In this document: piece by piece, positions 1 through 64,000 of the stretch | Position numbering within the stretch: the stretch's first letter is position 1 | Layout: each line of letters begins with the position of its first letter | From: Escherichia coli | Lineage (GTDB): Bacteria; Pseudomonadota; Gammaproteobacteria; Enterobacterales; Enterobacteriaceae | DNA length: 64,000 bases | Assembly: GCF_024223415.1 (NCBI RefSeq) | Contig: NZ_CP100500.1 | Strand: one strand, 5' to 3' | Notes under the pieces: generated by a model | Databases searched by the model: none | The model's input: the letters and a program-made list of their open reading frames with translations, nothing else | Told to the model about the DNA's origin: nothing | Made by a program: the position numbers and the translations under genes

Positions 1-482
1 ATGCGATCGGCATGGCTGAGAACAAACAGAAAACGCGAGGGATCGGCACCTTCATTCAGTAAAAACTGATGCATGGCGATGTCGGCAGCATACGCACGTT
101 CATCAGCCCGCAGGATCCAGATAATCAGATCCAGTTCGGGCAGTAACTGACTGTAAAGTGCCCGGTATTCCTGATCATGCTGTGGTGTTTCGCCAGTGCC
201 GGGCAGATCGACCAGCGTCATTCTTCGTTCACCGGGCTGAAAGGTAAGACGATGAGCCTGACGGGTGCAGCCGTTCAGCGGATGCGTGGCGCAGACACGG
301 GACTGAAAAATGGCATTGCACAGGCTGCTTTTTCCGGCACCGGATTTACCCATAATGCCAATAACGGGTTCGTACTGAATGACGCTGCGAAGATGTTCAA
401 GGATTTTCTGGCGAATTTCTTCAGGAAGAAAGGTCAGATGTGACTTTACGTGTGCGGAGAGGGAAGAATGGCTGAATGACAT
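1..482 (-). CDS. YeeP/YfjP/YkfA-family GTPase, N-terminal part (3' end lies beyond window start)
   Basis: Minus-strand translation from ATG at 480-482: MSFSHSSLSAHVKSHLTFLPEEIRQKILEHLRSVIQYEPVIGIMGKSGAGKSSLCNAIF...LVDLPGTGE; P-loop GKSGAGKSS and DLPG G3 motif; family typical of CP4-type islands. Confidence 0.75.
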   Translation of the reverse strand, partial: MSFSHSSLSAHVKSHLTFLPEEIRQKILEHLRSVIQYEPVIGIMGKSGAGKSSLCNAIFQSRVCATHPLNGCTRQAHRLTFQPGERRMTLVDLPGTGETPQHDQEYRALYSQLLPELDLIIWILRADERAYAADIAMHQFLLNEGADPSRFLFVLSHADR

Positions 483-582
483 ACCGTTATCCTGTTGATT
501 TCACTGAACCGGATCACATTAATCCGGCCTATCAGTCAGGTAATATGGACGTGAAAATTTTTCCATTGACGGGAAGAAGAGT

Positions 583-1806
583 ATGGCTAAAAACAAAGGT
601 ATCTGTCGGAATAAAAAATGCAGCAATCCTGTTTCAGAATTTGATGAGGCAAATGCCCTGAGGTTATGTGATGATCATTATCAGTTATGGAAACGAAATA
701 AAGAGAACCGTCGGGTCAGGAATATTTGTCGTATAATCAGTAAATATGACAAAAGTCTGGACCGGGAGATATTTGACAGAGTAATAGATGCTGCAAGAAA
801 TCAAACGGGAAAGAGAATTGTTGAGGACGCAAAAATATTACATCAATTGCGCAATTCAAAGCAAGTAAGAAAAAGTCTTCATAATGGAGTACTCCGGTCA
901 CGGGAATGGCTCAATACACAGGAGTTACTGAGAAGAAAAAATATATCTGTTACAGGTGACTCATTTAAATCTTACATAAAGGATATTGTCAGATTATATT
1001 GCTATAAGTTTCTCTACAGCAGAGAATATCTTAATGAAAACGCATGCAAAAAACAATATCAGAGAGTTATTAACCCCAGAGAATTTAATGTTCCGATACT
1101 TCAACTTGAAGTTGCATGGATCAATAATAATTGCCGTTCAAGTGATTCAAGCTCTGATATTATCATCCTTCCCAGGATGATAAGAAGAATGGTTGTATTT
1201 AATGATACGAAGATAAATAAACAATTAGAGGAAATGTTGGGGGGGATAGCACGAAAAAAAGTCGCAGTAAGGAATAAAGGCGGTCTCTATACCAGAATAA
1301 AAAAAGAAAATGATTTTCGTTCTATGGATAGATTTATGGTGGAAATCGAAAATATCATAAGACCTGAAATATTTCCGACATCAATTTACCCGCCTTTTTC
1401 ACTTTCATTTATCGAGAGAGAATTGCCACTACTGAATCTGGCGCACTCACAGTACAAAAGAGCAATAAGTAAAAAAGTGGCGAATTCAATTTTTTATACT
1501 TTGCGAAAAACTCACGTGGCATTATGGCTGCATCTTGAAATGTTTGCTCTTGTGGCATTCATCAAACTGTATACAGGAAAAGGGTTTGAATTCATGAAAA
1601 ACATGTGTGTATTTATAGATTATGATAAAGGGATAATAAAATCCACGCATGAAGAACTGCTGAGTGAAATTAAGTGTAACATTCAGTTGAATTTAAAGGT
1701 GAATTCTGATAATTTTCCTGAATTAATAGAAGTATACAATTCATGCTTTAGTAAAAATATATTGTTGTATGATGTTCAGGATGATGGTTTTAAATGGTGT
1801 TTATGA
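583..1806 (+). CDS. hypothetical protein, 407 aa, AT-rich orphan; N-terminal Cys/His cluster (CRNKKCSNP...CDDH)
   Basis: Long uninterrupted ORF in a markedly AT-rich segment, divergent from the GTPase gene; no recognisable catalytic motif. Confidence 0.5.
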   Translation: MAKNKGICRNKKCSNPVSEFDEANALRLCDDHYQLWKRNKENRRVRNICRIISKYDKSLDREIFDRVIDAARNQTGKRIVEDAKILHQLRNSKQVRKSLHNGVLRSREWLNTQELLRRKNISVTGDSFKSYIKDIVRLYCYKFLYSREYLNENACKKQYQRVINPREFNVPILQLEVAWINNNCRSSDSSSDIIILPRMIRRMVVFNDTKINKQLEEMLGGIARKKVAVRNKGGLYTRIKKENDFRSMDRFMVEIENIIRPEIFPTSIYPPFSLSFIERELPLLNLAHSQYKRAISKKVANSIFYTLRKTHVALWLHLEMFALVAFIKLYTGKGFEFMKNMCVFIDYDKGIIKSTHEELLSEIKCNIQLNLKVNSDNFPELIEVYNSCFSKNILLYDVQDDGFKWCL

Positions 1807-3389
1807 TGTGAAAATATTAAATTTATATTACATTTTAATTATCGACAAAAAACACATAAAGAAATCTAAAGGGAATGAGCGTCAAATGAGCTGATATAGC
1901 GCCAGTTTGGTATGGTCATGTGATTTGATGATTAAAGCTTACGGATAATAACACTCCTCTGTGAGCCATATAAATGAGCATGCCATAATCGTCAGTTCAG
2001 AGATAAAACTGACTGAATGATCTTATGTTATAGTAAGCAGTGTTTACCGGATACGATGACTTATCTCTCTCACATCATATGGATTCACTTTCATGGGGTA
2101 AAGCGATGGGACTACAGACGCTGATTATGATGGTTTGCTGTAAAGTTAGCACAAGTTTTTGCTGTACAGAATACGGAGTAAGAAAAATAATTCCAGAGTA
2201 AATCTGCTCTGCTTTTGAACAGAAAAGATTCATGCTTACCGTGAAAAACTGAAACCAACATTCAGTCTGCATGGATGTCTTAAGATGTTGAGAATGTCGG
2301 ATATGGTATTATATACACCTTTTCCATTAGGTCCTTTTATGTTTTCATTAAGTCGTTTTGTATGTATTCCTCCAGTGATTCATTAGTGCCTGTTTACGCA
2401 TTTACACACTTTTCCCATTAATCTCCTTTAAATGTGTTTCATTACGCATTGCTGTACACATTTTTGAACTGATACACATCCAAGTTAGTAAACCTGTCAG
2501 TTCTGATTTTACGTTAACTAAATCAGTTTAATGCTGCTGTAAAACAATCCTTCCTGTTTAAGCAATCAATCTGCTATTCGATTTTACTGATGTGACGTTT
2601 AACCTTTCCTGAGCTTTGGTTGTTTGTGGTTTTTGGTTTGTGTTTCGACGTTAAGCTGAGAAAAGTATCTTTACGCTAAATCAACCCGAACTTTCCTGAG
2701 GTGATCTGACGTTCTTTTCGATGTGCTTACGACGATTCTGTTAAACGACTTTCTGGATGTTTTGATAACAATCAGATTGAGGCATTAACGATTCCTGACG
2801 TTTTGCTTTTTCATGTAAGGTCATTGTTTTCGTCATGATGTGGTTTTTCTTCTTGCATTGCGAAAGTGTGATGATTGGTTTTGGTTTTTTGATTCAGATG
2901 AGATTTACGTTATCGATGGTTAATCGTTTTTATGGTGAGTAGTGAAACGTAACATTTTCGGGATGAGAAAATCGATTCTGATGGTGATGGGGATGATCGT
3001 GTTACGGCGTTATCTGTAAACAGGTTTTAAACGTGTCATTCGCATTCGTGATTGAGTTGTGTGATTAAGCTGTAGGTTTTGGCGTTGTTGTTGATTTGCA
3101 TTGCCAGGAAGCGTTCTGGTTGCGTTTCTGGTGTTTTGTTCGAATGTTCTGTGGATCCTTTTCCCTTCAGGCTTTTCTCGTCGTCCATGTCGTTTTTAAA
3201 TCCATTCATGCTGTTGTTGCGTGTTTTGCTGCTGTGTGCAGGATTATCTTTTCGTTCCGGGATGGTTTGTTCCGTTTCAATCACTCTTAATCAGAGAGTT
3301 GTAGCATTGCTTAATGACATGATGCCGTAAAGTTTTACCGCGGTGATTAATGATGTGAAGTCAATCCAAATCAACGGAGATCTCTCATC

Positions 3390-4121
3390 ATGAATCAACC
3401 AATACACAATGCTTACTGGTTATCCCGTTTTGACAGCCTTCTCGACAGTGCCCTGTCGCAGCACCGTGCCGTCTCGTTAATCCGGGTGGATTTACGTTTC
3501 CCTGAGTATATGCCTGTCACCATCATGGATCCCGATCCGGATTCAGCGGTGATTTCTCGTTTTTTCGAATCCCTGAAAGCCAAAATCCAGGCTTACCAGC
3601 GGAAAAAACGACGTGCCAACAAGCGTGTGCGTGCAACCACTCTGCGTTATTTCTGGTGTCGGGAGTTTGGCAAGGAAAAAGGCAGGAAACATTATCACGT
3701 GATATTGCTGCTCAACAAAGATACCTGGTGCTCGCCAGGGGATTTCAGCGAACCATCTTCGCTGGCGACGATGATCCTGGAGGCATGGTGCAGCGCCCTG
3801 CATCTTGAGGCCTGGCAGGGTAATGGACTGGTTCATTTTTCCAGGCGGACGCCTTTCCGTAAACCGACATCATCTGATGCTCGCCCTTCTTCCGATGATA
3901 CGCCTTTGTCGGGTGGATGTTCTGATACCAGGAAGGCTTCAGACAAAAAGCCGGGTGAAGCCGCTGTTCTCTGGATCAAGCGTGGTGATGTGGCAGCGAT
4001 GCAGAAAGCCCGGAAAAGAGCCCGTTATCTCGTGAAAAATCAAACGAAGCAGCATAATGGTTCCGGTCAACGTAATTATGGTTGCAGCCGTGGGCCGGGG
4101 CGTCTGCTGGATGGCAGGTGA
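3390..4121 (+). CDS. inovirus Gp2-family protein (YagK/YfjJ-like)
   Basis: 243 aa ORF MNQPIHNAYWLSRFDSLLDSAL...RVDLRFPEY...HYHVILLLNKD, pattern of YfjJ/YagK island proteins; preceded by conserved upstream motif. Confidence 0.65.
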   Translation: MNQPIHNAYWLSRFDSLLDSALSQHRAVSLIRVDLRFPEYMPVTIMDPDPDSAVISRFFESLKAKIQAYQRKKRRANKRVRATTLRYFWCREFGKEKGRKHYHVILLLNKDTWCSPGDFSEPSSLATMILEAWCSALHLEAWQGNGLVHFSRRTPFRKPTSSDARPSSDDTPLSGGCSDTRKASDKKPGEAAVLWIKRGDVAAMQKARKRARYLVKNQTKQHNGSGQRNYGCSRGPGRLLDGR

Positions 4122-4631
4122 AGTCTGTAAAACGGTATCCGGTGCCAGGGGGGGGATATCACGGTAAGGGCGTCAGCCAACGTCTTTCGCTCGTATTCTG
4201 ATAACCCGTCCTGAAGTCATGTATCTGCTTCCATTCTCATGTTCATATTTCTCTTACGCTTTCACTGTCTGTCATCGGAAGTACCGATTTATTTTGGTGC
4301 TGCGCACTTACGGCCATTCACGGAAGAGGATTGTGGTGAACAGTAGGAGTCTGGCTGCTGGCGAGGGAAGGTTCAGGACTGGTATGGGGTTTAGTGCTGG
4401 AGGATGACTTTGAATCCCGGATTGACCAGTGAGGGGGCAGTGAGAGGATGCTCTGGTGTAACAGGTCTGGATTACAAAATATAAAACCGGTTGTACACTC
4501 GTAACGGGTAAAAGGATACGGGCAATAACACGTGGTACCCGGTGAGACTGGCTCTTGTATCACATTACCGGGAATATTCTGGCAGGTGAAATGTTCTGAT
4601 AAGAATCATCCTGAGGGAGGATACAACGGAT

Positions 4632-5084
4632 ATGAACGTTATTGACAGCCGCATTCGTGATGTGAAATTTGGTGAAAATGTGAAAGTCGTCATGCCAGTA
4701 AACCTCTATGAATGTGAACTGGGGGATGATGTTTTTATCGGTCCCTTTGTGGAAATACAGAAGGGATGCATCATTGGCAACCGGAGCCGAATTCAGTCCC
4801 ACAGTTTCATCTGTGAGAACGTCATTTTAGGTGATGCCTGTTTCATCGGTCATGGCGTAACTTTTCCTAATGATCTGTTTAAGTGTGGTGGTCCCGATAC
4901 CTCTGCAGAAAGCTGGATACGCATCGTATTAGGTAACACTGTAACAGTGGGTAGTGGAGCGACCATTTTAACAACAGAAATTTGCAGTGGAGCTGTGATT
5001 GGTGCTGGTAGTGTGGTTACAAAGCCCGTGCTGGTAAAAGGCGTGTATGCGGGTAATCCGGCCAGACTTTTGAGAACGCTTTAA
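4632..5084 (+). CDS. hexapeptide-repeat (left-handed beta-helix) acyl/acetyltransferase
   Basis: 150 aa with repeated [LIV]-G-x-x-x-x hexapeptides (VFIGPFVEI, CIIGNRSRI, VILGDACFIGHGV, VLGNTVTVGSGATI, AVIGAGSVV). Confidence 0.7.
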   Translation: MNVIDSRIRDVKFGENVKVVMPVNLYECELGDDVFIGPFVEIQKGCIIGNRSRIQSHSFICENVILGDACFIGHGVTFPNDLFKCGGPDTSAESWIRIVLGNTVTVGSGATILTTEICSGAVIGAGSVVTKPVLVKGVYAGNPARLLRTL

Positions 5085-5335
5085 TTATTGAATCCAATAT
5101 TAAACCAGACAGACAGTAAACATAATACTGTTCCGGATATCGCTTGCCGCAGGAACCTCCTTAACATTCAGGAAAATAAAGCTTTTATTGCTGCTATGTA
5201 CCATAAGAGACAGAAGTAATTGATTTACCAGTATTACACCTGTTGAAGCTATGGTTATTCACCTTTTATTTTTTGAGCAGCGTATTTATACTTCCCGGAG
5301 CATTGTTTAAATATAATCGCCCGGGATTGATTCGT

Positions 5336-6241
5336 ATGGCTCTTGAACAGGAAATCGCAAACCTTGTAAACGAGTTTGTCGCGGCTGGTCGTCCATCCTG
5401 TCGTGACCAGACCTTTGATGAACGCCGTGCCGGATATATCGCAAGTACTGCTCTGGCCGGCGATACAGAAACCCGCGTAAACATCAGTGATGTGATTATT
5501 GACGATGTTTTATTGCGCATATTTTCGCCTTTAAACGATGATGGGGTGTTATCCGCAATTGTCTATTATCATGGTGGCTGTTTTGTCAGTGGTGGTTTTG
5601 TAACCCATGATAATCAGTTGCGACAGCTTGCTTTCCTGAGCGGTTGTCGTGTCATTGCTGTACAATATCGATTAACGCCGGAACATATTTATCCTGCGGC
5701 ACATGACGATGCTGAACATGCCGCTAATATTGTGTGGCAACACGCAGAAATGTTGAAAGTTGATCGCAACAGAATAACGTTAATGGGGGATAGCGCTGGG
5801 GGACATCTTGCACTGATAACAGCACTGCGGGTTAAAAACATCGGTCAGTGGTTACCGCGAAAATTAATACTTATTTACCCTATGCTGGATGCCACAGCAT
5901 CATGTGATAGTTACAAATTAAACGGTAGTGACTATGTGCTGACAGCAGACACGTTTCTTAGTGGTTATGAGGCTTATTTTTCCGGTCAGGATTTAGAACA
6001 TCCGGAAGTGAGTCCATTATTCAGGAATGATTTCAATGGGTTACCACCTGTTCATGTCATCACAGCGGAATATGACCCATTACGCGATGAAGGTGAGGAA
6101 CTGTTTTCCCGTATGATTCAACAAGGAGTAAAGTGTACCGCCCAGCGTTATCTCGGTGTCATTCACGGTTTTTTCCAGCTTGGCGGCATTAGCCAGACAG
6201 CCCGTAATCTGATGCAGGATATTTGTGGGATTGTTAAATAA
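5336..6241 (+). CDS. alpha/beta-hydrolase esterase/lipase (family IV, HSL-like)
   Basis: HGGC/HGGG oxyanion motif (YYHGGCF) and GDSAGG nucleophile elbow; start placed at MALEQE, the 5243 start adds a hydrophobic extension and is uncertain. Confidence 0.7.
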   Translation: MALEQEIANLVNEFVAAGRPSCRDQTFDERRAGYIASTALAGDTETRVNISDVIIDDVLLRIFSPLNDDGVLSAIVYYHGGCFVSGGFVTHDNQLRQLAFLSGCRVIAVQYRLTPEHIYPAAHDDAEHAANIVWQHAEMLKVDRNRITLMGDSAGGHLALITALRVKNIGQWLPRKLILIYPMLDATASCDSYKLNGSDYVLTADTFLSGYEAYFSGQDLEHPEVSPLFRNDFNGLPPVHVITAEYDPLRDEGEELFSRMIQQGVKCTAQRYLGVIHGFFQLGGISQTARNLMQDICGIVK

Positions 6242-6487
6242 TCACGTAACAAGCAGCTACAGGTAAATTAGCTGAGCATGCATCCATCATTTGTCGCTGC
6301 GATGCCAGACTTCCGGATGCTCATATGTTGTTTTACTTTTGTCAGCATAAATGCTGCGTCGGGACTGGTGAATGGAGATAAGCCATTTTATTATCGACGT
6401 CAGAGAACATACTCACAATGTCGGTATGTTTCTGAAATTAAGGGTAAGTTTTGCGCTGATTACAGTATGCGAAGGAGATCTGGCACA

Positions 6488-8080
6488 ATGAATCCCGCTT
6501 ATATGCAATCCCCCCATTTCCCGGCAGATTTAACATACAGATTATTTCCTCGTAAGCTTGCGTATCTCATTGACGACTTATATGAAAGTACCCAACTTCC
6601 GCTGGATCTCATTTTTAATACTGTACTGGCAACGCTCTCACTCTCCTGTCAGTCATTGGTTGACGTTGTTCATCCTCACACCAACATGCCGGAACCCTGC
6701 TCACTTTATCTGTTGACAATCGCAGAGCCAGGCGCGGGAAAAACAACGATAAACAGACTGGTGATGAACCCCTGTTACGACTTTGCCGATCGACTCATTC
6801 AACAATACGAAGAGAGAAACAAAGATTATAAAACTGAACTACAGATCTGGAATACCCGACAGAAAGCTCTTTCTGCCAGTTTAAGAAAGGCTATTAACCG
6901 GGGGTATCCGGGAGAACAGGAAGAAGAGGCGCTGCGTAATCACGAAAGAAATAAACCGACACGTCCGGTTCGACCGAATTTTATCTATGAAGATGTTTCA
7001 CTTAAAGCGCTTGTGGAAGGACTCAACGAGCATCCGGAGGCGGGAGTTATTTCTGATGAAGCGGTAACTTTTTTCAGAAGCTATCTGAAAAATAGTCCTG
7101 GTCTGTTGAATAAAGCATGGAGTGGACAACCGTTTGATTTTGGACGGGCTGACGAGAAATATCATATCACTCCACGCCTGACATTTTCGCTAATGTCCCA
7201 ACCGGATGTTTTTACGGCTTATATAAATAAAAATGATGTACTGGCCAGGGGAAGCGGATTTCTTTCCCGGTTTCTGTTCAGTCAGGTTGTAAGTTCTTCC
7301 TGGATACGTGATTATACGAGAGGTGAGTTCAGAACAATACCAACCCTGGAGAATTTTCATAAAAAGATTAACGGATTTCTGTTAAGCCATAACATTAATT
7401 CCCCCGGCATGAGCACCGAAAGGAAGACATTAAAACTTGCGAAGAAAGCGTTGGGGGAGTGGCAGGAAAACCAGAGTAAGATTGAAAGCAAAGCGCTTGC
7501 AGGAGGGGAGTGGGAACACATCAGAGATATTGTTCTGAAAGCAGGTTCTAATATACTGAGGATAGCGGGTTTATTCACCTTCTATGGCAATAAAGATGCT
7601 GAGGAAATTGAATCAATTGCGCTTTTTAACGCCATGCATCTCATGGACTGGTATCTGGAGGAGGCAAGCGCAATATTTTATCCCATGTCTGAGCGACGCC
7701 AGTTTGAGCAGGATGCCTGTGAACTGTATGCATGGATTATGACCCGAATCAGGCAGAATAACTGGTGTGCTATCAGGAAAACAGATATTGAAAGATATGG
7801 TCCCAATCGACTGAGAAGAGCAGAAAAGCTTACACCTGTACTCAATCAGTTAATTGCTCAGAATTATTTCTGTATCATCAAAATGCGCTCGCATCAGGCA
7901 CTTTATGTTTCTGTTCGTAACAATAATGGTTACCTCCTTCCTTTCGGCACAATGTCTTACGAACCGTTTGATGTTGTACCCTCCTTGTATAGTCATAATG
8001 CGAAAATATATCCCGTTAATATTCCACCGGAATTAATCCAGTCATTTGCGTTACCTTTTTCAGCCTATAACTTATTCTGA
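6488..8080 (+). CDS. DUF3987-type protein (YfjI-like, primase C-terminal-like) with P-loop-like AEPGAGKTT
   Basis: ORF with IAEPGAGKTT motif; family recognised by similarity to YfjI of CP4-57-type islands; start at MNPAYMQ chosen over upstream 6278 start. Confidence 0.6.
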   Translation: MNPAYMQSPHFPADLTYRLFPRKLAYLIDDLYESTQLPLDLIFNTVLATLSLSCQSLVDVVHPHTNMPEPCSLYLLTIAEPGAGKTTINRLVMNPCYDFADRLIQQYEERNKDYKTELQIWNTRQKALSASLRKAINRGYPGEQEEEALRNHERNKPTRPVRPNFIYEDVSLKALVEGLNEHPEAGVISDEAVTFFRSYLKNSPGLLNKAWSGQPFDFGRADEKYHITPRLTFSLMSQPDVFTAYINKNDVLARGSGFLSRFLFSQVVSSSWIRDYTRGEFRTIPTLENFHKKINGFLLSHNINSPGMSTERKTLKLAKKALGEWQENQSKIESKALAGGEWEHIRDIVLKAGSNILRIAGLFTFYGNKDAEEIESIALFNAMHLMDWYLEEASAIFYPMSERRQFEQDACELYAWIMTRIRQNNWCAIRKTDIERYGPNRLRRAEKLTPVLNQLIAQNYFCIIKMRSHQALYVSVRNNNGYLLPFGTMSYEPFDVVPSLYSHNAKIYPVNIPPELIQSFALPFSAYNLF

Positions 8081-8860
8081 AATAAACCAACACAGATGAA
8101 ACGAAAAAAAACAACATTCATTCGAAGGTTGGTGGTAAGGAGTTTGCATATCCTGCATCTGTGCAAATATTCACCAGTTATGGGGCGCGAACGAAAATTT
8201 CTCTGAAAAAATCGCTACGGTAGCAACAGTAGCAGCACATGCACCATGTCTGTTATTTGATTTTGTTTTCATAATGACCTGTTGTCAAAGCTGATTGAAT
8301 ACAGGAGTGTGCGCACTGGTGGAAGAGTGGCTTTCGTTTTTGGTTATTCGAAAGAAAATCGAAATATTGTTTTTAACATAGCTGAAGCTAATCATATAAC
8401 CATATTTTTTGAGTTTTTATATATAACTTTGTTTGATTCTTGTCGTAATGAGTGCTGGCGTATATGACGATGTCGCTCTCTTTCTGAATAACGAAAGGTT
8501 ATCAGTCTTTTACTGACAAGAGATGCTGTTCAGGTTTCAATGGGAGATTGAAGAAAAACGATTTGATATTTTCCGTGAGAGAATGTCTTGTCAGGTTCAT
8601 ATTCATAACGGATAATTTCTTATTTTCACTCATCAGACATGGATAATTTTAATTTAGGTTTATTACTATAATTAGTATCTGTTCCTTTATTTTTATCCAT
8701 CTATCCCTTTATTTTTCATCTATCTATCCTTTTATTATTAGTATCTGTATTTTTATTATTGGCATCTGTCTATTTATTTTTATCATTCTCTCCTCTCTGT
8801 CTTTACTCTCATTGCTCTTACTCTCATTCTGTTATTTCTACTCGTGTTATCGTGTTCACT

Positions 8861-8940
8861 CTATCACTCTATCACTCTATCACTCTATCACTCTATCACT
8901 CTATCACTCTATCACTCTATCACTCTATCACTCTATCACT
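8861..8940. repeat. octanucleotide microsatellite (CTATCACT) x10 perfect copies, with degenerate CT-rich flanks 8681-8950
   Basis: Counted directly: 10 head-to-tail copies of ctatcact from 8861 to 8940, 11th copy degenerate (ctatccat). Confidence 0.95.
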
Positions 8941-9689
8941 CTATCCATCTCTCAATCATAACGATTGTCACTCATATGATACTCAGCCATGTTATTTTCT
9001 ACTGCTCTGCTGAGCTTATCTGTCTGTTCTCATCTTCAGTGAAACAGCACCTGATTTTACTCTTATCCATCATGAACTGTCTTTGTTCAACGATGATGGT
9101 ATGTCTGATATGTGTTAACCATTTTGATGGGTATCGTTGATTATCCGATGGTTAAGCTTCGATAAGGTTATCCATAGAACAGTGTGGGGTAAGCAACATG
9201 ATCCCTGATGATATTTGTTCCGTGTTGTCTTGTTGTTTAAGCGACAGGAAATATGTCAATGGCATGTTTTATTCTGCTGCCGTGAGCCATGCATGTTCTG
9301 AAGAACAGATTGAATGAGCGCATGTGAGTTTATTACGTTGGCCTTGTACACGTTTTTTTAGAACCACTGAGAGCAAGTTTGTAGTTTATGATGCTATTGG
9401 TCGTAATATGTTTCTTGAACTTTTGATCGTGGGTTTTTATCTCGTATTTTTCAGCATTTCTCGGTGTTGTATTGCGTCGATATTTTCTTTATTCCCGTTA
9501 ATATCATCTCGTCAGTGTCCATTCCTTTCATCACAATGCGTATCGTTAATAATCTGTTGTATCCATCCGCCTACAGCATGCCTGATAAATACCGTCTGTC
9601 AGTTATTACCGTTTTAGATCTGATTATGAGCGAAGGTATTCATTCGCTGACAGAACTTAAAACGTCATTAACTTACAGGAGTTATCAGC

Positions 9690-10259
9690 ATGCCTCAGTC
9701 TTACACACCAGACTGGTTTTTTACCGCCTTACTTGACCATCACATCGATCAAATGATGGCTCGCTATTCCTGTCTGCGGGCCTTACGGATGGATTTCTTC
9801 TACAGGAAAGAGACGCCTGATTTCTTACAACCTGATCACCGCTGGCTTGAATTGCAGTTGCGTATGCTGCTGGACCAGGTTGAACGGTTTGAAAATATGG
9901 TTGGTTTCTTCTGGGTGATTGAATGGACGGCTGATCATGGTTTTCATGCGCATGTGGTTTTCTGGATCGATCGTCAGAGGGTGAAAAAATATATCCCTTT
10001 GCGGAGCGGATAACCGAATGCTGGCGGGCTATTACGTATAACTGTGGTTCGGCGCACCGCTGTACATACCAGCCGCATTATGCATACAACATCAACATTC
10101 CCGTGCGCCACAACGATCCTGAAAGCATCGATAATATTCGCGGTGCCCTGCATTATCTGGCGAAAGAAGAGCAAAAAGACGGACTGTGTGCATACGGCTG
10201 CAGCGAAGTGCCTGAACGTCCTGCTGCAGGGCGACCACGCAAGCTTCACGTCTGAAGCT
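9690..10259 (+). pseudogene. inovirus Gp2-family gene, frameshifted
   Basis: N-terminal 107 aa ORF (…FWVIEWTADHGFHAHVVFWIDRQ…) stops at 10013; family-like continuation (ITYNCGSAHRCTYQPHYAYNINIPV...ALHYLAKEEQ) runs in a different frame to 10259. Confidence 0.55.
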
Positions 10260-10493
10260 TAAACCCTGAACCTCCGCACCTGGAAACAAGCCATCGGTAA
10301 AAACTTACCGCATTGCTTAATGATGTGAACCGAAGTCAACGGAGTTCATTCACCCTGAATGTTCTTTCCTGATATTCCCGCTCAGCGTCGGTTCTTCACC
10401 TGTTCCATCAACCTCATCCGCAGCCTGTAACCCGTCAGCCCATCCATCCCCGGGCAGGACGCGTTGTGGGCTGCGCATAACGGAGCATATCCT

Positions 10494-31113: not shown

Positions 31114-32619
31114 ATGGAGACGGTAGCGAATTTTATTCACGGCGAATGTGTCACCGGTTCAGGCCAGCGCATTCAGGCGATCTTCAACCCGGCCACTGGC
31201 GAGCAGATTCGCCAGGTGGTGATGAGTACGGCACAGGAAACCGAACAGGCGATTGCCGCAGCACAGTTGGCGTTTCCCGCGTGGGCACGTTTTGCTCCAC
31301 TCAAGCGCGCGCGTGTGATGTTCCGCTTCAAAGCGTTGCTTGAAGAGAATATGGAGCGTCTGGCCCGTATTATCAGTGAAGAACACGGTAAGGTCTTCTC
31401 AGATGCAGTAGGTGAACTGACCCGTGGTCTGGAAGTGGTAGAATTCGCCTGCGGCATCCCACATCTGCAAAAAGGCGAACACTCTGCGAACGTTGGCACA
31501 GGTGTCGACAGCCACTCACTGATGCAGCCGCTCGGGGTCTGCGCCGGGATCACGCCGTTTAACTTCCCGGCGATGGTGCCAATGTGGATGTTCCCGATAG
31601 CTCTGGCGACAGGCAACACCTTCGTGCTGAAACCGTCGGAAAAAGATCCGTCTCTGGCGCTCGCGCTGGCGAAACTGCTGAAAGAGGCAGGCCTGCCGGA
31701 CGGCGTATTCAACGTGGTGCAGGGCGATAAAGAATCCGTTGATGTGCTCCTGACCGACCCGCGCGTGCAGGCCGTCAGTTTTGTCGGTTCAACACCGATT
31801 GCCGAATACATGTACCTGACTGCGTCCGCCCACGGTAAGCGCTGTCAGGCGCTCGGCGGTGCGAAAAACCACTGCATTTTAATGCCGGATGCCGATATGG
31901 ATATGGCGACAAACGCCATAATGGGCGCAGCTTATGGTGCGGCAGGAGAACGCTGCATGGCGCTTTCCGTGGTGGTGGCGGTTGGCGATAAAACGGCTGA
32001 TGAACTCTGCGCCCGGCTGGAAAAAAAGATCGCTTCGTTGCGCGTCGGACCTGGCCTGAACCAGACGCCAGAAAACGAGATGGGGCCGCTGATCTCCGCC
32101 GCACACCGCAGCAAAGTGTTGGGCTATATCGACAGTGGCGAAGCTCAGGGGGCTAACCTGCGTGTGGACGGGCGTGGCCTCAGAGTGAAAGGGCACGAGC
32201 AGGGCTATTTCGTTGGGCCGACTCTGTTCGATAACGTCACCCCGGAGATGACCATCTATAAAGAAGAAATTTTCGGACCGGTGCTTTCTGTGGTGCGCGT
32301 AGCAGATTACGCCAGCGCGGTGGATCTGATTAACCGACACGAATATGGTAATGGCTCGGCCATTTTCACCCGTGACGGTGGCTGCGCACGCCGCTTTTGT
32401 GAAGAGGTGCAGGCGGGTATGGTGGGGGTCAACGTGCCGATCCCGGTGCCAATGGCATTCCACTGTTTCGGTGGCTGGAAACGTTCCATTTTTGGCGCGC
32501 TCAATGTTCACGGGAACGATGGCGTGCGTTTCTACACCCGAATGAAAACCATCACTGCACGCTGGCCGGAAATGCAGCAGGAGACAGGTGCAGCGTTCTC
32601 CATGCCGACGCTGGGCTGA
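31114..32619 (+). CDS. iolA: CoA-acylating methylmalonate-semialdehyde dehydrogenase (IolA/MmsA)
   Basis: 501 aa aldehyde dehydrogenase; …[10 protein letters not shown]… and catalytic Cys region GERCMA. Confidence 0.85.
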
Positions 32620-32630
32620 CAGGGGGTTTT

Positions 32631-34556
32631 ATGCAAACCGAACGTATGACTATGGCCCAGGCGCTGGTCAGATTTCTTAACCAACAATATGTTAGCGTTG
32701 ATGGTAAAGAAACGCCCTTTGTGGAGGGCGTGGCAACGATCTTTGGGCACGGTAACGTGCTCGGTATCGGCCAGGCGCTGGAGCAGGATCCTGGTCATCT
32801 GCAGGTGATGCAAGGCTGTAACGAGCAGGGGATTGCCCATATGGCGACGGGATTCGCCAAACAGCATCGCCGTCAGCGTATTTTTGCTGTCACCTCATCC
32901 GTTGGGCCTGGCGCTGCCAATATGGTGACGGCGGCAGCGACGGCCACGGCGAACCGCATTCCACTGCTGCTACTGCCAGGGGATATCTACGCCTGCCGCC
33001 AGCCTGACCCCGTGTTGCAGCAGATCGAGCAGTATCACGATCTCAGCATCAGTACCAACGATTGCTTCCGCCCGGTTTCCCGCTACTGGGACCGCATCAA
33101 CCGTCCTGAACAGCTTATGAGCGCGATGTTAAGTGCGATGCGAACGCTTACTGACCCCGCAAATACAGGAGCGGTGACCATTTGCCTACCTCAGGATGTG
33201 CAGGGGGAGGCCTGGGATTACCCCCTGAGTTTCTTTGCGCGTCGGGTGCATCATATTGAACGCCGTCCGCCTGACCCGCAGCGACTGGCGCAGGCTCATG
33301 CATTGATTTCCCGCAAGCGCCGTCCACTGGTGGTGTGCGGCGGTGGCGTGCGTTACTCCGGTGCGCATGAGGCGTTACGGGAATTTGTTGAAGTGCTGCA
33401 ATTGCCGTTTGCCGAAACCCAGGCCGGTAAGGGGGCGCTGGTAAGTGACCACCCGCTTAATCTGGGCGGGGTGGGCGTGACGGGCGGAATGGCTGCCAAC
33501 CAGCTTGCGCCGCAGGCTGACTTAGTGATTGGCATCGGCACGCGCCTGACGGATTTTACTACCGGCTCTAAGGCGCTCTTTTCTCATCCCGACGTCGAGT
33601 TCCTGCTGCTGAACGTGGCTGAGTTTGACTCCCTGAAGCTGGATGCCACCGCGCTCATTGCCGATGCCCGAACTGGTCTGACAGCGTTGACCCACGCACT
33701 GAAAGATTATCGTAGTGGCTGGGGGGAGGCGATTGCCCATGCGAAATCCGCTTGGCACGATGAATGCTGTCGACTGTGGGAACGCCAGTGGCATCCTGAC
33801 GACGTTCCCGAAGTGGCAGGGCACCTTGATGCACAGCTAATGGAATACGGTGAAACGCTCAACACACACCTGACCCAGACGCGGGTGTTGGGGCTCATTA
33901 ACCAGCATATTGAGGATAACGCCATTGTGGTGGGGGCGGCCGGATCGCTGCCAGGGGATTTGCAACGCCTCTGGCAGGTTAAAACGCCTGACAGTTACCA
34001 TCTGGAGTATGGTTACTCCTGCATGGGGTATGAGGTCGCAGCGGCTATTGGTGCGAAGCTGGCAAAACCTCAGCAGCCGGTGTATGCCATGGTAGGCGAT
34101 GGTTCGTACATGATGCTGCACTCAGAGCTGCAAACTGCCGTACAGGAGGGAATTAAGGTCACCATTCTGCTGTTTGATAACGCCAGCTTCGGCTGCATTA
34201 ATAACCTGCAGATGGGGCACGGAATGGGGAGTTTTGGCACAGAAAATCGTTACCGTAATCCGAAAACAGGTCAGCTTGACGGGCCGTTGGTGAAGGTCGA
34301 TTTTGCGCAAAACGCGGAAAGCTACGGTTGCCGCGCATGGCGGGTACATAATGAGAAAAGCCTGCTGGCGGCGCTGGAAGCCTCGCGCGCTCACCCGGGA
34401 CCGACGCTCCTCGATATCAAAGTGCTACCAAAAACCATGACCCATGATTACGCGTCATGGTGGCGAACCGGCAACGCACAGGTGGCAGAGTCGCCAGCAG
34501 TGCGCCAGGCCGCCGAGCAAACACAGGCTCAGGTGAAAAAAGCTCGTCAGTATTGA
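32631..34556 (+). CDS. iolD: 3D-(3,5/4)-trihydroxycyclohexane-1,2-dione hydrolase (IolD, TPP-dependent)
   Basis: 641 aa TPP enzyme; …GDGSYMM… TPP-binding motif; [11 protein letters not shown] start typical of IolD. Confidence 0.85.
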
Positions 34557-34607
34557 GTTTTCCTGTCGTAACGAAATTTTCATTTCATTTTTCTTTTTTC
34601 CCCTCAC

Positions 34608-34650
34608 CCATCCCCTCTCCCAACGGGAGAGGGGATGGTACAGTTTTTAT
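34608..34650 (+). terminator. GC-rich hairpin followed by T-run after iolD (probable intrinsic terminator)
   Basis: ccatcccctctcc-caac-gggagaggggatgg (13-bp perfect stem) then tacagttttta. Confidence 0.5.
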
Positions 34651-34840
34651 TCCCTCCCCCCCTTGTAATGGAGGGACATATCTTCCTCGGCGTTGTGAGA
34701 TTGATAACAAAATTTATCTAATACATCTCAAAAGTGTTAACTGGCACTCAAAATATAATTTTCACTATTTATAAAAATGAAATAAATGTTTTATTTGTAG
34801 TGTCGTTAGTTCACCGCATTCATCAACACCGGGAGCCGTT

Positions 34841-35827
34841 ATGTTTAACATTGCTTTACTGGGCGCTGGCCGAATTGGCCAGGTACATGCAGCTAACATC
34901 GCCAGCCATAGTGCGACCACGCTCTGGTCTGTGGTAGACCCGAATCAGGAGTTCGCCACGCGTCTAGCGACACAGTATCAGGCGCGCCAGCAGAGCCTGG
35001 ATGAGGCGATGACCGATCCGAACGTTCATGCCGTATTGATCGCCTCCGCGACCGACACCCACGCGGATCTGATTGAAATGGCCGCCCGTTACGGCAAAGC
35101 CATTTTCTGTGAAAAACCGGTACACCTTGATCTTGCCCGCGTACGCGACTGCCTGAAAGTGGTCAAAGAGTATGACGTACCGCTGTTTATCGGTTTTAAC
35201 CGCCGCTTTGACCCACAGTTCCGTCGCGTGAAAACCGACACTCAGGCCGGGCGTATCGGCAAACCGGAATCACTGCTGATCATCTCCCGCGATCCGTCTC
35301 CACCGCCTGCGGAGTACGTGCGTGTTTCCGGCGGCATGTTCCGTGATATGACCATCCACGACTTTGACATGGCACGCTTCATCATGGGTGAAGAGCCGGT
35401 GTCGGTGTATGCCCAGGGCAGCAATCTGGTGGATCCGGCGATTGGCGAAGCGGGAGATATCGACACCGCATTTATCGTTCTGAAATATGCCTCCGGCGCG
35501 ATGGCGACCATCGTCAACAGTCGCCGTTCTTCATACGGCTACGACCAGCGCCTGGAGCTACACGGTTCCGAAGGGCTGCTGTGCGCGGGCAATATCCTTG
35601 AAAACCAGGTGCAGCACTACGGCAAACAGGGTTGCACCAGCGCGCTGCCGGAACACTTCTTCCTGCAACGCTACAAATCCGCTTACGCAGCGGAATGGGA
35701 GCACTTTGTTGCGGTTCTGCGCGGCGAAGCGGTGCCTGATTGCAGCGGCGATGATGGTGAACGTGCGCTGTACCTCGCGGATAAAGCGCTGGAATCACTG
35801 CGTTGCCAGCGTGAGATCGTCCTCTAA
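34841..35827 (+). CDS. iolG: myo-inositol 2-dehydrogenase (Gfo/Idh/MocA family, IolG)
   Basis: N-terminal Rossmann motif LGAGRIG, …EKP… motif, 328 aa. Confidence 0.8.
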   Translation: MFNIALLGAGRIGQVHAANIASHSATTLWSVVDPNQEFATRLATQYQARQQSLDEAMTDPNVHAVLIASATDTHADLIEMAARYGKAIFCEKPVHLDLARVRDCLKVVKEYDVPLFIGFNRRFDPQFRRVKTDTQAGRIGKPESLLIISRDPSPPPAEYVRVSGGMFRDMTIHDFDMARFIMGEEPVSVYAQGSNLVDPAIGEAGDIDTAFIVLKYASGAMATIVNSRRSSYGYDQRLELHGSEGLLCAGNILENQVQHYGKQGCTSALPEHFFLQRYKSAYAAEWEHFVAVLRGEAVPDCSGDDGERALYLADKALESLRCQREIVL

Positions 35828-35858
35828 ACACAACAACCCTACACAGAGAGACATAATA

Positions 35859-36788
35859 ATGAAAAAACTGATCTTAGCCGCCCTAATCGCCATGACATCC
35901 GGGGCCGCCATAGCCGAAAACGAGCAAATTGTTTTCAGTACGCCAAACCTGGCCATGCCGTTTGAAGTTCACATGCAGCGCACGGCGGTGAAAGCCGCAA
36001 AAGAGATGGGGGTGAAACTTCAGGTACTGGACGGTCAGGGCAGCTCACCGAAGCAGGTGGCTGACCTGGAAAACGCCATCACCCGTGGTGCGCAGGGCTT
36101 TATCGTCTCCCCGAACGATGTGAACGCGGTCTCCAGTGTGGTAGATGAAATTCAGGATACGAAGCTGCCGGTCGTTACGCTTGACCGCTCTGTCGACAGC
36201 CAGAAAAAAGTGCCGCACTTTGGTGCCAACAACTACAAGGGCGGCCAGGCGATTGGCGACTTCGTCAAAACCAAATTCCCCAACGGCGCGGAGATCATTC
36301 TGTTGACCGGTCAACCGGGTTCCTCCTCCAACATTGAACGCACCAAAGGGATCCGTGACAGCCTGAAGGCTGGCGGGGATATGTACAAGATCGTCGCCGA
36401 TCAGACCGGCAACTGGATGCGCTCGGAAGGGATGCGCATTGTCGAAAGCGTTTTGCCGTCGCTGCCAAAACGTCCTCAGGTGATCCTCTCTGCCAACGAT
36501 GATATGGCGCTGGGGGCGATTGAAGCGCTGCAGAGTCAGGGTGTGAAACCGGGTGAAATCCTGGTCACCGGTTTTGATGCGGTACCGGAAGCACTGGCCC
36601 GCGTGCGCGACGGCTGGCTGGCGGTTACGGCGGATCAGCGTCCCGGCTTTGCGGTGACCACGGCGATGAGCCAACTGGTGGCTAACGTGCGTGAGAAAAA
36701 AACTATCACCGGGGCGGACTATCCGCCGACGCTGATCACCAAAGAGAACCTGCAACAGGCTGAGCGTATTGCTGAGGCCGGTAACTGA
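35859..36788 (+). CDS. periplasmic sugar-binding protein of ABC transporter (ribose/inositol type)
   Basis: Signal peptide MKKLILAALIAMTSGAAIA, type-I PBP fold pattern; start 35859 has upstream RBS; the longer 35487 ORF overlaps iolG and is rejected. Confidence 0.8.
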   Translation: MKKLILAALIAMTSGAAIAENEQIVFSTPNLAMPFEVHMQRTAVKAAKEMGVKLQVLDGQGSSPKQVADLENAITRGAQGFIVSPNDVNAVSSVVDEIQDTKLPVVTLDRSVDSQKKVPHFGANNYKGGQAIGDFVKTKFPNGAEIILLTGQPGSSSNIERTKGIRDSLKAGGDMYKIVADQTGNWMRSEGMRIVESVLPSLPKRPQVILSANDDMALGAIEALQSQGVKPGEILVTGFDAVPEALARVRDGWLAVTADQRPGFAVTTAMSQLVANVREKKTITGADYPPTLITKENLQQAERIAEAGN

Positions 36789-36839
36789 TTTGTCTGGAGC
36801 CGCCGTACGGGCGGCTCCCCATAAATAAGGAGCAGGCTG

Positions 36840-38062
36840 ATGTCGCAACCCTTACTGAAAGTAACCGACCTGGCAAAAAGCTTTTCCGGCGTATGGGCGC
36901 TGAGCAGCGCCCAGCTCACCGTCGGCACGGGTGAAATTCACGCTTTGCTGGGCGAAAACGGCGCTGGGAAATCCACGCTGTTGAAGGCACTCGCGGGCGC
37001 ACAGCCACAAACGCGCGGGGAGATCTGGTTCAATGGCGAAACGCTGCCGGTGGACGACTCCCCGGTAGAACGGCAGAACAAGGGCATTATCACCATCTAT
37101 CAGGAATTCAACCTGCTGCCCAATATGACCGTTGCGGAAAACATGTTTCTCGGACGCGAACCGCGTAAACGTAACCTGATCGTCGACGAAAAAGCGGTCA
37201 ATCAGGAAGCGCAGGTGATTCTCGATTATCTGCAGCTGAATGTCGCACCCACCACGCCAGTCGCCCGTCTGAGCGTGGCCCAGCAGCAGATGGTGGAGAT
37301 TGCCCGGGCGCTGACCCTCAATGCCAGGCTGATCATCATGGATGAACCCTCCGCCGCCCTGAGTGACAGCGAGGTGGAAAGCCTGCACCGCGTGGTGCGG
37401 GAGCTTAAAAACCGCGGCGTGAGCATTATTTACGTTACTCACCGTCTGCATGAAGTTTTCCAGCTTTGCGATCGTTTCACCGTTTTCCAGGATGGCCGTT
37501 TCACCGGCACCGGCGCAGTGACGGAGACGAACGTAGAGCAGTTGATCCGCCTGATGGTAGGGCGTGATGTGGCCTTTAACCGCCGCCCTGCCAGCGAAAC
37601 CCACCATGAAGACAAACCTGTCCGTTTGTCGGTGAAGGGGTTAAGCCGGGAAAAACCGCCGCTGGATCCACACGGCATCGCCCTGCATGACATCAGTTTT
37701 CACGTCCATGCAGGGGAAGTTCTGGGTATCGCTGGGCTGGTGGGGGCTGGTCGTACTGAGGTAGCGCGCTGCCTGTTTGGCGCCGACGCCTTTACCACCG
37801 GCAGCTTTGAGCTGGACGGCGTGCCGTACCAGCCGCGTGACCCACTTTATGCGCTGGAGCAAGGGCTGGCGCTGGTGCCGGAAGATCGCAAAAAAGAGGG
37901 GGCGGTGCTGGGTCTGTCGATTCGCGACAACCTGTCGCTCTCCTGCCTCTCCTCGCTGTTGCAGTGGCGCTGGTTTGTGAATACCCGCAAAGAGGACGAC
38001 CTGATTGAGTCCTACCGCCAGGCGCTGCAGATCAAAATGGTCAACAGCACGCAAGAGGTGCG
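36840..38062 (+). pseudogene. sugar ABC transporter ATP-binding protein (two-domain, RbsA-like), 3'-truncated by Mu-like prophage insertion
   Basis: First ABC domain complete (GENGAGKST…LSVAQQQMVEIARAL…IIMDEPSAAL); second domain stops after …QIKMVNSTQEV, before the expected LSGGNQQK signature; sequence from about 38063 is phage end. Confidence 0.75.
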
Positions 38063-38110
38063 TGATGCGCCGCGCGATAAATGCGCTCTATCTTGTGCGA
38101 TAAATGACAA
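38063..38110. repeat. Mu-type prophage end: terminal TG followed by two CGATAAATG-containing repeats (putative transposase-binding sites)
   Basis: tgatgcgccgcgcgataaatgcgctctatcttgtgcgataaatgaca; resembles recalled Mu attR terminus TGAAGCGGCGCACGAAAAACGCG and R-site core CGATAAATGCG. Confidence 0.5.
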
Positions 38111-38140
38111 CCAATCGGCGTTTCATTATTTGAAAAAGAA

Positions 38141-38520
38141 TTACATTTCAGGTTGCGTTATGACTGTCCCAGCGGGGTGATAGCGGTAGATCGTTGACAG
38201 TCCAATATCATAGATAATTACCAGCCGCTTTCTGTCATACCCTTTCTGGAGCAATCTTGCGATCTGCTCATGCTGCTCCTTCGTCAGTTTCGGGCGACGC
38301 CCTCCAACTCTCCCTTGTGCTCGCGCAGCAGTCAGTCCTGCCAGCGTGCGCTCAACTATCAGTTCACGTTCCATTTCTGCCAGTGCACCCATCATATGAA
38401 AAAAAGAACCTTCCCATCGGAGTGCTGGTATCGATTAAATCCGTCAGACTGCGAAAATTGACACCTTTTGCGCGTAGCTCTTCTGTGAGCGAAATGAGGT
38501 GTTTCATTCTTCTACCCAAC
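38141..38520 (-). pseudogene. Gin/Pin/Hin-family serine DNA invertase, N-terminally truncated and frameshifted
   Basis: …LISLTEELRAKGVNFRSLTDLIDTSTPMGRFFF then frame slips at A7 tract (38389-38395), continuing …MMGALAEMERELIVERTLAGLTAARAQGRVGGRRPKLT…; catalytic N-terminal about 60 aa missing. Confidence 0.7.
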
Positions 38521-38815
38521 CGTTACAGCTTCCAGACCACCAATGTATCCCCTCTTTTAAGGCACCTTAAAGCGCGTTTCAGGCCTGGTCGTTGCGACTT
38601 AGTTCCGCTCATTTGTCCTCAAAAATTTGTTCACATCCTGCGCACATTAATACATTGCGTTTTGGTCATTTGTTGACACACGTATGTAGCCAATCAGCAT
38701 CAAAAACACTCCCTTTTGAGTGGTTAAAGTAGTGAGATAATGTGGGGAAGATTTGAGAGATAACCCGCCCCCGCAATATCGCATTTAACTATATTGTGAG
38801 GGCGCGTGATACCGT

Positions 38816-39430
38816 TCAGCCAGCAAGCGCCAGTGGCGCTTCCGGCCAGCTGATTTCAGGTGCCTTGCTGATATCCAGTGCGTTCAGATCGTCGATATAA
38901 TCCAGCACGGCATTCAGTTTTGCCGTTTCTTCTGGTGTCAGACTGCGACCTGCCCGCAACTTAAGGTTGATGAGGTCGATGGACTTCATCGCCTGATCCA
39001 CCCGTTCCTGGCGTTGCTGTCTGGCAACCTCCAGCTCTTCGGCTTGCTGCCGTTCTGTATCGGTTACCCACGCCTCACCGTTCCAGGTATCCCATGGTGT
39101 GGCAGGCTGTTTTGTCGTTGTCCCTTCCGGGTAGTCACCTGGTTGGGTAATCTGGACCGGATTACCGTTCTCTGTGCTGTATACCGTCTCTCCACGATGA
39201 TCGGGGACATACTCCCACCCGTCCAGCGTGGACGTCCGGCAAATCACGTAACCCGGCATTGCCTCTGGCGGGGCATCGGCGCATGAATGTGCCGGGGTAC
39301 CCACCCCCAGGGCCAGATACTCCACAGAGGATGAGGTGTATTCCCGGGTTTCCTCATCATAGTGATATACAGTGATATCGCCTGCGAAAGTGGCGATACC
39401 GTTTTCATCCAGAACTGCAGTGTTACTCAT
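38816..39430 (-). CDS. phage tail fiber assembly protein (Tfa, Mu U-like)
   Basis: 204 aa immediately downstream of tail fiber gene with ATGA-type overlap; typical Tfa position. Confidence 0.7.
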   Translation of the reverse strand: MSNTAVLDENGIATFAGDITVYHYDEETREYTSSSVEYLALGVGTPAHSCADAPPEAMPGYVICRTSTLDGWEYVPDHRGETVYSTENGNPVQITQPGDYPEGTTTKQPATPWDTWNGEAWVTDTERQQAEELEVARQQRQERVDQAMKSIDLINLKLRAGRSLTPEETAKLNAVLDYIDDLNALDISKAPEISWPEAPLALAG

Positions 39431-41274
39431 TAAACTGCCCTCACAATATAATTAAAAGCGATATTGCGCGGTCTGATCGCTATCCATCTGTCTTTTTCAT
39501 TACTCACCAGCTTACCGGCTCTGGCTATTGCCCATCTGTCAACTGGTTTTGTGCCGTACAGGATGCCGTTACCGGTTCTGGGTTGATCAGGGGTTATGTT
39601 TATGATGTCGTTATCATGTGATGCAAATGAAATCCCTGCCTGAATATCTGCACCTCCCGCTACGCCGTGGTACGCCTGTATGGAGGTACAAATATATGTT
39701 GCTTCCTGTGTGGATAACAATAAGCGTCCCCTGTCAATCATTCGCAGGTCATCCCATCCACGAATAAATTCCCCGCGCAAATCTGGTAGCCTGAGGTCAG
39801 GGTAGGCCACCGCCAGTTTTGGGTATTTTGTACGCGTGAATGCGGCACCGTTGCACTGTAACCACCCCTCAGGTGGTCTTGACGAAGGCCACGGAACGGG
39901 TACGCCAACTGGCAGCGTCGAGCCTTCTCCTAAACCAAGGTAATCAAGAATATCTTTTATGCTTTGTTTACCCATGATGACGCGGGCAACAGACGAAAAA
40001 ACAGGGGCGTCTGTGATCTGAGCCCAGCGATGAGTGTGGGCTGCCGAGGCTTTGCTGTTGGCAAGGTCATACGCAGCTTTAACAGCTTTTGGTGTGGCCG
40101 CCAGCATTTCGGAATTGCTGTTTGTGGCGCTGCTTAGCTGTACGATGCCTTTGCGTCCGGTGGTTGCATCCTGTCCTGTATACTTGCTCGTCAGCATATC
40201 GTGTAAGGCTTTAACCGCTTTGGGGGTGGCGGCCTCAGTCTCTGACTCACTGTTTGTGGCACTGCTCAGCTGTACGGTGCCTTTTGCCGTCAGCGAGGCT
40301 GATGGCACACCTGTTATCTGATTCCACGGGTGGGTGTGGCTGGCGGGTGCTTTACCGGCTGCAAGGTCATATGCAGCCTTGACGGCTTTTGGTGTGGCCG
40401 CCAGCGTTTCGGAATTGCTGTTTGTGGCGCTGCTCAGCTGTACGATGCCTTTGCGTCCGGTGGTTGCATCCTGTCCTGTATACTTGCTCGTCACCATATC
40501 GTGTAAGGCTTTAACCGCTTTGGGGGTGGCGGCCTCAGTCTCTGACTCACTGTTTGTGGCACTGCTCAGCTGTACGGTGCCTTTTGCCGTCAGCGAGGCT
40601 GATGGCACACCTGTTATCTGATTCCACGGGTGGGTGTGGCTGGCGGGTGCTTTACCGGCTGCAAGGTCATATGCAGCCTTGACGGCTTTTGGTGTGGCCG
40701 CCAGCGTTTCGGAATTGCTGTTTGTGGCGCTGCTCAGCTGTACGATGCCTTTGCGTCCGGTGGTTGCATCCTGTCCTGTATACTTGCTCGTCACCATATC
40801 GTGTAAGGCTTTAACCGCTTTGGGGGTGGCGGCCTCAGTCTCTGACTCACTGTTTGTGGCACTGCTCAGCTGTACGGTGCCTTTTGCCGTCAGCGAGGCT
40901 GATGGCACACCTGTTATCTGATTCCACGGGTGGGTGTGGCTGGCGGGTGCTTTACCGGCTGCAAGGTCATATGCAGCCTTGACGGCCTTCGGTGTGGCGG
41001 CCAGTGTTTCAGAAGTGCTGTTTGTGGCGCTGCTCAGTTGGGTGAATCCTTTTTCTGTCAGTGTCGCGTCAGGGTGGTTACGGGAACGTGCGTGTTCAGC
41101 CAGTGACTGTGCGACTTCCTCCGTTTTCTTCTTCAGCCATTTCGTCCTGTTTGCCAGTTGCCGGGGGGCTCGATTTGATATCCCGTCTGCACCACCCAGA
41201 ACCGGATCTGATGTCTCCAGTTGATAGATATTTTCTTCCCACTTTTCTGTTTCATTCAGGTTTCCCATAATCAA
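39430..41274 (-). CDS. phage tail fiber protein (Mu S-like) with internal 100-aa tandem repeats and C-terminal tail-collar-like domain
   Basis: 614 aa; repeated block …GTVQLSSATNSESETEAATPKAVKA…; C-terminal …PDLRGEFIRGWDD… collar-like motif. Confidence 0.8.
   Translation of the reverse strand: MIMGNLNETEKWEENIYQLETSDPVLGGADGISNRAPRQLANRTKWLKKKTEEVAQSLAEHARSRNHPDATLTEKGFTQLSSATNSTSETLAATPKAVKAAYDLAAGKAPASHTHPWNQITGVPSASLTAKGTVQLSSATNSESETEAATPKAVKALHDMVTSKYTGQDATTGRKGIVQLSSATNSNSETLAATPKAVKAAYDLAAGKAPASHTHPWNQITGVPSASLTAKGTVQLSSATNSESETEAATPKAVKALHDMVTSKYTGQDATTGRKGIVQLSSATNSNSETLAATPKAVKAAYDLAAGKAPASHTHPWNQITGVPSASLTAKGTVQLSSATNSESETEAATPKAVKALHDMLTSKYTGQDATTGRKGIVQLSSATNSNSEMLAATPKAVKAAYDLANSKASAAHTHRWAQITDAPVFSSVARVIMGKQSIKDILDYLGLGEGSTLPVGVPVPWPSSRPPEGWLQCNGAAFTRTKYPKLAVAYPDLRLPDLRGEFIRGWDDLRMIDRGRLLLSTQEATYICTSIQAYHGVAGGADIQAGISFASHDNDIINITPDQPRTGNGILYGTKPVDRWAIARAGKLVSNEKDRWIAIRPRNIAFNYIVRAV
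40021..41045. repeat. 300-bp tandem repeat, about 3.4 copies, inside tail fiber gene
   Basis: Rows 40321-40620 and 40621-40920 are identical as read; 40021-40320 near-identical; plus-strand shadow ORFs recur at 300-bp spacing (40034, 40334, 40634, 40934). Confidence 0.85.
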
Positions 41275-41849
41275 CTTCTCCCGTGGTTATAACTGCCATC
41301 ATGGATGGCGGTATTGTTATAGCGAATGGCCACAGACTGATACTCCAGGCTGGCCAGATGGCAGCGGGCCGGTGCAAATGCAGTGAGCGTCTGACGCAGC
41401 ATCGCGGCCTGATCGTTAGTAATGGGCTGTTTCAGAATAACGCGATAAACCGCCCAGCCTGCTGTATCTCCATGAACAAACAGTCCGTTATGGCTGCGAT
41501 TGCCGTCGTAACTGAGACGACCTGTGCCTTCAATCAGATCCACTTCACCAAAGCCAAAACGGCGGATAACTTCCCGGATTGACCACGGCGTCCCTTTATA
41601 CCGGTGCAGTTCGATGGCTGCTTTTATAAGCATGCGGCGAACATCGTCCGATTCCGCCAGCTCCCAGCCATCGCCAGACAGTGAGAACTGCTCGCCCAGC
41701 CATGGCAGCGCGGAACTGTCGACGATATCGACGAGAAAGACCATCAGTACGCTCAGGTCGATGTTATCCAGCCGTCCTGCCAGTCTTCCCAGCGTCCTGA
41801 GACTGATATCACCCTCAAGCGGTGGCGGGAGTTGTAATGGCTCAGTCAT
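41271..41849 (-). CDS. phage tail protein I-like (Mu gp48-like)
   Basis: 192 aa between baseplate J-like gene and tail fiber, conserved synteny. Confidence 0.65.
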   Translation of the reverse strand: MTEPLQLPPPLEGDISLRTLGRLAGRLDNIDLSVLMVFLVDIVDSSALPWLGEQFSLSGDGWELAESDDVRRMLIKAAIELHRYKGTPWSIREVIRRFGFGEVDLIEGTGRLSYDGNRSHNGLFVHGDTAGWAVYRVILKQPITNDQAAMLRQTLTAFAPARCHLASLEYQSVAIRYNNTAIHDGSYNHGRS

Positions 41850-42945
41850 CAGACACTCCAGTCATGTTAAGTGTGATCGCCGTACAGTTTGCCCATTCGT
41901 TTTCTGCCACCACCCTCAGTGCCGGTGTCACCAGCTCAACCTGGTACACCCCGGAAACGGACAATGCACTGATAATCTGGCTGGGGACAATATCACGCCC
42001 CAGCGCGGTGGCACGTGATGCCACCCAGTTCTGTATGGCGCTGTTAGCGTTGTCCTTTACCAGCCTTGCATCCTGGTCACGATAGATCGTAATCCTGGCT
42101 TCAATGGTGTAATCCACCTTCACTGGTGTTTTAGCCCGCACGGTATCAGTGAGTGGTCTGACTTTTTCGTCCGAACAGAAACTCTCTACCAGCGTCAGAA
42201 CACCGCTGTCCGGCAGGCCGGTGCTCAGCAGCGGATAAATTTCTACTGTGCCGGGAACCGGGGAAAGTACAGCAACATCGACAATGCCGGGATGGGCCTG
42301 CATGGCATGAAAGCGGTATGCGCCACGGCTTCCGGCATTGGTGAATGACTCCGGGGCCAGCCTGATACGCTCCCGGAGCCTGTCATCGTCTTCCTGTTCT
42401 GAACCGCCGGAGCTGGCCGTCAGATTGCTCACCAGCAGGTCGACGTTATCAATCTCATCGAGTAACTGACTGACCTGCGCAGGTTGCCAGCCGTTACCAG
42501 CAGTACCGGGTTCGGTACAGGTGGCCGTGACATTGACCAGTAGCAATCCGGCCTTCAGTACCACATCTGTATCGGTGGCAAAAATAACGCTGTCGGAAGC
42601 GCTGACGCGGGTGCCTGCCGGGATCAGCACATCAATGGCCAGTGCCTCATCCACAGAGAACTGGAGCGTGGTGGTGGCAGGCTGCGCGGCAAGGCGGTAT
42701 ACACCGACCAGTTCACCGAGGTAATCAATCATCGGCTCACGGGCAAAGGCGACAAGATTCTGCTTTGCTGCCTCCTGTACCGCAACCCTGACCAGCATTT
42801 CGCGATAGGCCCACAGGTCAATCAGCAGACGTTCTGCCTGTGCCGGGTACAACGTTTTGCCGGTATCCGCTTCATATTTCGCAATTATTTCTGCCGTGAT
42901 TTTATCGGCATCGCGTTCAATAAAATCGGGTTCTGTCAGCGCCAT
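41842..42945 (-). CDS. baseplate J-like protein (Mu gp47-like)
   Basis: 367 aa, position and size match baseplate J family. Confidence 0.75.
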   Translation of the reverse strand: MALTEPDFIERDADKITAEIIAKYEADTGKTLYPAQAERLLIDLWAYREMLVRVAVQEAAKQNLVAFAREPMIDYLGELVGVYRLAAQPATTTLQFSVDEALAIDVLIPAGTRVSASDSVIFATDTDVVLKAGLLLVNVTATCTEPGTAGNGWQPAQVSQLLDEIDNVDLLVSNLTASSGGSEQEDDDRLRERIRLAPESFTNAGSRGAYRFHAMQAHPGIVDVAVLSPVPGTVEIYPLLSTGLPDSGVLTLVESFCSDEKVRPLTDTVRAKTPVKVDYTIEARITIYRDQDARLVKDNANSAIQNWVASRATALGRDIVPSQIISALSVSGVYQVELVTPALRVVAENEWANCTAITLNMTGVSDD

Positions 42946-43283
42946 AGCAGCTCCTGAGTCCGGGTCTGTCCGTCTGAGCCTTTCCAGCTCACCCGGAGCG
43001 TAAGATGTTCGCCGTCGACGGCGGGTTTAACCGACATAAGCTGGCAGCGGGGTTCCCAGCGCCGGATGGCATCGACGGATTCGCGCACCACATGCGGAAT
43101 GGCCCGGTCTACAGGCCAGTCGATATAAAGATGCAGATTGCTGCCGAACTCCGGGCGATGCGGGTCGCTGCCGCGGGGAGTCCGCAGGATAATTTGAATC
43201 GCCTGCCGGATATCATCCAGCCCCCGGACAATTTCGCCGGGAGCCTGCAGGGCTGGTTGCCAGAATACTGAGGTGGTTTTCAT
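42936..43283 (-). CDS. baseplate assembly protein W (GPW/gp25-like)
   Basis: 115 aa, synteny and size. Confidence 0.7.
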   Translation of the reverse strand: MKTTSVFWQPALQAPGEIVRGLDDIRQAIQIILRTPRGSDPHRPEFGSNLHLYIDWPVDRAIPHVVRESVDAIRRWEPRCQLMSVKPAVDGEHLTLRVSWKGSDGQTRTQELLWR

Positions 43284-43339
43284 GGGGGCAGTATTGCCCC
43301 CGGGAAGTAAGCGCCGATATTAAAGGCGTTTAAGAAGGT

Positions 43340-43867
43340 TCAATGGGAATGGTGATTAGAGTTCTGACCATCAGCAAATATGTCACCCGTTGCATGGGCG
43401 CTTCCGTTGATTTCCAGATCACCATTGAGTGTCGCGTTGCCGTTGATTGTGGTAACTCCCGTGAGGTCAATGTCTTTCCCTTTGAGAGAGATATCAGCGG
43501 CAACCTCCACCACGATACGCTCAATACCTCCTCTGACCGTCAGCGTATGGGTCGCGCGGTTATAACTGAACTCCGCGCCATCAGCGTATTTCGTACCCCG
43601 GACGCTTTTATCACTGAACGGCGGTTTATCGACGTCTGAGTACACCGCGCCCAGAATAACACCGTCCTCGCCGTTGGCATCGAGCAGCACCTCAACCTGC
43701 TCCCCCACGTCAGGGAGCCAGTAATCCTTGTTATCCTGGGTATTGCGCTGCAGCACGTTAAGCCAGTTTGTGCGCAGGTTATCGCATTCAGGCAGACGAA
43801 CGCGGGCCTGAACCCTGTCGGCATCAACGGCACTGACCGTACCGACCTGACGAGTGACACCAGTCAT
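43340..43867 (-). CDS. baseplate spike/assembly protein V-like (Mu gp45-like)
   Basis: 175 aa with C-terminal …NGDLEINGSAHATGD… spike-like repeats. Confidence 0.7.
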   Translation of the reverse strand: MTGVTRQVGTVSAVDADRVQARVRLPECDNLRTNWLNVLQRNTQDNKDYWLPDVGEQVEVLLDANGEDGVILGAVYSDVDKPPFSDKSVRGTKYADGAEFSYNRATHTLTVRGGIERIVVEVAADISLKGKDIDLTGVTTINGNATLNGDLEINGSAHATGDIFADGQNSNHHSH

Positions 43868-45018
43868 TTTTTCTTCTCCTTAATCACCGTCGATGTACTG
43901 CCATCCGGGTGATAAACCGTGAGTTTCTGAGTTTTTTGTTTTTTCCCTCTTGTGACTGGCCCCCGTGCCACTTCCAGCTCTGTGGTGTAGCCGCTGTTAC
44001 GGTCAAACGCATGGCGGGCAGTGGTTATGAGCCATGGCCCGGATAACTGCCCAAAACCCACCAGTTCAATTTTGTTGCCTGCTGTCAGTTGAGGCGTTCC
44101 CGTCAGCGTCAGGGAGCCGTTCTGCTGGTATTCGTTATGTCTGGCCAGTGCTGAATCCGCTTTAATCCGGGCACTGTCCGGGTCGCTGACGCGGCTGTTA
44201 ACTTTAAGTGAGTCAGCGCTGGTAACCTTACCACCTTTGAGCTTTTTGTCGCTTTCACGGGTACCACCATCAGCTTCGTAGACGATCAGTTTTTTACTGC
44301 TGCTTTTCTGGTGTTTTACCTTTGCAGATTTATAGACCCGGTTGATGGTGTCACGCAGGGAAAAGCGGGCCACATCCTGCGGTTTTAACTGCCTGACCGG
44401 CTCCTGACTGCGCAGTGTGGCCAGATGAGAAAAAATCAACTGGTCACTGACCACTTTCACTGCATAACCATACTCGCTGGCCAGCCGGCGCAGAAAACCC
44501 ACGTCGGTTTCAGCATACTGGGTCACCCGGTCGATTCTGATGGACTCAATGCTGCCCACCAGTTTCAGTCGGTGCTTTCTGGCAATCCGCCCCGCAACAG
44601 CTGCCAGAGTGGTGTTCTCAAAACCACGGCTGGATTTAGTCCGCAGAGCACTGTTAACCGAGGTGGCCACCCCACGGATAGCGACAACGGACGCGGGCGA
44701 ACTCACTTCGATCTCGTCTATTGAGAATGTACCGCAGGACAGCAGTTTCTCGCCCTGATAACCCATTTTCAGCGTCAGCGTGTCACCCTTGCCCGGATAC
44801 CACTTATCCAGCCAGCGGCCATCGGTGTCGTCCAGCTCCACCTCAATGGTATCGGACTCATTTTTGATGTTATCGCTCCAGACCACACGGGTGACATAAG
44901 GCGCGATATCAGAGGTGATGTTTTTCTGCAGATACCACATAGTGAACACCGGCGTCAGCACCTCGCTGACGCCGGTTAACGCTGATGTGGCTTGCGCAGT
45001 GCTGTTTATCTCAGCCAT
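43864..45018 (-). CDS. phage late control D-like / baseplate hub protein (Mu gp44-like)
   Basis: 384 aa, synteny downstream of tape measure and gpU-like genes. Confidence 0.7.
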   Translation of the reverse strand: MAEINSTAQATSALTGVSEVLTPVFTMWYLQKNITSDIAPYVTRVVWSDNIKNESDTIEVELDDTDGRWLDKWYPGKGDTLTLKMGYQGEKLLSCGTFSIDEIEVSSPASVVAIRGVATSVNSALRTKSSRGFENTTLAAVAGRIARKHRLKLVGSIESIRIDRVTQYAETDVGFLRRLASEYGYAVKVVSDQLIFSHLATLRSQEPVRQLKPQDVARFSLRDTINRVYKSAKVKHQKSSSKKLIVYEADGGTRESDKKLKGGKVTSADSLKVNSRVSDPDSARIKADSALARHNEYQQNGSLTLTGTPQLTAGNKIELVGFGQLSGPWLITTARHAFDRNSGYTTELEVARGPVTRGKKQKTQKLTVYHPDGSTSTVIKEKKK

Positions 45019-45221
45019 GGGGCAATATCCTCTTCTGTACGGGCATCTTCAGCCTCAATAACCGGGATCAGTAACAACAACCCGGAGGGCAGCACCGGCG
45101 TGATAGCCACGTGCGGATTGGCTGCAATAATCCGGGGATAGCCCAGCGGGTCACCGTAGTACTGCCATGCCAGCGAATCCCAGCGCTCTCCGTCACGGGT
45201 AATATGTTCAAGAAACATCAC
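45006..45221 (-). CDS. phage tail protein X-like (LysM-like)
   Basis: 71 aa, …WDSLAWQYYGDPLGYPRIIAANPHV… resembles P2 gpX pattern. Confidence 0.6.
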   Translation of the reverse strand: MMFLEHITRDGERWDSLAWQYYGDPLGYPRIIAANPHVAITPVLPSGLLLLIPVIEAEDARTEEDIAPWLR

Positions 45222-46102
45222 ACACTCCTCGTCAGTATTCTGGCGGCCATTGCACTTAATCGCGGAGACATGCGGTTGAATGCTGTGCCGGCGGCGTTAA
45301 GCTGCCCGGAAACGGTATCCAGAGCACCTGCAATATTTCTTTTGTCCACACCACTCAGCGCAGACTGTGCCTGCTGTATATACGTGGCTGCTTCGCTGGC
45401 TGTTCTGGCCAGACTGATGGCATCGGGCATGGATTCAGAGAGTGCATTAAATGCCGGCACACTTTTCCCCAGAGCGCCGGATATATTACCCAGTCCGCTC
45501 ATCAGTCCCGGCACACGGGTCAGCGCGACAACGGGGTTATCCTTCATTTTCTGCGCCACCCGAACGGCACTGATGGTGGTCTGGAGTACAGACTGCGCCT
45601 GTTTCGCATAGTTGACACCGTTGCGGATGAACTGTGCCCCCCCGGAAGGCGATGGAACGGCACCAGATACGGCCCCGGCACCGGGAACCTGCCTGCGTAT
45701 TGCCGGTGGTTTCAGGGGATTCTTCGGGTCACCGGTGTATTCCCGGAGAGACACGGTTGCGCTGACAGCCAGTACGTTGCCGGTACTGTCAGTCTGCTCG
45801 CTGGTTGCAGTCACATCGGTAATCACGAACCAGGCGCGATAGTCACCGTTGCCGAAGACCAGCGCCAGTGCCTGATGGGCTTTCATGGCTGCCCGAAGTC
45901 TCGCCAGCTCCACGTCGGGCACACAATAATGCTGATGGAAGACCAGACTTATCTGGATTTCGTCCAGCCTGTCGCCGACGAACTGCAGACCGGGCTTACT
46001 CCCGATGCGGGCATGCTCCGCATAATCGACGCCAGACGTGGCCTCGAAGCCGTCCCAGTAGGTAATCAGCTCAAACTCAATATCACCCAGTACGGCAAAC
46101 AT
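45218..46102 (-). CDS. phage tail protein U-like / DNA circulation protein (Mu gp43-like)
   Basis: 294 aa directly downstream of tape measure gene; N-terminus MFAVLGDIEFELITY… gpU-like. Confidence 0.6.
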   Translation of the reverse strand: MFAVLGDIEFELITYWDGFEATSGVDYAEHARIGSKPGLQFVGDRLDEIQISLVFHQHYCVPDVELARLRAAMKAHQALALVFGNGDYRAWFVITDVTATSEQTDSTGNVLAVSATVSLREYTGDPKNPLKPPAIRRQVPGAGAVSGAVPSPSGGAQFIRNGVNYAKQAQSVLQTTISAVRVAQKMKDNPVVALTRVPGLMSGLGNISGALGKSVPAFNALSESMPDAISLARTASEAATYIQQAQSALSGVDKRNIAGALDTVSGQLNAAGTAFNRMSPRLSAMAARILTRSV

Positions 46103-49100
46103 CAGCGGTACTCCTTACGTTGTTTCTGAGCCAGCAGACGCTCCAGCATTTTTTCCAGCTCATGCAGACTCATATTCAGGGCACCAGTCAGTCCTGCAGG
46201 CGCTGTGGTTTCCCTGCCATTGAGGAAAAACTGAGGATTAAAGCTGACCTGGATACCACCAGACGTTCCACCGCCGGTTGCAGCTGCACCACGGCCTGAA
46301 TATCCGGCAGCCAGGATTTCAGGCGAGGGGATACGGGGAATATCCGGTGCCATCTCATTTGCCAGACGTTGCCCTGGTAAAATCGATGCCCGGGTGGAGA
46401 GCGGAATAGCGGGCATGGAAGACAAACTATTGATTACGGCTCCGATCGCATTTTTAGCAGACGACATAAACCCATTGATATCGGGCAACGGCATACTGAA
46501 GCGAACACCTGAAGTGTTATCCCGTATTTCTGGCCCCTGAATGCTCACGGGCATTTTGGGGAGCAGTTCACTGGCCATTCGCTGCCCGGCCAGAGCTGCA
46601 AGCGGAGTAGTCCGCTGCAGGCCAATGGCGGCCCCCTGCGCGATATTGTCGCCAAAGACCATAAACACGCGGCTCGGCGAATGAATGCCCAGCTTTTCGC
46701 TGAACCAGCCACTGATGCTGTCACCCATTCCGGTTACACTGGATTTGAGCGACTCCCATTTGTTTTTGATACCGTTAATCAGACCATCGACAAGATGGCC
46801 ACCGAAGTCGGTAAACTTTGCCGGCAGATCAACACCAAGATATTTCATCGCAGCTGCAAAGGCTTTATAGAGCAGACCTGCCGGCGACCAGTTAATCAGC
46901 AACTTACCAGTTCCCACAATGCCGCCGTTAAAGGCTTCCTGAATGTCAGCCCAGCACTGTTTAAACCAGCTACTGATGCTGTCACCCATTCCGGTTACAC
47001 TGGATTTGAGCGACCCCCATTTGTTTTTGATACCGTTAATCAGACCGTCGACAAGATGGCCACCGAAGTCGGTGAACTTTGCCGGCAGAGCAACGCCGAA
47101 ATATTTCAGCGCAGCTGCAAAGGCTTTATAGAGCAGGCCTGCCGGCGACCAGTTAATCAGCAACTTACCAGTTCCCACAATGCCGCCGTTAAAGGCTTCC
47201 TGAATGTCAGCCCAGCACTGTTTAAACCAGCTACTGATGCTGTCACCCATTCCGGTTACACTGGATTTGAGCGACCCCCATTTGTTTTTGATACCGTTAA
47301 TCAGACCGTCGACAAGATGGCCACCGAAGTCGGTGAACTTTGCCGGCAGAGCAACGCCGAAATATTTCAGCGCAGCTGCAAAGGCTTTATAGAGCAGGCC
47401 TGCCGGCGACCAGTTAATCAGCAACTTACCAGTTCCCACAATGCCGCCGTTAAAGGCTTCCTGAATGTCAGCCCAGCACTGTTTAAACCAGCTACTGATG
47501 CTGTCACCCATTCCGGTTACACTGGATTTGAGCGACCCCCATTTGTTTTTGATACCGTTAATCAGACCGTCGATAAGATGGCCACCGAAGTCGGTGAACT
47601 TTGCCGGCAGAGCAACGCCGAAATATTTCAGCGCAGCTGCAAAGGCTTTATAGAGCAGACCTGCCGGCGACCAGTTAATCAGCAGCTTACCAGTTCCCGC
47701 GATACCGCCGTTAAAGGCTTCCTGAATGTCAGCCCAGCGCTGTTTAAACCAGCCACTGACTGCCCCCCAGTTGCGGTAGATAAGGTAAGCTGCTGCCGCG
47801 ACAGCGGTGATAACGAGACCGATGGGATTCATCATCAGCGCCCGGCCAATCCAGAGAACGGCACGCCCGGCGATCATAATGCCGCGAACCAGTCCCCCGG
47901 AGAGCACACCACCCAGTGTTCTGACTCCTCTGGCGACGGCACCAAAGCCGGTCACCAACCAGCGAAGCTTACCGCCTTCCCCCAGTGCAAGCGTCAGACG
48001 AAGCCAGTTGGTCCGGAGTAAAACAGCAGTTTTCCAGACGTTCACAAAGGGGGAAATAAGGAGATTCAGCCCCAGTTTGAGACCAATAGTCGCTATCTTA
48101 ATCGCAAGGAGCGCACTGATGAGCTTAAAAGCCCCACTGACAAATTGCGGGTGAGTCGCCACCCAGTGTTTTGCCCCCTGAATGACTGGGATCAGCTCCT
48201 GAGTCAGAGAAATAAAAGAAGGGGCGAGCTGATCGCCCAGCGTAATAGCCAGATCGCGACTGCTGACCATAAGCGCTTTAGTGGCTTCAAGGGGAGATTT
48301 CAGCCGCTGATCGTAAGCACTGGCAAGCAAATCGTTATCCGCAGCCCTGAGAGCACCGGCACGGATCTCGCGATATCTGTCCATGTTGGCCAGCATCGGG
48401 CGGATAAATGCCATGACCTGCATATCCGCGAACATATCGCCCAGACCAAAGTTTTTCGCCAGAGCCTGAAGTGCCTCATCTCTTGCCGTATCATTCTTTA
48501 TTTTCATGGCGGATTTGAAGCCGGCCAGCGCTTCGGGGCTTTTGGCATTGAGGTAACGTTCTATAACACTCAACATCCCTTCAATCGGAGAGATCCCCGC
48601 AGCCTTATAACTCGCAACAGAACCCTGCAAATCAATACCCAGATCAGCAAACTGTTTCTGAGTATCGCGGGCAAAAATTTTGGTAAGAAAGTTTTTAAAA
48701 TTATTGGCTGCTTCGTCGGTGGAGCCCGCACCGATTTTTGCTACCTGGAGACTGGCCCCGATTTCAGCAACAGCCTCTTTTCCACTGGCAATACCCGCCA
48801 TCATTGGGGCCAGGGACTGCATCCACTTGACCTGATCCGGGATTTCAAATGACCCCTGGTCACCGGCATAAGCCATAATATTCTGGACGGCACTAAAATC
48901 TCTGGCGGCACCTTTCAGGGAGTTTTGCCAGACTGCGGCCACTTTTGCCCAGTCCTGAGATGACGTGCGTGTTGCCGTTGCCGCGCGGGCAATATCCGGC
49001 ATCAGAAAACCGATATCTGACAAGTTATCAATATTGTCGCTGATGAGCGAACCCACCGCCTCCTGCAGTTCATCCTGATACTGATTGTATTTTAGCGCCC

Positions 49101-49575
49101 AGCCTTTTATCTGTCCGGCAAGTGCATCCCGCGTTTTATTGTCATATTTTGCGGTGATCGACATATCAATCATTTTGTCCTGAAAAGACATGGACTGCTG
49201 AACGGCAGGGGAAACCGTATGATAAACAGTCTGTGCCATGCCATACGCTTCAATCCCCTGACCATACAGCGCCATGCGGTTAGCTTTCAGCGCATCACTG
49301 GTGGCTGATGCCGCTGACAGACGGCGCTGCTGGCGCTCAATTTGCTCCATGGTGCGGCTTACCCGCAGCAGCTCGCTGTTGAGATGCTGCATCCGGGAAG
49401 AGCCCAGTTGACCATAACGTTCTGTTGCACGGGTTAAAGCGTTCTGACGTTCCTGCAGGCGGCGTGAGGTATCGCTCAGGGAATCAAGCGCACGGCGGGT
49501 ACCGCTCATTGCAGAACGGAATGTGCTGCCAATCATCCCGCCGATAACAACGCCGACTGAAAACTGTCCCGACAT
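46102..49575 (-). CDS. tail tape measure protein with 87-aa internal tandem repeats
   Basis: 1158 aa from ATG 49573-49575 (GGAGG RBS 8 nt upstream); coiled-coil N-terminus, TM-like segments, repeats WFKQCWADIQEAFNGGIVGTGKLLINW…. Confidence 0.85.
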   Translation of the reverse strand: MSGQFSVGVVIGGMIGSTFRSAMSGTRRALDSLSDTSRRLQERQNALTRATERYGQLGSSRMQHLNSELLRVSRTMEQIERQQRRLSAASATSDALKANRMALYGQGIEAYGMAQTVYHTVSPAVQQSMSFQDKMIDMSITAKYDNKTRDALAGQIKGWALKYNQYQDELQEAVGSLISDNIDNLSDIGFLMPDIARAATATRTSSQDWAKVAAVWQNSLKGAARDFSAVQNIMAYAGDQGSFEIPDQVKWMQSLAPMMAGIASGKEAVAEIGASLQVAKIGAGSTDEAANNFKNFLTKIFARDTQKQFADLGIDLQGSVASYKAAGISPIEGMLSVIERYLNAKSPEALAGFKSAMKIKNDTARDEALQALAKNFGLGDMFADMQVMAFIRPMLANMDRYREIRAGALRAADNDLLASAYDQRLKSPLEATKALMVSSRDLAITLGDQLAPSFISLTQELIPVIQGAKHWVATHPQFVSGAFKLISALLAIKIATIGLKLGLNLLISPFVNVWKTAVLLRTNWLRLTLALGEGGKLRWLVTGFGAVARGVRTLGGVLSGGLVRGIMIAGRAVLWIGRALMMNPIGLVITAVAAAAYLIYRNWGAVSGWFKQRWADIQEAFNGGIAGTGKLLINWSPAGLLYKAFAAALKYFGVALPAKFTDFGGHLIDGLINGIKNKWGSLKSSVTGMGDSISSWFKQCWADIQEAFNGGIVGTGKLLINWSPAGLLYKAFAAALKYFGVALPAKFTDFGGHLVDGLINGIKNKWGSLKSSVTGMGDSISSWFKQCWADIQEAFNGGIVGTGKLLINWSPAGLLYKAFAAALKYFGVALPAKFTDFGGHLVDGLINGIKNKWGSLKSSVTGMGDSISSWFKQCWADIQEAFNGGIVGTGKLLINWSPAGLLYKAFAAAMKYLGVDLPAKFTDFGGHLVDGLINGIKNKWESLKSSVTGMGDSISGWFSEKLGIHSPSRVFMVFGDNIAQGAAIGLQRTTPLAALAGQRMASELLPKMPVSIQGPEIRDNTSGVRFSMPLPDINGFMSSAKNAIGAVINSLSSMPAIPLSTRASILPGQRLANEMAPDIPRIPSPEILAAGYSGRGAAATGGGTSGGIQVSFNPQFFLNGRETTAPAGLTGALNMSLHELEKMLERLLAQKQRKEYR
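46700..47760. repeat. 261-bp tandem repeat, about 4 copies, inside tape measure gene
   Basis: Near-identical 87-aa protein repeats; plus-strand shadow ORFs recur at 258-261 bp spacing (46685, 46943, 47204, 47465). Confidence 0.8.
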
Positions 49576-49650
49576 AGTGGTTAACCTCCGGGGAAGGTGA
49601 AAAGACGTGAGGGGATAACGCAGAACAGCCGCCACTGGCGGCTGTCTGTA

Positions 49651-49908
49651 CTACGATTTGTCGCCGTACTCGCTTTTGATTTGCTCTTCAGCCTGCTCCA
49701 GCCACATCTCCAGATCGTCAGTATCGAGGGCATCAATCTCCCCCGGCTGAAACCGGAACCATCTCGCCAGCAGCCCCTGCGCCTGCGTCAGCGCCCTGGT
49801 TGCTCTCACCCATCCCCGTGATGAGCTGAAATCGTTTCTGTAACTGCAGGTAATCAGCCAGATCCATATTGTCGAGATCTTCCGGGAGAAGACCAGTACT
49901 GCGGGCAA
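49651..49908 (-). CDS. frameshift extension ORF of tail assembly chaperone (GT/E'-like)
   Basis: Overlaps 49733-50068 in +1/-2 frame; C-terminal …EIDALDTDDLEMWLEQAEEQIKSEYGDKS ends 75 bp before tape measure start; G5 run at overlap end. Confidence 0.4.
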   Translation of the reverse strand: MPAVLVFSRKISTIWIWLITCSYRNDFSSSRGWVRATRALTQAQGLLARWFRFQPGEIDALDTDDLEMWLEQAEEQIKSEYGDKS

Positions 49909-50068
49909 TCAGCGGTTCGTCCCAGTCTGCCGGGTTTTTGCTGATTTTGCGCACCTGCTTCAGGTCTTTTACCGTCAGGCGTTTCAGTTCAACCTGCTCA
50001 ATTCTGGTGCCTGCAGCAGTGGTGAAGGGATAAGACAATTTAAAAGTATCGGATGGGGTCTGTGACAT
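49733..50068 (-). CDS. tail assembly chaperone (G/E-like)
   Basis: 111 aa acidic protein immediately upstream of tape measure gene; overlapped by ORF 49651-49908 in another frame. Confidence 0.55.
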   Translation of the reverse strand: MSQTPSDTFKLSYPFTTAAGTRIEQVELKRLTVKDLKQVRKISKNPADWDEPLIARSTGLLPEDLDNMDLADYLQLQKRFQLITGMGESNQGADAGAGAAGEMVPVSAGGD

Positions 50069-50165
50069 GATTGTGCTCCTGTGTAAGTTCAGGGCAGTAT
50101 GTCGGGAGAAGCGCGTGACGGATATTAAAGGAGATTAAGAAGAAGGGGCCGGAGCCCCTGTGATG

Positions 50166-50447
50166 TCAGCAAGTGCGAAAACCCTTGCAGTTACGCAGGA
50201 AAGCGATGAGAAGCGTCTTTCCCTCAGATTTGCCGGTGCCGGAGAACCAGTGGTCAGGCGGCTCCCATGCTTCAATCAAATCGGCCAGTTTGCGGGCCTT
50301 TGAACGTGTGCAGTCAATCGGGTCATTCGTTTTCTGTGTATTAAACAGCGTTTCAACCCCGGGAATATCCAGGATTGCAAACCACGTACCGTTTGACATG
50401 CCCAGTGACGCACAGCGCCCCCCTTTGTCAGTCAGTTCAACGCTCAC
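50166..50447 (-). CDS. hypothetical phage protein
   Basis: 93 aa ORF between tube and chaperone genes, co-oriented. Confidence 0.45.
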   Translation of the reverse strand: MSVELTDKGGRCASLGMSNGTWFAILDIPGVETLFNTQKTNDPIDCTRSKARKLADLIEAWEPPDHWFSGTGKSEGKTLLIAFLRNCKGFRTC

Positions 50448-50449
50448 CG

Positions 50450-50971
50450 TCAGCCTCCGATATTGATACGGTAGTCAGTCAGTTGATCAACGCCACCGAC
50501 GCGGAAGATGTTAGCCAGGTAGTCCAGTTGCAGCAGCTCTTCACCATCCAGTACCTGTCTGATATACGTGCAGGTGAAGCTACTGGAGAACTCGGCGTTC
50601 TCGTGCTGTTTGAACGTCCCCAGCGGGTTCTTCTTGAACATAATCGTCAGGAAGGTGACCAGCGGGATTTCGTCAATCAGCCCCTGCGAGCTGTAGCGCT
50701 GGACGCTGGAGCGACACTGCAGTGCCAGAGACCTGTACGGGTTCGCGACAGACAGCATCGCATCGCGGTAAAAGCTGTTCCATTTGATTTCGCCTTCCAG
50801 TTTGTCAAAACCAGCCGGGAGTTCCACCTTACCCACCATCCCCAGCGCCTTGTGTTCCTGCATAATCATGGAGACATCGGGGAGTTTAACTTCCTCAGCC
50901 CGTCCCAGCAGGTTAGTACCATCCAGATAGATGTTGGCATTCGTGATGCGGTTTATCTCAATCTTTGACAT
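50450..50971 (-). CDS. major tail tube protein
   Basis: 173 aa directly downstream of sheath gene (stop/start overlap), size and synteny of contractile-tail tube proteins. Confidence 0.8.
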   Translation of the reverse strand: MSKIEINRITNANIYLDGTNLLGRAEEVKLPDVSMIMQEHKALGMVGKVELPAGFDKLEGEIKWNSFYRDAMLSVANPYRSLALQCRSSVQRYSSQGLIDEIPLVTFLTIMFKKNPLGTFKQHENAEFSSSFTCTYIRQVLDGEELLQLDYLANIFRVGGVDQLTDYRINIGG

Positions 50972-52398
50972 CAGTTGCCCCCTTTCAGGGTTAACAGGTA
51001 TTCCGAGGTGATCTCAGTCTCATACGTCAGTCGCTCCAGCGGTGGCGGCGGCGTGTATTTGTAGCTCAGCAACAGGTGACCGGCTGCCAGTTCCGTCTCC
51101 GGATTACGGGCCGGATCAAACCAGCAGTTGAAACCCAGCAGCGCACCATCACTAATCATCTTTCGACCGTAGGCGTTGACCGACTCCGTCAGTGCATCAA
51201 TCAGCGCCTGAGTAATCGGCATGTCGATGTACTGCTGACTGAAGTAACGAATGGACTCGTTGATCACATCACCGGTGCGGCGAACGTTCTCAAAGTTACG
51301 CATATGGGTGACCGTTGGCCATGCTGCCGTCCGGTTACCCCACAGACGAAGGCCGCTGCCATAACTGCTGAATACCGTGGTGATCCCCTGTTCGTTAAGC
51401 AGGTTCACCTCACTCTGCGGGTCATCAATCATCGCGGACAGCTGGCGCTCCACACCGGTGATCCCCAGAATCTCCTGATTGGAGGACGACCACCAGTAGC
51501 CCTTGTCCAGATCGACTCTGGCACGCAGACCTGCTGCACGCTGGCTGAGCGGCTCCAGACGCTCCGTGTTTGTCACCGGGTCATATACCTTCACATGCGG
51601 ATAGCACAGACGGACGCGGTCGGAGCTGGTATTGAAGTTAATGGTGCCTTCCGGGCCACGACCTGCCAGAGCCTGTGCAAAGGTGGTACCGACAGGCGCA
51701 TCAATGTAGGTTACCGCGCCCAGCTTCTCTGTCATGGCGATAAGCTCAACTGCGACACTCTTCTGGGTGCAGAACACCGGCGCAATCAGAATTTTGGCAA
51801 AATAGCCGTACAGGTTGAAGCTGTCGTTAAGCAGCTTCATGCCGGTTCGGTTTCCGGCGCTGTTCACCCCGCCGATGATGTCCGCCGCAGTCACCTTCGA
51901 CGGGTCCGCGTACTCATAGCTCACCTTCACGCTGCCACTGGCCTCAATAGCCTTGCCCAGGTTCGTGAGCACACCCGTCTGCGCATCAACACGGTAGTCC
52001 GTGTTCGCCGTGTGGGTGGTGCTGCCTTCACTGTTTTTCACCACCACATTAGCGACAACCGGATGCGCCAGTCTGGCCTGCCCTGTCGATTTGTCAAAGG
52101 TAACCACTTCACCCTGGATCGCCGTTTTATGTTTCGCCGGGTCGAGGACGTTAATGACCAGAACGGTGCCTGCACCATGGTCATAAATCGCATCCAGCGC
52201 CTGCGGAATGGTAAAGCCGGTGAACTGGCTGCCAAATGCCGCTGCGTCTTTCTCAGACAGGCACTGTACCAGCGTATTGACGTCCCCCATCGGGGCGGTA
52301 CCAATCAGGCCAATAACGGCAGATTTCACCGTTTTAACCGGGCGGGCTCCGTTTTCCACCTCAATGGTTTCGACGCCATGCAGATAGTTAGCTGCCAT
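50971..52398 (-). CDS. tail sheath protein
   Basis: 475 aa, synteny and size. Confidence 0.85.
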   Translation of the reverse strand: MAANYLHGVETIEVENGARPVKTVKSAVIGLIGTAPMGDVNTLVQCLSEKDAAAFGSQFTGFTIPQALDAIYDHGAGTVLVINVLDPAKHKTAIQGEVVTFDKSTGQARLAHPVVANVVVKNSEGSTTHTANTDYRVDAQTGVLTNLGKAIEASGSVKVSYEYADPSKVTAADIIGGVNSAGNRTGMKLLNDSFNLYGYFAKILIAPVFCTQKSVAVELIAMTEKLGAVTYIDAPVGTTFAQALAGRGPEGTINFNTSSDRVRLCYPHVKVYDPVTNTERLEPLSQRAAGLRARVDLDKGYWWSSSNQEILGITGVERQLSAMIDDPQSEVNLLNEQGITTVFSSYGSGLRLWGNRTAAWPTVTHMRNFENVRRTGDVINESIRYFSQQYIDMPITQALIDALTESVNAYGRKMISDGALLGFNCWFDPARNPETELAAGHLLLSYKYTPPPPLERLTYETEITSEYLLTLKGGN

Positions 52399-52642
52399 GG
52401 GAGTCCTCCGTTTTCACTTCGCTGTCACTGCTGCTTCTGCGCTTTGGTGACTGCACAGCCGGTGCGCCGGCGGGTTTAGTCTCTTCTGGTACCGGCGTCA
52501 GGTGCTTCAGTGCCACCAGTACCTTCACATAGTCATGCTCCTCCGGCAGGGAAACAGTCTTCCCCGGCCAGAGCAGGATTTCGGTTCCGTCCGACAGCGT
52601 GACGCCGCTGGCCGGGCCGGAATAGCGGTATGCTTTCATCAC
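52388..52642 (-). CDS. small Mu-like protein (DUF2635-like)
   Basis: 84 aa upstream of sheath, overlapping starts/stops with neighbours. Confidence 0.5.
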   Translation of the reverse strand: MMKAYRYSGPASGVTLSDGTEILLWPGKTVSLPEEHDYVKVLVALKHLTPVPEETKPAGAPAVQSPKRRSSSDSEVKTEDSHGS

Positions 52643-53103
52643 TCGCTTTCCTCATAGTTCACTTCGGTTAACAGCGGGCCGGACGGTAAATCGCTGTCTT
52701 CGATAAAGACGCTTTCAGTCGCGAAGTCGAGGGCGTATTGCCACAGCCCCCTGACTTCACCGATAAACACCTCGCGGGTCAGCCAGATACGACGGCGGCA
52801 GCCGGGCGGGGTGTAGCCACCGAGAATGCGGCGGACAGCATCCAGGACATTAATCGCCCCTTTTTTACCGTTGAGCTGGCGGAAGACCACCGTGACGCAG
52901 AGCTGGATAGTCTGAGGCTGGATCACCGCACCGGTATCATCCGGCCTGTCAAAGCGCGAACCGGCATAGCTCAGCAGCAACGCGCCAACCGGATGGTTCA
53001 GGCGATATTCAGCCGGTTTCTCCGGGAAGTACTCCACCTGCAGTTGCGGCAGCTTCTCGCGTAACCGGGCCAGTACCGCATCAAGGACGGGCAGAACGTT
53101 CAT
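52639..53103 (-). CDS. Mu gp37-like head-tail joining protein
   Basis: 154 aa, synteny. Confidence 0.55.
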   Translation of the reverse strand: MNVLPVLDAVLARLREKLPQLQVEYFPEKPAEYRLNHPVGALLLSYAGSRFDRPDDTGAVIQPQTIQLCVTVVFRQLNGKKGAINVLDAVRRILGGYTPPGCRRRIWLTREVFIGEVRGLWQYALDFATESVFIEDSDLPSGPLLTEVNYEESE

Positions 53104-53549
53104 CAGTATTTCTCCAGTAAACCGTCACGACCGCCGAAAGTGGCCGGGCGACTGCGTACACGAAACTCTCCTGGCTCAGGCACATCTTTCTGAGTGGACG
53201 GCAGCCCCAGCGTGAGCCTGTTATCACGTAACTCCCTGAGTTGCCGCAGCGCTTCTTTGTGGTCATCCTTCACCGTATCCGGGAGGTCACCTTCCGGGCG
53301 GCGGGCGTAGAGCCGGTAACGGACCAGCGTGATGGCAATGTCCCGCAGAACGGTCGGTATCTCCGCCAGCGGCAGGATATAGCGTCCGCGCAGATGGGCA
53401 TCAATCAGCTCGTCGGCATAGCGGATACAGCTGTCCACCACACGGGTATTCACTGTTGCAGGCGAGTCGAAGTCCATATCTTCACTGGTGAGCTCGATCA
53501 GCGTTCGTTCCGGCACCTGCGCAAGCAAATCCTCCAGGGTGCAGTACAT
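53103..53549 (-). CDS. Mu gp36-like protein (DUF1320-like)
   Basis: Start placed at MYCTLEDLL to avoid 160-nt overlap with upstream gene. Confidence 0.55.
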   Translation of the reverse strand: MYCTLEDLLAQVPERTLIELTSEDMDFDSPATVNTRVVDSCIRYADELIDAHLRGRYILPLAEIPTVLRDIAITLVRYRLYARRPEGDLPDTVKDDHKEALRQLRELRDNRLTLGLPSTQKDVPEPGEFRVRSRPATFGGRDGLLEKY

Positions 53550-53550
53550 C

Positions 53551-53886
53551 TCACACCCCGCGCAGGATACGGATGATGTCGCCTTCGGCCTTTGCCTCAT
53601 CCAGTGCAATGCCACAGGATTTACCACTGTCAGCCTGAGGAACAGCCCTTGATTTGGCATCAGACTGTACCAGTGCCCCTCTGGAAACTGCCGCTCCCGT
53701 TTCAACTGCAAGGATCCCAGTCACACTCACCGGGGTCAGATCACCTGCACGGGCATCCACCTGGGCGACACCGACGGCAACGGCACCCTGCTTACATGCG
53801 CCGTTATCTGCTCCCACAAACCTCTGCTGAGTAAGTGCAGTACTGGCTGTGACTGTCATGGTCAGAGTGACCTGCTGTGTAGTCAT
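53551..53886 (-). CDS. small head-associated protein (DUF2190-like)
   Basis: 111 aa, Ala/Gly/Thr-rich, between major head and gp36-like genes. Confidence 0.5.
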   Translation of the reverse strand: MTTQQVTLTMTVTASTALTQQRFVGADNGACKQGAVAVGVAQVDARAGDLTPVSVTGILAVETGAAVSRGALVQSDAKSRAVPQADSGKSCGIALDEAKAEGDIIRILRGV

Positions 53887-53896
53887 AGACTTCTCC

Positions 53897-54850
53897 TTAC
53901 TTCACTATATTTGTAACGAGATAACCGGCATCCCCGCCCACGACCGCCACCTTATAGATGTCGGTATAACGGCAGTACTTCACCTTTCCGCCCACTCCAT
54001 CGTATTTATCTGCCACCGGCATCCCCTTACGTCGCAGGGTATACCCGAACGATGGTTCATTTTCGTCGGCACTTTCGGCACCTTCTCGCGGTGGAGTGAC
54101 ATAGAAGAGCATGAGATTATCTCCCCAGATGTCCACCGGATATTTGTTCCGGTTGCCTGCATCAGTCATGGATGCCATGGAAACAGGCTCACCCACAATG
54201 ACCTTGTCCAGACCAAAAAGCTCCCTGAGGATTTGCGGGGTGATCCGTTTTCTCTCATTAAGTCCCAGAGCAGTGGTGATGGCTGGATGATATCTCAGCA
54301 GGGGCATCACACTGGCTCCCATGACCATCAGATTGGGTCTGACCCCGATCTTACTTCGCACAGCTTCAATGCCTCCCTCAATGACCTCAACAGGATCACC
54401 ATGGCCTCCTTCCCAGCGTTCAACAGACGTCATCGTCTTTACCGAAGATGCCGGGTACACTTTTTTGTCCTGCGCAAGACGGGCAGCAATAAGCTCACGG
54501 CGAAGATGAATGCCATTTGTCACCCGCCGGATTGCCTTGGCCTCTTCGTTGAACATTGACTCCGTCTGTTCACGGTAGTCCACAGGTGCAGCAAGATCGT
54601 GCTCATGCAACACCAGATCCAGCGTACTGCTCTTTTCCCTGATCAGAACATTACTGTCTGCCCCCACAGCACGGACGGTATCAACTTCCACAAACGCTGA
54701 TCTCCCGAAAACGGGGACCGTTACCGCTTCTTTGTCCGTATACACAACCGGAAATATATGTTCTCCGATGAAGGCTGCATTCCTGTAGCCACGCGCGATG
54801 CTGGTCATAACAGGATCAACAACGCGTTTACTTTTTAAGTAATCAGACAT
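53897..54850 (-). CDS. major head subunit (Mu T-like)
   Basis: 317 aa, downstream of protease/scaffold gene. Confidence 0.8.
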   Translation of the reverse strand: MSDYLKSKRVVDPVMTSIARGYRNAAFIGEHIFPVVYTDKEAVTVPVFGRSAFVEVDTVRAVGADSNVLIREKSSTLDLVLHEHDLAAPVDYREQTESMFNEEAKAIRRVTNGIHLRRELIAARLAQDKKVYPASSVKTMTSVERWEGGHGDPVEVIEGGIEAVRSKIGVRPNLMVMGASVMPLLRYHPAITTALGLNERKRITPQILRELFGLDKVIVGEPVSMASMTDAGNRNKYPVDIWGDNLMLFYVTPPREGAESADENEPSFGYTLRRKGMPVADKYDGVGGKVKYCRYTDIYKVAVVGGDAGYLVTNIVK

Positions 54851-54859
54851 GCTTTCTCC

Positions 54860-55975
54860 TTACAGGCAGCGTGTGACAGCAGCCTCATAGCTGATGCCTT
54901 CTTTTTTCGACAGTTCCACAGCCTTCTGGTGCAGTGCCAGACGGTCAGGGTCGGCTTCTGCAAACTCCGTCACATCCACTTTCACCGTGTCGCCGACACG
55001 CTCCTTCGTGGCCTGTTCGGCGAAGTTCATCACCGGCTCCCCGTCGGAGAGCAGCGAACGGAAGGCGGTGGCCAGCGGTGTGCGGCTTTCCCCCTCAGCA
55101 AACTCCACCGGCTTGTCGCCACCGGCGACGGCATCCAGCAGGGCAACCACCACGGAGGAGGCGCGGGGAGCCAGACGGCCCTCTGCGACCAGTTTTTCTG
55201 CAAAGGCCACATTGTCCTTATGCAGTTGCTCCTGTCTGACCTGTGCATCACGCGCATCGCGATCAGCAGCCTGCTGCTTCAGGCGGCGGTTCTCCGCCTG
55301 AAGGGCTTCAATCTCTTCTTTTGTCATCGATGATTCCTCGTTACTTGCGGAAGACGGCACCTGGCCTGTCTCACTGAATTGCGCACCTGCTGCATCCTGC
55401 GACGGTGTGTCGCGGTACGCCTCTTCGCGCAGACTGTTGAGCTGCCATTCCGGCAGAACTTTTTCTGCTTCGTCCAGACTGAAGCGGGCGATCAGAAAAT
55501 CGCGCAGCTTTCCCCACAGTGAGGCATTCGTGATGGCCTGCCAGTCGGCGAACTCCACCACACCTTCTTCCTGCTCACTGAAGGAGACCTGTTTCAGCCC
55601 CTTGACGGAAGGTGGCTGTGCCCCGAGAAAGCCCACATGGCGCAGGTAGAGCACGCCGGGCTTCGGATTGGACGGTGAATCCGGGAGGTAGAAAGAGGCA
55701 GACACTTTTTTGAATCGTCCGTCGGTGACCATCTCAGCAAACTGCGGGTCCAGCTGGGCAGGCTCTGCCATCAGATCGACGCCGCTGAGCGACAGGGCTT
55801 TCACCCAGCCCCACGCCGGGTCTTCCGTTCTGGGATGACCAATCACGAGTGGTGCTTCATGGACGGACGGGTCATAGGCTTTCACGCAGGCGGCAAGATC
55901 GTCTGGCGTGAACGGCAGTTTTTTGCCGTGCATATCGGTATGAGTACCGGCTTTAAAAATGTGAATGGCTGACAT
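54860..55975 (-). CDS. head maturation protease/scaffold (Mu I-like)
   Basis: 371 aa; N-terminal protease-like domain, C-terminal coiled-coil (…EEIEALQAENRRLKQQAADRDARDAQVRQEQ…). Confidence 0.75.
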   Translation of the reverse strand: MSAIHIFKAGTHTDMHGKKLPFTPDDLAACVKAYDPSVHEAPLVIGHPRTEDPAWGWVKALSLSGVDLMAEPAQLDPQFAEMVTDGRFKKVSASFYLPDSPSNPKPGVLYLRHVGFLGAQPPSVKGLKQVSFSEQEEGVVEFADWQAITNASLWGKLRDFLIARFSLDEAEKVLPEWQLNSLREEAYRDTPSQDAAGAQFSETGQVPSSASNEESSMTKEEIEALQAENRRLKQQAADRDARDAQVRQEQLHKDNVAFAEKLVAEGRLAPRASSVVVALLDAVAGGDKPVEFAEGESRTPLATAFRSLLSDGEPVMNFAEQATKERVGDTVKVDVTEFAEADPDRLALHQKAVELSKKEGISYEAAVTRCL

Positions 55976-56189
55976 TTTGCTGTCCCGCGTTATGTTGTCG
56001 GAGACAGTTTGTGAGAAATGCGGGCCCGGCGATTTTAATCTGCTTTAGAAAACATCAGGGGAGAAGGACAGGGAAAGCAATGTGGTGAACCGGAGGCAGT
56101 TATAAAACAGAGGCTGTAAAGCCTTTATAAAGGTAATACAGCCCCTCATTCGCTGGCAATGATAAATCACCCGCCTGAAGAGAGAAAAC

Positions 56190-56648
56190 TCAGCGACGGG
56201 CCGCTGATTCAAGATGGCGGACAATGGTATCGAGGATGGGGATTACCACTTCAGGCTGTAGTTCTCCATCCCCCGTCACCGGCAGGAACGGGCGGGCCGG
56301 AAGTTCAACAGACTCATTACGCCCCGTTTTACCCCCGAACTGGTGAATGGCACCGTAAACAACGTTGGTCCCCACAACCGCCTGCCGGTCGTCATGGTCG
56401 GTTGATACTGACCCCATCAGACGCCCGGTATCCTGCAGTGTCTGTCCGTCACGTTCTTCCGCTGCCAGCGAGGGCATCCACCCCGGACGCCCCTCATCAA
56501 GAAAGTTAAACTGTGTTTCCGCCAGCAGGGTTCCGGCGATTTTGCGCATCGCGGGCTCCATGTCTGTGGCAGCCAGATCCAGCGCACGGAGGCTCCGGCG
56601 CAGGGATTTATCATTAATGGTGATACTGACCAGGTTATCGGAAGCCAT
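56190..56648 (-). CDS. virion morphogenesis protein (Mu G-like)
   Basis: 152 aa, synteny. Confidence 0.65.
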   Translation of the reverse strand: MASDNLVSITINDKSLRRSLRALDLAATDMEPAMRKIAGTLLAETQFNFLDEGRPGWMPSLAAEERDGQTLQDTGRLMGSVSTDHDDRQAVVGTNVVYGAIHQFGGKTGRNESVELPARPFLPVTGDGELQPEVVIPILDTIVRHLESAARR

Positions 56649-56650
56649 TG

Positions 56651-57472
56651 TTATCCTCTCAGTTCCTGTTGTGCCAGTGTCTGAAGCGTACCCTGATAGC
56701 GGGCCAGGTCGGGACGGTATGCTGCCCCCGGTGCATAAGACCAGCCGACGTCGGTGGTCACCTTCGTGGTGCCGGTATTAAAGGTGGCCACGTTCCGCAT
56801 TTCGCCGGTTTTCTCTGAGACCAGTTTCAGTTCCTGGCCCATGGCAGAGCCGGAGCTGATAACCTTCAGGCCACGGGCACGTACATCCGCCGCACTCAGG
56901 GCAATTACACTACAGCGGCAGCGCCAGCCGTTCGGCGGGTAAAATGCCTGCCAGAACGGGTCATCCCAGCGCAGCACCAGACCATGCAGCGCCAGATGGC
57001 TCCTGCGGGTATGGCTGTCGTTGATGCCGGTATACATCCAGTACGGCCTGTCGTCGACGTTTTCCATCTGCTCCGCCCAACGACCGGCGCTGTAGAGTAC
57101 GGACATATTGGTGCGAAAGATGGTATCGAGCCGCCACGGACTGCCCTGCTGAATGGTGACCGGCTCACCCGTTACCGGGTCAGTCGTGTCACGCGGTCCC
57201 CACCATCCCCTGCGCTTCAGCGCCGGCTCCAGCTCCTGCCGGAACCAGCGATCGGTTTTTCCTTCATCAACAGCCTGCTGCAGTGTCCCGCGAATATCTT
57301 CCAGAATATCCAGGCGGGTCACTTTAGCGACGGTAAAGGCGCGGGCATGGGCTTCCTGCCACATTTCTTCCTGGTCCCAGGTAATCTGATACCCTTTGGA
57401 CTTCAGGTAGCTGACTGCCCGCTTCGGGGGAAGCGTCATGCAGTACGCCAGTTCAGCCGTTGTCACGCTCAT
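56651..57472 (-). CDS. head morphogenesis protein (Mu F-like, SPP1 gp7 family)
   Basis: Start at MSVTTAEL; downstream of portal with short overlap. Confidence 0.7.
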   Translation of the reverse strand: MSVTTAELAYCMTLPPKRAVSYLKSKGYQITWDQEEMWQEAHARAFTVAKVTRLDILEDIRGTLQQAVDEGKTDRWFRQELEPALKRRGWWGPRDTTDPVTGEPVTIQQGSPWRLDTIFRTNMSVLYSAGRWAEQMENVDDRPYWMYTGINDSHTRRSHLALHGLVLRWDDPFWQAFYPPNGWRCRCSVIALSAADVRARGLKVISSGSAMGQELKLVSEKTGEMRNVATFNTGTTKVTTDVGWSYAPGAAYRPDLARYQGTLQTLAQQELRG

Positions 57473-58949
57473 GCAGATGCCCCCAGATATTTGCCACAAA
57501 GAGAATGCGGGCCAGCCGCTCCTGCAGATCGTCCGTGTTCATCTGAGGGTAGAGCTCCGCCAGTTCGCCCAGCAGCTCAGACGGGTTAACCCCGTTTTCG
57601 ACCCGTCTGAACAGAGGTGCCAGGACGGGTTCCAGCGTGCCATTTAACACACCTCCGTTCATCAGAATGTCCAGCGCGTCGTCAAGCTGCTGCTGAGCCT
57701 GAATATCGGCATCAATCGCCTCGGCAAATGACAGCGGCAGCATGTTCTTCTCGCATTCTGACGGTGGTGTCTCGTCAATATCGCCGTCCTGCAGCTGGTA
57801 CTCACGCTTGAAGTATTGCGGGGTCAGACGCAGACCCGCCCGGGTGAGTTTTTCATCGCGGGTGGCACGGGTGTCATCAATGGCCTCCTGTTCCCACATG
57901 GCCCAGACCGGACACGGCACATCGCCGAAGTTCAGGGTGACCACCGTTCTTATGACCTGATTCACTGCCGCCTGAATGATGTCCGCATCCGCATCGCGGA
58001 TATCAGCCGTCACCTCCAGCCCGGCCTGTGCAGAGGCCTTGTTACTGTTCGCTTCCGTGGTCTGATTCTGACCGAGTAATGCAATGGAGATCTCACTGCG
58101 TGACAGTGTGATCAGCTCGCGGAATACCTCGCTGCTGTCCGCCTTGCCATCCGCTGCTTTGAGTTCGATGCTGCTGTCATCAGGGATGGCGGCCACCGCG
58201 TCCTCCACCATCTGCTCCATGGAGTCCAGCAGTTTTTCAATCTCTGCATCATTTGCACCCCTCGGGTGCTTACCGATGACCCAGGGGGAGCCAAACTTTT
58301 CGGCAAAGCGGAGCCAGAATTTCATCCCGCCTTTCTTGAAGGCGACCGGCCAGAAGCACATGGACAGGTCCGGGAAACCGTAAGGATTGTCATACGAGGC
58401 ATCCTGTGCCGGCACCACGAATTTTGACGGTGACAGCAGCTCACCCTCCACACCCGCATCACGAGCCCGGAAGCGCAGGCAGTTGTCCGTATCAAACTGA
58501 AACCACTCAGGCGGTTTGCCGACAATATCCGTCACCGTCCACGCCCTGACCGAACGGCCCCACATGATTTCACAGGGCTGATACCCGTAGAGCACGGCAT
58601 CGCTCATCTCACCGATGATGCGGGACAGATCCAGATCGTCGAGCATGTCGCGGATGAAACGGAAGACCCGGGCAGAAGCGTGACCGCGCTCCAGTCCACG
58701 CTCCAGTGATTTGAGCGCTGCTTTACGTCTGCGGATACAGCCCCCGACCAGCGGGTCGGTGCGCAGTTCGCGGTAGATACGGATATCCCGTCCCTGAGCC
58801 TTGAGAATGGGATCAGGATTGGGCAGATACATGCCCAGAGCGTAAAAATCAATGGCTCGACTGCGGGAGGCAATCTGCGCGGTCAGTGATTTTTTGGGTT
58901 CGGCGAACGCCACGAACTCATCGGGTGAAACCCAGATGCCTTTTGCCAT
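57453..58949 (-). CDS. portal protein (Mu H-like, DUF935)
   Basis: 498 aa directly downstream of large terminase. Confidence 0.8.
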   Translation of the reverse strand: MAKGIWVSPDEFVAFAEPKKSLTAQIASRSRAIDFYALGMYLPNPDPILKAQGRDIRIYRELRTDPLVGGCIRRRKAALKSLERGLERGHASARVFRFIRDMLDDLDLSRIIGEMSDAVLYGYQPCEIMWGRSVRAWTVTDIVGKPPEWFQFDTDNCLRFRARDAGVEGELLSPSKFVVPAQDASYDNPYGFPDLSMCFWPVAFKKGGMKFWLRFAEKFGSPWVIGKHPRGANDAEIEKLLDSMEQMVEDAVAAIPDDSSIELKAADGKADSSEVFRELITLSRSEISIALLGQNQTTEANSNKASAQAGLEVTADIRDADADIIQAAVNQVIRTVVTLNFGDVPCPVWAMWEQEAIDDTRATRDEKLTRAGLRLTPQYFKREYQLQDGDIDETPPSECEKNMLPLSFAEAIDADIQAQQQLDDALDILMNGGVLNGTLEPVLAPLFRRVENGVNPSELLGELAELYPQMNTDDLQERLARILFVANIWGHLHERDNG

Positions 58950-60265
58950 CAGAATCCCTCCAGCATGCGGGCGGCTTCACGGCGGCGGCGCGAACGCGCC
59001 ACTACCGGCCCTGACGGTCCGTCAGTGGCGTTAATAGCCAGAAAACAGGCCCATGTACGGTCGGCGTGACCTGCTGCATCACTTTCCGCCACAAAGCGAG
59101 GCGCTCCGGTAGGTCCGGTGATCTTACGGAGCTTATGCAGATCACTGCGCAGTACCACATCTCCCGCGGGAATACGCAGGCGGCGGTCCTCAAACATCTC
59201 CCTGCCACGGGTCGCGAGGGTGAGCTTGTTCGGGCTGTTAAATATCACCCCCTCCACACGACTCCTGCCGTGGCGCTCCTGAGCATCTTCCACAGGCTTT
59301 TCCCCCATTCCTGTCTGATCCATACAGCAGCGCAGCACGCGATAACGGAAAAATACGTCATCCAGCAAAGCATCCTGCTCAGCAAAGGTGGCCCGTTTAC
59401 GGGTGATGATTTCCCGGGTCCAGTAGACATCCCCCACCTGTTCAAGCACCCAGATGACAAACAGGTCATTACGAACAGCAATATCCACCCCCACAAAGCA
59501 GGGGCCACCCGTATAGTGCACCGGCAGCCCGGCAGCATCGTGCTCCACGCCGTCAATCAGTTCAAACGTCAGCCAGGCCGATGCCTCATCCAGCCACTTC
59601 AGTTCAAACTCCTGTGCCCAGGCGTCATCATCGTTGAGCGCCTGTCGCATCTGTGCAATATCACGCGGAAGGCCGTCGCGCACGGCACGGTAAATATCCA
59701 CGATGTGACGTGACCAGACATTTTCAAGGGCGTTGCTGGTCATCAGTTCATAAAACTTGTTTCCCTTGCCGTTCGGCGTCGATGTCACACGCAGTCTGTA
59801 GCCGTTGGAAATGACCGGAAACAGAGCGGTCCAGATTTTGCGACTGTCGGCATGGAAGGCGAACTCATCCAGAAAGACGTTAGCCGCAAACCCACGGGCC
59901 GTGTCGGCATTGGCCGGCAGGGCCGTGATACGGGAGCCACCGGGTAACTCCACCTCAAGCATGGTATAGCGTTCGCCACTTTCGGCCCTGTAATAACTCT
60001 CCATTTCACGGGCTGCCATCCGGTAGGCGCTGCAGTGTTTTTTCACCCCCTCCACCATGGCTTCTTTTGCCTGGCGCTCCCCGCGCGAGAGGATCACCCA
60101 GCGTGTACGTCCCCCTGAGGCCTCCGTTTCAAAACAGTCATCAACCAGCTCCAGCGTGGTGGTGAACGTCTTGCCCGTCTGACGGGCAAACATACCAATC
60201 TTGAAACGGGCACGATCCAGAAACCACGACTGCTGATAGGGATACAGCTGAATGGCCGCTGTCAT
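58949..60265 (-). CDS. terminase large subunit
   Basis: 438 aa; ATPase Walker A ARQTGKTF, nuclease C-terminus; synteny. Confidence 0.85.
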   Translation of the reverse strand: MTAAIQLYPYQQSWFLDRARFKIGMFARQTGKTFTTTLELVDDCFETEASGGRTRWVILSRGERQAKEAMVEGVKKHCSAYRMAAREMESYYRAESGERYTMLEVELPGGSRITALPANADTARGFAANVFLDEFAFHADSRKIWTALFPVISNGYRLRVTSTPNGKGNKFYELMTSNALENVWSRHIVDIYRAVRDGLPRDIAQMRQALNDDDAWAQEFELKWLDEASAWLTFELIDGVEHDAAGLPVHYTGGPCFVGVDIAVRNDLFVIWVLEQVGDVYWTREIITRKRATFAEQDALLDDVFFRYRVLRCCMDQTGMGEKPVEDAQERHGRSRVEGVIFNSPNKLTLATRGREMFEDRRLRIPAGDVVLRSDLHKLRKITGPTGAPRFVAESDAAGHADRTWACFLAINATDGPSGPVVARSRRRREAARMLEGF

Positions 60266-60816
60266 GAGATCACCCCGTAAATCTGTTCCCGCACCATCTT
60301 CAGGGTTTCCAGACTCAGGCGGGTGTCGCCGGACTTCGCCTGTTTTTCCAGAGCATTCATCCGTGCCTCAATTTTTGCCAGCACCTCGGCCCGGAATCGC
60401 TTGTGGGTCACCGAAGCACGGACAAGAGTGGCTATGCTTTCCGAAGCAGTGGCCAGCAGTTTTGCGCGTTTTGCAGGATCATCACTTTCTCCGATTTCCT
60501 GCAGACGCATCAGAACATCCAGCATCTCGGTCTGAATCAATGCCATCATCCCGGCAGAACGATCGTCCGCCTCGTCACCGGCTTCCTGCGCCATCAGACG
60601 CGCGGCCTCGGTGGCGGCGCGGATGCGGGCCAGTTGTCGCTCCATTTTGTACCCGAACCGCTGCAGGGAGGAACGGGTGATGACGTATCCCTTCTCCTTC
60701 AGCAGGGCTTCCAGCCGGGCGTAGCCGCTGAAGTTATTCTCCGTCAGGGCTCGCTCCAGCCAGCGGCTCACCTCTGTCGGGAGGGTATCAATGCTGCTGC
60801 GACGTCCCATAATCAC
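60262..60816 (-). CDS. terminase small subunit-like protein (Mu gp27-like, DUF3486)
   Basis: 184 aa immediately upstream of large terminase. Confidence 0.6.
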   Translation of the reverse strand: MIMGRRSSIDTLPTEVSRWLERALTENNFSGYARLEALLKEKGYVITRSSLQRFGYKMERQLARIRAATEAARLMAQEAGDEADDRSAGMMALIQTEMLDVLMRLQEIGESDDPAKRAKLLATASESIATLVRASVTHKRFRAEVLAKIEARMNALEKQAKSGDTRLSLETLKMVREQIYGVIS

Positions 60817-61124
60817 TCACTCCAGTACTTTTCCGGGCGGGCAATACCCGGGCCGCATTCCACGGTGTATTCCACAATATCCACACCAAGGCGACTCAGA
60901 TCGGCAAACCAGTCACCGGAAGGTCTCTTCTCCAGCTCCACCATTTTGCGATCTGCCAGATAATCAAGCTCCCGGCGCAGCTCCAGTTGCGTGGTGTCCG
61001 GGTAGATGGCGCGGGACACTTCCAGCAGCAACGTCTCGCTGGCGGTGTAAGGGCGGGTTTTGTTAAGGGCAACCAGCAGACTCCAGCGCAGGGATTCACG
61101 GCGTACCCGGGTAATATCGACCAT
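60813..61124 (-). CDS. hypothetical phage protein (Mu gp26 position)
   Basis: 103 aa, co-oriented, overlapping stops/starts. Confidence 0.45.
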   Translation of the reverse strand: MVDITRVRRESLRWSLLVALNKTRPYTASETLLLEVSRAIYPDTTQLELRRELDYLADRKMVELEKRPSGDWFADLSRLGVDIVEYTVECGPGIARPEKYWSE

Positions 61125-61450
61125 TATTGACCTCCGGTATTGCGGTACTGCTGTACCACTTCCAGTTTGTTGTAAAGCGCGTCCAGTTTGGCCTCGATGA
61201 CTGTCTGGCCACGGATATAATCCTCGCGACGGACATAATTCAGCGGTAAATCCGCTTTAAATCGCATCAATTCTTTTTCCAGCTCGCCCCAACTGGAGGC
61301 GGACTGCTGCAGTGACTGCTCAAGAGAGGCAAAACGTGCAGCCTGACGTTCCTCCGCTTTACTGAACAGCCATTTGGCCATACCGCCAACAAAGCTCATG
61401 AAGGTGATGAGAAAGCCCACCACCGTCCAGAATTCAACCTGCAGTGTCAT
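61124..61450 (-). CDS. membrane-anchored phage protein (DUF2730-like)
   Basis: N-terminal TM segment FWTVVGFLITFMSFVGG, coiled-coil C-terminus. Confidence 0.5.
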   Translation of the reverse strand: MTLQVEFWTVVGFLITFMSFVGGMAKWLFSKAEERQAARFASLEQSLQQSASSWGELEKELMRFKADLPLNYVRREDYIRGQTVIEAKLDALYNKLEVVQQYRNTGGQ

Positions 61451-62100
61451 TTATGTAATCCTTCCCGTTCATCCAGCAACGCGTTTATCTGGTTCCGCCA
61501 GCGACGACATTGTCCTGCGTTGTCGATGATGTTGGCGAGAACGTCACGCTGGGAGACACCCGAATCGCGTAACCGGGTATCAGCGGTTTCAGGTTGCCCG
61601 GTCGCTGCGCCAGTGCCGGTGCCAGCGGTGGCAGTTGCGTCTGAATGACCGGTGTCGACGGATGCGTTGTCATATCCGAGTGCGGCGTTGTACTGGCGCA
61701 CGAAACCGCGAGTAAACACGCACTCAATGGGATGGCTCTTACCTTTTTCATCAATCCAGCGCTGTGTGACATCGTTAATTTGCCCCTGTAGTTGTTTGTT
61801 CCGGCTCTCCAGTTGAGCAATCTGCTCAAGGTAACTGGCTTCAGCCCGTTGCCCGGCGGCTACCTGCTCCTGATACCGTTTTGCCCATGCTCGCAATGCA
61901 GCGTTCTCAAGCATTGCCTGCTCCGTTTTGTATGTGTCGAATGCTGACTGCAACTCACTGATCGCCTTATCGCCGTTGCGCGTGGCGTTTTCATGCCCGC
62001 TTTTGTAGCCCAGGTAATAAAGTCCAATCAGAAAAGCATTTATGAGCACTGCCAGCAGCAGACTGCGCCACGGCAGATTTTTTAGCAGGTTAGTCCACAC
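61447..62100 (-). CDS. i-spanin (Rz-like)
   Basis: N-terminal TM LLLAVLINAFLIGLYYLGY, coiled-coil periplasmic domain, downstream of endolysin. Confidence 0.6.
   Translation of the reverse strand: MWTNLLKNLPWRSLLLAVLINAFLIGLYYLGYKSGHENATRNGDKAISELQSAFDTYKTEQAMLENAALRAWAKRYQEQVAAGQRAEASYLEQIAQLESRNKQLQGQINDVTQRWIDEKGKSHPIECVFTRGFVRQYNAALGYDNASVDTGHSDATATAGTGTGAATGQPETADTRLRDSGVSQRDVLANIIDNAGQCRRWRNQINALLDEREGLHK
61485..61751 (-). CDS. o-spanin (Rz1-like lipoprotein) embedded in alternate frame of the i-spanin gene
   Basis: MKKVRAIPLSACLLAVSCAST… lipobox (LAVSC) followed by Pro-rich segment, entirely inside Rz-like gene. Confidence 0.5.
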   Translation of the reverse strand: MKKVRAIPLSACLLAVSCASTTPHSDMTTHPSTPVIQTQLPPLAPALAQRPGNLKPLIPGYAIRVSPSVTFSPTSSTTQDNVVAGGTR

Positions 62101-62704
62101 AGCTGCCGCCCCCCCATGTCAGATAACGGGGGGCCAGTTCGTGCAGGATGCGCTGCGGATAATGACGGTTCTCCCGCCAGCTGGCAGCATTGCGTCCGGC
62201 ATTCACCGTGGCGACATGTCCGAACCAGCGCTGACTGTCCAGCCCCAGATTTGCGGCGAGCCGCTGGTCACGACGCACCCAGCCCGGGCCACCGTTATAG
62301 CCCGACAGTGTCATGGCCATACGCTCGCAGTCACTGGCGGCGCTGATGCGCTGCCACAGCCAGCGGTCATAGCTGACCAGCGCCCGGATGGCCCATGCCG
62401 GATTAAACGGCTCACGACTGCTCAGCGCCGGCATCAACTGGCTTATCCAGTCAGCGGTGGCGGGCATAAACTGCGCCAGCCCCTGAGCGCCCACCGGCGA
62501 GACCGCATCAGGCCGCCAGCCGCTTTCCTGATGCAGTTGCGCGGCGAAATCGGCCACCGGCGCAGACAGCCCCCATTCAAGCCGGGCATTACGGATCACA
62601 TCATCGCGATACTGCAGCGCAGCCTGCGGAGGCTGCGCTGCGCGGGCCTGACTGAAGAAGCCGCCACACCAGAGCAACATTGCGACAAAGAATACCCATG
62701 CCAT
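62090..62704 (-). CDS. endolysin, lytic transglycosylase (SLT domain) with N-terminal signal-anchor
   Basis: …ESGWRPDAVSPVGAQGLAQFMPATADW… SLT catalytic motif; hydrophobic N-terminus MAWVFFVAMLLWCGGFF. Confidence 0.75.
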   Translation of the reverse strand: MAWVFFVAMLLWCGGFFSQARAAQPPQAALQYRDDVIRNARLEWGLSAPVADFAAQLHQESGWRPDAVSPVGAQGLAQFMPATADWISQLMPALSSREPFNPAWAIRALVSYDRWLWQRISAASDCERMAMTLSGYNGGPGWVRRDQRLAANLGLDSQRWFGHVATVNAGRNAASWRENRHYPQRILHELAPRYLTWGGGSCVD

Positions 62705-62826
62705 ATGAACCAGAAAGGTCCCGACACGGACTGACAGGCGTTCGGTTCTGATGAAGACCAGAAAGGCTTCGAAAGCCAGTTTCAGGGACATGCATACAAT
62801 CCAGGTGCTCTGTGGCCAGTTCATGA

Positions 62827-63177
62827 TTAAAGCCCCATCGCAACAGCCAGACAGACAGCTGCAACAATCAGTGCACGGCGGATTAACGCAGCAGAAAAAA
62901 CCAGGTGAAGGCCGGTCTGTACGGGCCAGCGCCCCTCAGCCATGAGGCGCTCGTCATGCTTCAGGTACTGCCCCGGACGGGCCTTCGGGAAGAGTGAGCG
63001 GTCCAGCCAGTAGCCGAGCACGGCGGCGAGGGAGATGAGAGAGAGCTTGTACACCACCACCGGCAACTGCTGGGGCGAGACCAGCGCGATGATGAGGAGT
63101 AGCAGCACGGCCGCAACAAGCCATCCACGCAGGCGGGTTTTTTGTACGTCAGCGATAAGGGAAGTGAATGGTTTCAT
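62827..63177 (-). CDS. holin-like membrane protein
   Basis: 116 aa, hydrophobic TM segments, immediately upstream of endolysin. Confidence 0.5.
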   Translation of the reverse strand: MKPFTSLIADVQKTRLRGWLVAAVLLLLIIALVSPQQLPVVVYKLSLISLAAVLGYWLDRSLFPKARPGQYLKHDERLMAEGRWPVQTGLHLVFSAALIRRALIVAAVCLAVAMGL

Positions 63178-63308
63178 GAAAATGTCTCCTTGTTGTGTGG
63201 AGACAGCATGGCAAAAGCGTGGCGCGGAGGATTTTAAAGCGCGTTAAGAGAGAGGCGTGTTCGGGGTATGCAGAATACACGCTGGATCACTCACAAAGGA
63301 GATACAGA

Positions 63309-63857
63309 ATGACAGTCACACCGAAGCCGACCATCACCGTCAGAGTGTCCGGGCCTGTGGGCAGCGGTAAAAGTTACGTTCTGACGCGTATAAAAGAGAT
63401 GGTGAAAAAGGAATTTGGAAAAAGCGTCATTGTCGATGCCGCAGTTGTGGACGACGAGCGTATCTGTCGGACGAATGAGCTGCTTCAGGAGCAACTCATG
63501 AAGGTGTTACGCAAACTCACCGGTCAGACAACAAAATGTTTTTCAGCCCCGGAGTACGGGATACAGGAACACATCCCGGTGAACATGCCCCCCGTTAACC
63601 AGCCTCCCCGGTTCTTCGACGAATACATTCTGACACCGGAAAATAAAGCTGAGCATGAAGAGATCAAAGCGGCGTTGTTCCGGGAAATCAGGAAGATTGC
63701 TGAAATGCAGCTGGAGGGCGGGCTGGACAGAGTGATGGCGAGAGGAGAATGGGAATCGCTGTTTGAAAGAGTTTCCCCGGAATTGCTTCCCCTCGCACTG
63801 GCTATCGGGATTATGCAGACAGCGGATAAACCTCACTTACGTTCATTAAACACGTAA
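63309..63857 (+). CDS. hypothetical P-loop protein (GPVGSGKS), oriented opposite to phage late genes
   Basis: 182 aa from ATG 63309 with AAGGAG RBS; Walker A-like VSGPVGSGKSYVL; no Walker B obvious. Confidence 0.5.
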   Translation: MTVTPKPTITVRVSGPVGSGKSYVLTRIKEMVKKEFGKSVIVDAAVVDDERICRTNELLQEQLMKVLRKLTGQTTKCFSAPEYGIQEHIPVNMPPVNQPPRFFDEYILTPENKAEHEEIKAALFREIRKIAEMQLEGGLDRVMARGEWESLFERVSPELLPLALAIGIMQTADKPHLRSLNT

Positions 63858-64000
63858 CGCATAATCCGGGATACGCATTCAGCGATGACTGCATTTTCAC
63901 CGGTTTTTACTGCATCCAGAAGTGACTCTTTAAATGGTACGGGCCGGGGCTGCAGAAAGGTCGGCATGGCATTGAGCAGACAGAGCGTTTTTTCCGTGAG

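What the first reader, a model, noticed from the sequence alone, without database searches (positions are those of the whole stretch)
583..1806. AT-rich 407-aa orphan gene beside the YeeP-like GTPase
Intact long ORF with strongly AT-biased composition relative to neighbours, divergent from the GTPase gene, with an N-terminal Cys/His cluster and no recognisable enzymatic motif. Compositionally foreign, single-gene cargo in islands of this type is often an abortive-infection or defense protein.
Basis: inference. Interest (0 to 1): 0.55.

Follow-up and report, generated by a model that had tools for sequence, protein, structure and literature searches.

The report
Swappable dead-HNH gene beside island GTPase
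The AT-rich 407-codon gene is real but is no orphan: it is one of several very different versions of a zinc-finger protein descended from HNH DNA-cutting enzymes, it fills a fixed slot next to a GTPase gene in a common family of E. coli genomic islands, and this version has lost the residues needed to cut DNA.

Summary
The ORF (583-1806, +, 407 aa, GC 0.34 against 0.52 in the flanks) is intact. It is present in 974 of 5,426 complete E. coli genomes and is under purifying selection (dN/dS 0.28). It is not an orphan. It belongs to an unnamed family restricted to Enterobacterales, with 43 clusters at 50% identity. Distant members keep a complete HNH motif and match phage HNH families and McrA/Cas9-type HNH motifs.

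In the window's clade the three catalytic positions are replaced (His->Trp179, Asn->Asp192, Asn->Arg201). The N-terminal CCCH zinc finger and a C-terminal helical domain are conserved.

The gene is a single-gene cassette at a fixed slot, divergent from the YfjP-type GTPase of CP4-57-like islands. Nucleotide similarity between islands (90-98%) stops sharply at position 557, about 25 nt before the ATG. Beyond that point, islands carry family members only 18-23% identical to this one. All six sampled loci hold a family member, and by nucleotide counts about 94% of such GTPase loci do.

Low GC is a stable trait of the clade, not a sign of recent import. There is no match to known defence families. 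The function is untested; I favour a non-cutting nucleic-acid-binding specificity factor. A defence role is neither shown nor excluded.

The parts
583..1806 (+). ORF X, 407 aa, basic (pI 9.6). It is the class-A allele of an HNH-derived zinc-finger protein family.
604..678 (+). N-terminal CCCH zinc finger (C8, C13, C29, H32; motif GxCRxxxCxxPxSxxxEANxxRLCxxHY).
   Evidence: Invariant columns; pLDDT about 91-93 for residues 11-40.
1099..1236 (+). Degenerate HNH (beta-beta-alpha) unit, residues about 173-218. Trp179, Asp192 and Arg201 occupy the His, Asn and Asn positions of the intact motif.
   Evidence: hhalign clade A against clade B, probability 99.9%, E 3.5e-35. Alignment columns. AF2 strands 175-179 and 193-197 and helix 198-218. 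HNH identity of clade B.
1285..1803 (+). C-terminal helical domain (residues about 235-407) with the family motifs LPLxxL, LExxAL and YNSCFS. No structural relative was found.
483..557 (.). Conserved backbone control region shared by all allele classes. It holds the palindrome CCGGAT-N7-ATCCGG (509-527) and a -10-like TAATAT (541-546).
558..2166 (+). Swapped cassette: 25-nt leader with a Shine-Dalgarno-like GGGAAGAAGAG (571-581), ORF X, and about 360 nt of 3' flank. The left breakpoint is 557/558 in all comparisons. The right breakpoint is about 2167 against class S and about 2508 against class C.
1..482 (-). 5' part (160 codons) of the YfjP/YeeP-type GTPase gene, cut by the window edge. It is the first gene of the DUF932-antirestriction-RadC-DUF987-CbeA/CbtA-DUF4942 module.
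2167..3389 (.). AT-rich stretch with no convincing gene (an annotated 82-aa ORF lies at 3036-3284, -). It is partly shared between allele classes and leads to the YfjJ/inovirus-Gp2-like gene at 3390-4121.

Best explanation
What it is (shown, about 0.85):
- ORF X is the class-A allele of an uncharacterised, Enterobacterales-restricted protein family. The family descends from zinc-finger HNH endonucleases.
- It is a single-gene cassette at a fixed slot of CP4-57-like integrative islands, divergent from the YfjP-type GTPase gene.
- The predicted promoter region belongs to the conserved island backbone.
- Alternative cassettes at the same slot encode deeply divergent homologues.

How it works (inferred, about 0.35-0.4):
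- The HNH general base and both Asn positions are replaced (Trp179, Asp192, Arg201), so the protein most likely no longer cleaves DNA.
- It keeps a CCCH zinc finger and a strongly basic N-terminal half, so it probably binds nucleic acid.
- The conserved C-terminal helical domain probably serves as a partner-binding or sensing surface.
- Alleles are exchanged without any change in the neighbouring GTPase, AlpA or YfjJ genes, and the protein evolves about twice as fast as its neighbours. I therefore think its target lies outside the island: DNA or proteins of a helper phage or a competing mobile element. It would act by binding (exclusion or interference) rather than by cutting.
For: Real, maintained gene:
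- Intact in 967 of 974 genomes that carry it.
- dN/dS 0.28, uniform along the gene.

Family and HNH descent:
- Profile search finds 43 clusters.
- Clade A against clade B by hhalign: probability 99.9%, E 3.5e-35 over 369 columns.
- Clade B keeps invariant H, GG, N, N and N positions.
- Clade B matches PHROG HNH families at 8e-8 and 8.8e-7.
- Clade B matches Pfam HNH_4 in 6 of 13 members.
- With a motif-only profile of clade B, all 10 PDB matches are HNH nucleases, including McrA, 4h9d, Cas8f-HNH and Cas9.

Loss of catalytic residues in all 13 clade-A members.

Fixed slot:
- The GTPase|X junction is intact in 970 genomes.
- The same synteny holds in 33-36%-identical relatives.
- Clade B lies directly after AlpA.

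Cassette swapping:
- Similarity of 90-98% ends at 557 in four loci.
- The replacement genes are family members: hmmsearch 1.3e-58 to 8.7e-17, hhalign 97.9%.
- Class A (1,065 places), class S (816) and class C (516) together approach the 2,539 GTPase places.

No co-variation with neighbours: strain GF60 has GTPase 98.6%, AlpA 100% and DUF932 98.2% identical, while its slot protein is 18% identical.

Faster evolution: X is 34-36% identical across genera, against 52-68% for the GTPase and 72-73% for DUF932.

Basic protein: pI 9.6.
Against: - No experiment exists. DNA binding, expression and any phenotype are all inferred.
- There is no PADLOC match for any family member.
- The tight link to AlpA, including overlapping ORFs in L018, and to the GTPase fits an island-internal role equally well.
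- The family is absent from phage records and from all but one plasmid record, so there is no independent sign of an arms race.
- dN/dS within class A is purifying, not positive.
Confidence: 0.4

Rival explanations
1. Island-internal factor. X is an accessory DNA-binding protein of the island's own life cycle. It would act in control of excision, replication or transfer together with AlpA and the HUH/YfjJ or DUF3987/YfjI replication genes, or as a regulator of the divergent GTPase operon.
For: - X lies directly next to AlpA in most relatives. The order is X->AlpA->Rep in clade A and Int..AlpA->X in clade B, with the AlpA and X ORFs overlapping in L018.
- The spacing to the GTPase start is a constant 97-100 nt, with a palindrome near the -35 position.
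- The family occurs only in chromosomal islands.
Against: - Alleles 18-23% identical, one class lacking the zinc finger, are exchanged while the operator-like palindrome, GTPase, AlpA and YfjJ stay 89-100% identical. A factor that recognises island DNA or an island partner should co-vary with it.
- K-12 CP4-57 has AlpA, YfjI, YfjJ and YfjP but no family member, so X is dispensable for the backbone.
Confidence: 0.3
2. One reading: a stand-alone abortive-infection or defence effector with enzymatic (nuclease) activity, perhaps using a non-canonical active site or working with the GTPase as a two-gene system.
For: - It sits in an island class that carries defence cargo. McrBC, TIR, type I R-M, GmrSD and Hachiman-like genes lie nearby in relatives, and K-12 has RnlAB and AbpAB in the equivalent interval.
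- It descends from HNH nucleases.
- E176 and D192 are invariant acidic residues in the clade.
- Nearly every YfjP-type GTPase locus is paired with a family member.
Against: - The catalytic His and both Asn positions are replaced in all 13 clade-A members.
- There are no PADLOC hits.
- The GTPase does not co-vary with the allele class.
- Some clade-B loci lack the GTPase altogether.
Confidence: 0.15
3. Decaying remnant: a former HNH gene that lost activity and persists by hitch-hiking, without function.
For: - The catalytic residues are lost.
- It is AT-rich and possibly silenced.
- It is followed by about 1.5 kb of gene-poor DNA.
Against: - It is full length in 967 of 974 genomes.
- dN/dS is 0.28 in every 100-codon block.
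- 35 positions are invariant across clade-A members that are only 26-36% identical to the window protein.
- The AF2 model is confident: pLDDT 84, pTM 0.72.
Confidence: 0.05

Closest known systems
Zinc-finger HNH endonucleases of phages (PHROG 1271 and 8660) and McrA-type HNH motifs
   Same: Distant family members share the architecture of zinc finger(s) followed by the HNH motif LExxH-YPxSxGGxN-xxxN-xxxxP-xxIN. They match these families. The window protein is homologous to them along its full length.
   Different: The window clade lacks the His and both Asn residues and the second zinc ribbon. All members carry an extra helical C-terminal domain of about 170 aa with no known relative. None is found in phage genomes.
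HNH effectors of two-gene defence systems (Septu PtuB with the PtuA ATPase; McrBC as a GTPase-plus-nuclease pair). Comparison from general knowledge.
   Same: An HNH-derived protein is encoded next to a P-loop NTPase inside a mobile island.
   Different: There is no PADLOC match to PtuB or any other model. The NTPase is a small Era/EngA-like GTPase, not an ABC or AAA+ protein. The genes are divergent, not an operon, in this clade. The nuclease site is dead. The GTPase does not co-vary with the allele class.
RnlAB and AbpAB in E. coli K-12 CP4-57
   Same: They occupy the equivalent interval between yfjJ and yfjP of the same island family.
   Different: They are unrelated protein families. K-12 has no member of the X family.
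Polymorphic master regulators of phage satellites (SaPI Stl). Analogy from general knowledge.
   Same: Highly divergent alleles occupy a fixed slot, divergently transcribed from a conserved island operon. Different alleles are thought to recognise different external partners.

Membership tests
HNH (beta-beta-alpha-Me) endonuclease superfamily | Homology to proteins that carry the HNH motif | tested here: met
   hhalign clade A against clade B gives probability 99.9%, E 3.5e-35. Clade B matches PHROG HNH families at 8e-8 and 8.8e-7, Pfam HNH_4 in 6 of 13 members, and only HNH nucleases among PDB motif hits.
HNH (beta-beta-alpha-Me) endonuclease superfamily | Catalytic histidine (general base) at the end of strand 1 | tested here: not met
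   The column holding the invariant His157 of clade B is Trp179 in the window, and W, F, Y or K in the other 12 clade-A members.
HNH (beta-beta-alpha-Me) endonuclease superfamily | Structural Asn and the metal-ligand Asn/His of the helix | tested here: not met
   N171 and N180 of clade B correspond to Asp192 and Arg201, both invariant in clade A.
HNH (beta-beta-alpha-Me) endonuclease superfamily | Beta-beta-alpha fold | tested here: inconclusive
Known anti-phage defence systems (PADLOC-DB 2.0) | Match to a model of a known or candidate defence protein | tested here: not met
   Zero families at E <= 1 for the window protein. No significant family match for nine other family members from all classes; the only listed hit was PDC-M29B at E 0.033 for P0040.
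Variable island cargo (hotspot gene) | Unrelated genes occupy the same slot in related islands | tested here: not met
   The slot is exchanged, but in 6 of 6 sampled E. coli loci the occupant is a homologue of the same family. Only K-12 CP4-57 lacks one.
Orphan (ORFan) gene | No homologues outside a narrow lineage | tested here: not met
   43 clusters at 50% identity across Enterobacterales genera.
Functional GTPase-partner pair | Physical or genetic dependence on the YfjP-type GTPase | not testable with these tools
   Only adjacency is shown. There is no co-variation, and some relatives lack the GTPase.

The most novel reading that the evidence does not exclude
The X family is a previously unrecognised polymorphic recognition module of CP4-57-like islands. 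An HNH-derived scaffold would have diversified into active-nuclease, dead-nuclease and zinc-finger-less forms, each recognising a different helper phage or rival element. This would either trigger the island (satellite-style induction sensor) or block the intruder. It would be expressed from a backbone promoter next to the YfjP GTPase in about a third of E. coli genomes (1,882 of 5,426 carry such a GTPase locus).
Probability: 0.2. Interest if true: 0.7.

Novelty: new variant of a known kind. Interest (0 to 1): 0.45.

Why it matters
CP4-57-like islands are among the commonest mobile elements of E. coli. They carry many defence systems, yet how they are induced, move and interact with phages is unknown.

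This work names a conserved but hypervariable gene slot in them, present at roughly 2,400 loci in 5,426 genomes. It shows that the occupants form one HNH-derived family with active and inactivated forms. It also defines the exact recombination boundary (557/558) and the shared promoter.

That gives a concrete, testable handle. Swapping alleles under the native promoter, and reverting W179H/D192N/R201N, would show whether these islands sense or exclude phages, or whether the protein serves the island's own mobility.

For genome annotation, about 1,000 'hypothetical protein' entries for this allele class alone can be described as inactivated HNH-family zinc-finger proteins.

Tried and rejected
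Direct family assignment of the window protein failed:
- Pfam, NCBIfam, PADLOC and PDB sequence searches gave nothing.
- PHROG gave only an HNH hit at E 0.56 on residues 22-57.

Structure comparison led nowhere:
- Foldseek AFDB50 returned only family members.

Profile searches of PDB sequences with the whole family or the whole clade B gave nothing relevant. Only the 62-column motif profile recovered HNH nucleases.

Other negatives:
- One UniRef entry for a Klebsiella homologue is named 'Reverse transcriptase'. No RT motif or Pfam hit supports it, so I rejected it as a misannotation.
- Rfam found no RNA family in 1-10,500.
- There is no AlpA remnant directly downstream of X in the window; the AlpA homologue lies at 11,179-11,358.
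- Clade A was not found in IMG/VR. The family is absent from phage records and all but one plasmid record.
- Literature searches for the accessions and for yfjP/yeeP/ykfA found nothing on this protein. One preprint describes the island class in general terms.
- The idea that X autoregulates through the palindrome at 509-527 was set aside, because the palindrome is unchanged between allele classes.

Full report
**Observation.**
- The ORF is present exactly as described: 583..1806 on the + strand, ATG start, 407 aa.
- Its GC content is 0.34 (GC3 0.31). The window average is 0.515, and the GTPase fragment on its left and the YfjJ-like gene on its right are both 0.52.
- The left neighbour, 482..1 on the - strand, is the first 160 codons of a YfjP/YeeP-type GTPase, cut by the window edge. 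It is 160/160 identical to WP_000010380.1 and carries the P-loop GKSGAGKSS.
- The two genes are divergent and 100 nt apart.
- A Shine-Dalgarno-like GGGAAGAAGAG (571-581) precedes the ATG.
- The window comes from an E. coli chromosome. The exact protein is in NCBI as hypothetical protein WP_254539372.1.

**Surroundings.**
- RefSeq annotation of near-identical loci shows a CP4-57-like integrative island. Left of the ORF lie the GTPase, DUF932, an antirestriction protein, RadC, DUF987, YeeU/CbtA and DUF4942.
- To its right lie an AT-rich gene-poor stretch and an inovirus-Gp2/YfjJ-type protein (3390-4121). Further right are an acyltransferase, an alpha/beta hydrolase and YfjI. Then come a second Gp2-like gene, AlpA (about 11,179-11,358), a split UvrD-like helicase and an Rpn nuclease.
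- A 2025 preprint describes this class of element in general terms, as carrying an integrase, an excisionase, an HUH endonuclease and a RadC/ArdB/CbtA 'moron' module. It does not discuss this gene.

**Not an orphan, and maintained.**
- The gene occurs in 974 of 5,426 complete E. coli genomes. It is full length in 967, and is always annotated 'hypothetical protein'.
- There are two alleles, about 99% and about 91% nucleotide identity to the window. Between them dN/dS is 0.28, with similar values in every 100-codon block.
- Homologues of 26-36% identity exist in Klebsiella, Citrobacter and metagenomes.
- A profile search of 1.84 billion representative proteins finds 43 clusters. All identifiable ones are Enterobacterales.

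**What the protein is.**
- No library recognises the window protein directly.
- An alignment of 30 family members shows three features.
- First, there is a nearly invariant N-terminal CCCH zinc finger (C8, C13, C29, H32).
- Second, there is a central block that in the distant clade B reads LExxH-YPNSxGGxN-xxxN-xIIAP-xxINR. This is a complete HNH (H-N-N) motif, and H, GG, N, N, P and N are invariant there.
- Third, there is a conserved helical C-terminal domain ending in YNSCFS.
- Clade B members match phage HNH families (PHROG 1271 at 8e-8, PHROG 8660 at 8.8e-7) and, weakly, the HNH domains of IscB and Cas9d at exactly this block.
- A 62-column profile of the block retrieves only HNH nucleases from the PDB: McrA, 4h9d, Cas8f-HNH fusions and Cas9. 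E-values are 0.19-1.4, and 10 of 10 hits are HNH.
- The same block matches Pfam HNH_4 in 6 of 13 members.
- Clade A, which includes the window protein, is homologous to clade B over 369 columns (hhalign probability 99.9%, E 3.5e-35).
- In clade A the His column is Trp179 (W, F, Y or K in the other members). The two Asn columns are Asp192 and Arg201, both invariant within the clade.
- AlphaFold2 gives a confident model (pLDDT 84.3, pTM 0.72). It keeps a beta-beta-alpha unit at 175-218.
- The protein is basic (pI 9.6), most strongly in its N-terminal half.

**Position in the island.**
- In five relatives only 33-36% identical, the order GTPase(-) / 97-100 nt / X(+) / AlpA(+) / Rep-like(+) is kept.
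- In clade B the gene follows AlpA directly. The order is Int..AlpA->X, and the ORFs overlap in one case. It is followed by the GTPase or by DUF3944/WYL/YfjT...DUF932.
- In E. coli the GTPase|X junction is intact in 970 genomes.
- The family is absent from 50,697 phage records and from all but one of 72,556 plasmid records.

**The slot is swapped, always for a homologue.**
- Strain GF60 has an island 99% identical to the window from 3321 to 16,500 and 97.7% identical over 1-557. It carries a different gene at the slot.
- Five further GTPase loci were sampled. Two carried class A, and three carried other 'hypothetical proteins' of 310-376 aa.
- All four non-A occupants are members of the same family: hmmsearch 1.3e-58, 8.2e-19, 1.9e-17 and 8.7e-17, and hhalign 97.9%.
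- They are only 18-23% identical to X, while the adjacent GTPase is 87-99% identical.
- In all four loci, nucleotide similarity ends at window position 557, after ...GGTAATATGGACGTGAAAA, 25 nt before the ATG. It resumes at about 2167 (class S) or about 2508 (class C).
- The conserved part upstream of the break holds a palindrome, CCGGAT-N7-ATCCGG (509-527), and a -10-like TAATAT (541-546).
- By nucleotide search, class A occupies 1,065 places, class S and its variants 816, and class C 516. There are 2,539 GTPase places of this type in total.
- Class S proteins lack the zinc finger. They are always followed by a convergent gene of 270-290 aa with an RHH-like C-terminus.
- K-12 CP4-57 is an exception. 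It has no family member, and it holds AbpAB and RnlAB between yfjJ and yfjP.

**Composition.** All clade-A orthologues have GC 0.28-0.34, next to GTPase genes of 0.45-0.54, across divergence down to 34% protein identity. The AT bias is therefore a long-standing property of the gene and not a mark of recent acquisition.

**Interpretation.**
- Shown: the gene is real, maintained and widespread.
- Shown: it descends from HNH nucleases and has lost the catalytic residues.
- Shown: it is one allele class of a polymorphic single-gene cassette at a fixed backbone slot.
- Inferred: the promoter in the conserved 483-557 region drives it. This rests on conserved sequence only.
- Inferred: it binds nucleic acid through the zinc finger and basic N-terminal half, and does not cut.
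- Inferred: its target lies outside the island. The argument is that alleles change with no accompanying change in GTPase, AlpA, DUF932, YfjJ or the palindrome, and that X evolves about twice as fast as its neighbours across genera.
- I give the identity and anatomy about 0.85 and the outward-directed binding mechanism about 0.35-0.4.
- The main rival (0.3) is an island-internal role with AlpA in excision, replication or regulation. Its close linkage to AlpA supports that reading; the lack of co-variation and its absence from K-12 CP4-57 argue against it.
- A strict enzymatic abortive-infection effector gets 0.15. This is weakened by the dead motif and the absence of PADLOC hits for any member.
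- A functionless remnant gets 0.05, because intactness, dN/dS and 35 invariant residues argue against it.

**Comparison and novelty.**
- The closest known relatives are zinc-finger HNH endonucleases.
- The family differs from them by a unique C-terminal domain, by its restriction to chromosomal islands, and, in this clade, by inactivation of the nuclease.
- It is not a member of any described defence system.
- I found no literature on it.
- I rate it a new variant of a known kind.
- The surprising element is the allele-swapping slot shared by roughly 2,400 loci, not the single gene.

Noticed in passing
window 483-557 (palindrome 509-527; TAATAT 541-546): An operator-like palindrome, CCGGAT-N7-ATCCGG, lies upstream of a -10-like box. 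It is identical in all E. coli allele classes. Inverted repeats with the same 7-nt spacing but different sequence occur at the equivalent place in a Citrobacter locus (ATCCTGGC-N7-GCCAGGAT); a looser repeat (N13 spacing) occurs in a metagenome locus. Which protein binds it is unknown.
   Followed up: partly
L025 7538-8410(-), L026 5045-5899(-), L030 5016-5825(-): The zinc-finger-less class-S alleles always come with a convergent 270-290-aa partner gene. Its C-terminus looks like a ribbon-helix-helix DNA-binding motif (weak Pfam RepB-RCR_reg, E 0.26). This may compensate for the missing zinc finger.
   Followed up: partly
window 1807-3389: About 1.5 kb of AT-rich DNA with no convincing ORF and no Rfam match. 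RefSeq annotates an 82-aa protein at 3036-3284(-). The commoner class-A allele (L012) instead has a convergent 176-aa gene (WP_000778605), which is missing here.
   Followed up: partly
window 12212-13345 and 13342-15057: A UvrD-like helicase is split into two overlapping ORFs. It is annotated as frameshifted in strain GF60 and gives only weak GajB-type PADLOC hits.
   Followed up: no
window 4632-5084 and 5243-6241: A hexapeptide-repeat acyltransferase and a LipP1/hormone-sensitive-lipase-type alpha/beta hydrolase sit between the YfjJ-like and YfjI genes as island cargo.
   Followed up: no
window 3390-4121, about 10464-11069, and 11179-11358: The island carries two inovirus-Gp2/YfjJ-like genes. 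Its AlpA homologue lies about 9 kb from X, whereas in other genera AlpA directly follows X.
   Followed up: partly
L001 11598-12482(-) (full-length copy of the window's GTPase): The small YfjP-type GTPase gives a PADLOC hit to LeoBC of the dynamin-like Eleos system (E 3.8e-7) over residues 183-284, outside the P-loop region.
   Followed up: no

Follow-up and report, generated by a model that had tools for sequence, protein, structure and literature searches.

Introduction

In HUH-Rep replicons, the Rep protein autoregulates, repressing rep from hairpin-plus-repeat sites that lie just 5′ of the gene. The origins of such replicons (the intergenic regions of circoviruses and geminiviruses, and the pMV158-type dso) feature a short palindrome and a conserved run before a Rep-like gene. 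The same combination occurs twice in an Escherichia coli genomic island, at sites called S1 and S2 here, as a non-coding element of roughly 65 nt. These sites depart from the HUH-Rep origins in several respects: no nick-site consensus or iterons were recognized in them, they are chromosomal and island-borne, the spacer adjacent to the palindrome is variable, and the element is duplicated before a paralogue that is probably catalytically degenerate.

Other described systems resemble the two sites in part. Where leader peptides or translational coupling control plasmid initiators (tap–repA of R1, repY–repZ of IncI/B), a small upstream ORF stops on the start codon of the initiator-like gene, as one does at S1 (ATGA), and the left end of IS200 carries an RBS-sequestering hairpin that is comparable to the hairpin predicted over the SD and AUG of S1. 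At S1 and S2, by contrast, no antisense RNA, terminator or conserved pairing was detected, the peptide of the upstream ORF is unconserved, and S2 has no adjacent ORF. The nutL/nutR sites of lambda and putL/putR sites of HK022 are also present as two copies in the same orientation, each of which heads a transcription unit, and the AlpA-binding elements in two promoters of P. aeruginosa are likewise duplicated cis sites (PMC7969949, PMC9371919). The nut, put and AlpA sites, like S1 and S2, each combine a hairpin or palindrome with a linear conserved box. However, no match to them in sequence or structure was found, and no downstream terminators are demonstrated for S1 or S2.

The element represented by S1 and S2 belongs to a familiar class, the conserved 5′ control elements of mobile-element genes, and is not a new system. 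It is nevertheless undescribed: it is absent from Rfam, from the annotation of 5,426 genomes and from the searchable literature, in which full-text queries with the core sequence and with yfjJ/yagK returned nothing relevant on the element. It heads the alpA (excision/regulation) unit of islands that include the pap-fimbrial and sit-transporter pathogenicity islands, and roughly every third sequenced E. coli carries such an island. A 28-nt non-coding run within it, whose conservation exceeds that of the surrounding proteins, appears to mark a control point of island expression, possibly also of excision or replication, that is unrecorded in annotation or in RNA and DNA motif libraries.

Island setting and gene order

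The window (the whole stretch of DNA that was analyzed; 64,000 nt, GCF_024223415.1 NZ_CP100500.1) is an E. coli genomic island. Positions 9600-11400 were 99.9% identical to strain GF60, and positions 3000-4200 had 98.4% identity with strain E41. Relative to E41, about 6.05 kb (ca. 4222-10274) are inserted in the window. The coordinates of all features are collected in Table 1, together with the diversity values obtained from 65 haplotypes as described below.

Table 1. Features of the window and, where applicable, variable sites and nucleotide diversity (pi) among 65 haplotypes
Feature	Position	Strand	Remarks
407-aa ORF	583-1806		no Pfam or PHROG match
AT-rich non-coding DNA, 1.5 kb	between 407-aa ORF and S1		
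Extra GCATTGCTTAATGA box	3304-3317	+	partial internal repeat of 3340-3353; exact match to 10310-10323
S1 conserved element	3320-3389	+	directly 5′ of Gp2-243; homologous to S2
S1 palindrome GCCGTAAAGTTTTACCGC	3324-3341		inner 12-mer GTAAAGTTTTAC at 3327-3338
S1 core TTAATGATGTGAAGTCAATCCAAATCAACGGAG	3347-3379	+	ends in Shine-Dalgarno GGAG, 3376-3379
Short upstream ORF	3355-3393	+	GTG + 11 codons; TGA overlaps main ATG (ATGA)
Gp2-243	3390-4121	+	YagK/YfjJ (inovirus Gp2) family gene, 243 aa, HUH Rep-like
Cargo after Gp2-243	helicase at 6278-8080		acyltransferase, hydrolase, YfjI-type helicase
Repeat-rich non-coding DNA, 1.6 kb	between cargo and Gp2-188 pseudogene		
Gp2-188 pseudogene	9690-10257	+	frameshifted, 188 aa; directly 5′ of S2
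S2 whole module	10272-10356	+	TCCGCACCTGGAAACA to putative fossil translation-start region; flank convergence at TCCGC(T/A)CCTG
S2 palindrome CGGTAAAAACTTACCG	10295-10310		6-bp arms, 4-nt centre
Spacer, as sampled	10310-10316		6/7 variable; pi 0.259
Variable spacer, palindrome to core	10311-10316	+	
S2 invariant core TTAATGATGTGAAC[C/T]GAAGTCAACGGAG	10317-10344	+	1/28 variable; pi 0.016
CTG at the main-ATG position of the subfamily	10355-10357	+	24 nt after block 2; putative fossil start codon
Leader, poorly conserved, with indels	10358-10493	+	hairpin 10419-10476; own SD of hyp-191 at 10482-10485
Leader, as sampled	10358-10481		75/124 variable; pi 0.153
hyp-191	10494-11069	+	191-aa "hypothetical" ORF; E. 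coli-restricted orphan
hyp-191, second codon positions			52/191 variable; pi 0.046
hyp-191, third codon positions			126/191 variable; pi 0.169
alpA	11134-11367	+	alpA-family excisionase/regulator gene; last gene of the S2-headed unit

The frameshift in the Gp2-188 pseudogene is a 1-nt deletion in an A-run at ca. 9983, as judged from the intact gene of GF60. The alpA gene, labelled AlpA family in the annotation of the same strain, has a 77-aa product of the Phage_AlpA type (PHROG excisionase/transcriptional regulator, 2e-9). Linked S1/S2 pairs numbered 38. The commonest arrangement, present in 24 of them with the starts of the two sites ca. 855 nt apart, was a contiguous S1–Gp2-243–S2–hyp-191–alpA; the remaining pairs had 4-10 kb in between. 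The 5′ neighbor of S2 was Gp2-188 in about 70% of copies and Gp2-243 in about 27%, and both kinds of left flank meet at the TCCGC(T/A)CCTG at window position 10272. BLAST matches to S2 begin at 10273, and about 15 nt lie between the Gp2-188 stop codon and the start of S2.

The repeated element

Local alignment of positions 3200-3400 with positions 10200-10500 paired S1 (3327-3395) with S2 (10297-10360) at a score of 47; in a shuffle control (n = 500), the mean was 16.5, the standard deviation 2.2 and the maximum 25. The sites are about 80% identical with one 5-nt indel, the blocks TTAATGATGTGAA and TCAACGGAG are common to both, and a repeat search of the window recovered the same pairs (D3, D4). 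The homology of S1 and S2 is confirmed. The first-pass annotation had proposed that two upstream stretches share sequence and a palindrome-like core, and both proposals held, the palindromes being those listed in Table 1. It had further placed both copies immediately before start codons. For S1 this is accurate, with GGAG and then the ATG at 3390 following directly, but at S2 the ATG (10494) is 137 nt away from the end of the element at ca. 10356. With a profile search (nhmmer), only two copies of the element were found in the 64-kb window; neither Gp2-188 nor the yfjJ and yagK genes of K-12 have a third copy in front of them, and the rest of the window has none. Occurrences of TGATGTGAA at 1804 and 4658 were attributed to chance, one being at a gene end and the other within a gene.

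The left boundary of S1 was apparent from an alignment of seven S1 loci, in which column identity rose from 0.56-0.81 to 0.97-0.99 at ca. 3320. Although the 14-mer GCATTGCTTAATGA is exact at both 3304 and 10310, the copy at 3304, which had been counted as part of the element, is peculiar to the S1 variant of the window; the others read GCATTGCTCAAT or GGCGTTGCTCAATGG there. Because of this divergence in other S1 variants, the box is placed outside the constrained core as defined by sequence comparison. Across 21 S1 haplotypes, GTAAAGTTTTAC was unchanged and almost the whole core was likewise kept, while positions in the outer stem of the palindrome varied without compensation. The S1 core is longer than that of S2 by 5 nt. 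Since the S1–Gp2-243 block as a whole is 93-99% conserved among strains, the conservation of S1 says little about selection.

Proteins encoded downstream

Gp2-243 has RCR motifs I-III, including HUH and Yxx(K), and its best fold matches are HUH-nuclease-like, origin-binding nickase domains. An HUH-endonuclease gene with motifs I-III and a Rep fold adjoins the element in the form of Gp2-243. The ORF at 10494 had also been assigned to the Gp2 family. By direct database comparison this assignment fails, as hyp-191 has no Pfam match (PF11726 included) and no NCBIfam or PHROG match; what survives is a remote link to the Gp2 family by BLASTP (E = 0.001) and hhalign (probability 91%, E = 1e-6, 149 columns). 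At the aligned positions, hyp-191 has EYH for HYH and Phe for the motif-III Tyr. On these comparisons it is a remote Gp2 paralogue that is probably catalytically inactive. The picture of a shared cis element before two related genes is supported: the element is selected and non-coding, and the second protein is related at the level of profile-profile comparison only.

Selection on the S2 core

A metagenome scan was carried out with a pattern lying wholly to the left of the core, such that ascertainment bias was avoided. It yielded 98 copies of S2, from which 65 distinct 820-nt haplotypes were obtained. The core varied at a single one of its positions (Table 1), and the probability of this under neutrality is ca. 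4e-12 by a binomial estimate. For comparison, the translation-initiation region (TIR) of hyp-191 itself was variable at 3 of 15 positions in the same haplotypes. The S2 core is under very strong purifying selection. It is tighter than the non-synonymous sites of hyp-191, and S2 is thus functional although no ORF starts there.

These data bear on the reading of S2 as a functionless, decaying 5′ remnant of a lost Gp2 gene, with its likeness to S1 purely historical. The CTG at the ancestral ATG position and the end of similarity about 6 nt later are what such a relic would show, but 1/28 variable positions against 60-66% in the leader and at third codon positions, a constraint exceeding that of second codon positions and the small probability under neutrality make this reading highly improbable.

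Layout of the subfamily across Enterobacterales

Relatives in the Gp2-243 subfamily were found directly 5′ of an alpA gene, with 34-43% identity to Gp2-243, in Brenneria, Providencia, Morganellaceae and several unassigned contigs. By BLAST, their upstream regions were not recognizably similar to either site. A collinear layout was nonetheless recognized upstream of the subfamily: TTT[TA]AC-N13/14-RTRTGRAM-N24-ATG, where the N24 segment includes a GGAG some 10 nt from the ATG. The exact pattern had 14 matches in 330 kb, every one at the upstream position. L014, L016, L017, L019, L020 and L021 match the layout. Among independent test loci, L052 had the layout with one mismatch, and L053-L055 had no match. 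The layout was absent from yfjJ/yagK-type loci. S1 matches it exactly; S2 has it with two substitutions in block 1 and with CTG replacing ATG, and other S2 haplotypes have CTG or TTA at the ATG-equivalent position. The left arm of the palindrome is a feature specific to E. coli that is common to S1 and S2.

In L014, L052 and L016, the second block contains an ATG or GTG ten codons 5′ of the main ATG and in the same frame. From this comparison, it is probably the ancestral start. Its equivalent in E. coli S1 is GTG3355, which, owing to the 5-nt insertion in S1, now opens the 12-codon upstream ORF; this ORF sits where the three loci have their in-frame start. The first-pass annotation had allowed that the similarity might simply be part of a duplicated coding N-terminus. 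That caveat is partly borne out by the suggested ancestral start and its ca. 10 codons, but neither E. coli copy is now coding in that frame.

The similarity between S1 and S2 stops about 6 nt beyond the CTG at 10355. This, with the position of the CTG and the shared layout, indicates that the 5′ region of the subfamily is present twice, as S1 and as S2, and that S2 has lost its ORF. The downstream proteins Gp2-243 and hyp-191 share only 17-24% identity, whereas the elements are ca. 80% identical, which requires constraint or relatively recent copying rather than co-divergence.

Promoter and coding analyses

Scanning for sigma-70 consensus sites (-35 and -10 hexamers, a 16-18-nt spacer, -11A and -7T) gave no sites in positions 3000-3500 and 10150-10600. 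With a promoter PWM applied to both strands, the best scores were 5.7 and 6.6 bits, at non-homologous positions. The proposal that the element acts as a promoter for its genes hence found no consensus sigma-70 promoter at either site. In its broader form, S1 and S2 would be promoters, possibly activator-dependent, of Gp2-243 and of hyp-191–alpA. It can be said for this reading that S2 is the sole strongly conserved segment of the 366-nt intergenic region apart from the hyp-191 TIR, that a weak candidate (TTGCTT-N15-TAAAGT) exists at S1, and that, in our own reading of the related genera, a -10-like TATTTT or TAATTT stands just before the TTAC block. However, besides the empty consensus scan and the low PWM scores, the best candidate at S2 is outside the core, the aligned "-10" of S2 has no T at -7 and no -35 at any allowed spacing, and the 5-nt indel rules out a bipartite geometry shared across the core. 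A promoter role is considered distinctly improbable.

Sites for AlpA or phage Q-type loading consist of a binding element between -35 and -10 and a -10-like pause element just past the TSS. A site of this kind was discarded at S1 and S2, there being no promoter to host one. The binding element of P. aeruginosa AlpA (ABE) is GGGACG-N5-GGTA and is located between -35 and -10 (PMC7969949); this motif is absent from S1 and S2. The DNA-contacting residues of that protein are numbered R128-H142 (PMC9371919), and it is larger than the 77-aa E. coli-type AlpA of the island. An antitermination site for AlpA of the P. aeruginosa type was discarded on both counts, the larger protein and the different motif.

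Other known signals were also compared. By eye, no sigma-E, sigma-28, sigma-54, CRP or IHF site fits both copies, and the same was true of the Fur box, the RfaH ops element, the LexA box and the P2 Ogr site (TGT-N12-ACA). Immunity of the P4 type through a CI-RNA (seqA/seqB/seqC) was dismissed, as the window holds no reverse-complement copy of the core. Short resemblances to 16S rRNA (GUGAAGUC) and to origin sequences of f1 or phiX are consistent with chance and are given no weight. A shared coding function was discarded: S1 and S2 have no ORF in common on either strand, and the 5-nt indel breaks the frame. A mini-ORF (ATG-ATG-TGA) was set aside since in S2 it lacks a conserved SD.

RNA structure

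No intrinsic terminators (a GC-rich hairpin followed by a T-run) were found at S1 or S2; the palindromes are A/T-rich, and no T-run follows them on either strand. At the gathering score, Rfam had no matches in the entire window, and at E<=5 over positions 1800-11500 it had five weak matches, none of them at S1 or S2. RNAalifold gave no conserved pairs in ten sequences across genera. In S1, positions 3320-3400 fold at -21.9 kcal/mol (z = -3.0; 1 of 200 shuffles was as stable), and the hairpin encloses the SD and AUG; S2 has no equivalent fold. The leader hairpin at 10419-10476 (-41.5 kcal/mol, z -2.1) was rejected as a functional structure because, as read off the alignment, it is not kept in other haplotypes.

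The element may instead act at the RNA level, either in a leader or between cistrons. At S1, UGAUUAAUGAUG would pair with CAUCAUGAAUCA and hide the SD and AUG, and control could be exerted through translation of the upstream ORF, which ends in AUGA, or through an RNA-binding factor or sRNA on the single-stranded core. At S2, the same control would operate inside a polycistronic Gp2→hyp-191→alpA transcript. The S1 fold, its enclosure of the translation signals and the ATGA overlap of the GTG upstream ORF with the main start all speak for this reading, as do the fixed orientation of the element and its place within a likely transcript. Transcription of S2 probably starts further upstream, since the scans detected no promoter inside it, and the 5-nt difference in sub-block spacing would be harmless in a single strand. 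The evidence against it is that S2 lacks the fold, that no pairs are conserved across genera, that outer-stem changes in the hairpins of both sites are uncompensated, and that Rfam is silent even at the relaxed threshold. Furthermore, the peptide of the upstream ORF is unconserved, and the one polymorphic core site gives GTG-AAC-TGA in about half of S2 copies. As a leader RNA, then, the element has no conserved RNA fold to its credit, but an RNA role is a serious rival, though less probable than the reading preferred below.

Proposed recognition by a module-encoded factor

The reading that is preferred here, at a probability of about 0.45 from the comparisons of sequence, is that S1 and S2 constitute a sequence-specific cis-regulatory site common to Gp2-243 and the hyp-191–alpA unit. 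The sites would be paralogous 5′ control regions of one Gp2 subfamily in the "Gp2–alpA" island modules of Enterobacterales. S1 would be the working copy, holding the ribosome-binding site of Gp2-243 and the short upstream ORF, and S2 a copy without ORF that is kept by purifying selection at the head of hyp-191–alpA. The recognition site of a factor encoded by the module would consist of the palindrome plus the invariant core of 28-33 nt, and binding of the factor would tie Gp2-243 and hyp-191–alpA together in their expression. Candidate binders are the Gp2 protein or its presumably inactive paralogue hyp-191, with AlpA less likely. We infer both the action at the DNA level and the choice of factor. 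The absence of a consensus fold, the long contiguous invariant run and the invariance of the inner GTAAAGTTTTAC suggest that it is the sequence, and not an RNA structure, that is recognized. By analogy, a module-encoded protein (Gp2 or the inactive paralogue) is favored as binder, because Rep proteins autoregulate in this manner and because the signal lies in primary sequence and not in RNA structure. An operator role, which had been suggested at the outset, is plausible for S1 and S2 on this basis.

Several observations fit the cis-site less well. The 5-nt change in spacing would put TTAATGATGTGAA and TCAACGGAG on opposite faces of the duplex, which is awkward for it; this difference between the sub-blocks suits single-stranded nucleic acid better than one DNA-bound complex. 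The constant orientation and the SD and start signals suit an RNA role equally well as a DNA-level one, and no promoter was found on which an operator could act.

The paired arrangement around a nuclease gene admits another reading, in which the HUH Gp2 endonuclease would recognize or nick S1 and S2, either as origin and terminator or as binding sites. Direct repeats around Gp2-243 would then allow rolling-circle initiation and termination, or strand transfer, within the island. The HUH and Yxx(K) motifs of Gp2-243 and its matches to origin-binding nickase folds agree with this. So do the direct-orientation pairs about that gene, the ca. 855-nt spacing in 24/38 linked pairs, the palindrome beside a long invariant run in each copy, and the module junctions and variable 4-10-kb cargo just left of S2. 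The core also contains a 5-nt periodic (G/C)A(N)NN, of which the S1/S2 indel is one unit, although this is an after-the-fact reading. At relaxase and Rep sites, the palindrome-adjacent region is usually conserved. Here, variation is greatest in the spacer that adjoins the palindrome. On a conserved hairpin the observations are divided: the inner palindrome does not vary, but its outer stem is not kept. There is also no sign of independent mobility of S1–Gp2–S2, the flanks beyond S1 being homologous at all loci; the same positions in related genera are ordinary translation-start sequence, probably coding; and most S2 copies (~70%) follow Gp2-188 and not Gp2-243. A nick-site role is accordingly judged improbable, and the more specific proposal that the pair brackets Gp2-243 and that the nuclease captures or exchanges DNA just left of S2 would be slightly less probable still.

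The identity of the ligand would provide a handle on the switching of the "Gp2–AlpA" modules and on the role of the YagK/YfjJ (HUH-like) proteins. Were the element merely an ordinary autoregulated leader, it would be of local interest; were the paired HUH-site reading true, a rolling-circle-type cassette system would exist inside E. coli pathogenicity islands.

Distribution

The element had been put forward as serving the Gp2 gene family in general. That generality is not upheld: the element is absent before K-12 yfjJ, yagK, Gp2-188 and about 20 yfjJ/yagK-type genes of viral contigs. From the searches that follow, it is specific to Escherichia-like genomes and to one branch of Gp2. In 100,044 species genomes (one each), the exact pattern matched only one Enterobacteriaceae MAG and one Chryseobacterium genome, and the latter match, inside an ORF, was dismissed as chance. 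There was no match to the element in the phage collection, and a search of viral contigs with a single protein returned nothing. Plasmid searches gave five records, all from E. coli.

Of 5426 complete E. coli genomes, 1876 contained S2 (at 2497 places) and 1894 contained S1, and about one third had both elements. None of the S2 matches listed had an annotated feature beneath it, and S1 matches touched annotation only at the 5′ end of the Gp2 gene.

Variable segment left of S2

Between Gp2-243 (a YagK/YfjJ-type gene, 3390-4121) and S2 (the non-coding element preceding hyp-191 and alpA), the window carries a cargo segment that is missing from strains such as E41, in which these two features are separated by 128 nt. 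In other contigs, this place is occupied by 4-10 kb of differing length, which suggests, from sequence comparison, that a variable cargo site is located just left of S2. The frameshift in the Gp2-188 pseudogene (9690-10257) was traced to a 1-nt deletion in an A-run (9978-9983) relative to strain GF60, whose copy of this 188-aa Gp2 gene is intact and otherwise 99.9% identical.

An AT-rich, non-coding gap of 1.6 kb (8080-9690) separates the YfjI-type helicase gene from Gp2-188. With its two sets of repeats, the gap may be likened to an iteron-type replication origin downstream of a helicase/primase gene, the layout of which it resembles.

Region upstream of S1

The 1.5 kb upstream of S1, the paralogous element preceding Gp2-243, contain no credible ORF (1810-3300). 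The GC content there is 33-43%, and there is a strong excess of T over A (AT skew down to -0.49). Comparable unannotated gaps of 1-1.7 kb precede the Gp2 genes of other strains (comparison loci L002, L006, L007 and L008). The adjacent 407-aa ORF (583-1806) had no match in Pfam, PHROG or NCBIfam and is annotated as "hypothetical" in E41; an integrase was conceivable here by position, but the ORF does not encode one.

Leader hairpins and insertion sequences

The hyp-191 gene (10494-11069) is known only from E. coli (62 database clusters). It has EYH for HYH and Phe for the catalytic Tyr, and the product appears from its sequence to be a degenerate HUH-Rep paralogue; in other genera, its position upstream of alpA is held by an intact Gp2 gene. 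The hairpin predicted in its leader is not kept in CFT073-type sequences, and about 24 nt of the leader that are present in other haplotypes are missing from the window and from L013. A different conserved hairpin, TACGG…CCGTA, is located ca. 25-30 nt 5' of the ATG of yagK-type Gp2 genes. It seems that several Gp2 family branches have a start-proximal upstream hairpin.

In several strains, IS elements (IS3, IS66 and IS2) have inserted near S1 or in the interval from S2 to hyp-191; the S elements themselves stay intact in these strains.

Coordinates of repeats, hairpins, cargo and IS-bearing loci
Feature	Location	Remarks
Perfect tandem array, (TCACTCTA)x11	8856-8945	Within the 8080-9690 gap
21-23-nt repeats	8676-8786	Within the 8080-9690 gap
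Cargo segment, ~6.05 kb	4222-10274	Acyltransferase, alpha/beta hydrolase, YfjI helicase, Gp2-188
Strong hairpin (predicted)	10419-10476	Directly before SD of hyp-191; part of -41.5 kcal/mol fold
TACGG…CCGTA hairpin	L004 6950-7000 (K-12 yagK upstream); L025; L026; L032; L039	Example: TACGGTCTGCTATAGACCGTA
IS-bearing loci	L001 3455-4770 (GF60); L002 4100-6740; L008 3290-4530

Follow-up and report, generated by a model that had tools for sequence, protein, structure and literature searches.

YagK/YfjJ ("inovirus Gp2") genes lie within the conserved core of P4/CP4-type islands, whose cargo in Escherichia coli and other Enterobacterales includes virulence, resistance, and anti-phage genes. To our knowledge, no function has been assigned to the YagK/YfjJ protein or to the region controlling it, and our search of the literature on yfjJ, yagK, inovirus Gp2, Esr41, and CP4-like islands found nothing about the spacer described here. 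The closest described loci are the K-12 genes yagK (CP4-6) and yfjJ (CP4-57). Both belong to the same family as the gene downstream of the spacer and are preceded by counterparts of the two elements that we call E1 and E2, an E1-like sequence and then an E2 core, with an ACACATC-type motif also present at yfjJ. Their upstream regions are only 153-272 nt long and lack the G+T-rich segment found here, and beyond the motifs nothing in them can be aligned with the spacer. In genomic SELEX, the K-12 yagL-yagK spacer bound the RpoD holoenzyme and H-NS (PMC3946193). The promoter predicted, not mapped, for it by the SELEX authors, TTTAGA-16-TATAAT (PMC3946193), is the K-12 yagK counterpart of E2. Holoenzymes with minor sigma factors give binding support for the homologous promoter region of K-12 (PMC5493296).

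Several better characterized systems share features with the locus. RCR double-strand origins and the Ff gene II intergenic region are likewise non-coding and directly 5' of an HUH initiator gene, with a family-wide short sequence beside lineage-specific repeats and a T-rich plus strand. Unlike them, the spacer lacks conserved hairpins, does not resemble known nick sequences, and has a skew gradient that is reversed. The spacer also resembles the Pseudomonas aeruginosa AlpA ABE and lambda Q QBE systems in having a box (ATGTCGG) between the -35 and -10 hexamers, a putative long leader and, in other genera, an AlpA-family gene in the operon. However, the box here reads ATGTCGG or ATGTCTG as opposed to the GGGACG of the ABE. 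The island AlpA-type proteins, at 68-78 aa, consist of the HTH module only, whereas in P. aeruginosa AlpA a further N-terminal segment makes up the ring in the RNA exit channel. The AlpA and Q leaders contain terminators, while the putative leader here has no excess of intrinsic terminators. Like the phage P4 immunity leader (PLE, CI RNA, seqA/seqB/seqC), the spacer may be an untranslated leader before replication genes of a P4-type element, but it matches no C4/CI model of Rfam and lacks both complementary seq repeats and conserved structure.

Location, distribution, and coding potential of the spacer

The window, by which we mean the whole 64-kb stretch of E. coli chromosome that was analyzed, holds a P4/CP4-type island beside setC. 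Its Gp2 gene (3390-4121, plus strand) was assigned with Pfam to the YagK/YfjJ family and encodes an HUH-type Rep-like protein with matches to YagK_YfjJ_C (1.5e-37) and REP_ORF2-G2P (1.2e-9). The K-12 YagK and YfjJ proteins are about 30% identical to it. Across the family, H101 and H103 of the HUH motif are invariant, and Y213, K216, and K220 (Tyr-x-x-Lys) are nearly invariant. In other genera, the operon continues after Gp2 with an AlpA-type HTH gene, and a gene for a DUF3987/YfjI helicase-like protein is linked to the module. In the SRL island, an Hha-like gene adjoins Gp2 and AlpA. Gene order is constant across the islands (GTPase <- variable gene(s) -> spacer -> Gp2 -> cargo), and cargo hot spots flank the Gp2 module on both sides.

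The DNA between the upstream gene and Gp2 (1810-3389) is a composite of the tail of a variable cassette (1810-2186) and a conserved part (2187-3389). The tail is the 3' flank that goes with the 407-aa gene at 583-1806. Only one variant of the upstream cassette has it, and it lies outside the conserved Gp2 module; in other island variants homology begins at about 360-375 in the query, i.e. about 2170-3389 is common to all variants. The conserved part, 2187-3389, is kept in 1877 of 5426 E. coli genomes (about a third), whereas full-length matches covering at least 80% of the query occur in only 53 genomes. The genomic copies of the spacer module total 2911, with up to seven places per genome. 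The spacer had no match in the phage collection searched, and a plasmid search gave four records, all E. coli. With the Gp2 protein, a scan of genome contigs returned only two loci, both E. coli-like. One locus with 60% identity in Gp2 (L093) was considered as an intermediate lineage and rejected, being a decayed E. coli-type copy.

As originally predicted, the region has no convincing ORF. The longest are 82-83 aa. Comparisons with 13 and with 39 homologues showed conservation of none of them, as stop codons break them in other clades. Substitutions have no 3-nt periodicity, most indels are not multiples of 3, and no SD-preceded small ORF is conserved. A six-frame Pfam scan for protein relics was empty. 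With this empty scan, no conserved frame, and no codon periodicity, a pseudogene reading was rejected, and no protein relic identifies an ancestral gene behind the middle of the spacer. PGAP annotates an 82-aa ORF on the minus strand (3036-3284) as the hypothetical protein WP_000573215.1. It has no Pfam match and is interrupted in other clades by stops and frame-breaking indels. We judge this annotation to be spurious, which would remove one ORF from the island.

The E1-E2 pair, the repeat array, and the proximal block

E1, ATAATTCCAGAG (2187-2198, plus strand; consensus ATAAYTCCAGAG(T)), sits at the left boundary of the conserved module. Together with E2 it is found upstream of every YagK/YfjJ (Gp2) gene examined, including those of Providencia and Brenneria and K-12 yagK and yfjJ. 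In 52 loci, among them Providencia, L097, and L098, the exact E1 13-mer is present as a single copy, always on the strand of Gp2. Variants are present in Brenneria, L099, L101, and at K-12 yagK and yfjJ, and the 12-nt element persists down to about 35% protein identity. In Providencia, E1 is a perfect palindrome (ATAACTC-CA-GAGTTAT). E1 may serve as an operator, as an extended -10 reading leftward (on the minus strand it is CTCTGGAATTAT), or as a nick site for an HUH protein.

E2 (2288-2317, plus strand) has the form of a sigma-70-type promoter directed toward Gp2, with a predicted start near 2322. It consists of TTGAGA (2288-2293), the conserved box ATGTCGG (2294-2300), and the -10 candidates TGgTATTAT, TATATA, and TATACA (2305-2317). 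The hexamers, as TTGAGA-N16-TATATA or N18-TATACA, are present in 39 of 39 E. coli homologues, and a TRGTAnTAT core is kept in all lineages. E2 follows E1 at a distance of 81-108 nt in every lineage, with no further match in the 278 kb searched. Together they make up a 130-nt core conserved from K-12 to Providencia. The AT-rich -10 region of E2 can be read as a minus-strand -10 too, and could conceivably hold a leftward promoter. When viral contigs were scanned for E1-N(70-100)-GTAWTAT, 96 matches were obtained, none adjoining a Gp2-family gene, and these were put down to chance given the size of the database.

Behind E2 lies an array of degenerate short direct repeats (2312-2500, plus strand) with units such as TATACAC-R-TATTTTnACTAAGTGTTT. 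The array is 170-289 nt long, and its copy number differs among clades. Other lineages have repeat arrays of their own in the same position after E2, and an ACACATC-like motif recurs in L097 and K-12 yfjJ. The repeats are probable protein-binding sites. Near-matches to the DnaA box are enriched in the array (13/kb versus 2/kb); a DnaA-dependent origin there was set aside, as exact consensus boxes are found in only 4 of the 39 copies.

At the other end of the spacer, the last 69 nt before Gp2 (3321-3389, plus strand) are nearly invariant. Mean pairwise divergence in this block is 3.3%, compared with 8.9% at Gp2 four-fold sites, which shows it to be under strong sequence constraint. Promoter-like hexamers that start a little before the block, TTGCTT (3306-3311) and after N15 TAAAGT (3327-3332), are present in 39 of 39 homologues. 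The block itself contains an operator-like palindrome, GTAAA-GT-TTTAC (3326-3337), the sequence TTAATGATGTGAA (3346-3358), and the RBS GGAG (3375-3378). The same proximal cassette is found at 10283-10345, upstream of another Gp2-like gene.

Composition and drift of the G+T-rich middle

Between the array and the proximal block is a G+T-rich, C-poor segment (2500-3320, plus strand) that is E. coli-specific, non-coding, and unstructured, and may be either leader or filler. Other genera lack it, and their E2-to-ATG distance is about 150-340 nt. The plus strand had been described as G+T-rich over all of 1810-3389; we find the skew only at about 2250-3320. G+T content is 49.6% at 1810-2250, which is unskewed, 54.7% at 2250-2560, and 65.5% at 2560-3300, where the bases are T 41%, G 24%, A 19%, and C 15%. 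The last of these G+T values is the highest among 750-nt windows of the 64 kb (mean 0.509, sd 0.032, z about 4.6). A+T content in the region is 60-63%, inside a horizontally acquired island. All 39 homologues have the G+T skew, which climbs from left to right, being lowest beside E1 and highest 900 nt away. Per-site substitution rates are asymmetric (C>T 1.23 versus G>A 0.89; A>G 0.78 versus T>C 0.44), and the skew is at flux equilibrium, maintained rather than decaying. The third-position skew of neighboring genes, used as a test of regional mutation bias, is confounded by codon usage.

Divergence in the middle segment is 10.6-18.5% compared with 8.9% at Gp2 four-fold sites, a comparison that is approximate owing to mosaic recombination. 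About 800 nt here keep their length and skew while drifting at a roughly neutral rate. Indels are frequent, spacer length ranges over 1049-1212 nt, and one copy has tolerated an insertion of 1.16 kb. Twelve clades that differ by up to 24% all keep the middle at about 1 kb, and one block within it (2871-3140) has 92-97% column conservation. The suggestion that this DNA is regulatory rather than junk holds in part: conserved cis-elements occupy both ends (E1/E2, 2187-2317, and the last 69 nt), and the middle drifts. In k-mer counts, GCATTGC appeared four times in the spacer but was not conserved, and internal repeats or a duplication of the middle part were not clearly above shuffles.

The original prediction had offered two functions, a structured non-coding RNA or a curved region bound by nucleoid proteins. 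Structured RNA and intrinsic curvature were not supported. At E<=1, an Rfam cmscan of positions 1-8000 returned only PhotoRC-I within Gp2, a chance hit at 19.9 bits (gathering score 45). Folding of twenty 150-nt windows against composition-matched shuffles gave a mean z of -0.07 on both strands. Comparison of homologues detected neither covariation nor a consensus structure, with RNAalifold z values for 12 clade representatives ranging from -2.3 to +2.6 against column shuffles without a trend. The best candidate hairpin, a possible terminator at 3107-3129, has one G-C to A-U double change but is lost in three sequence types. Overall, the spacer does not code for protein and shows no conserved RNA structure. 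The several short inverted repeats noted earlier exist, but at chance level; among DNA-level hairpins only trivial 6-bp inverted repeats are conserved. Intrinsic terminators on the plus strand are as frequent as in shuffles (0.92 terminator-like sites versus 0.81), and minus-strand RNA is almost unstructured, at about -10 kcal/mol per 150 nt. As for curvature, T-tracts of 4 nt or longer number 29 in the region. A/T tracts are unphased at 10-11 bp (z(10.5) = -0.9; top peak no better than 34% of random placements), and the high-affinity H-NS motif (TCGATAAATT-like, up to 2 mismatches) has 1-2 matches versus 2.2-3.0 in shuffles. There are no Chi sites in the region, only 7/8 matches in some clades. 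Esr41 maps to a different place, OI-43.

Possible roles of the spacer

The best explanation, to which we give about an even chance, is that in 2187-3389 the Gp2 gene of a P4/CP4-type island has an expanded control region together with an untranslated leader. We infer that RNA polymerase would start at E2 (about 2322) and read through about 1.07 kb rightwards into Gp2. The operon would be kept off via E1, the repeats, and the proximal palindrome, with H-NS and/or a protein of the island, either Gp2 or the AlpA-type HTH protein, as the putative acting factor. The leader RNA, with 15% C, 24% G, and no terminator excess, would be a poor Rho substrate, and the C/A-rich, unstructured antisense RNA a good one; one direction of transcription may therefore be favored. 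The skew would be upheld by strand-asymmetric substitution, as expected of a transcribed, untranslated non-template strand. Gp2 may in addition be expressed from a second promoter in the proximal block, and with the promoter-like site at 3306-3332 the distal promoter could be of no consequence for the gene. Some observations count against a leader. One of more than 1 kb would be unusual for E. coli, transcription-linked mutation does not predict that skew rises from left to right, and the other long leader, the 830 nt of L098, is unskewed. Should the spacer be no more than a long leader, this would be an ordinary finding. The eye-catching G+T-rich kilobase is mostly lineage-specific leader or filler; this result, the 130-nt E1-E2 core, and the cargo hot spots on both sides make the module testable and bear on how the Gp2/AlpA operon is switched on.

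A different and unlikely reading takes about 2500-3320 as functionless filler, an old insertion between an ancestral promoter and Gp2 that persists only for want of a deletion so far, with a skew from mutation bias alone. It fits a divergence at or above that of Gp2 four-fold sites, the frequent indels and the tolerated 1.16-kb insertion, the lack of the segment in other genera, and the uniformly negative motif, structure, and coding tests. Given the deletion bias of bacteria, filler would not be expected to stay at about 1 kb in 12 clades and in a third or so of E. coli genomes, to include a block as conserved as 2871-3140, or to hold its skew at equilibrium, and no protein relic points to an ancestral gene. 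That Gp2 instead has its nick site, or an origin of the rolling-circle type, in the left part of the spacer seems to us a little less likely still. E1 would be nicked, the repeats would serve as iterons for binding, and the skew would be a single-strand footprint. The invariant HUH residues of Gp2, its nearly invariant Tyr-x-x-Lys, and its REP_ORF2-G2P match speak for this reading. A family-wide 12-nt E1 beside repeats that track the protein gives the nic/bind layout typical of RCR plasmid origins, the Providencia E1 is perfectly palindromic, and the helicase-like gene is linked. A G+T-rich strand is the classic mark of single-stranded exposure, which the C>T and A>G asymmetry also fits. However, no hairpin or stem is conserved around E1 in E. 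coli, and the skew gradient is opposite to that of displacement from a nick at E1. The layout of E1 and E2 reads equally well as operator and promoter, and the spacer with the yagK E2 binds RNA polymerase (PMC3946193). The DnaA-box-like matches, though enriched, do not extend to conserved exact boxes, and our literature search found no report of island replication. The stricter proposal that E1 is the Gp2 cleavage site and the array its binding site, with E1-to-Gp2 a self-contained nicking/replication unit, is in our estimate slightly less probable again. If true, the excised island could replicate as a rolling circle from the module, or the variable cargo on either side could be exchanged by HUH activity, and repeated exposure as single strands would have left the G+T skew as its mutational trace.

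A structured non-coding RNA, such as a P4-type immunity RNA or another riboregulator, is largely refuted and in our view highly improbable. In its favor, the region combines length and conservation with a lack of genes and has a promoter-like element on the left, P4-type elements gain immunity through a leader-encoded RNA, and the double change in the hairpin at 3107-3129 is of the compensatory kind. Against these stand the absence of any Rfam match including the C4/CI type, folding z values near 0 with no consensus structure, the disruption of that same hairpin in three sequence types, and the lack of complementary repeats like seqA/B/C. We also think it quite improbable that the spacer is mainly a nucleation and spreading platform for H-NS (or Hha/H-NS) that silences the Gp2 operon, possibly via bent DNA. 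The tracts are unphased, the high-affinity motif is not above expectation (1-2 matches versus 2-3), and H-NS binding accounts for neither the strand asymmetry nor the excess of G. Binding by H-NS is nonetheless in keeping with the A+T content of this acquired island, the 29 T-tracts, the listing of the homologous K-12 yagL-yagK spacer as H-NS-bound (PMC3946193), and the Hha-like gene beside Gp2 and AlpA in the SRL island. It is compatible with the expanded control region and leader rather than an alternative to it.

Extent and setting of the conserved unit

The region at 2187-3389 is best supported as an expanded control region and untranslated leader of the Gp2 operon; a long-leader promoter region of this sort is already a known kind of element. 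The interval in which it lies (1810-3389, plus strand) is preceded by a plus-strand 407-aa gene without a Pfam match (583-1806) and followed by the gene for Gp2 (3390-4121, plus strand), a 243-aa YagK_YfjJ_C / REP_ORF2-G2P protein. After Gp2, the plus strand encodes a hexapeptide acetyltransferase, an esterase, and a DUF3987/YfjI protein. Leftward is the conserved end of P4/CP4-type islands, with a YeeP-like GTPase, an HTH regulator, DUF932, an antirestriction protein, a RadC/JAB protein, a YeeU/CbtA toxin-antitoxin pair, and DUF4942; the window starts within the GTPase gene (minus strand). The window is E. coli chromosomal DNA, and the spacer is 100% identical to that of NZ_CM196105.1, where it is in an island beside nlpA-yicL-setC (selC side).

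The original prediction proposed conservation as a check, and conservation was found both within E. coli and, for two short elements at the left end of the spacer (E1 and E2), across genera. A megablast search of 5426 complete E. coli genomes gave matches in 1877, in up to seven places per genome. The entire interval is present in only 53 genomes. Homology in all other variants starts at ~2170-2185, placing 1810-2186 in a left variable cassette that contains a single plus-strand gene or else a pair of genes, one annotated as RepB-like. On the right, homology stops 25-100 nt past the Gp2 stop codon, and the cargo beyond varies: a restriction endonuclease, a TIR protein, YfjI, IS elements or, in the window, the acetyltransferase and esterase. 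These two limits define a conserved unit from 2187 to ~4146-4221 with variable DNA on either side. The E1-to-Gp2 module resembles an anchor with a cargo hot spot on each side, and recognition of this flanked 2-kb module is a useful by-product of the analysis.

Across the window and loci L002 and L005-L018, the left side (583-1806 in the window) carries a 407-aa gene, a 377-aa gene or the two-gene RepB-annotated cassette, and the right variable region is 4122-8080 in the window. The cassette-specific part has a perfect 7-bp stem (GTCAGTT / AACTGAC, 9-nt loop) at 1990-2012, 185 nt downstream of where the 407-aa gene stops. The stem is not followed by a T-run and may be a structure at the 3' end of this gene. 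In E. coli, the Gp2 subfamily has a ~40-aa Ser/Pro/Asp-rich insertion (residues ~152-194, 3843-3971 in the window) that all relatives in other genera lack, as do YagK and YfjJ.

The E1-E2 core and the repeat arrays

Relatives with over 80% identity to Gp2 are confined to E. coli. Identity then drops to 35-43% in Providencia, Brenneria, Morganellaceae, and metagenomic lineages. An AlpA-family gene usually directly follows Gp2 in these distant relatives. The gene-free region ahead of Gp2 is 400-750 nt in length (1356 nt in locus L098) and is divergent from a YeeP-like GTPase or a ~320-aa hypothetical gene. Only two short elements align among these upstream regions; their order is constant and both are on the Gp2 strand. 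E1, ATAAYTCCAGAG(T), is found at 2187-2198. Each of 52 loci, Providencia, L097, and L098 among them, has a single copy of the exact 13-mer, and variants differing by one to three bases are found in Brenneria, L099, and L101. The Providencia E1 is a perfect palindrome, ATAACTC-CA-GAGTTAT.

E2 is located 81-108 nt downstream of E1, with the consensus TGTC(G/T)G-N3-4-(T/A)RGTA-N-TAT. Searching 278 kb with a regular expression for E2 gave only the E2 sites, though the expression is post hoc and this uniqueness is no independent test. In the window E2 is TTGAGA-ATGTCGG-ATATGGTATTATATACAC (2288-2318, toward Gp2) and resembles a sigma-70 promoter, TTGAGA-N16-TATATA or N18-TATACA with a TGn extended -10. 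This promoter-like sequence is conserved in all 39 distinct full-length copies of the spacer (1049-1212 nt) collected from genomes and a metagenome pattern scan. The regions upstream of the K-12 paralogues yagK and yfjJ (L004 4095-4234, minus strand, and L003 5412-5530, respectively) also contain an E1-like sequence and E2. The yagK counterpart of E2, TTTAGA-TGTTGGATAGGTATTA-TATAAT, is identical to the promoter "TTTAGA-16-TATAAT" predicted for the yagL-yagK spacer by Shimada et al. (PMC3946193). In genomic SELEX that spacer bound the RpoD holoenzyme and was marked as H-NS-bound too (PMC3946193); it also bound holoenzymes carrying minor sigma factors (PMC5493296). These SELEX data are the sole experimental anchor and concern a homologous element, not the window sequence. 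A literature search found no description of the spacer or the E1/E2 pair, and this cross-genus core beside a widespread HUH gene is a second useful by-product.

Downstream of E2 come short direct repeats, in arrays that differ from lineage to lineage: TATACAC-R-TATTTTnACTAAGTGTTT in E. coli (170-289 nt, copy number varying by clade), (C)TATGTGTTT in Providencia, and AGAGAGTRTATRGAAC in L098. The ATACAC part of the E. coli unit is like a DnaA R2 box. Near-matches to DnaA boxes are enriched in the array and exact boxes are rare.

Coding potential, composition, and constraint of the proposed leader

That the interval holds no convincing ORF was confirmed. The longest ORFs are 82-83 aa, and comparison with 13 and later 39 homologues showed none to be conserved, with stops breaking every candidate in other clades. 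Variable columns in the homologue alignment are spread evenly over the three codon phases, the majority of indels are not multiples of three, no small ORF preceded by an SD is conserved, and a six-frame Pfam scan of the interval was empty. Given the lack of a conserved ORF, the PGAP hypothetical protein WP_000573215.1 (3036-3284, minus strand; 82 aa, 57 aa in other strains) is probably a spurious call within the non-coding leader.

The G+T-richness ascribed to the plus strand is genuine, though narrower than the whole interval. It is 49.6% at 1810-2250, 54.7% at 2250-2560, and 65.5% at 2560-3300, the last being the top of all 750-nt windows in the 64 kb (~4.6 sd over the mean). Over the 39 copies, mean G+T rises from 0.53 right after E2 to 0.70-0.75 at 3080-3260 and drops sharply to 0.50 at 3321. 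In E. coli, E2 is ~1070 nt from the start codon, compared with ~150-340 nt in other lineages and 830 nt in L098; ~800 nt (2500-3320) are thus an expansion confined to the E. coli lineage. The skew is absent from the other long leader, that of L098. Parsimony fluxes are balanced (C>T 111 vs T>C 111; A>T 44 vs T>A 45), with absolute counts inflated by recombination, and per-site rates are asymmetric (C>T 1.23 vs G>A 0.89; A>G 0.78 vs T>C 0.44). The skew is thus maintained at equilibrium rather than decaying as a relic.

The 39 copies form 12 clusters at 92% identity, the lowest pairwise identity being 76%. Mean pairwise divergence is 13.7% in the spacer vs 8.9% at Gp2 four-fold degenerate sites, an approximate comparison because of mosaic recombination, evident for example in the reference genome, with an identical spacer yet a Gp2 just 95% identical. 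Divergence is 14.9% at 2181-2560, 16.1% at 2560-2870, 10.6% at 2871-3170, 18.5% at 3171-3320, and 3.3% at 3321-3389; clear constraint is thus seen only in the last 69 nt. The proposal of a regulatory region rather than junk is half right: conserved sequence bears it out in the E1/E2 core and these 69 nt, whereas the G+T-rich kilobase that had drawn attention is the least constrained part of the probable control region. A (GGTGAT)n microsatellite is a length-variable tract within the leader, with 2-3 units in the window (2978-2990) and ~9 in strain NDM6 (L008 ~3400-3460). In L093 (3591-4756), a decayed copy of the locus in which the GTPase, the 407-aa gene, and Gp2 are all broken, a 1.16-kb insertion in the spacer lies between window positions 2902 and 3203, so the spacer middle tolerates disruption once the module is dead.

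On computational grounds, a structured non-coding RNA is essentially refuted. No Rfam family matched in the spacer, folding z-scores average -0.07 on each strand, and RNAalifold windows on clade representatives were indistinguishable from column shuffles. Inverted repeats are present, as had been noticed, but only at chance level. The best local candidate is a terminator-like hairpin at 3107-3129; a single G-C to A-U double change occurs in it, but three other sequence types break it. On the plus strand, terminator-like sites show no excess (0.92 vs 0.81 in shuffles). The sequence tests gave no support to the curved, nucleoid-protein-bound DNA offered as the alternative: A/T tracts are abundant (29 T-tracts vs 6 A-tracts) but unphased, and the H-NS high-affinity motif is not enriched. 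The spacer contains no Chi sites.

Function of the region and related loci in the window

As a control region, the spacer would start with an ancient operator/promoter core (E1 and E2), continue through a binding array particular to each lineage and a long leader with relaxed sequence, and end in a constrained proximal stretch with operator, promoter, and RBS. Transcription would begin at E2 and read through 1.07 kb. The predicted plus-strand RNA is C-poor (15%) and G-rich (24%), and the predicted minus-strand RNA is C/A-rich and nearly unstructured (~-10 kcal/mol per 150 nt); the leader may thus be protected from Rho and the antisense Rho-prone. Gp2, an AlpA-type protein or H-NS could act on the repeats. 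Deamination of the non-template strand might produce the skew, though it accounts for neither the left-to-right rise nor the absence in L098. AlpA/Q-type antitermination cassettes come to mind because a box sits within the promoter spacer, the leader is long, and the operon includes an AlpA gene; unlike these, the island AlpA-type proteins are 68-78 aa with an HTH only, and the leader has no terminator excess.

The spacer could instead be an origin or nick site for Gp2, in which the HUH motif is invariant and a Tyr nearly so. Rolling-circle origins have nic and bind loci, mirrored here by a conserved short sequence beside lineage-specific repeats, and G+T-rich strands are typical of single-stranded exposure. 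However, no conserved hairpin surrounds E1, the skew gradient runs in the wrong direction, and the yagL-yagK spacer with its E2 counterpart binds RNA polymerase; we consider it improbable that E1 is the Gp2 nick site. Functionless filler fits the near-neutral divergence of the spacer middle and the insertion tolerated in L093, and fits less well with the retention of ~1 kb over 12 clades and the maintained skew. An H-NS platform is compatible with a control region and leader, although neither the curvature nor the motif tests speak for it.

The proximal end (3306-3389) has a second promoter-like pair, TTGCTT-N15-TAAAGT, in 39/39 copies, a palindrome (GTAAA-GT-TTTAC) that overlaps the -10 of this pair, the motif TTAATGATGTGAA, and an RBS. 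The same operator/RBS cassette (3326-3378) is repeated at 10283-10345 as GGTAA-AAAC-TTACC plus TTAATGATGTGAA..GTCAACGGAG, upstream of a third, very divergent Gp2-like gene (ATG 10494, end 11069) with no Pfam match and its HUH degenerated to E-Y-H. The shared cassette suggests that a single regulator controls both genes. An AlpA-domain ORF follows at 10975-11367. Another ORF-poor, T-rich spacer, ~1.6 kb long (8080-9690), has no sequence in common with the first. It contains an 8-nt microsatellite, (CACTCTAT)n, at ~8852-8945 and precedes a second REP_ORF2-G2P-like gene (9690 to ~10255) that is apparently frameshifted.

Follow-up and report, generated by a model that had tools for sequence, protein, structure and literature searches.

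A hypermutable octanucleotide repeat array in the yfjI–yfjJ-type spacer of a CP4-57-like Escherichia coli island

The spacer and its flanking genes

The window, i.e. the whole stretch of 64 kb that was analysed, includes a CP4-57-like E. coli island in which yfjI- and yfjJ-type genes flank a long spacer. The remainder is E. coli DNA, e.g. an inositol-utilisation cluster with 99.3% identity to chicken isolates. No tRNA genes were found in the window and therefore, no attachment site could be placed. The genes and repeat features lie on the + strand of the window. The upstream gene (6278-8080, the longest ORF from 6278; the start annotated in E. coli GF60 corresponds to 6488) encodes a DUF3987 protein (Pfam, E 2e-75) and its relatives are annotated as “YfjI family”. 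DUF3987 proteins are predicted to act as helicases in the replication of mobile elements (PMC5862659). The downstream YagK/YfjJ (‘inovirus-type Gp2’) gene (9690-10262) matches REP_ORF2-G2P and YagK_YfjJ_C. In the window, it is frameshifted with A6 instead of A7 at 9984-9989, which results in a product of 107 aa. An intact gene (188 aa) is present in 17 out of 19 genomes with the array-bearing spacer allele. In GCA_900482235, it is frameshifted as in the window, and both carry ten repeat units.

Between these genes lies a spacer of 1.6 kb (8081-9689). It was matched in 1565 out of 5426 complete E. coli genomes (about 29%), and the closest of these 1565 matches aligned as two pieces, leaving out the centre, with ~84% identity over ~64% of the query. 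The fetched loci contained a YfjI-family gene on one side and a YagK/YfjJ gene on the other. The spacer is non-coding. Among six diverged alleles, an excess of third-position substitutions was seen in both flanking genes and no periodicity between 7866 and 9690. Six spacer ORFs (43-98 aa) had no family match in PHROG and NCBIfam. Rfam gave no match in the window at gathering thresholds and, with permissive E-values, only sub-threshold matches at chance level within 7900-9800. Three + strand frames are open at the repeat array (ORFs 8759-9013, 8812-8961 and 8844-9140). A coding reading of the array was nevertheless ruled out by the absence of an ATG and a Shine-Dalgarno sequence, of codon periodicity and of any family match, and by unit numbers across genomes that occupy all three frame phases.

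Several elements of the spacer are conserved. A 44-nt anchor block, CATGGATAATTTTAATTTAGGTTTATTACTATAATTAGTATCT (8637-8680), is the same in four aligned alleles, and others retain its core. It includes a perfect TATAAT and begins a hypervariable section that is rich in C and poor in G. Such a tract (1-5 G vs 9-19 C per 50 nt) was present in all nine spacer alleles examined, with differing sequences and at a constant offset from the anchor. TATCCAT is the top recurring 7-mer and was found in six of seven spacer alleles at conserved positions. The spacer contains six of these boxes compared to 0.34 expected, and none of 2000 simulations reached six. The invariant anchor and the TATCCAT boxes are probably functional. 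A poly-T run at 9353-9359, which counts seven residues (T7) in the window and eight (T8) in other genomes, adds a second polymorphism of the slippage type. The last ~120 nt upstream of the Gp2 ATG are almost invariant across ten alleles. This proximal leader begins more than 600 nt 3′ of the array, and its predicted fold covers the Shine-Dalgarno sequence and the start region. The gene would thus have a control region of its own at this distance downstream of the array. With its invariant anchor, TATCCAT boxes and ultra-conserved proximal leader, the widespread and unannotated spacer may be a more interesting object for follow-up than the array itself.

The yfjI-yfjJ gap of CP4-57 in E. coli K-12 measures 152 bp and has no similarity to the spacer. 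A comparable gap is also absent from the annotated CP4-6 yagK region of K-12, as judged from its annotation. Since K-12 lacks a comparable spacer, its transcript and Rho maps could not be used here. No sequence similarity to the array spacer was observed for a second ORF-free gap of 1.6 kb located upstream of another Gp2-family gene. Canonical DnaA boxes (TTATCCACA, up to one mismatch) were not enriched in the window (17 vs 13.2 expected). The searchable literature held nothing functional on the yfjI-yfjJ spacer.

The repeat array and its variation among genomes

Ten perfect tandem copies of CTATCACT are located at 8861-8940, 776 nt past the yfjI stop and 745 nt before the start codon of the Gp2-like gene. 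TRF reported the array at 8856-8945 in the register TCACTCTA with a period of 8, 11.2 copies, 100% matches, no indels and a score of 180. A pattern search counted CTATCACT exactly ten times in the 64-kb window, all contiguous at 8861-8940 and none outside. In dinucleotide-preserving shuffles, it occurred 1.3 times on average and none of 100 shuffles reached ten. With 11.2 copies and 100% identity, the array has the purity of a VNTR or hypermutable simple sequence repeat (SSR). It is bordered by GTTATCGTGTTCACT on the left (8846-8860), which is kept in alleles with zero copies, and by CTATCCATCTCTCAATC on the right (8941-8957). The right flank includes a TATCCAT box and its zero-copy counterpart is CCATCCATCCCTCAATC. 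Degenerate AT-rich repeats specific to the array allele lie upstream at 8676-8786, namely, a 23-bp repeat (x2.9, 8676-8740) and a 21-bp repeat (x2.7, 8730-8786) as determined by TRF. Between 8600 and 9000, the GC skew ranges from -0.4 to -0.7 and the GC content falls to 0.245. The sequence-only reading had described ten perfect 8-bp units with a degenerate low-complexity flank, located between a DUF3987 gene and a Gp2 gene. The pattern search and TRF confirmed the units, the neighbouring repeats and skewed composition the nature of the flank, and the family matches on either side the position.

The stretch from 8780 to 8960 is C-rich, G-poor and unstructured, with 60 C, 7 G and 45 YC dinucleotides in 181 nt. 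Within the whole 64 kb and on both strands, the strongest 78-nt C>G window is the array (30 C, no G). The run without G extends over 108 nt in the window (ten units) compared to 60 nt in GF60 (four units). No secondary structure is predicted for the array as RNA or ssDNA (MFE 0 kcal/mol), and the fold of 581 nt around it was no better than those of shuffled sequences (z = -0.82). As the most extreme unstructured C>G stretch of the window, the array resembles a Rho-loading site in composition, an observation that speaks against neutrality.

Further assemblies with the array allele were gathered by exact-sequence look-up of four flanking proteins. Among 19 genomes in total, the number of units was 2 in one genome, 3 in four, 4 in four, 6 in three, 7 in one, 8 in one, 9 in three and 10 in two, with under-counting possible in some draft short-read assemblies; SRA/Logan k-mer contigs were left out of the counts as they break at the array. 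All length differences were exact multiples of 8 and the unit sequence was always perfect. The immediate flank of 3.7 kb contained just 10 variable alignment columns among the 19 genomes. Unit counts partly track the flank haplotype. Still, eight genomes with an identical 3.7-kb haplotype had 2, 3, 4, 4, 7, 8, 9 and 9 units. The distance from the anchor to the array was 202 nt in all 16 loci measured (14 genomes), the 21- and 23-bp repeats thus being invariant in length. The array lies within the spacer that carries the conserved motifs and its length shifts their spacing by up to 64 bp, which is a further observation against neutrality.

GF60, isolated from chicken meat, is the sole complete RefSeq genome with the spacer allele of the window and contains four units. 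Both sequences are collinear over 12.4 kb. Seven changes in total were found between 4256 and 15699 (11.4 kb): a gap of 48 bp (six units), a difference of one residue in the poly-T run, another of one residue in the A-run of the Gp2 gene and four SNPs.

Whole-unit variation among close isolates hence outpaces point mutation, as is typical of a VNTR. From a stepwise-mutation variance of 7.3 and a Watterson’s theta of ~5e-4/site for the flanks, the mutation rate of the array was estimated to exceed the per-base rate ~1e4-fold, which is a rough order-of-magnitude value from a non-random genome sample. The base-substitution rate of E. coli is about 2e-10; on this assumption, the array would mutate at ~1e-6 to 1e-5 per generation. 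The data support a hypermutable SSR/VNTR of the slipped-strand type because unit numbers differ from 2 to 10 among genomes, including those with identical flanks. The copy-number comparison across isolates that the sequence-only reading had suggested therefore agrees with one half of its contingency-locus claim, the hypermutable repeat. The other half, a switch acting through promoter spacing or the leader, found no such agreement, as no promoter-like site spans the array and the gene starts 745 nt away. The array could still be part of a long leader.

Origin of the array in one allele lineage

In the zero-copy alleles L024, L025 and L028, the site of the array is occupied by GTTATCGTGTTCACTCCATCCATCCCTCAATCATAAC. 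The proto-sequence with zero copies reads TCACTCCATCCATCC, and slightly diverged forms were found in L052 and L055. The array allele is laid out as GTTATCGTGTTCACT(CTATCACT)nCTATCCATCTCTCAATCATAAC. Other spacer alleles have unrelated CT-rich sequence and no tandem array. Altogether, the array was absent from all other spacer alleles examined (L002, L003, L024-L028, L052, L055 and L058). The tract of a contingency locus is expected to be maintained across alleles; this array was found in only one allele lineage. Being missing from all other examined alleles of a widespread spacer, it has not been maintained as a regulatory feature.

The array-bearing sequence was not found outside this lineage either. 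A pattern of flank plus unit had no match in 100,044 species-representative genomes and none in JGI metagenomes. A three-unit pattern was present in 17 genome contigs and 3 viral contigs of unrelated taxa and with unrelated flanks, and these were dismissed as independent microsatellites of CTATCACT. The phage collection gave no near match, and the plasmid collection gave four partial matches (≤61% of the query), none with the array-bearing allele. The repeat sequence was not found in the searchable literature. The array is a previously undescribed VNTR locus and belongs to a known type of element.

Comparison of the zero-copy and array alleles indicates that a near-duplicated TCACTC(T/C)ATC motif gave rise to the array once and in one allele lineage only. 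The proto-repeat would be the left flank (8846-8860) joined to the right flank, from which the array grew. In one allele, a chance near-duplication may have turned TCACTC-CATCCATCC into TCACTCTA-TCCATCTC. The duplicated unit would then have been expanded by slippage to a perfect head-to-tail array.

Neutral drift, regulation or replication

The array is fairly likely to be a young, lineage-specific octanucleotide VNTR that drifts neutrally, and not an evolved switch. Its variation is explained most simply by replication slippage, through which whole 8-bp units would be gained and lost far more quickly than nearby point mutations accrue. Slippage fits since only whole units change and only the perfect array varies, while its degenerate neighbours do not, and also since two homopolymers of the same region vary (T7/T8 at 9353-9359 and A6/A7 at 9984-9989). 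In E. coli, MutS-dependent mismatch repair covers loops of no more than about 4 nt. Slippage loops of 8 nt would escape it, and the array would thus be unstable even where repair is proficient. From the absence of evidence for a selected function, we infer that the length variation has little or none. The array would then be a neutral, hypervariable marker within a low-complexity section of the spacer that evolves fast.

Unit differences could also have been produced during assembly or sequencing by collapse or expansion of the repeat. The Logan contigs L047-L049 start inside or just past the array, and one Logan contig had 2 units on the frameshifted haplotype that otherwise has 10. An artefact is highly improbable, however, given that four assemblies with contigs of 5.3-5.8 Mb and the window by themselves gave 3, 4, 6, 9 and 10 perfect units. 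Moreover, ordinary Illumina reads are longer than the array (up to 90 bp), and the differences are exact multiples of 8 with counts that partly follow flank haplotypes. A promoter-spacing contingency locus, in which a change in units would alter the distance or helical phase of elements and turn a neighbouring gene ON or OFF, is very unlikely and, in any case, less likely than a neutral VNTR. It would suit a hypermutable, intergenic array with a unit that is not a multiple of 3. In addition, TATCCAT boxes, which may bind proteins, recur on either side of the array, and a promoter-like TTGGCA-16-TATCAT on the + strand ends 70 bp 5′ of it. Nevertheless, no -35/-10 pair straddles the array. The two promoter-like matches on the + strand of the spacer (8588-8616 and 8759-8786) are both upstream of it, and the spacer contains fewer promoter-like matches than shuffled sequence (4 vs a mean of 7.4). 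The start codon is distant (745 nt), every other spacer allele does without the array, and the broad spread from 2 to 10 units with partial haplotype tracking is expected of a drifting VNTR and not of a two-state switch. The neighbours are helicase-like and Rep-like and not the usual surface or restriction-modification genes of contingency loci. The presumed target, the Rep_ORF2/G2P-YagK/YfjJ gene, is itself frameshifted in the ten-unit lineage, namely in the window and GCA_900482235.

A graded effect on transcription was considered as well. If transcribed rightwards, the region 8780-8960 is a candidate Rho-loading (rut) region as judged by its composition: it is C-rich, G-poor, unstructured and untranslated over the ~70-80 nt or more expected of a rut site. 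The array could be such a site or extend it, so that more units would lead to more premature termination of an untranslated transcript from yfjI or the anchor and fewer transcripts would reach the YfjJ-like gene and the alpA module, in the manner of a graded, heritable and reversible dial. Such a rheostat is rather unlikely. The 78-nt C>G maximum, the G-free run that lengthens with the units and the predicted lack of any structure are all consistent with it. Furthermore, the + strand has no intrinsic terminator-like site from the yfjI stop to 9461, and composition, not sequence, is kept at one anchor offset in nine alleles. There is also a precedent for an SSR in a 5′ UTR, in hmw of H. influenzae, whose length sets expression inversely to the repeat number (PMC12721329). 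On the other hand, the flanking CT-rich DNA provides a C>G tract even in alleles without the array, which makes the array unnecessary, and the bias could have arisen by mutation, without selection, from low complexity that is driven by slippage. The hmw mechanism requires a hairpin containing the repeats, which is absent here (z = -0.8). Moreover, the gene is separated from the array by a weak terminator-like site and by the proximal leader with its separate conservation, and the target is already a pseudogene in the ten-unit lineage. It is less probable still that the array serves as a heritable and reversible dial within a conserved cis-acting region of CP4-57-like islands. This region would combine the C-rich, G-poor tract with the TATCCAT boxes and the invariant anchor, and a longer Rho-loading tract or re-spaced boxes would set the transcription or replication initiation that passes from the helicase module to the YfjJ/AlpA module. 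The spacer might, finally, be a replication origin of the island with the 8-bp units as iteron-type binding sites of YfjI or YfjJ. Its location 3′ of a predicted DUF3987 helicase gene and 5′ of a Rep_ORF2/G2P-like gene would fit an origin, as would the adjoining AT-rich minimum (GC 0.245) with 21-23-bp degenerate direct repeats and the TATCCAT boxes that recur at conserved positions. The left flank TGTTCACT is also similar to TGTTCACC, the type I iteron of P4. For the array itself, an iteron role is highly improbable, as sister alleles lack both the array and the 21/23-bp repeats despite conserved flanking genes. Functional iterons are not expected to vary freely from 2 to 10 copies, and contiguous 8-bp units are not helically phased. 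CTATCACT is found nowhere else in the window, and it is TATCCAT, not the array unit, that recurs as a conserved motif in the spacer.

The preferred explanation, a neutrally drifting VNTR, agrees with the features of bacterial VNTR/MLVA-type loci: a perfect, non-coding array of short units that differs by whole units, partly tracks lineages and has stable degenerate neighbouring repeats. It differs from MLVA-type loci in its 8-bp unit and its confinement to one allele of an island that is present in some strains. SSRs of 6-9 nt are rarely reported according to PMC4692102. The 7-bp (ATCTTTC)n repeats in the promoter/5′ UTR of H. influenzae hmw1A/hmw2A, the nearest case studied by experiment for the rheostat, are similar with respect to the non-triplet, pyrimidine-rich unit of 7-8 bp upstream of a gene and the wide range of copies among natural isolates. 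Expression of hmw drops with rising repeat number, and the transcribed repeats belong to a long hairpin that has a G-rich arm and is cleaved by RNase III (PMC12721329). The array, in contrast, has no predicted structure at all and does not make use of a complementary purine-rich arm; a hairpin of the hmw type was rejected as the array is unpaired (fold z = -0.82). Its distance of 745 nt to the start codon and its lack of conservation across alleles are further differences to hmw. Like two distal-promoter SSR switches, the TAAA tract of N. meningitidis nadA and the poly-T rheostat of H. pylori sabA, the array is an SSR outside a core promoter whose length would space putative protein-binding sites. 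Those tracts are close to the regulated promoter (PMC2791445, PMC4081817) and are maintained across strains, whereas the array is restricted to one lineage. Short direct repeats and an AT-rich tract 3′ of a replication-helicase-like gene are shared with the type I octamers of P4 alpha and the SaPI ori. The alpha protein of P4 binds octamer iterons, and SaPIs have short iterons 3′ of rep. Unlike these, the array consists of contiguous, perfect units whose number varies freely, and sister alleles lack it.

The array is useful as a marker for high-resolution typing of one E. coli island lineage. It also provides a natural example of how an octanucleotide microsatellite is born and drifts rapidly in an enterobacterium proficient in mismatch repair. 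Phase variation in E. coli is classically ascribed to DNA inversion and Dam methylation, and to our knowledge, switching driven by SSRs is hardly documented in this species. If the unit number tuned expression or replication of the island, the array would be of greater importance as an E. coli example of phase variation or of a rheostat based on SSRs.

Conserved elements in the spacer

The 1.6-kb non-coding spacer (8081-9689) between the DUF3987/YfjI and the YfjJ/Gp2-like genes contained six TATCCAT boxes compared with 0.34 expected, namely at 8639-8646 (minus strand), 8693-8700, 8942-8948, 9063-9070, 9168-9175 and 9560-9566. Their offsets were conserved in all spacer alleles. The sequence TTATCCAT occurred four times in the 64-kb window and all copies were located within the 540 bp surrounding the array of 8-bp units. 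The boxes may be protein-binding sites; canonical DnaA boxes were not enriched.

A 44-nt block at 8637-8680 (CATGGATAATTTTAATTTAGGTTTATTACTATAATTAGTATCT), which includes a perfect TATAAT, was identical between alleles that elsewhere share only ~84% identity, and it directly precedes the hypervariable section, which is rich in C and poor in G. The site at 8214-8236 (GCTACGGTAGCAACAGTAGCAGC) combines a small palindrome (GCTAC-G-GTAGC) with a 9-bp direct repeat. It was invariant across the four aligned alleles and could be operator-like.

In one SRA-derived contig (L047, from SRR19977217), array units at positions 1-60 lacked one C (CACTTATCACT). These units point either to an allele in which the array is interrupted or to noise in the reads or the assembly.

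Leader and frameshift of the YfjJ/Gp2-like gene

Among ten diverged alleles, the ~120 nt directly 5' of the Gp2-like start codon (window 9575-9700) were nearly invariant. This stretch is predicted by folding to form a long hairpin taking in the Shine-Dalgarno sequence and the start region, and there was no covariation to assess because the sequence did not vary. The leader also contains the direct repeat CAGCATGCCT at 9574 and 9686 as well as an upstream ORF of 52 codons, which starts with the ATG at 9578 and overlaps the start of the Gp2-like gene.

The gene itself is frameshifted in the window by a homopolymer difference (A6 versus A7 at 9984-9989), resulting in a product of 107 aa. The identical truncated product was found in GCA_900482235, the other genome with ten array units, and in five SRA-derived contigs; a sequencing error is therefore not the explanation, and the frameshift is a true variant of this lineage. 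The poly-T run at 9353-9359 was polymorphic as well, with T7 in the window and T8 in seven other genomes, and its length tracked the flank haplotype.

Variation and repeats outside the spacer

Two tandem repeats elsewhere in the window were both long and near-perfect: 300 bp x3.3 (98%) at 40061-41037, inside the minus-strand ORF 39430-41274 (614 aa), and 261 bp x4.0 (97%) at 46703-47759, inside the minus-strand ORF 46102-49635 (1177 aa). These ORFs appear to sit in a block of minus-strand genes.

The final ~70 codons of the DUF3987/YfjI gene (7866-8080) were hypervariable between alleles and had lost third-position periodicity; this C-terminus is either evolving fast or replaced between alleles. 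The other Gp2-family gene (3390-4121) is likewise preceded by a stretch of ~1.6 kb without ORFs (1807-3389), and no sequence similarity was found between this second gap and the spacer. Compared with GF60, a complete E. coli genome with the same spacer allele, the window differed by 66 SNPs at 3324-4255, 65 of them at 3324-4064, which marks a divergent patch over this first Gp2 gene. Downstream of the patch, the two sequences were nearly identical. The juxtaposition of divergence and near-identity thus suggests a recombination boundary where they adjoin.

Follow-up and report, generated by a model that had tools for sequence, protein, structure and literature searches.

Probable transposition of a BcepMu-type prophage into an inositol-transporter ATPase gene of Escherichia coli

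The interrupted iol cluster and the adjoining prophage genes

The window, by which we mean the whole stretch of 64,000 nucleotides of Escherichia coli DNA that was analysed, holds part of an inositol (iol) catabolic cluster and, next to it, the genes of a prophage (Table 1). Genes for an RpiR-type regulator, a methylmalonate-semialdehyde dehydrogenase (iolA-like), iolD, iolG, and a periplasmic binding protein lie upstream of a gene for a two-NBD sugar ABC transporter ATPase. In the uninterrupted iol locus of E. coli CE0026f (L091), this gene encodes 515 amino acids and is followed by genes for a permease and a Gfo/Idh/MocA oxidoreductase, and by iolC, iolE, and iolB. The best NCBIfam matches to the window ATPase are the sugar-ABC ATPase profiles AraG, RbsA, and XylG (E values of about 1e-110 to 1e-113), all of them below their own (equivalog) cut-offs. 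Profiles and neighbours together are those of a CUT2 inositol importer ATPase. Specificity for inositol is assigned from gene context, and the label "inositol transporter" is reasonable because the iolA-like gene, iolD, iolG, and the binding protein gene are its neighbours.

The ATPase open reading frame (36840-38180) extends across the junction into phage sequence as far as a stop at 38180, and so encodes a chimera of 446 amino acids. Residues 1-408 are identical to the intact CE0026f protein, and the two proteins diverge from residue 409, just ahead of the second LSGGNQQK signature. The NCBIfam profiles likewise cover residues 1 to about 408, where their coverage ends at approximately position 398 of 504. 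The last 107 of the 515 residues are missing, including that signature, Walker B (LIVDEP), and the rest of the second NBD. An earlier, sequence-only reading of this DNA had described the ATPase frame as losing its family similarity where a phage end begins, and the inositol ABC ATPase gene as disrupted by a prophage. Both descriptions are borne out: the change falls exactly at 38062/38063 against the profiles and against the uninterrupted iol locus, a comparison that the same reading had proposed.

Of 5426 complete E. coli genomes, 51 hold a match to the host part of the window (35000-38062), with identities of up to 99.8%; the host is therefore an E. coli with an uncommon iol island. Homologues of the ATPase with 97-98% identity were found in Lelliottia, Enterobacter, and Citrobacter in a scan of GTDB representative genomes, which shows that the island is common to several enterics.

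Prophage sequence begins at 38063 and continues past the end of the window. The P2-type tail module (gpI, J, W, V, D, (X), U, tape measure, assembly chaperone, tube, and sheath) is collinear with gp39-gp51 of BcepMu at 29-76% amino-acid identity. The Mu-type head module comprises Gp37, gp36, the major head protein, a protease/scaffold, G, F, the portal, the large terminase, and the small terminase (DUF3486/Mu gp27); the Pfam families found on identical proteins are Portal_Mu, Phage_Mu_F, Phage_Mu_Gp27, Gp36, and Gp37. A lysis cassette follows. From comparison with relatives, approximately 12-13 kb more of prophage is expected past 64000, with genes for a Dam methylase, a repressor, an rve transposase, an ExeA-like ATPase, Gam, GemA, and Mor, and then the left end.

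All 26 late, lysis, and tail open reading frames are open and full length. The Gin/Pin-type invertase gene has lost 13 bp at one place and 1 bp at another, has gained 1 bp in a T run, and contains a nonsense codon, and the invertase of a related prophage in strain NRZ14408 (L103) is likewise annotated as frameshifted. At 38763/38764, relatives hold alternative tail-fibre tip and chaperone cassettes of 0.4-1.0 kb that form an invertible segment. Recent tandem duplications are present inside the fibre and tape-measure genes. Decay of the prophage appears to have begun at the right end, where the invertase is dead and a fibre cassette is lost, with the late genes intact. The phage may be viable even so, because it does not depend on the invertase.

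Table 1. Features of the iol locus and the prophage in the window
Feature	Position	Strand	Basis or remark
5' part of CUT2-type sugar ABC ATPase gene, iol cluster	36840-38062	+	Codons 1-407 and first two bases of codon 408
GGTGCG, right-hand copy of 6-bp target-site duplication	38057-38062	.	Intact locus compared with window and scaffold L104
Prophage right end	38063-38108	+	Terminal TG (CA on transferred strand), two tandem 23-bp repeats; presumed transposase binding sites
Gin/Pin-type serine invertase pseudogene	38141-38700	-	Alignment to intact 190-aa gene of AH20J067 (L010) and three-frame translation
Deletion scar at 38763/38764	38750-38780	.	Alternative fibre cassettes of relatives missing
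Tail-fibre assembly chaperone	38816-39430	-	PHROGs
Tail fibre	39430-41274	-	PHROGs
P2-type tail module	41271-52398	-	PHROGs
Tape measure	46102-49635	-	Within P2-type tail module
Tube	50450-50971	-	Within P2-type tail module
Sheath	50971-52398	-	Within P2-type tail module
Mu-type head module	52639-60816	-	Pfam on identical proteins and BcepMu comparison
Lysis cassette and small genes (two small proteins, spanin-like protein, SLT transglycosylase, holin)	60813-63177	-	
SLT transglycosylase	62090-62824	-	
Holin	62827-63177	-	
Start of stretch between late genes and immunity/early region	63178-64000	.	Prophage continues past window

Prophage ends, junctions, and target-site duplication

Host sequence extends to 38062, and the phage end from 38063 has the form TGATGCGCCGC-GCGATAAAT-(14 nt)-GCGATAAAT. 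Across the junction, the window reads ...acgcaagaggtgcg/TGATGCGCCGCGCGATAAATGCGCTCTATCTTGTGCGATAAATGACAACC..., with the slash standing for 38062/38063 (here and below, slashes within sequences mark junctions), and positions 38063-38107 read TGATGCGCCGCGCGATAAATGCGCTCTATCTTGTGCGATAAATGA. Hundreds of E. coli prophages located beside unrelated host genes align to the window, and these alignments start at 38061-38063. Three other assemblies (GCA_900482235.1 and two from Logan) contain the identical chimeric frame of 446 amino acids, and one of them is 100% identical to the window over 28396-38918 (10.5 kb). Since three independent assemblies carry the same join, it is not an assembly artefact.

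The two copies of the core GCGATAAAT occupy 38074-38082 and 38097-38105. A degenerate form of the core, GMGATAAAT, has one further match in the 64 kb, where 0.8 is expected by chance. The right end in the window and both ends of relatives share one layout, with TGAT at the terminus and two copies of the 9-bp core G(A/C)GATAAAT, one at positions 12-20 and one at 35-43; the left end, TGATCAGACATG..., was found in AH20J067, in NRZ14408, and on a metagenome scaffold (L104). Both BcepMu ends, left and right, begin with TGAAG and carry cores of the form G(A/C)GATA(T/A)(T/A)T at positions 12 and 35, which matches the geometry in the window. Termini of the TG...CA type, represented in the window by TG at 38063-38064, are common to many DDE elements and do not discriminate Mu from others. 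Imperfect direct repeats of 23 bp at both ends have been described for phiE255 and BcepMu (PMC2920897).

The end also resembles that of Mu. In a search of both strands of the whole window with the terminal 25-mer of Mu, the best match lies at 38063 with 18 of 25 positions identical (runner-up 16), and the BcepMu right end at 38063 scores 18 of 25 as well. The proposed likeness to the Mu right-end terminus therefore stands for the terminal 25 bp (the R1 region), but the two-repeat geometry is symmetric, as in BcepMu at both ends, and differs from the L1-L3/R1-R3 layout of Mu. Similarity to the Mu end is not decisive; the subtype is decided by the symmetric geometry together with the transposase family. 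The repeated cores, taken earlier for transposase sites of the Mu type, are indeed present in two copies, but they are most likely binding sites of a BcepMu-type transposase and not MuA sites, because gene content, transposase, inverted early region, end geometry, and 6-bp duplication are all of the BcepMu type.

At the intact locus of CE0026f, the target occurs once, as a single GAGGTGCGTAAGC (single GAGGTGCGTAAGCTCTCTGGCGGCAACCAGCAG). The right junction in the window reads GAGGTGCG/TGATG (also ...gaggtgcg/TGATGCG). The reciprocal junction was predicted beforehand as the left end, GGTGCG, and the rest of the ATPase gene, an arrangement that places an ATG in frame within the phage end and opens a frame of 113 amino acids starting MSDQVRKLSGGNQQK... 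This protein was found exactly on one ENA metagenome scaffold, L104, where Mor and a 210-aa phage gene adjoin the junction from one side, and the ATPase remainder and the permease from the other. The scaffold junction reads TGATCA/GGTGCG/TAAGC, or at greater length ...CTCATGTCTGATCA/GGTGCG/TAAGCTC; its DNA, preceded by Mor, is ...CTCATGTCTGATCA/GGTGCG/TAAGCTCTCTGG, also given as ...ttcatttatctcatgtctgatca/ggtgcg/taagctctctggcggcaacc. The right junction in the window and the left junction on the scaffold, set against the single copy at the intact locus, identify GGTGCG (38057-38062) as the duplication. The sequence-only reading had proposed a search for the opposite end and a matching duplication; both were found on the scaffold, but the repeat is 6 bp and not the 5 bp at 38058-38062 that had been put forward. 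The insertion leaves two chimeric frames, the N-terminal part of 446 amino acids and a C-terminal part of 113 amino acids whose ATG lies within the phage left end.

Scaffold L104 comes from a different sample; it shows that this insertion exists with its two junctions, but does not show the genome of the window to be free of rearrangement. Over its phage part, it has 99% identity to AH20J067 and only 86-95% to NRZ14408, the best late-gene match, so that either the element in the window is a mosaic or the scaffold does not hold exactly the same phage copy. In the genome of the window, the left end beyond 64000 is predicted to lie about 38-39.5 kb from 38063, near window-equivalent 76-77.5 kb, and to read ...CTCATGTCTGATCA followed by GGTGCGTAAGCTC; written across the junction, it is expected as ...CATTTATCTCATGTCTGATCA/GGTGCG/TAAGCTCTCTGGCGGCAACC with the host flank GGTGCGTAAGC. 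Among IMG/VR viral contigs, the predicted left junction had 0 exact matches. A GTG-start, 109-aa version of the C-terminal ATPase fragment has no exact record, and a 92-aa version is recorded only as a contig-end artefact. An exact-protein search with the permease for a left-junction contig returned only intact iol loci among the 24 longest blocks listed.

The length of 6 bp at the iol site assumes TG...CA ends; taken literally, the repeat could extend to 8 bp, the terminal T and A of the phage being the same as the adjoining host bases. Relatives at other sites help to fix the length. The prophage of CE0011b (L102) splits emrA between copies of ATGCGT, which is unambiguously 6 bp because the bases adjoining the repeats differ, and that of NRZ14408 splits an eib/YadA-like gene between copies of TCTTCA, again unambiguously 6 bp. 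In AH20J067, where ssuB is split, the flanks TCGAGA are compatible with 6 bp. From these three relatives, BcepMu-type E. coli prophages duplicate 6 bp and not 5 bp. The target duplication of Mu is 5 bp. Tn552 makes duplications of 6-7 bp, with which the 6 bp of the BcepMu-type E. coli prophages are compatible.

Family assignment of the prophage

BcepMu matches 25 of the 26 late frames in the window, in the same order and with 23-76% identity (against the complete BcepMu genome), and the PHROGs and Pfam assignments agree with this. Mu matches 6 of the 26 (tblastn against the complete Mu genome), and these matches are weak or partial except for F (47%). The closest relative over the late genes, the prophage of NRZ14408, has 99.0% DNA identity to the window over 47225-64000, up to the last base. 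The transposase and the early region were read in relatives with an identical SLT protein or 99% DNA identity, as those of the window lie beyond 64000. The early genes of these relatives encode a repressor, small DNA-binding proteins, a DUF3102 protein, a 589-aa rve transposase, a 388-aa ExeA/AAA_22 protein, Gam, a DUF2786 protein, GemA, and Mor, and are followed by the left end. They lie on the strand opposite to the late genes and are thus inverted relative to Mu.

The transposase of the NRZ14408 prophage is 98% identical to that of Escherichia phage PhiKM, 92% to that of Klebsiella phage KP12, and 68% to BcepMu gp09 and to that of phiE255. BLASTP detected no similarity between it and MuA (E=0.2). 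Its only Pfam match is rve, whereas transposases of the MuA type carry DDE_2, Mu-transpos_C, and HTH_Tnp_Mu, and the gene beside it encodes an ExeA/AAA_22 protein and not MuB. For the BcepMu group, transpositional replication, a terminal CA, a Tn552/IS1604-type transposase unrelated to MuA, a P2-like tail, and an inverted early cluster with genes 1-13 on the bottom strand have been described (PMC2771037; PMC2628397). Tn552/IS1604-type transposases share the catalytic domain Pfam rve, and the BcepMu transposase has been assigned to them (GenBank note; PMC2771037); Tn552 and IS1604 are small transposons and not phages, and the likeness rests on the domain and the published assignment.

The window itself holds the collinear proteome of Mu-type head and P2-type tail genes and a right end with two 23-bp repeats, and the relatives have the rve transposase and ExeA-like ATPase in an inverted early cluster and insert at many unrelated sites (in or beside ssuB, emrA, ecpC, phoA, eib, and others). 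Lacking are a MuA-type transposase with MuB (as read in the relatives), a 5-bp duplication, a Mu-wide proteome, and operons that all run rightward. The element is therefore a BcepMu-type transposable prophage. Calling it Mu-like is right in the broad sense, as it is a transposable prophage that begins at 38063, but an identity with Mu or D108 is not supported, given its gene content, ends, and duplication and the transposase of its relatives.

With BcepMu and phiE255 of Burkholderia (genus Bcepmuvirus), the lineage shares the order of Mor/GemA, ExeA-like ATPase, rve transposase, repressor, holin-SLT-spanin, head, and tail, the TG...CA ends with two 23-bp repeats each, and the early cluster on the opposite strand. 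The two differ in that amino-acid identity is just 23-76%, with a divergent large terminase (23%), and in the module at the right end: BcepMu has an acyltransferase there, whereas the E. coli lineage has a fibre chaperone, an invertible fibre cassette, and a Gin-type invertase, which is decayed here. BcepMu is described as being without a fibre inversion system (PMC2771037).

Phages PhiKM (PQ738613) and KP12 (OM835952), Escherichia phage Phi06_2974 B, and the prophages of about 640 of the 5426 complete E. coli genomes belong to the same enterobacterial branch. Its members share 87-94% DNA identity in the tail and baseplate genes, transposases with 92-98% identity to the one in the closest relative of the window, identical ends, and insertions in many different genes. 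The copy in the window differs in its position in the iol ATPase gene, its dead invertase, its missing alternative fibre cassette, and its fibre and tape-measure tandem duplications. Head and lysis genes were matched in 641 of the 5426 complete genomes, and in 114 of these the match spanned 80% or more of the 8-kb query, so that this type of phage is common in E. coli. The 'Mu-like' prophages SalMu, PhotoMu, and ChromoMu reportedly belong to the BcepMu family too.

Compared to Mu (AF083977), the lineage shares transposition for replication and integration, TG...CA ends, homologues of Gam, GemA, Mor, F, G, portal, and TerL, and a Gin invertase adjoining the right end. In contrast to Mu, the rve transposase and ExeA-like ATPase replace MuA and MuB, com/mom is absent, and the tail genes are unrelated in sequence; all Mu genes point rightward, and the Mu end sites are asymmetric.

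Origin and consequences of the insertion

Position 38063 is very probably the right end of a BcepMu-family prophage of approximately 38-39 kb that was integrated into the iol ATPase gene by DDE transposition. The infecting phage would have integrated into the gene for the ATPase of the ABC importer in the myo-inositol catabolic island. Its Tn552-like rve transposase would bind the two 23-bp repeats at each phage end, expose the 3' CA termini, and join them to target phosphates staggered by 6 bp, after which gap repair would duplicate GGTGCG. The adjacent ExeA-like AAA+ protein probably takes a MuB-like role in target handling.

A genuine Mu/D108-type prophage (Muvirus), with MuA and MuB, MuA-binding R1/R2 sites, and a 5-bp duplication, would account for the terminal 25 bp, for the motif CGATAAATGCG, which is present in Mu R2, for the Gin-like invertase beside the right end, and for the homologues of F, G, portal, Gam, GemA, and Mor. 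Against it stand the small share of late frames that match Mu, the P2-type tail, duplications of 6 bp, and an end geometry that is that of BcepMu at both ends, and for the close relatives this type is refuted by their rve transposase, inverted early region, and 6-bp duplications; we consider it very improbable. Joins between prophage and host are often att sites, which is why integrase-mediated, site-specific integration at an att site in the ATPase gene was considered along with an assembly chimera at 38062/38063, although nothing specific speaks for either. The join recurs in independent assemblies, neither the window nor the relatives carry an integrase gene, the relatives are inserted at many unrelated sites where the flanking hexamers differ, and intact loci have no att-like repeat, so that there is next to no chance of either. 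The recurring join and the differing flanks effectively refute both, and the earlier view that the insertion into a gene interior reflects transposition and not site-specific integration is supported by those same relatives.

A defective remnant, whose early region or left end is lost or rearranged and to whose strain the left junction of the scaffold would not apply, is unlikely. The decay at the right end, with at least 4 lesions in the invertase and the deleted alternative fibre cassette, the internal tandem duplications, and the position of the early region outside the window would fit it, but every late, lysis, and tail frame is full length, the window is 99% identical to the complete prophage of NRZ14408 up to its last base, and a left junction with Mor and the left end is known in public data at exactly the same target. 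A further possibility concerns the end that resembles Mu R1 in register and the Mu/P1-type Gin invertase in an element whose transposase, as read in relatives, has no detectable sequence similarity to MuA, which, if not a coincidence, would point to a shared code or a shared factor. Such an ancestral end-recognition code common to both transposase lineages, or a constraint from a host or packaging factor, is a decidedly faint prospect, and we view in the same way the separate idea that the chimeric frames reassemble a working split ATPase.

Under transposition of a BcepMu-type prophage, the truncated ATPase would be inactive, and the permease, iolC, iolE, and iolB would be parted from the upstream promoter region by approximately 38 kb of phage DNA that is transcribed in the opposite direction or independently. 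Because of this separation, inositol import should be abolished in the lineage, and inositol catabolism is probably lost as well; we infer this loss of inositol use, as we do the role of the ExeA-like protein. The lineage is predicted to be without ABC-mediated myo-inositol uptake and probably without growth on inositol, a trait that is already rare in E. coli given the scarcity of the island.

Annotations should name the element a BcepMu-type transposable prophage rather than Mu, give it TG...CA ends and a 6-bp duplication, and mark the iol ATPase gene as an insertion pseudogene. The family is already known, free-phage representatives of it (PhiKM and KP12) have been sequenced, the insertion is an ordinary, fresh one of a common, described family, and the current understanding of transposable phages is unchallenged. 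The exact junctions can be used as a lineage-specific PCR marker.

Inactivated fibre switch and chimeric reading frames

The Gin/Pin-type invertase of the prophage is a pseudogene: 13 bp are missing, and two frameshifts and a nonsense codon interrupt the reading frame. Cassettes for alternative tail-fibre tips and chaperones, which span 0.4-1.0 kb in relatives, have been lost through a deletion at 38763|38764, and the host-range switch of the fibre is therefore frozen. In the closest relative, the L103 prophage of E. coli NRZ14408, the invertase annotation is likewise frameshifted. Insertion of the prophage into the ABC ATPase gene created two chimeric ORFs, one at each junction, the left one being carried by the metagenome scaffold L104. 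The longer ORF overlaps the 3' end of the invertase gene.

Features of the window and of the reciprocal junction (positions in the window unless stated)
Feature	Position	Strand	Remark
Hormone-sensitive-lipase-type esterase	5243-6241		Within the low-GC stretch 1-10000
Rpn-family recombination-promoting nuclease/putative transposase gene	15126-16115		Follows the 377- and 571-aa ORFs
ecf/shf-like LPS-modification cluster	22282-27075		
IS110-family transposase ORF	28418-29188		Between TPR-protein gene and iol regulator
446-aa chimeric ORF	36840-38180		Residues 1-408 of the ATPase, followed by 38 residues encoded by the phage
113-aa chimeric ORF	L104 1234-1575		ATG within phage left end, then ATPase C-terminus
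Gin/Pin-type invertase pseudogene	38141-38700		Adjoins the phage end
Tail-fibre gene	39430-41274	minus	Tandem repeat at 40061-41037
Tape-measure gene	46102-49635	minus	Tandem repeat at 46703-47759

Tandem repeats in tail genes

Two tail genes contain long tandem repeats. The tape-measure gene holds four in-frame copies of a 261-bp unit (97% identity) and encodes 1177 aa, whereas the product in relatives has 983 aa; a longer tail is predicted, provided that the phage is functional. In the tail-fibre gene, a 300-bp unit is repeated in 3.3 copies with 98% identity, and the product has 614 aa compared to 543-643 aa in relatives. The plus strand of this repeat yields a ladder of spurious 95-aa ORFs.

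The iol island and neighbouring regions

Taken together, an IS element at the edge of the iol island, its rarity in E. coli (51 of 5426 complete genomes), its occurrence in seven plasmid records (identity ~89%), and homologues in Lelliottia, Enterobacter, and Citrobacter with 97-98% protein identity suggest that the island moves horizontally. The IS fragments at this edge differ in other strains, as in positions 1-3000 of L091, the E. coli CE0026f locus with an uninterrupted ATPase gene.

The LPS-modification cluster comprises genes for a PgaB-like deacetylase, a GT4 glycosyltransferase, a CptA-like phosphoethanolamine transferase, whose gene is split into two ORFs (24349-25404 and 25417-26016), and an LpxM/MsbB paralogue. 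The cluster resembles the pO157 ecf operon and the shf-msbB2 genes found on plasmids of Shigella and EAEC. Two large neighbouring ORFs (377 and 571 aa) within 12212-16115 had no NCBIfam match, nor did the large ORFs 583-1806, 3390-4121, and 6278-8080 of the low-GC stretch. This stretch, with a GC content of 33-48% compared to 52-59% beyond it, is probably another acquired island.

Follow-up and report, generated by a model that had tools for sequence, protein, structure and literature searches.

The 64-kb stretch of Escherichia coli DNA analysed here (hereafter, the window) very probably carries a dead Gin/Pin-type tail-fibre switch that belongs to a mobile lineage of transposable phages and had acquired all of its lesions before the phage inserted at this site; we put the probability of this reading at about 90%. 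In the ancestor, a serine invertase encoded beside the phage end would have flipped a segment comprising Sv (the fibre C-terminus), tfa and S'v (an alternative fibre C-terminus, inverted), using one 26-bp site inside the fibre gene and another immediately ahead of the invertase gene as crossover points. The invertase gene now carries a stop codon, an insertion and two deletions, and a further deletion of ~425 bp has taken the alternative exon and, in the same event, the inner half of the invertase-side site together with its core, leaving the fibre gene locked with tfa downstream. A locked fibre gene would mean that the phage makes one fibre type only, so that its host range could no longer change, and the phage would presumably still be infective.

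The right end of a transposable prophage

Its sequence identifies the element as a transposable, BcepMu/Mu-like E. coli prophage. The window covers its right part, including the right end, and the left end and transposase lie beyond position 64000. The right end (38063-38140) starts with 5'-TG, and all related copies cease to be homologous at 38063, next to which 14 different flanks are found (the window included), as is typical of insertion by a transposable phage. Head genes of the Mu type, another mark of such phages, are present as well (Portal_Mu, PF06074, E=1.7e-90; Phage_Mu_F, PF04233, E=3e-25), and the structural genes across 38.8-64 kb are uninterrupted open reading frames. Inside the right end there are two copies of CGATAAATG, at ~38077-38085 and ~38099-38107 and 22 bp apart, which appear to resemble the transposase-binding sites of the Mu R end and are putative transposase-binding sites here. 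The two copies (window 38077-38107) are followed by CGTTTCATTATTTG.

The prophage cuts a sugar ABC-transporter ATP-binding gene (36840-38062, plus strand) at approximately codon 408 of 515, the junction lying at 38062/38063. The same gene is uninterrupted in E. coli CE0026f. It belongs to an inositol (iol) catabolic island found in 51 of the 5,426 complete E. coli genomes, and the host flank is 99.8% identical to that of 35 complete E. coli genomes carrying the island. This identity led us to reject a host other than E. coli, such as Salmonella or Shigella, which the iol genes and IS-rich loci had at first suggested.

A single tail-fibre gene and a single tfa

The tail-fibre gene (39430-41274, minus strand) is intact and fixed in the Sc-Sv orientation; its product contains Phage_fiber_2 repeats and a Collar domain (PF03406 and PF07484). 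Next to it, on the same strand, lies an intact gene for the tail-fibre assembly chaperone, tfa (38816-39430; Caudo_TAP, PF02413, E=2.7e-28). The original prediction, that only one fibre C-terminus/tfa set is present with no room for an alternative one, agrees with this arrangement: a second, inverted fibre/tfa set, which would have spoken against a lost switch, does not exist in the window. The gap between tfa and the invertase gene, previously estimated at ~300 bp, proved to be tighter, with 115 bp separating the tfa stop (38816) from the invertase ATG (38700).

The fibre gene also holds a 300-bp tandem repeat (40061-41037; 3.3 copies, 98% identical), each unit of which encodes a 100-aa repeat of Phage_fiber_2 motifs. 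The fibre is 512 aa long in one sister copy (L013) versus 612 aa in the window, and the number of repeat copies thus varies within the lineage. The fibre and tfa cassette (38833-41102) shares 97.9% identity with the H/G-type cassette carried by a P2-like prophage without an invertase (L022, NZ_CP100530.1), compared with only ~72-91% identity to the cassettes of BcepMu-like relatives with an intact invertase, which indicates cassette exchange between phage families.

An invertase gene with four inactivating lesions

Beside the right end, pieces of a serine recombinase are encoded on the minus strand in three reading frames, ending at 38141. Together they make up a full-length pseudogene (38141-38700, minus strand; 190 codons in intact relatives), with DNA ~94% identical to intact 573-bp E. 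coli genes. When the frames are joined, the repaired translation of 190 codons matches the Resolvase (PF00239, E=3e-45) and HTH_7 (PF02796, E=2e-12) domains and aligns to residues 1-182 of Mu Gin (PDB 4m6f and 3uj3; E=1.3e-87 for 4m6f, that is, ~1e-87). The decayed Gin/Pin-type invertase of the original prediction, for which an alignment to Gin had been proposed as a check, was thereby borne out. Judging from the repaired translation, the gene is a member of the Din family (Gin, Hin, Pin and Cin) by descent only: the Ser codon is present and the reading frame is broken.

The start codon is located at 38700-38698, preceded by a leader, CTCAAAAGGGAGTNTTTTNATG (38697-38722, minus strand; Shine-Dalgarno AAGGGAG and the ATG), that is kept in functional relatives. 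The first 14 codons, MLIGYIRVSTNDQN, occupy positions 38700-38659 and include the catalytic Ser nucleophile. It had been claimed that the catalytic N-terminus was missing, which is incorrect; the N-terminal codons lie in another frame, because a 13-bp deletion comes after them and puts them out of frame with the remainder.

Alignment to three intact E. coli homologues (L001, L002 and L003) revealed four lesions, all given here on the minus strand. The 13-bp deletion (38661-38662) removed AACACAGATTTGC, codons 15-19, directly past the catalytic-Ser motif; a 1-bp deletion in an A run changed GACAAAATG to GACAAATG (38614-38615); GAT was replaced by a TAA stop at the Asp of KLDRLGR (38523-38525); and a +1 insertion extended T6 to T7 (38399-38405), which reads as A7 on the plus strand. 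The frameshift in the A7 tract had been predicted and is confirmed, not as the only lesion but as one of four inactivating lesions. One sister copy (L014) carries GAA at the codon of the third lesion, an intermediate state, and its start codon, now ATT, was lost independently. Both features fit a continuing neutral decay in which the frameshifts would have come first and the codon of the third lesion would have changed in the order GAT to GAA to TAA.

One intact crossover site and the remnant of another

An intact gix/hix-like site of 26 bp, TTCTCCTAAACC AA GGTAATCAAGAA, is located inside the fibre gene (39925-39950, plus strand), where it encodes DILDYLGLGEG. It is the sole match in the 64 kb to the Din-family consensus of the hix, gix, cix and pix sites, with 0.01 matches expected by chance. 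The same positions gave the highest score with a position weight matrix built only from the hixL and gixL half-sites (23.2 versus 13.0 for the next best) and are homologous to the fibre-side site of intact relatives. Thus, the search of the fibre gene for a gix-like site, suggested along with the original prediction, yielded exactly one intact site.

On the invertase side, only a remnant of the crossover site is left: GAGAGATAA (38755-38763), the surviving 9 bp of a 12-bp outer half, with the core and the inner half-site deleted. Relatives read GAGAGATAAACG TT GGTTTGGGGGAA where the window keeps only GAGAGATAA, and their invertase-side site lies 35-60 bp upstream of the invertase leader. Instead of the two inverted sites that define an invertible segment, the window therefore contains one intact site and a 9-bp remnant. 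A hix/gix-like half-site had been proposed elsewhere, at the position of the invertase leader itself (38697-38722). With a broader matrix this sequence scores 2.9 versus 26.5 for the real site, differs from the Din-family consensus at more than 3 positions, and is even less hix-like in the functional relatives, the crossover site of which is found further upstream; hence, it does not qualify as a crossover site.

A working switch in the relatives

In the three intact relatives L001-L003, an alternative fibre exon is encoded on the plus strand between the invertase gene and tfa. The open reading frame, of ~143-170 codons, is annotated as 'phage tail protein', and the 5' portion of this frame shares homology, as an inverted copy, with the stretch of the fibre gene that directly follows DYLGLGEG. 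A junction built in silico to represent inversion at the predicted core, with the alternative exon fused to the constant part of the fibre gene, matched many complete E. coli genomes over its full length at 100% identity. Furthermore, two assemblies of strain 83972 (L023, NZ_CP058220.1, and L024, NC_017631.1) carry the Sv-tfa-S'v segment in opposite orientations, with the prophage in rstB and an identical invertase protein (WP_000904922.1) in both. The opposite orientations in strain 83972 and the recombinant junction at 100% identity confirm the placement of the crossover and show that the switch of the relatives works.

Alongside a single tfa, the invertible segment of the relatives contains either one or two alternative exons for the fibre, and tfa is therefore antisense to the fibre gene in the alternative orientation. 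L003 has two alternative exons with a crossover site before each, in a Min-like arrangement, and L001 has an extra exon, truncated at its N-terminus, in direct orientation. The intact relative was found, at ~94% identity, in 592 of the 5,426 complete E. coli genomes, and the host neighbours of the relatives' copies vary (upaG, P2 lysC, aroA, rstB, ssuB, ascB and others).

Deletion of the alternative exon

Compared with the relatives, the window is without positions 3715-4139 of L002, or ~425 bp: it matches the relatives up to 38763 and resumes the match from 38766. In place of the exons of 143-170 codons, only a relic of 13 codons is left (38764-38812, plus strand), encoding PRNIAFNYIVRA and aligning to the 3' end of the alternative, inverted exon in L001-L003; its stop codon has been lost via a 1-bp deletion. 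Positions 38769-38803 of the relic form a 35-nt inverted repeat, 91% identical, with the end of the active fibre gene (39437-39471). The presence of both the relic and the 9-bp half-site shows that the exon was deleted rather than primitively absent. The predicted loss of an alternative inverted fibre module, and with it the frozen switch, is supported by this comparison with intact-switch relatives, which had also been proposed as a check: the relatives carry the ~425-bp exon region that is deleted in the window.

The deletion junction is offset by 3-4 bp from the central dinucleotide, the point at which a serine invertase would cleave, and falls at an ATAA that both parental sequences have in common. 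On these grounds we suggest, with moderate confidence, that the deletion arose by slippage or illegitimate (microhomology-mediated) recombination rather than by an invertase cut. The right junction fits the exon end of the L001 type (ATAACCCGCC) better than that of the L002 type, and the deletion mechanism proposed here depends on the relative that is chosen as the parent. A cassette swap with the P2-like prophage was also considered as the cause of the exon loss and was rejected: the breakpoint of homology is at 38833 and the deletion junction at 38763/38764, 70 bp apart.

Spread of the dead-switch lineage

Using look-ups of exact proteins, we located the dead version in 16 loci (L004-L019) from 13 other assemblies, drawn from NCBI, ENA and Logan, so that the spread described here is that seen in draft and SRA assemblies. 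These loci are 99.4-100% identical to window positions 39000-38063, and the only gap relative to the window is one of 1 bp in L014. All of them have the three indels and the exon deletion, and all but L014 have the TAA. The host flanks of the copies in the 13 other assemblies, which begin at 38063, are all different. Because identical lesions sit beside different host flanks, the lesions and the exon deletion must, by this comparison, predate many insertions, and the decay is that of a mobile phage lineage. The original prediction had implied decay of a local prophage, which is at odds with identical lesions in copies at 13 other sites. As the lesions were present before insertion at many sites, the switch would be dispensable for the spread of the lineage. 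Within this limited sample of assemblies, all copies of the dead lineage (L004-L019) have a single orientation.

In L014 (GCA_958306155.1, CATQWD010000023.1, ~2755-12678), the dead-switch phage resides inside a P1-like plasmid prophage, with genes for holin, LydB, DarA and DdrB-ParB as its neighbours. In L018 (SRR31139410_33), a classical Mu-type left end with repressor, ner-like, MuA, MuB and kil genes (7580-12025) is found on the same contig as the dead-switch phage, at a distance of ~5.5 kb from its right end; thus, two transposable prophages are close together in that genome.

The open reading frame for the 84-aa C-terminal fragment of the invertase occurs in 370 blocks of a public collection, and in 184 contigs compared with 805 for one intact variant of 190 aa. 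The dead version was found in none of the 5,426 complete E. coli genomes, among which only intact relatives at ~94% identity were detected, and the lineage is therefore uncommon. The exact deletion junction had no matches in viral_contigs or in genome_contigs (one genome per species), and neither collection therefore includes the lineage.

Alternative explanations for the loss of the switch

Several other explanations for the state of this locus can be considered. The frameshifts could be errors of sequencing or assembly in a gene that is truly intact, and the A7 lesion indeed sits in a homopolymer, a typical site of such errors; there is, however, next to no chance of this, given that neither the loss of 13 bp nor the replacement of two bases to give TAA is an error of the homopolymer kind and that the lesions recur in the 13 other assemblies. 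An invertase that would turn out intact on resequencing, the outcome that would have overturned the original prediction, is excluded by the same frameshifts and deletions in those assemblies. Decay within a cryptic, immobilised prophage of a single strain would be in keeping with the presence of pseudogenes, which are typical of decaying prophages, and with the host gene interrupted by the prophage, but is very unlikely in view of the identical lesions and deletion junction beside 13 other unrelated flanks, including that in the P1-like plasmid, and of structural reading frames that are uninterrupted across 38.8-64 kb and 94.5% identical to an isolated phage. It is also highly improbable that the lineage never had an alternative exon and that the relatives gained theirs by insertion. 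Several phages, such as the P2-like prophage H16, do have near-identical fibre/tfa cassettes without invertase or exon, but the window keeps the 9-bp half-site and the inverted 13-codon exon relic with its lost stop, and a Gin-type invertase without a substrate segment would be unexplained.

The invertase itself might have excised the exon, by recombining the invertase-side site with a secondary (quasi) site in direct orientation. Something similar has been reported with Cin of phage P1, and one endpoint of the deletion does lie inside the crossover site. However, the product of such a reaction would keep GAGAGATAAACG and TT, whereas the window reads GAGAGATAA directly followed by CCCGCC; the junction is displaced by 3-4 bp from the central dinucleotide and has an ATAA common to both parents; and no gix-like sequence was seen at the right-hand breakpoint in the exons of the relatives. 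We consider excision by the invertase unlikely for these reasons. Under a bolder proposal, the transposable lineage permanently discarded the switch, that is, the enzyme, the site and the exon, and kept spreading to chromosomal and plasmid sites, with the loss possibly under selection. The reason for such selection may be that the alternative orientation, with its single tfa, uncouples the fibre gene from its chaperone and produces poorly infective particles. We regard this proposal as speculative and rather doubtful, and weaker still is the variant in which a new role has been acquired, either by the conserved HTH fragment of 84 aa or by the crossover site that survives. The reading that we prefer is that of a switch that was already dead in a mobile lineage before the insertion in the window, and we found no observation that contradicts it.

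Comparison with known inversion systems

The nearest known system is Gin and the G segment of Mu, together with the other Din-family serine invertases: Cin and the C segment of P1, Pin and the P segment of e14, Hin of Salmonella and Min of p15B. Like gin in Mu, the invertase gene in the window follows the fibre gene and tfa and adjoins a transposable phage's right end, and, as in the Din systems, a 26-bp site resembling hix and gix marks the boundary between the constant and variable parts of the fibre gene. In contrast to a working Gin system, the enzyme gene bears four inactivating lesions, and both the alternative exon and one of the crossover sites have been lost. The functional relatives are in turn unlike Mu: they have an Sv-tfa-S'v segment with a single tfa, as opposed to the two complete S/U sets of Mu. 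There is also no mom gene past the invertase, in contrast to Mu. Among the tail-fibre inversion systems of the Gin/Cin/Pin/Hin/Min family, the feature is thus a decayed representative, located in a phage that is BcepMu-like and not Mu proper, and we found nothing in it outside the known kinds.

The phage is related to members of Bcepmuvirus, such as Escherichia phage PhiKM (PQ738613.1) and Klebsiella phage KP12. Its nearest isolated phage is PhiKM, to which the structural region at 42-59 kb of the window is 94.5% identical at the DNA level. The Mu-type portal, the Mu F-like protein and the P2-like baseplate and tail genes of the window are all Bcepmuvirus-like, and so are the variable insertion sites and an element ending in TG. 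The record of PhiKM is annotated with a transposase, GemA, a Mor-like activator of late transcription and Gam, and differs in that a short fibre gene is followed directly by early genes, without an invertase.

There is a precedent for a Mu-type phage with a possibly inactive host-range switch, namely, SfMu, a Mu-like phage of Shigella flexneri. A non-inverting G segment has been suggested for SfMu, which has a 1-bp change beside the crossover core and yields lysates without a difference in host range (PMC4406740). In SfMu, gin, the two inverted repeats and the two S/U sets are all retained, whereas the loss in the window is structural and irreversible.

Implications

For annotation, the 84-aa open reading frame publicly labelled 'recombinase family protein' is to be read as a fragment of a dead invertase, and annotators should regard the lineage's fibre gene as fixed and not as phase-variable. 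Gin-type switches of BcepMu-like E. coli prophages are active in ~11% of the complete E. coli genomes, and the lineage examined here implies that loss of the switch need not stop spread. These findings leave the current understanding of such systems unchallenged; mildly notable are the travel of a dead switch with a still-mobile phage and, in this family, an invertible segment that has a single tfa, unlike that of Mu. If the loss was selected rather than neutral, the lineage would reveal, as a natural experiment, what programmed switching of tropism costs.

What the first reader, a model, noticed from the sequence alone, without database searches (positions are those of the whole stretch)
40021..41045. 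Near-identical 300-bp tandem repeats (about 3.4 copies) in the tail fiber gene
The repeats encode a 100-aa unit (…HTHPWNQITGVPSASLTAKGTVQLSSATNSESETEAATPKAVKALHDM…). At least two units are identical at nucleotide level, implying recent expansion and a recombination-prone shaft whose length can vary. They are also an assembly hazard.
Basis: seen in the sequence. Interest (0 to 1): 0.45.

Follow-up and report, generated by a model that had tools for sequence, protein, structure and literature searches.

The report
Repeated shaft modules in prophage tail fibre
The tail-fibre gene of a Mu-like E. coli prophage has a real, recently expanded tandem array of a well-known fibre-shaft module, so it is an ordinary example of how phage fibres change length and swap parts.

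Summary
Window 40011-41052 holds about 3.4 copies of a 300-nt unit, and 792 nt (40195-40986) are perfectly periodic. The array lies in frame in a 612-aa tail-fibre gene (39430-41268, minus strand) of a BcepMu/Mu-like transposable prophage in E. coli.

Each 100-aa unit is two Pfam Phage_fiber_2 (PF03406) motifs: a 56-aa module with an HxH motif and a 44-aa module. The 44-aa module corresponds to 'repeated element a', annotated in the phage P1 S gene.

The identical gene sits on two other long public contigs (1.4 and 5.7 Mb) at different insertion sites, so an assembly artefact is very unlikely. Near-identical copies of the phage carry 512- and 412-aa forms that lack exactly one or two units. 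All of those are in draft assemblies, so collapse cannot be excluded. One 412-aa allele has shifted junctions that collapse cannot produce.

In complete genomes, sister alleles differ by exact 56-, 100- or 200-aa indels. The gene is also a mosaic. Its first 171 nt are BcepMu-like, and the rest is 98-99% identical to a P2-like prophage fibre.

The kind of feature is already known, and interest is low to moderate.

The parts
39430..41268 (-). Tail-fibre gene, 612 aa (ATG at 41268; the ORF lister extends it to the TTG at 41274)
   Evidence: ORF. Pfam gives 7x PF03406 plus PF07484. PHROG tail-fibre families match. The exact protein is NCBI WP_180200969.1, 'tail fiber protein'.
41098..41268 (-). 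N-terminal 57 aa, the presumed baseplate-attachment part; a BcepMu-like segment of the mosaic
   Evidence: Gene nt 1-171 are 98-99% identical to the fibres of PhiKM, R9 and elppa9. From nt 172 identity to them drops to 83-85%. The Mu gp49 N-terminus docks on gp48, the gpI homologue (PMC11915804); applying that here is inference by analogy.
40011..41052 (-). 300-nt tandem array, about 3.4 copies
40195..40986 (-). Perfectly 300-periodic tract (792 nt)
40792..41091 (-). Unit 1 (aa 60-159); 39 differences from unit 2, all in its first 105 nt
40492..40791 (-). Unit 2 (aa 160-259)
40192..40491 (-). Unit 3 (aa 260-359); 1 nt different from unit 2
39994..40191 (-). Partial unit 4 (aa 360-425): the last Phage_fiber_2 motif and the last HxH, then divergence into the C-terminal region
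40930..40938 (-). HxH motif 1 (HTH, aa 111-113). Further copies lie at 40630-40638, 40330-40338 and 40030-40038.
   Evidence: Sequence. HxH motifs form octahedral Fe sites in trimeric fibres (PMC6116203); metal binding here is inferred.
39433..39993 (-). C-terminal receptor-binding region (aa 426-612), with the Collar domain at 39763-39906
   Evidence: Pfam Collar, E 5.5e-13. PDB sequence match to the T4 gp37 tip 2XGF, E 4e-13, and to a short tail fibre, 9CUY.
38816..39430 (-). Tail-fibre assembly (chaperone) gene, 204 aa
   Evidence: PHROG 105, E 2e-88. Caudo_TAP Pfam on the identical gene in L006. It is 96.7% identical to the P2-like LH10-b-1 gene and 90% to the BcepMu-like relatives.
41271..41849 (-). 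Baseplate wedge gene gpI/Mu gp48 type, directly upstream
   Evidence: TIGR01634 tail_P2_I scores above its cutoff. PHROG 48 matches. It is 98% identical to the PhiKM, R9 and elppa9 genes.
38141..38700 (-). DNA invertase pseudogene, a remnant of an invertible fibre switch
   Evidence: 94% identical to the intact recombinase of elppa9, but with a 13-bp deletion, two 1-bp indels and a stop codon. The alternative fibre cassette is absent.
38063..38064 (.). Right end of the prophage (...GCGCATCA | host DNA)
   Evidence: Homology to seven other copies of the phage ends here. The host match ends at 38063.

Best explanation
The array is the shaft of a homotrimeric tail fibre of a recently active BcepMu/Mu-like transposable prophage of E. 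coli. The fibre has three parts:
- a 57-aa N-terminus that attaches to the baseplate;
- a shaft of seven Phage_fiber_2 motifs, strung as alternating 56-aa (HxH-containing) and 44-aa modules;
- a C-terminal receptor-binding region with a T4 gp37-like collar domain, folded with the help of the downstream assembly protein.

One 56+44 pair equals 300 nt, and neighbouring pairs are identical in DNA. Unequal homologous recombination, or replication slippage, between them therefore adds or removes whole 100-aa units in frame. This changes shaft length in quantal steps and leaves both functional ends intact. The two identical internal units are the product of such a recent duplication.

The same conserved module DNA also serves as a homology patch for exchange between unrelated phages. 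This gene joins a BcepMu-type N-terminus to the shaft, tip and chaperone of a P2-like prophage fibre, and the join lies just before the first module.

Shown: the anatomy, the homology, the mosaic junction, the identical copies in independent assemblies, and the exact unit indels among relatives. Inferred: the recombination mechanism, trimer and metal binding at HxH, and any effect of length on adsorption or host range.
For: Array and frame. Domain content: 7x PF03406 (E 1e-16 to 5e-20) plus Collar.

Operon context is D-V-W-J-I-fibre-chaperone. The host is E. coli, and the prophage is 94% identical to PhiKM, filed under Bcepmuvirus.

Not an artefact: the gene is 100% identical in L006 (1.37-Mb contig) and L007 (5.68-Mb contig), each at a different insertion site. 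P0133 (5.59-Mb contig) and P0127 (0.98-Mb contig) carry the same module array.

Unit gain and loss:
- The 512- and 412-aa forms equal the window gene minus exactly 300 or 600 nt, in phage copies with 0-2 SNPs per 4 kb.
- L013 has internal-type variants at both edges of its single unit and a private SNP, so its crossover points differ.
- The complete genomes R9 and elppa9 differ by exactly 600 nt plus 10 SNPs. P0003 and P0011 differ by exactly one 56-aa module and nothing else. P0002/P0003 and P0012/P0011 each differ by 100 aa.
- elppa9 has its own 953-nt perfectly periodic run, in repeats only about 85% identical to these, so it expanded independently.

Concerted evolution: modules are 96-99% alike within a protein and 85-90% alike between proteins.

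Mosaic: the breakpoint is at gene nt 171/172. Downstream the gene is 98-99% identical to the LH10-b-1 P2-like fibre.

The module grammar of 3 to 14 motifs occurs in three N-terminal classes: BcepMu-like, P2-like and P1-like plasmid.

The literature notes that repeats let fibre length be adjusted, and describes HxH-Fe sites in fibres (PMC6116203).
Against: No sequencing reads were available, so copy number in the source strain rests on agreement between assemblies.

All 412/512-aa forms of this exact phage are on draft contigs of 141 kb or less, where a 792-nt perfect repeat would be expected to collapse. L008 (512 aa) and L014 (412 aa) even share one insertion site. Real polymorphism within this phage lineage therefore rests mainly on L013.

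Nothing shows that length matters for function. The recombination mechanism (RecA, a phage recombinase or slippage) is not tested.

The AlphaFold monomer model of a unit is unstable across the five models (pLDDT 84 to 35, pTM 0.40), and no solved structure matches significantly. The shaft architecture and the HxH metal sites therefore remain inferences.
Confidence: 0.85

Rival explanations
1. The array, or its copy number, is an assembly artefact. The true gene would have a single unit or a different number of units.
For: Perfect 300-nt repeats spanning 792 nt cannot be resolved by short reads. Public drafts break or shorten exactly here.
Against: The identical 1839-nt gene is on 1.37-Mb and 5.68-Mb contigs at different chromosomal sites. 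Two further long contigs encode the same array. Other lineages show equally perfect arrays in complete genomes, for example elppa9.
Confidence: 0.04
2. The array is real but stable at 3.4 copies in this phage. The 512- and 412-aa forms in public data would then be short-read collapses and not true alleles, so variable length is not ongoing in this lineage.
For: Every shorter form is on a draft contig of 141 kb or less. Each equals the window gene minus exact units, with no other change. L008 and L014 share an insertion site yet differ in assembled copy number.
Against: L013's unit carries internal-type variants only 22 nt after the unique N-terminal sequence, plus a private SNP. A k-mer graph with k>22 cannot produce that by collapse. 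Exact unit indels separate sister alleles in complete chromosomes.
Confidence: 0.3
3. The modules are not a passive spacer. Each would be a small binding or globular domain, for example a glycan-binding bead, so that copy number tunes avidity and not length.
For: In the EHEC prophage protein EPclB, the region with the Pf2 repeat appeared as a globular bead between stalks in electron micrographs (PMC3368898). P2-like relatives insert an 86-aa knob-like segment (my label) between modules.
Against: No binding domain is detected in the modules by Pfam, PDB or NCBIfam. Module sequences are conserved across fibres whose C-terminal tips differ, which fits a structural role and not a specificity role. 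The model shows only strand-strand-helix per motif.
Confidence: 0.08

Closest known systems
Pfam PF03406 Phage_fiber_2 ('phage tail fibre repeat'; Pf2 of EHEC prophage collagen-like fibres)
   Same: All seven motifs match the family HMM, with E values from 7e-16 to 4.5e-20. They share the core G-x-V-Q-L-S-S-x-x-x-S-x-S-E-x-x-A-A-T-P-K-A-V-K.
   Different: Here the motifs form a strict alternation of 56-aa (HxH linker) and 44-aa (short linker) modules, and whole pairs are duplicated identically at DNA level. Pfam describes the single motif only. A 2021 repeat-protein modelling study listed the family among those without a known structure and found only a poor template for it (PMC8078820).
Phage P1 gene S constant segment, 'repeated element a1' (GenBank M81956; Sandmeier, Iida and Arber 1992, cited from the reference list of PMC4728585)
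   Same: The 132-nt 'element a1' encodes KYTAQDASTTQKGLVQLSSATNSDSETMAATPKAVKSIKDLADT, which is the 44-aa module. It is 60.6% identical over 71 aa of the unit. P1-like plasmid fibres in E. coli carry up to 14 of these modules.
   Different: P1 itself has one full and one partial 'a' element, plus different 'b' elements, and a working Cin inversion system. The window has seven motifs and a dead invertase.
Phage Mu tail fibre S (gp49) with chaperone U (gp50) and the Gin-invertible G segment
   Same: The baseplate-fibre-chaperone-invertase gene order is the same. Mu S residues 110-149 are one Phage_fiber_2 motif, the only PDB-deposited sequences that contain it (5YVQ, 8JU3, 9KI1).
   Different: The PDB search matched only one motif in Mu S, and Mu has an active switch. 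Here the invertase is a pseudogene and the alternative cassette is missing.
P2 gpH-type fibres of P2-like E. coli prophages (e.g. LH10-b-1, WP_064755960.1)
   Same: From 'AEHARSRNHPDAT' to the stop codon the DNA is 98-99% identical. This covers the modules, the tip and the chaperone.
   Different: The P2-like gene has a 157-aa P2-type N-terminus and an 86-aa insertion (which I call a knob) between modules. It therefore has no uninterrupted tandem array, and TRF finds none.
HxH iron sites of R-type pyocin fibres, the T4 gp37 tip and the P2 gpV spike
   Same: One HTH per 100-aa unit. In a trimer, six histidines would form an octahedral site like those described (PMC6116203).
   Different: No sequence or fold match to those proteins in this region. 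Metal binding is untested.
T4 gp37 host-range duplications (Tetart et al. 1996, J Mol Biol 258:726; reference taken from PMC3157838, content from my own knowledge)
   Same: Tandem in-frame duplication of a small fibre segment by recombination between conserved motifs.
   Different: In T4 the duplicated segment lies in the adhesin tip and changes host range directly. Here it lies in the shaft, and no phenotype is known.

Membership tests
Pfam PF03406 Phage_fiber_2 repeat | Significant match to the family HMM | tested here: met
   Seven hits, i-Evalue 7e-16 to 4.5e-20, covering model positions 1-40/42.
Myophage tail fibre of P2 gpH / Mu S type | Gene lies directly downstream of the gpI/gp48-type baseplate wedge gene in a V-W-J-I cluster | tested here: met
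   The gene order is 43864-45018 (D), 43340-43867 (V), 42936-43283 (W), 41842-42945 (J), 41271-41849 (I), then the fibre.
Myophage tail fibre of P2 gpH / Mu S type | Followed by a tail-fibre assembly chaperone (Caudo_TAP) | tested here: met
   38816-39430 matches PHROG 105 at E 2e-88. PF02413 is on record for the identical gene.
Myophage tail fibre of P2 gpH / Mu S type | Homotrimeric fibre attached to the baseplate by its N-terminus | not testable with these tools
   Only by analogy with Mu gp49/gp48 (PMC11915804). The structure tool predicts monomers only.
Invertible tail-fibre switch (Mu Gin/G, P1 Cin/C, p15B Min) | Intact serine invertase gene next to the fibre operon | tested here: not met
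   The gene is 94% identical to an intact relative but carries a 13-bp deletion, two frameshifts and a stop codon.
Invertible tail-fibre switch (Mu Gin/G, P1 Cin/C, p15B Min) | Alternative fibre C-terminus and chaperone in inverted orientation, flanked by crossover sites | tested here: not met
   Only 115 nt separate the chaperone and the invertase start. The relatives' roughly 1-kb cassette is absent and no crossover-site core was found.
HxH metal-binding fibre segment | HxH motif positioned so that three chains give six histidine ligands | tested here: inconclusive
   Four HTH motifs are spaced exactly 100 aa apart. The trimer geometry and the metal cannot be tested here.
Phage P1 S-gene 'repeated element a' | 132-nt (44-aa) element with the KYTAQDA...QLSSATNS...AATPKAVK sequence | tested here: met
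   tblastn match of 60.6% over 71 aa lies on the feature annotated 'repeated element a1' in M81956.
Transposable (Mu/BcepMu-like) phage | Insertion at many unrelated chromosomal sites; similarity to classified members | tested here: met
   Seven different host flanks adjoin the same phage end. It is 94% identical to PhiKM, filed under Bcepmuvirus. The transposase end lies outside the window and was not examined.

The most novel reading that the evidence does not exclude
Unit copy number may be a fast, reversible 'ruler'. Recombination within the array would continually produce phage subpopulations with fibres of different length. These would suit hosts with different O-antigen or capsule thickness. 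That would be a bet-hedging device that partly replaces the lost invertase switch in this phage lineage.
Probability: 0.12. Interest if true: 0.5.

Novelty: new member of a known kind. Interest (0 to 1): 0.25.

Why it matters
Practically, this gene will be mis-assembled or broken in short-read E. coli genomes. Copy number reported from drafts should therefore not be trusted.

Biologically, it is a clean small example of two routes by which phage fibres evolve:
- quantal length change by unit gain and loss;
- exchange of tip plus chaperone between unrelated phages (BcepMu-like, P2-like, P1-like) through shared module DNA.

The 56/44-aa module grammar could guide the engineering of fibres or tailocins of chosen length. 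None of this changes current understanding.

Tried and rejected
- TRF on the closest E. coli relatives (L001, L002) found no tandem array, because an 86-aa insertion (which I call a knob) interrupts their modules.
- BLAST spans differed between E. coli hits (1763 vs 1044 nt, H3 vs H16). This turned out to be how the aligned pieces were joined. Both genes are 2235 nt and nearly identical.
- A PDB sequence search with one unit found only Mu fibre S. Pyocin and T4 fibres were not detected in the repeat region.
- NCBIfam has no family above its cutoff for the fibre.
- The AlphaFold2 monomer model of one unit gave strand-strand-helix per motif. The five models disagree (pLDDT 84, 67, 43, 38, 35; pTM 0.40). 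Foldseek against PDB gave only non-significant hits (E >= 0.04), all of them phage fibres. I use this as a hint only.
- No invertase crossover sites were found in the window.
- Literature searches for 'His box' duplications returned nothing, and Sandmeier et al. 1992 is not held. A search for papers on tandem repeats and copy number in prophage tail fibres returned nothing on this module array among the 15 papers listed.
- The antisense 95-aa ORFs at 40034, 40334, 40634 and 40934 (+) are the repeat read on the other strand. I rejected them as genes.

Full report
**Observation.** Tandem Repeats Finder reports a single array at window 40061-41037: period 300, 3.3 copies, 98% matches, no indels, score 1863. 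The repeat finder places three full copies at 40011-40910 and a fourth, partial copy reaching 41052. Comparing the sequence with itself at an offset of 300 nt, I found no mismatch between 40195 and 40986. That is 792 nt of perfect periodicity, so two complete units are identical. In the protein register, units 2 and 3 differ at one nucleotide. Unit 1 differs from them at 39-40 positions, all in its first 105 nt.

**What the gene is.** The array lies in frame in a minus-strand ORF, 39430-41274. Homologues are annotated from the ATG at 41268, giving 612 aa, and that exact protein is in NCBI as WP_180200969.1, 'tail fiber protein'.
- Pfam finds seven Phage_fiber_2 (PF03406) repeats, with E values from 7e-16 to 4.5e-20, and a phage tail Collar domain.
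- The C-terminal region matches the collar of the T4 gp37 tip (2XGF, E 4e-13) in a PDB sequence search.
- Upstream are late-control D, V, W, J and I type baseplate genes. Downstream are a tail-fibre assembly gene (PHROG 105, E 2e-88) and then a DNA invertase fragment.

**Anatomy of the unit.** Each 100-aa unit consists of two Phage_fiber_2 motifs joined by alternating linkers.
- One is a 56-aa module whose linker carries HTH ('APASHTHPWNQITGVP').
- The other is a 44-aa module with the short linker 'SKYTGQ'.
- The four HTH motifs are spaced exactly 100 aa apart.
- In R-type pyocin fibres, the T4 gp37 tip and the P2 spike, HxH motifs from three chains form buried octahedral iron sites. These are thought to register the chains (PMC6116203). 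The same role here is an inference.
- An AlphaFold2 monomer model of one unit gives strand, strand and a 14-residue helix for each motif. The five models disagree (pLDDT 84 to 35, pTM 0.40), and Foldseek finds only non-significant matches, all of them phage fibres.
- A 2021 repeat-protein modelling study listed PF03406 among families without a known structure and found only a poor homology template for it (PMC8078820).
- Among PDB sequences, only Mu fibre S contains the motif.

**Host and phage.** The flanking DNA is the E. coli iol (inositol) island at 99.8% identity. The prophage is 94% identical to Escherichia phage PhiKM, filed under Bcepmuvirus. Its right end is at window 38063/38064, inside a sugar ABC transporter ATP-binding gene that is 1548 nt long in uninterrupted strains. 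The same phage, with 0-2 SNPs per 4 kb, sits next to seven different host sequences in public assemblies. It is therefore a recently active transposable phage.

**Is the array an artefact?** The 1839-nt gene is 100% identical in L006 (1.37-Mb contig) and L007 (5.68-Mb contig), each at a different insertion site. Proteins P0133 (5.59-Mb contig, frameshifted at its ends) and P0127 (0.98-Mb contig, one substitution) have the same module array. An artefact is therefore very unlikely, although I could not examine reads.

**Does the length vary?** The evidence comes from four comparisons.
- The 90%-identity cluster of this protein contains 612-, 512- and 412-aa forms. It also contains at least eight N-terminally truncated proteins that begin inside the array at contig ends.
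- At DNA level, the 512- and 412-aa genes equal the window gene minus exactly 300 or 600 nt.
- All of these shorter forms lie on draft contigs of 141 kb or less. L008 (512 aa) and L014 (412 aa) share one insertion site. Short-read collapse is therefore a serious alternative for them.
- Two lines of evidence are free of that problem. First, L013 (412 aa) carries internal-unit variants only 22 nt after the unique N-terminal sequence, carries them again at its 3' edge, and has a private SNP. Collapse of the window array cannot give that. Second, sister alleles on complete chromosomes differ by exact module indels. R9 and elppa9 differ by 600 nt plus 10 SNPs. P0003 and P0011 differ by one 56-aa module and nothing else. 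P0002/P0003 and P0012/P0011 each differ by 100 aa.

elppa9 has its own 953-nt perfectly periodic run, in repeats only about 85% identical to the window's, so expansion has happened independently. Across 134 related proteins, modules are 96-99% alike within a protein and 85-90% alike between proteins. This is the signature of local duplication or gene conversion.

**Mosaic origin.**
- Gene nt 1-171 and the upstream gpI gene are 98-99% identical to the BcepMu-like prophages (PhiKM, R9, elppa9). From nt 172 identity to them falls to 83-85%.
- From the conserved 'AEHARSRNHPDAT' onward, the gene is 98-99% identical to the fibre of P2-like prophages such as E. coli LH10-b-1. The chaperone gene is 96.7% identical to theirs.
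- The P2-like gene has an 86-aa insertion (which I call a knob) flanked by directly repeated module sequence. Recombination between those flanks would give the knobless arrangement seen here and in P2-like proteins P0004-P0006.
- The same modules, 3 to 14 per protein, occur behind three unrelated N-termini: BcepMu-like, P2-like and P1-like plasmid.
- The unit matches 1852 representatives of 50%-identity clusters, with up to 17 stretches in one protein. It occurs in 386 phage records, including P1, P2-like, lambda-like and Stx phages. Part of the gene matches 640 of 5426 complete E. coli genomes.

**Comparison with what is known.**
- The motif is Pfam PF03406.
- The 44-aa module corresponds to 'repeated element a1' (132 nt), annotated in the constant part of the phage P1 S gene in GenBank M81956. 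I link that record to the work of Sandmeier, Iida and Arber 1992, whose reference I took from PMC4728585. The paper itself is not held.
- That repeats allow fibre length to be adjusted is stated for pyocin fibres (PMC6116203).
- Duplication of a small gp37 segment expanding T4 host range (Tetart et al. 1996; reference via PMC3157838) is a parallel I recall from my own knowledge.
- The window does not qualify as an invertible fibre switch. The invertase carries a 13-bp deletion, two frameshifts and a stop codon, and the alternative cassette is gone.

**Verdict.** The feature is a new allele, or copy-number state, of a long-known modular fibre repeat. It is useful as a warning for assembly and as a tidy example of fibre evolution, but it would not surprise a specialist. 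I rate interest at 0.25.

Noticed in passing
window 38063-38064 and 36840-38063: The prophage right end (...GCGCATCA) lies inside the iol-island sugar ABC transporter ATP-binding gene. The window copy of that gene is cut 324 nt before its normal end. The same phage, with 0-2 SNPs per 4 kb, adjoins seven different host sequences in public E. coli assemblies, so it is a recently active transposable phage.
   Followed up: yes
window 38141-38815: The DNA invertase next to the fibre operon is a pseudogene, with a 13-bp deletion, two 1-bp indels and a stop codon. The inverted alternative fibre-tip and chaperone cassette of relatives (L004, L005) is missing. The same remnant ORFs (an 84-aa and usually a 47-aa Resolvase fragment) are called in every examined locus that reaches this region (L006-L010, L013, L014). 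This apparently active phage lineage has therefore lost its host-range switch.
   Followed up: yes
L008 versus L014: Two draft assemblies have the prophage at the same chromosomal site, with identical flanks, but show 512-aa and 412-aa fibre genes. This is either real variation within one lysogen lineage or different degrees of repeat collapse.
   Followed up: partly
L001 5529-7763 (E. coli LH10-b-1) and L002: P2-like relatives carry an 86-aa insertion (which I call a knob; SDALSMAF...WVEVTNT) between modules, flanked by directly repeated module sequence. It is absent from the window gene and from P2-like proteins P0004-P0006. Its fold and function were not examined.
   Followed up: partly
window 39280-39386 and 38165: The window's chaperone gene differs from all other copies of this phage at four positions clustered within about 110 nt (39386, 39335, 39314, 39280), and at one further position (38165) in the invertase pseudogene. 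The 4 kb upstream of the fibre has 0-1 differences. This may be a small recombination patch.
   Followed up: no
window 40034-40321, 40334-40621, 40634-40921, 40934-41224 (+ strand): Four antisense ORFs of 95-96 aa repeat with the array. They are the repeat read on the opposite strand, and nothing suggests they are genes.
   Followed up: partly
proteins P0064, P0086, P0087, P0094, P0095, P0099, P0103, P0107: Several public records name P2-like homologues of this tail fibre 'short-chain fatty acid transporter'. This looks like a propagated misannotation.
   Followed up: no
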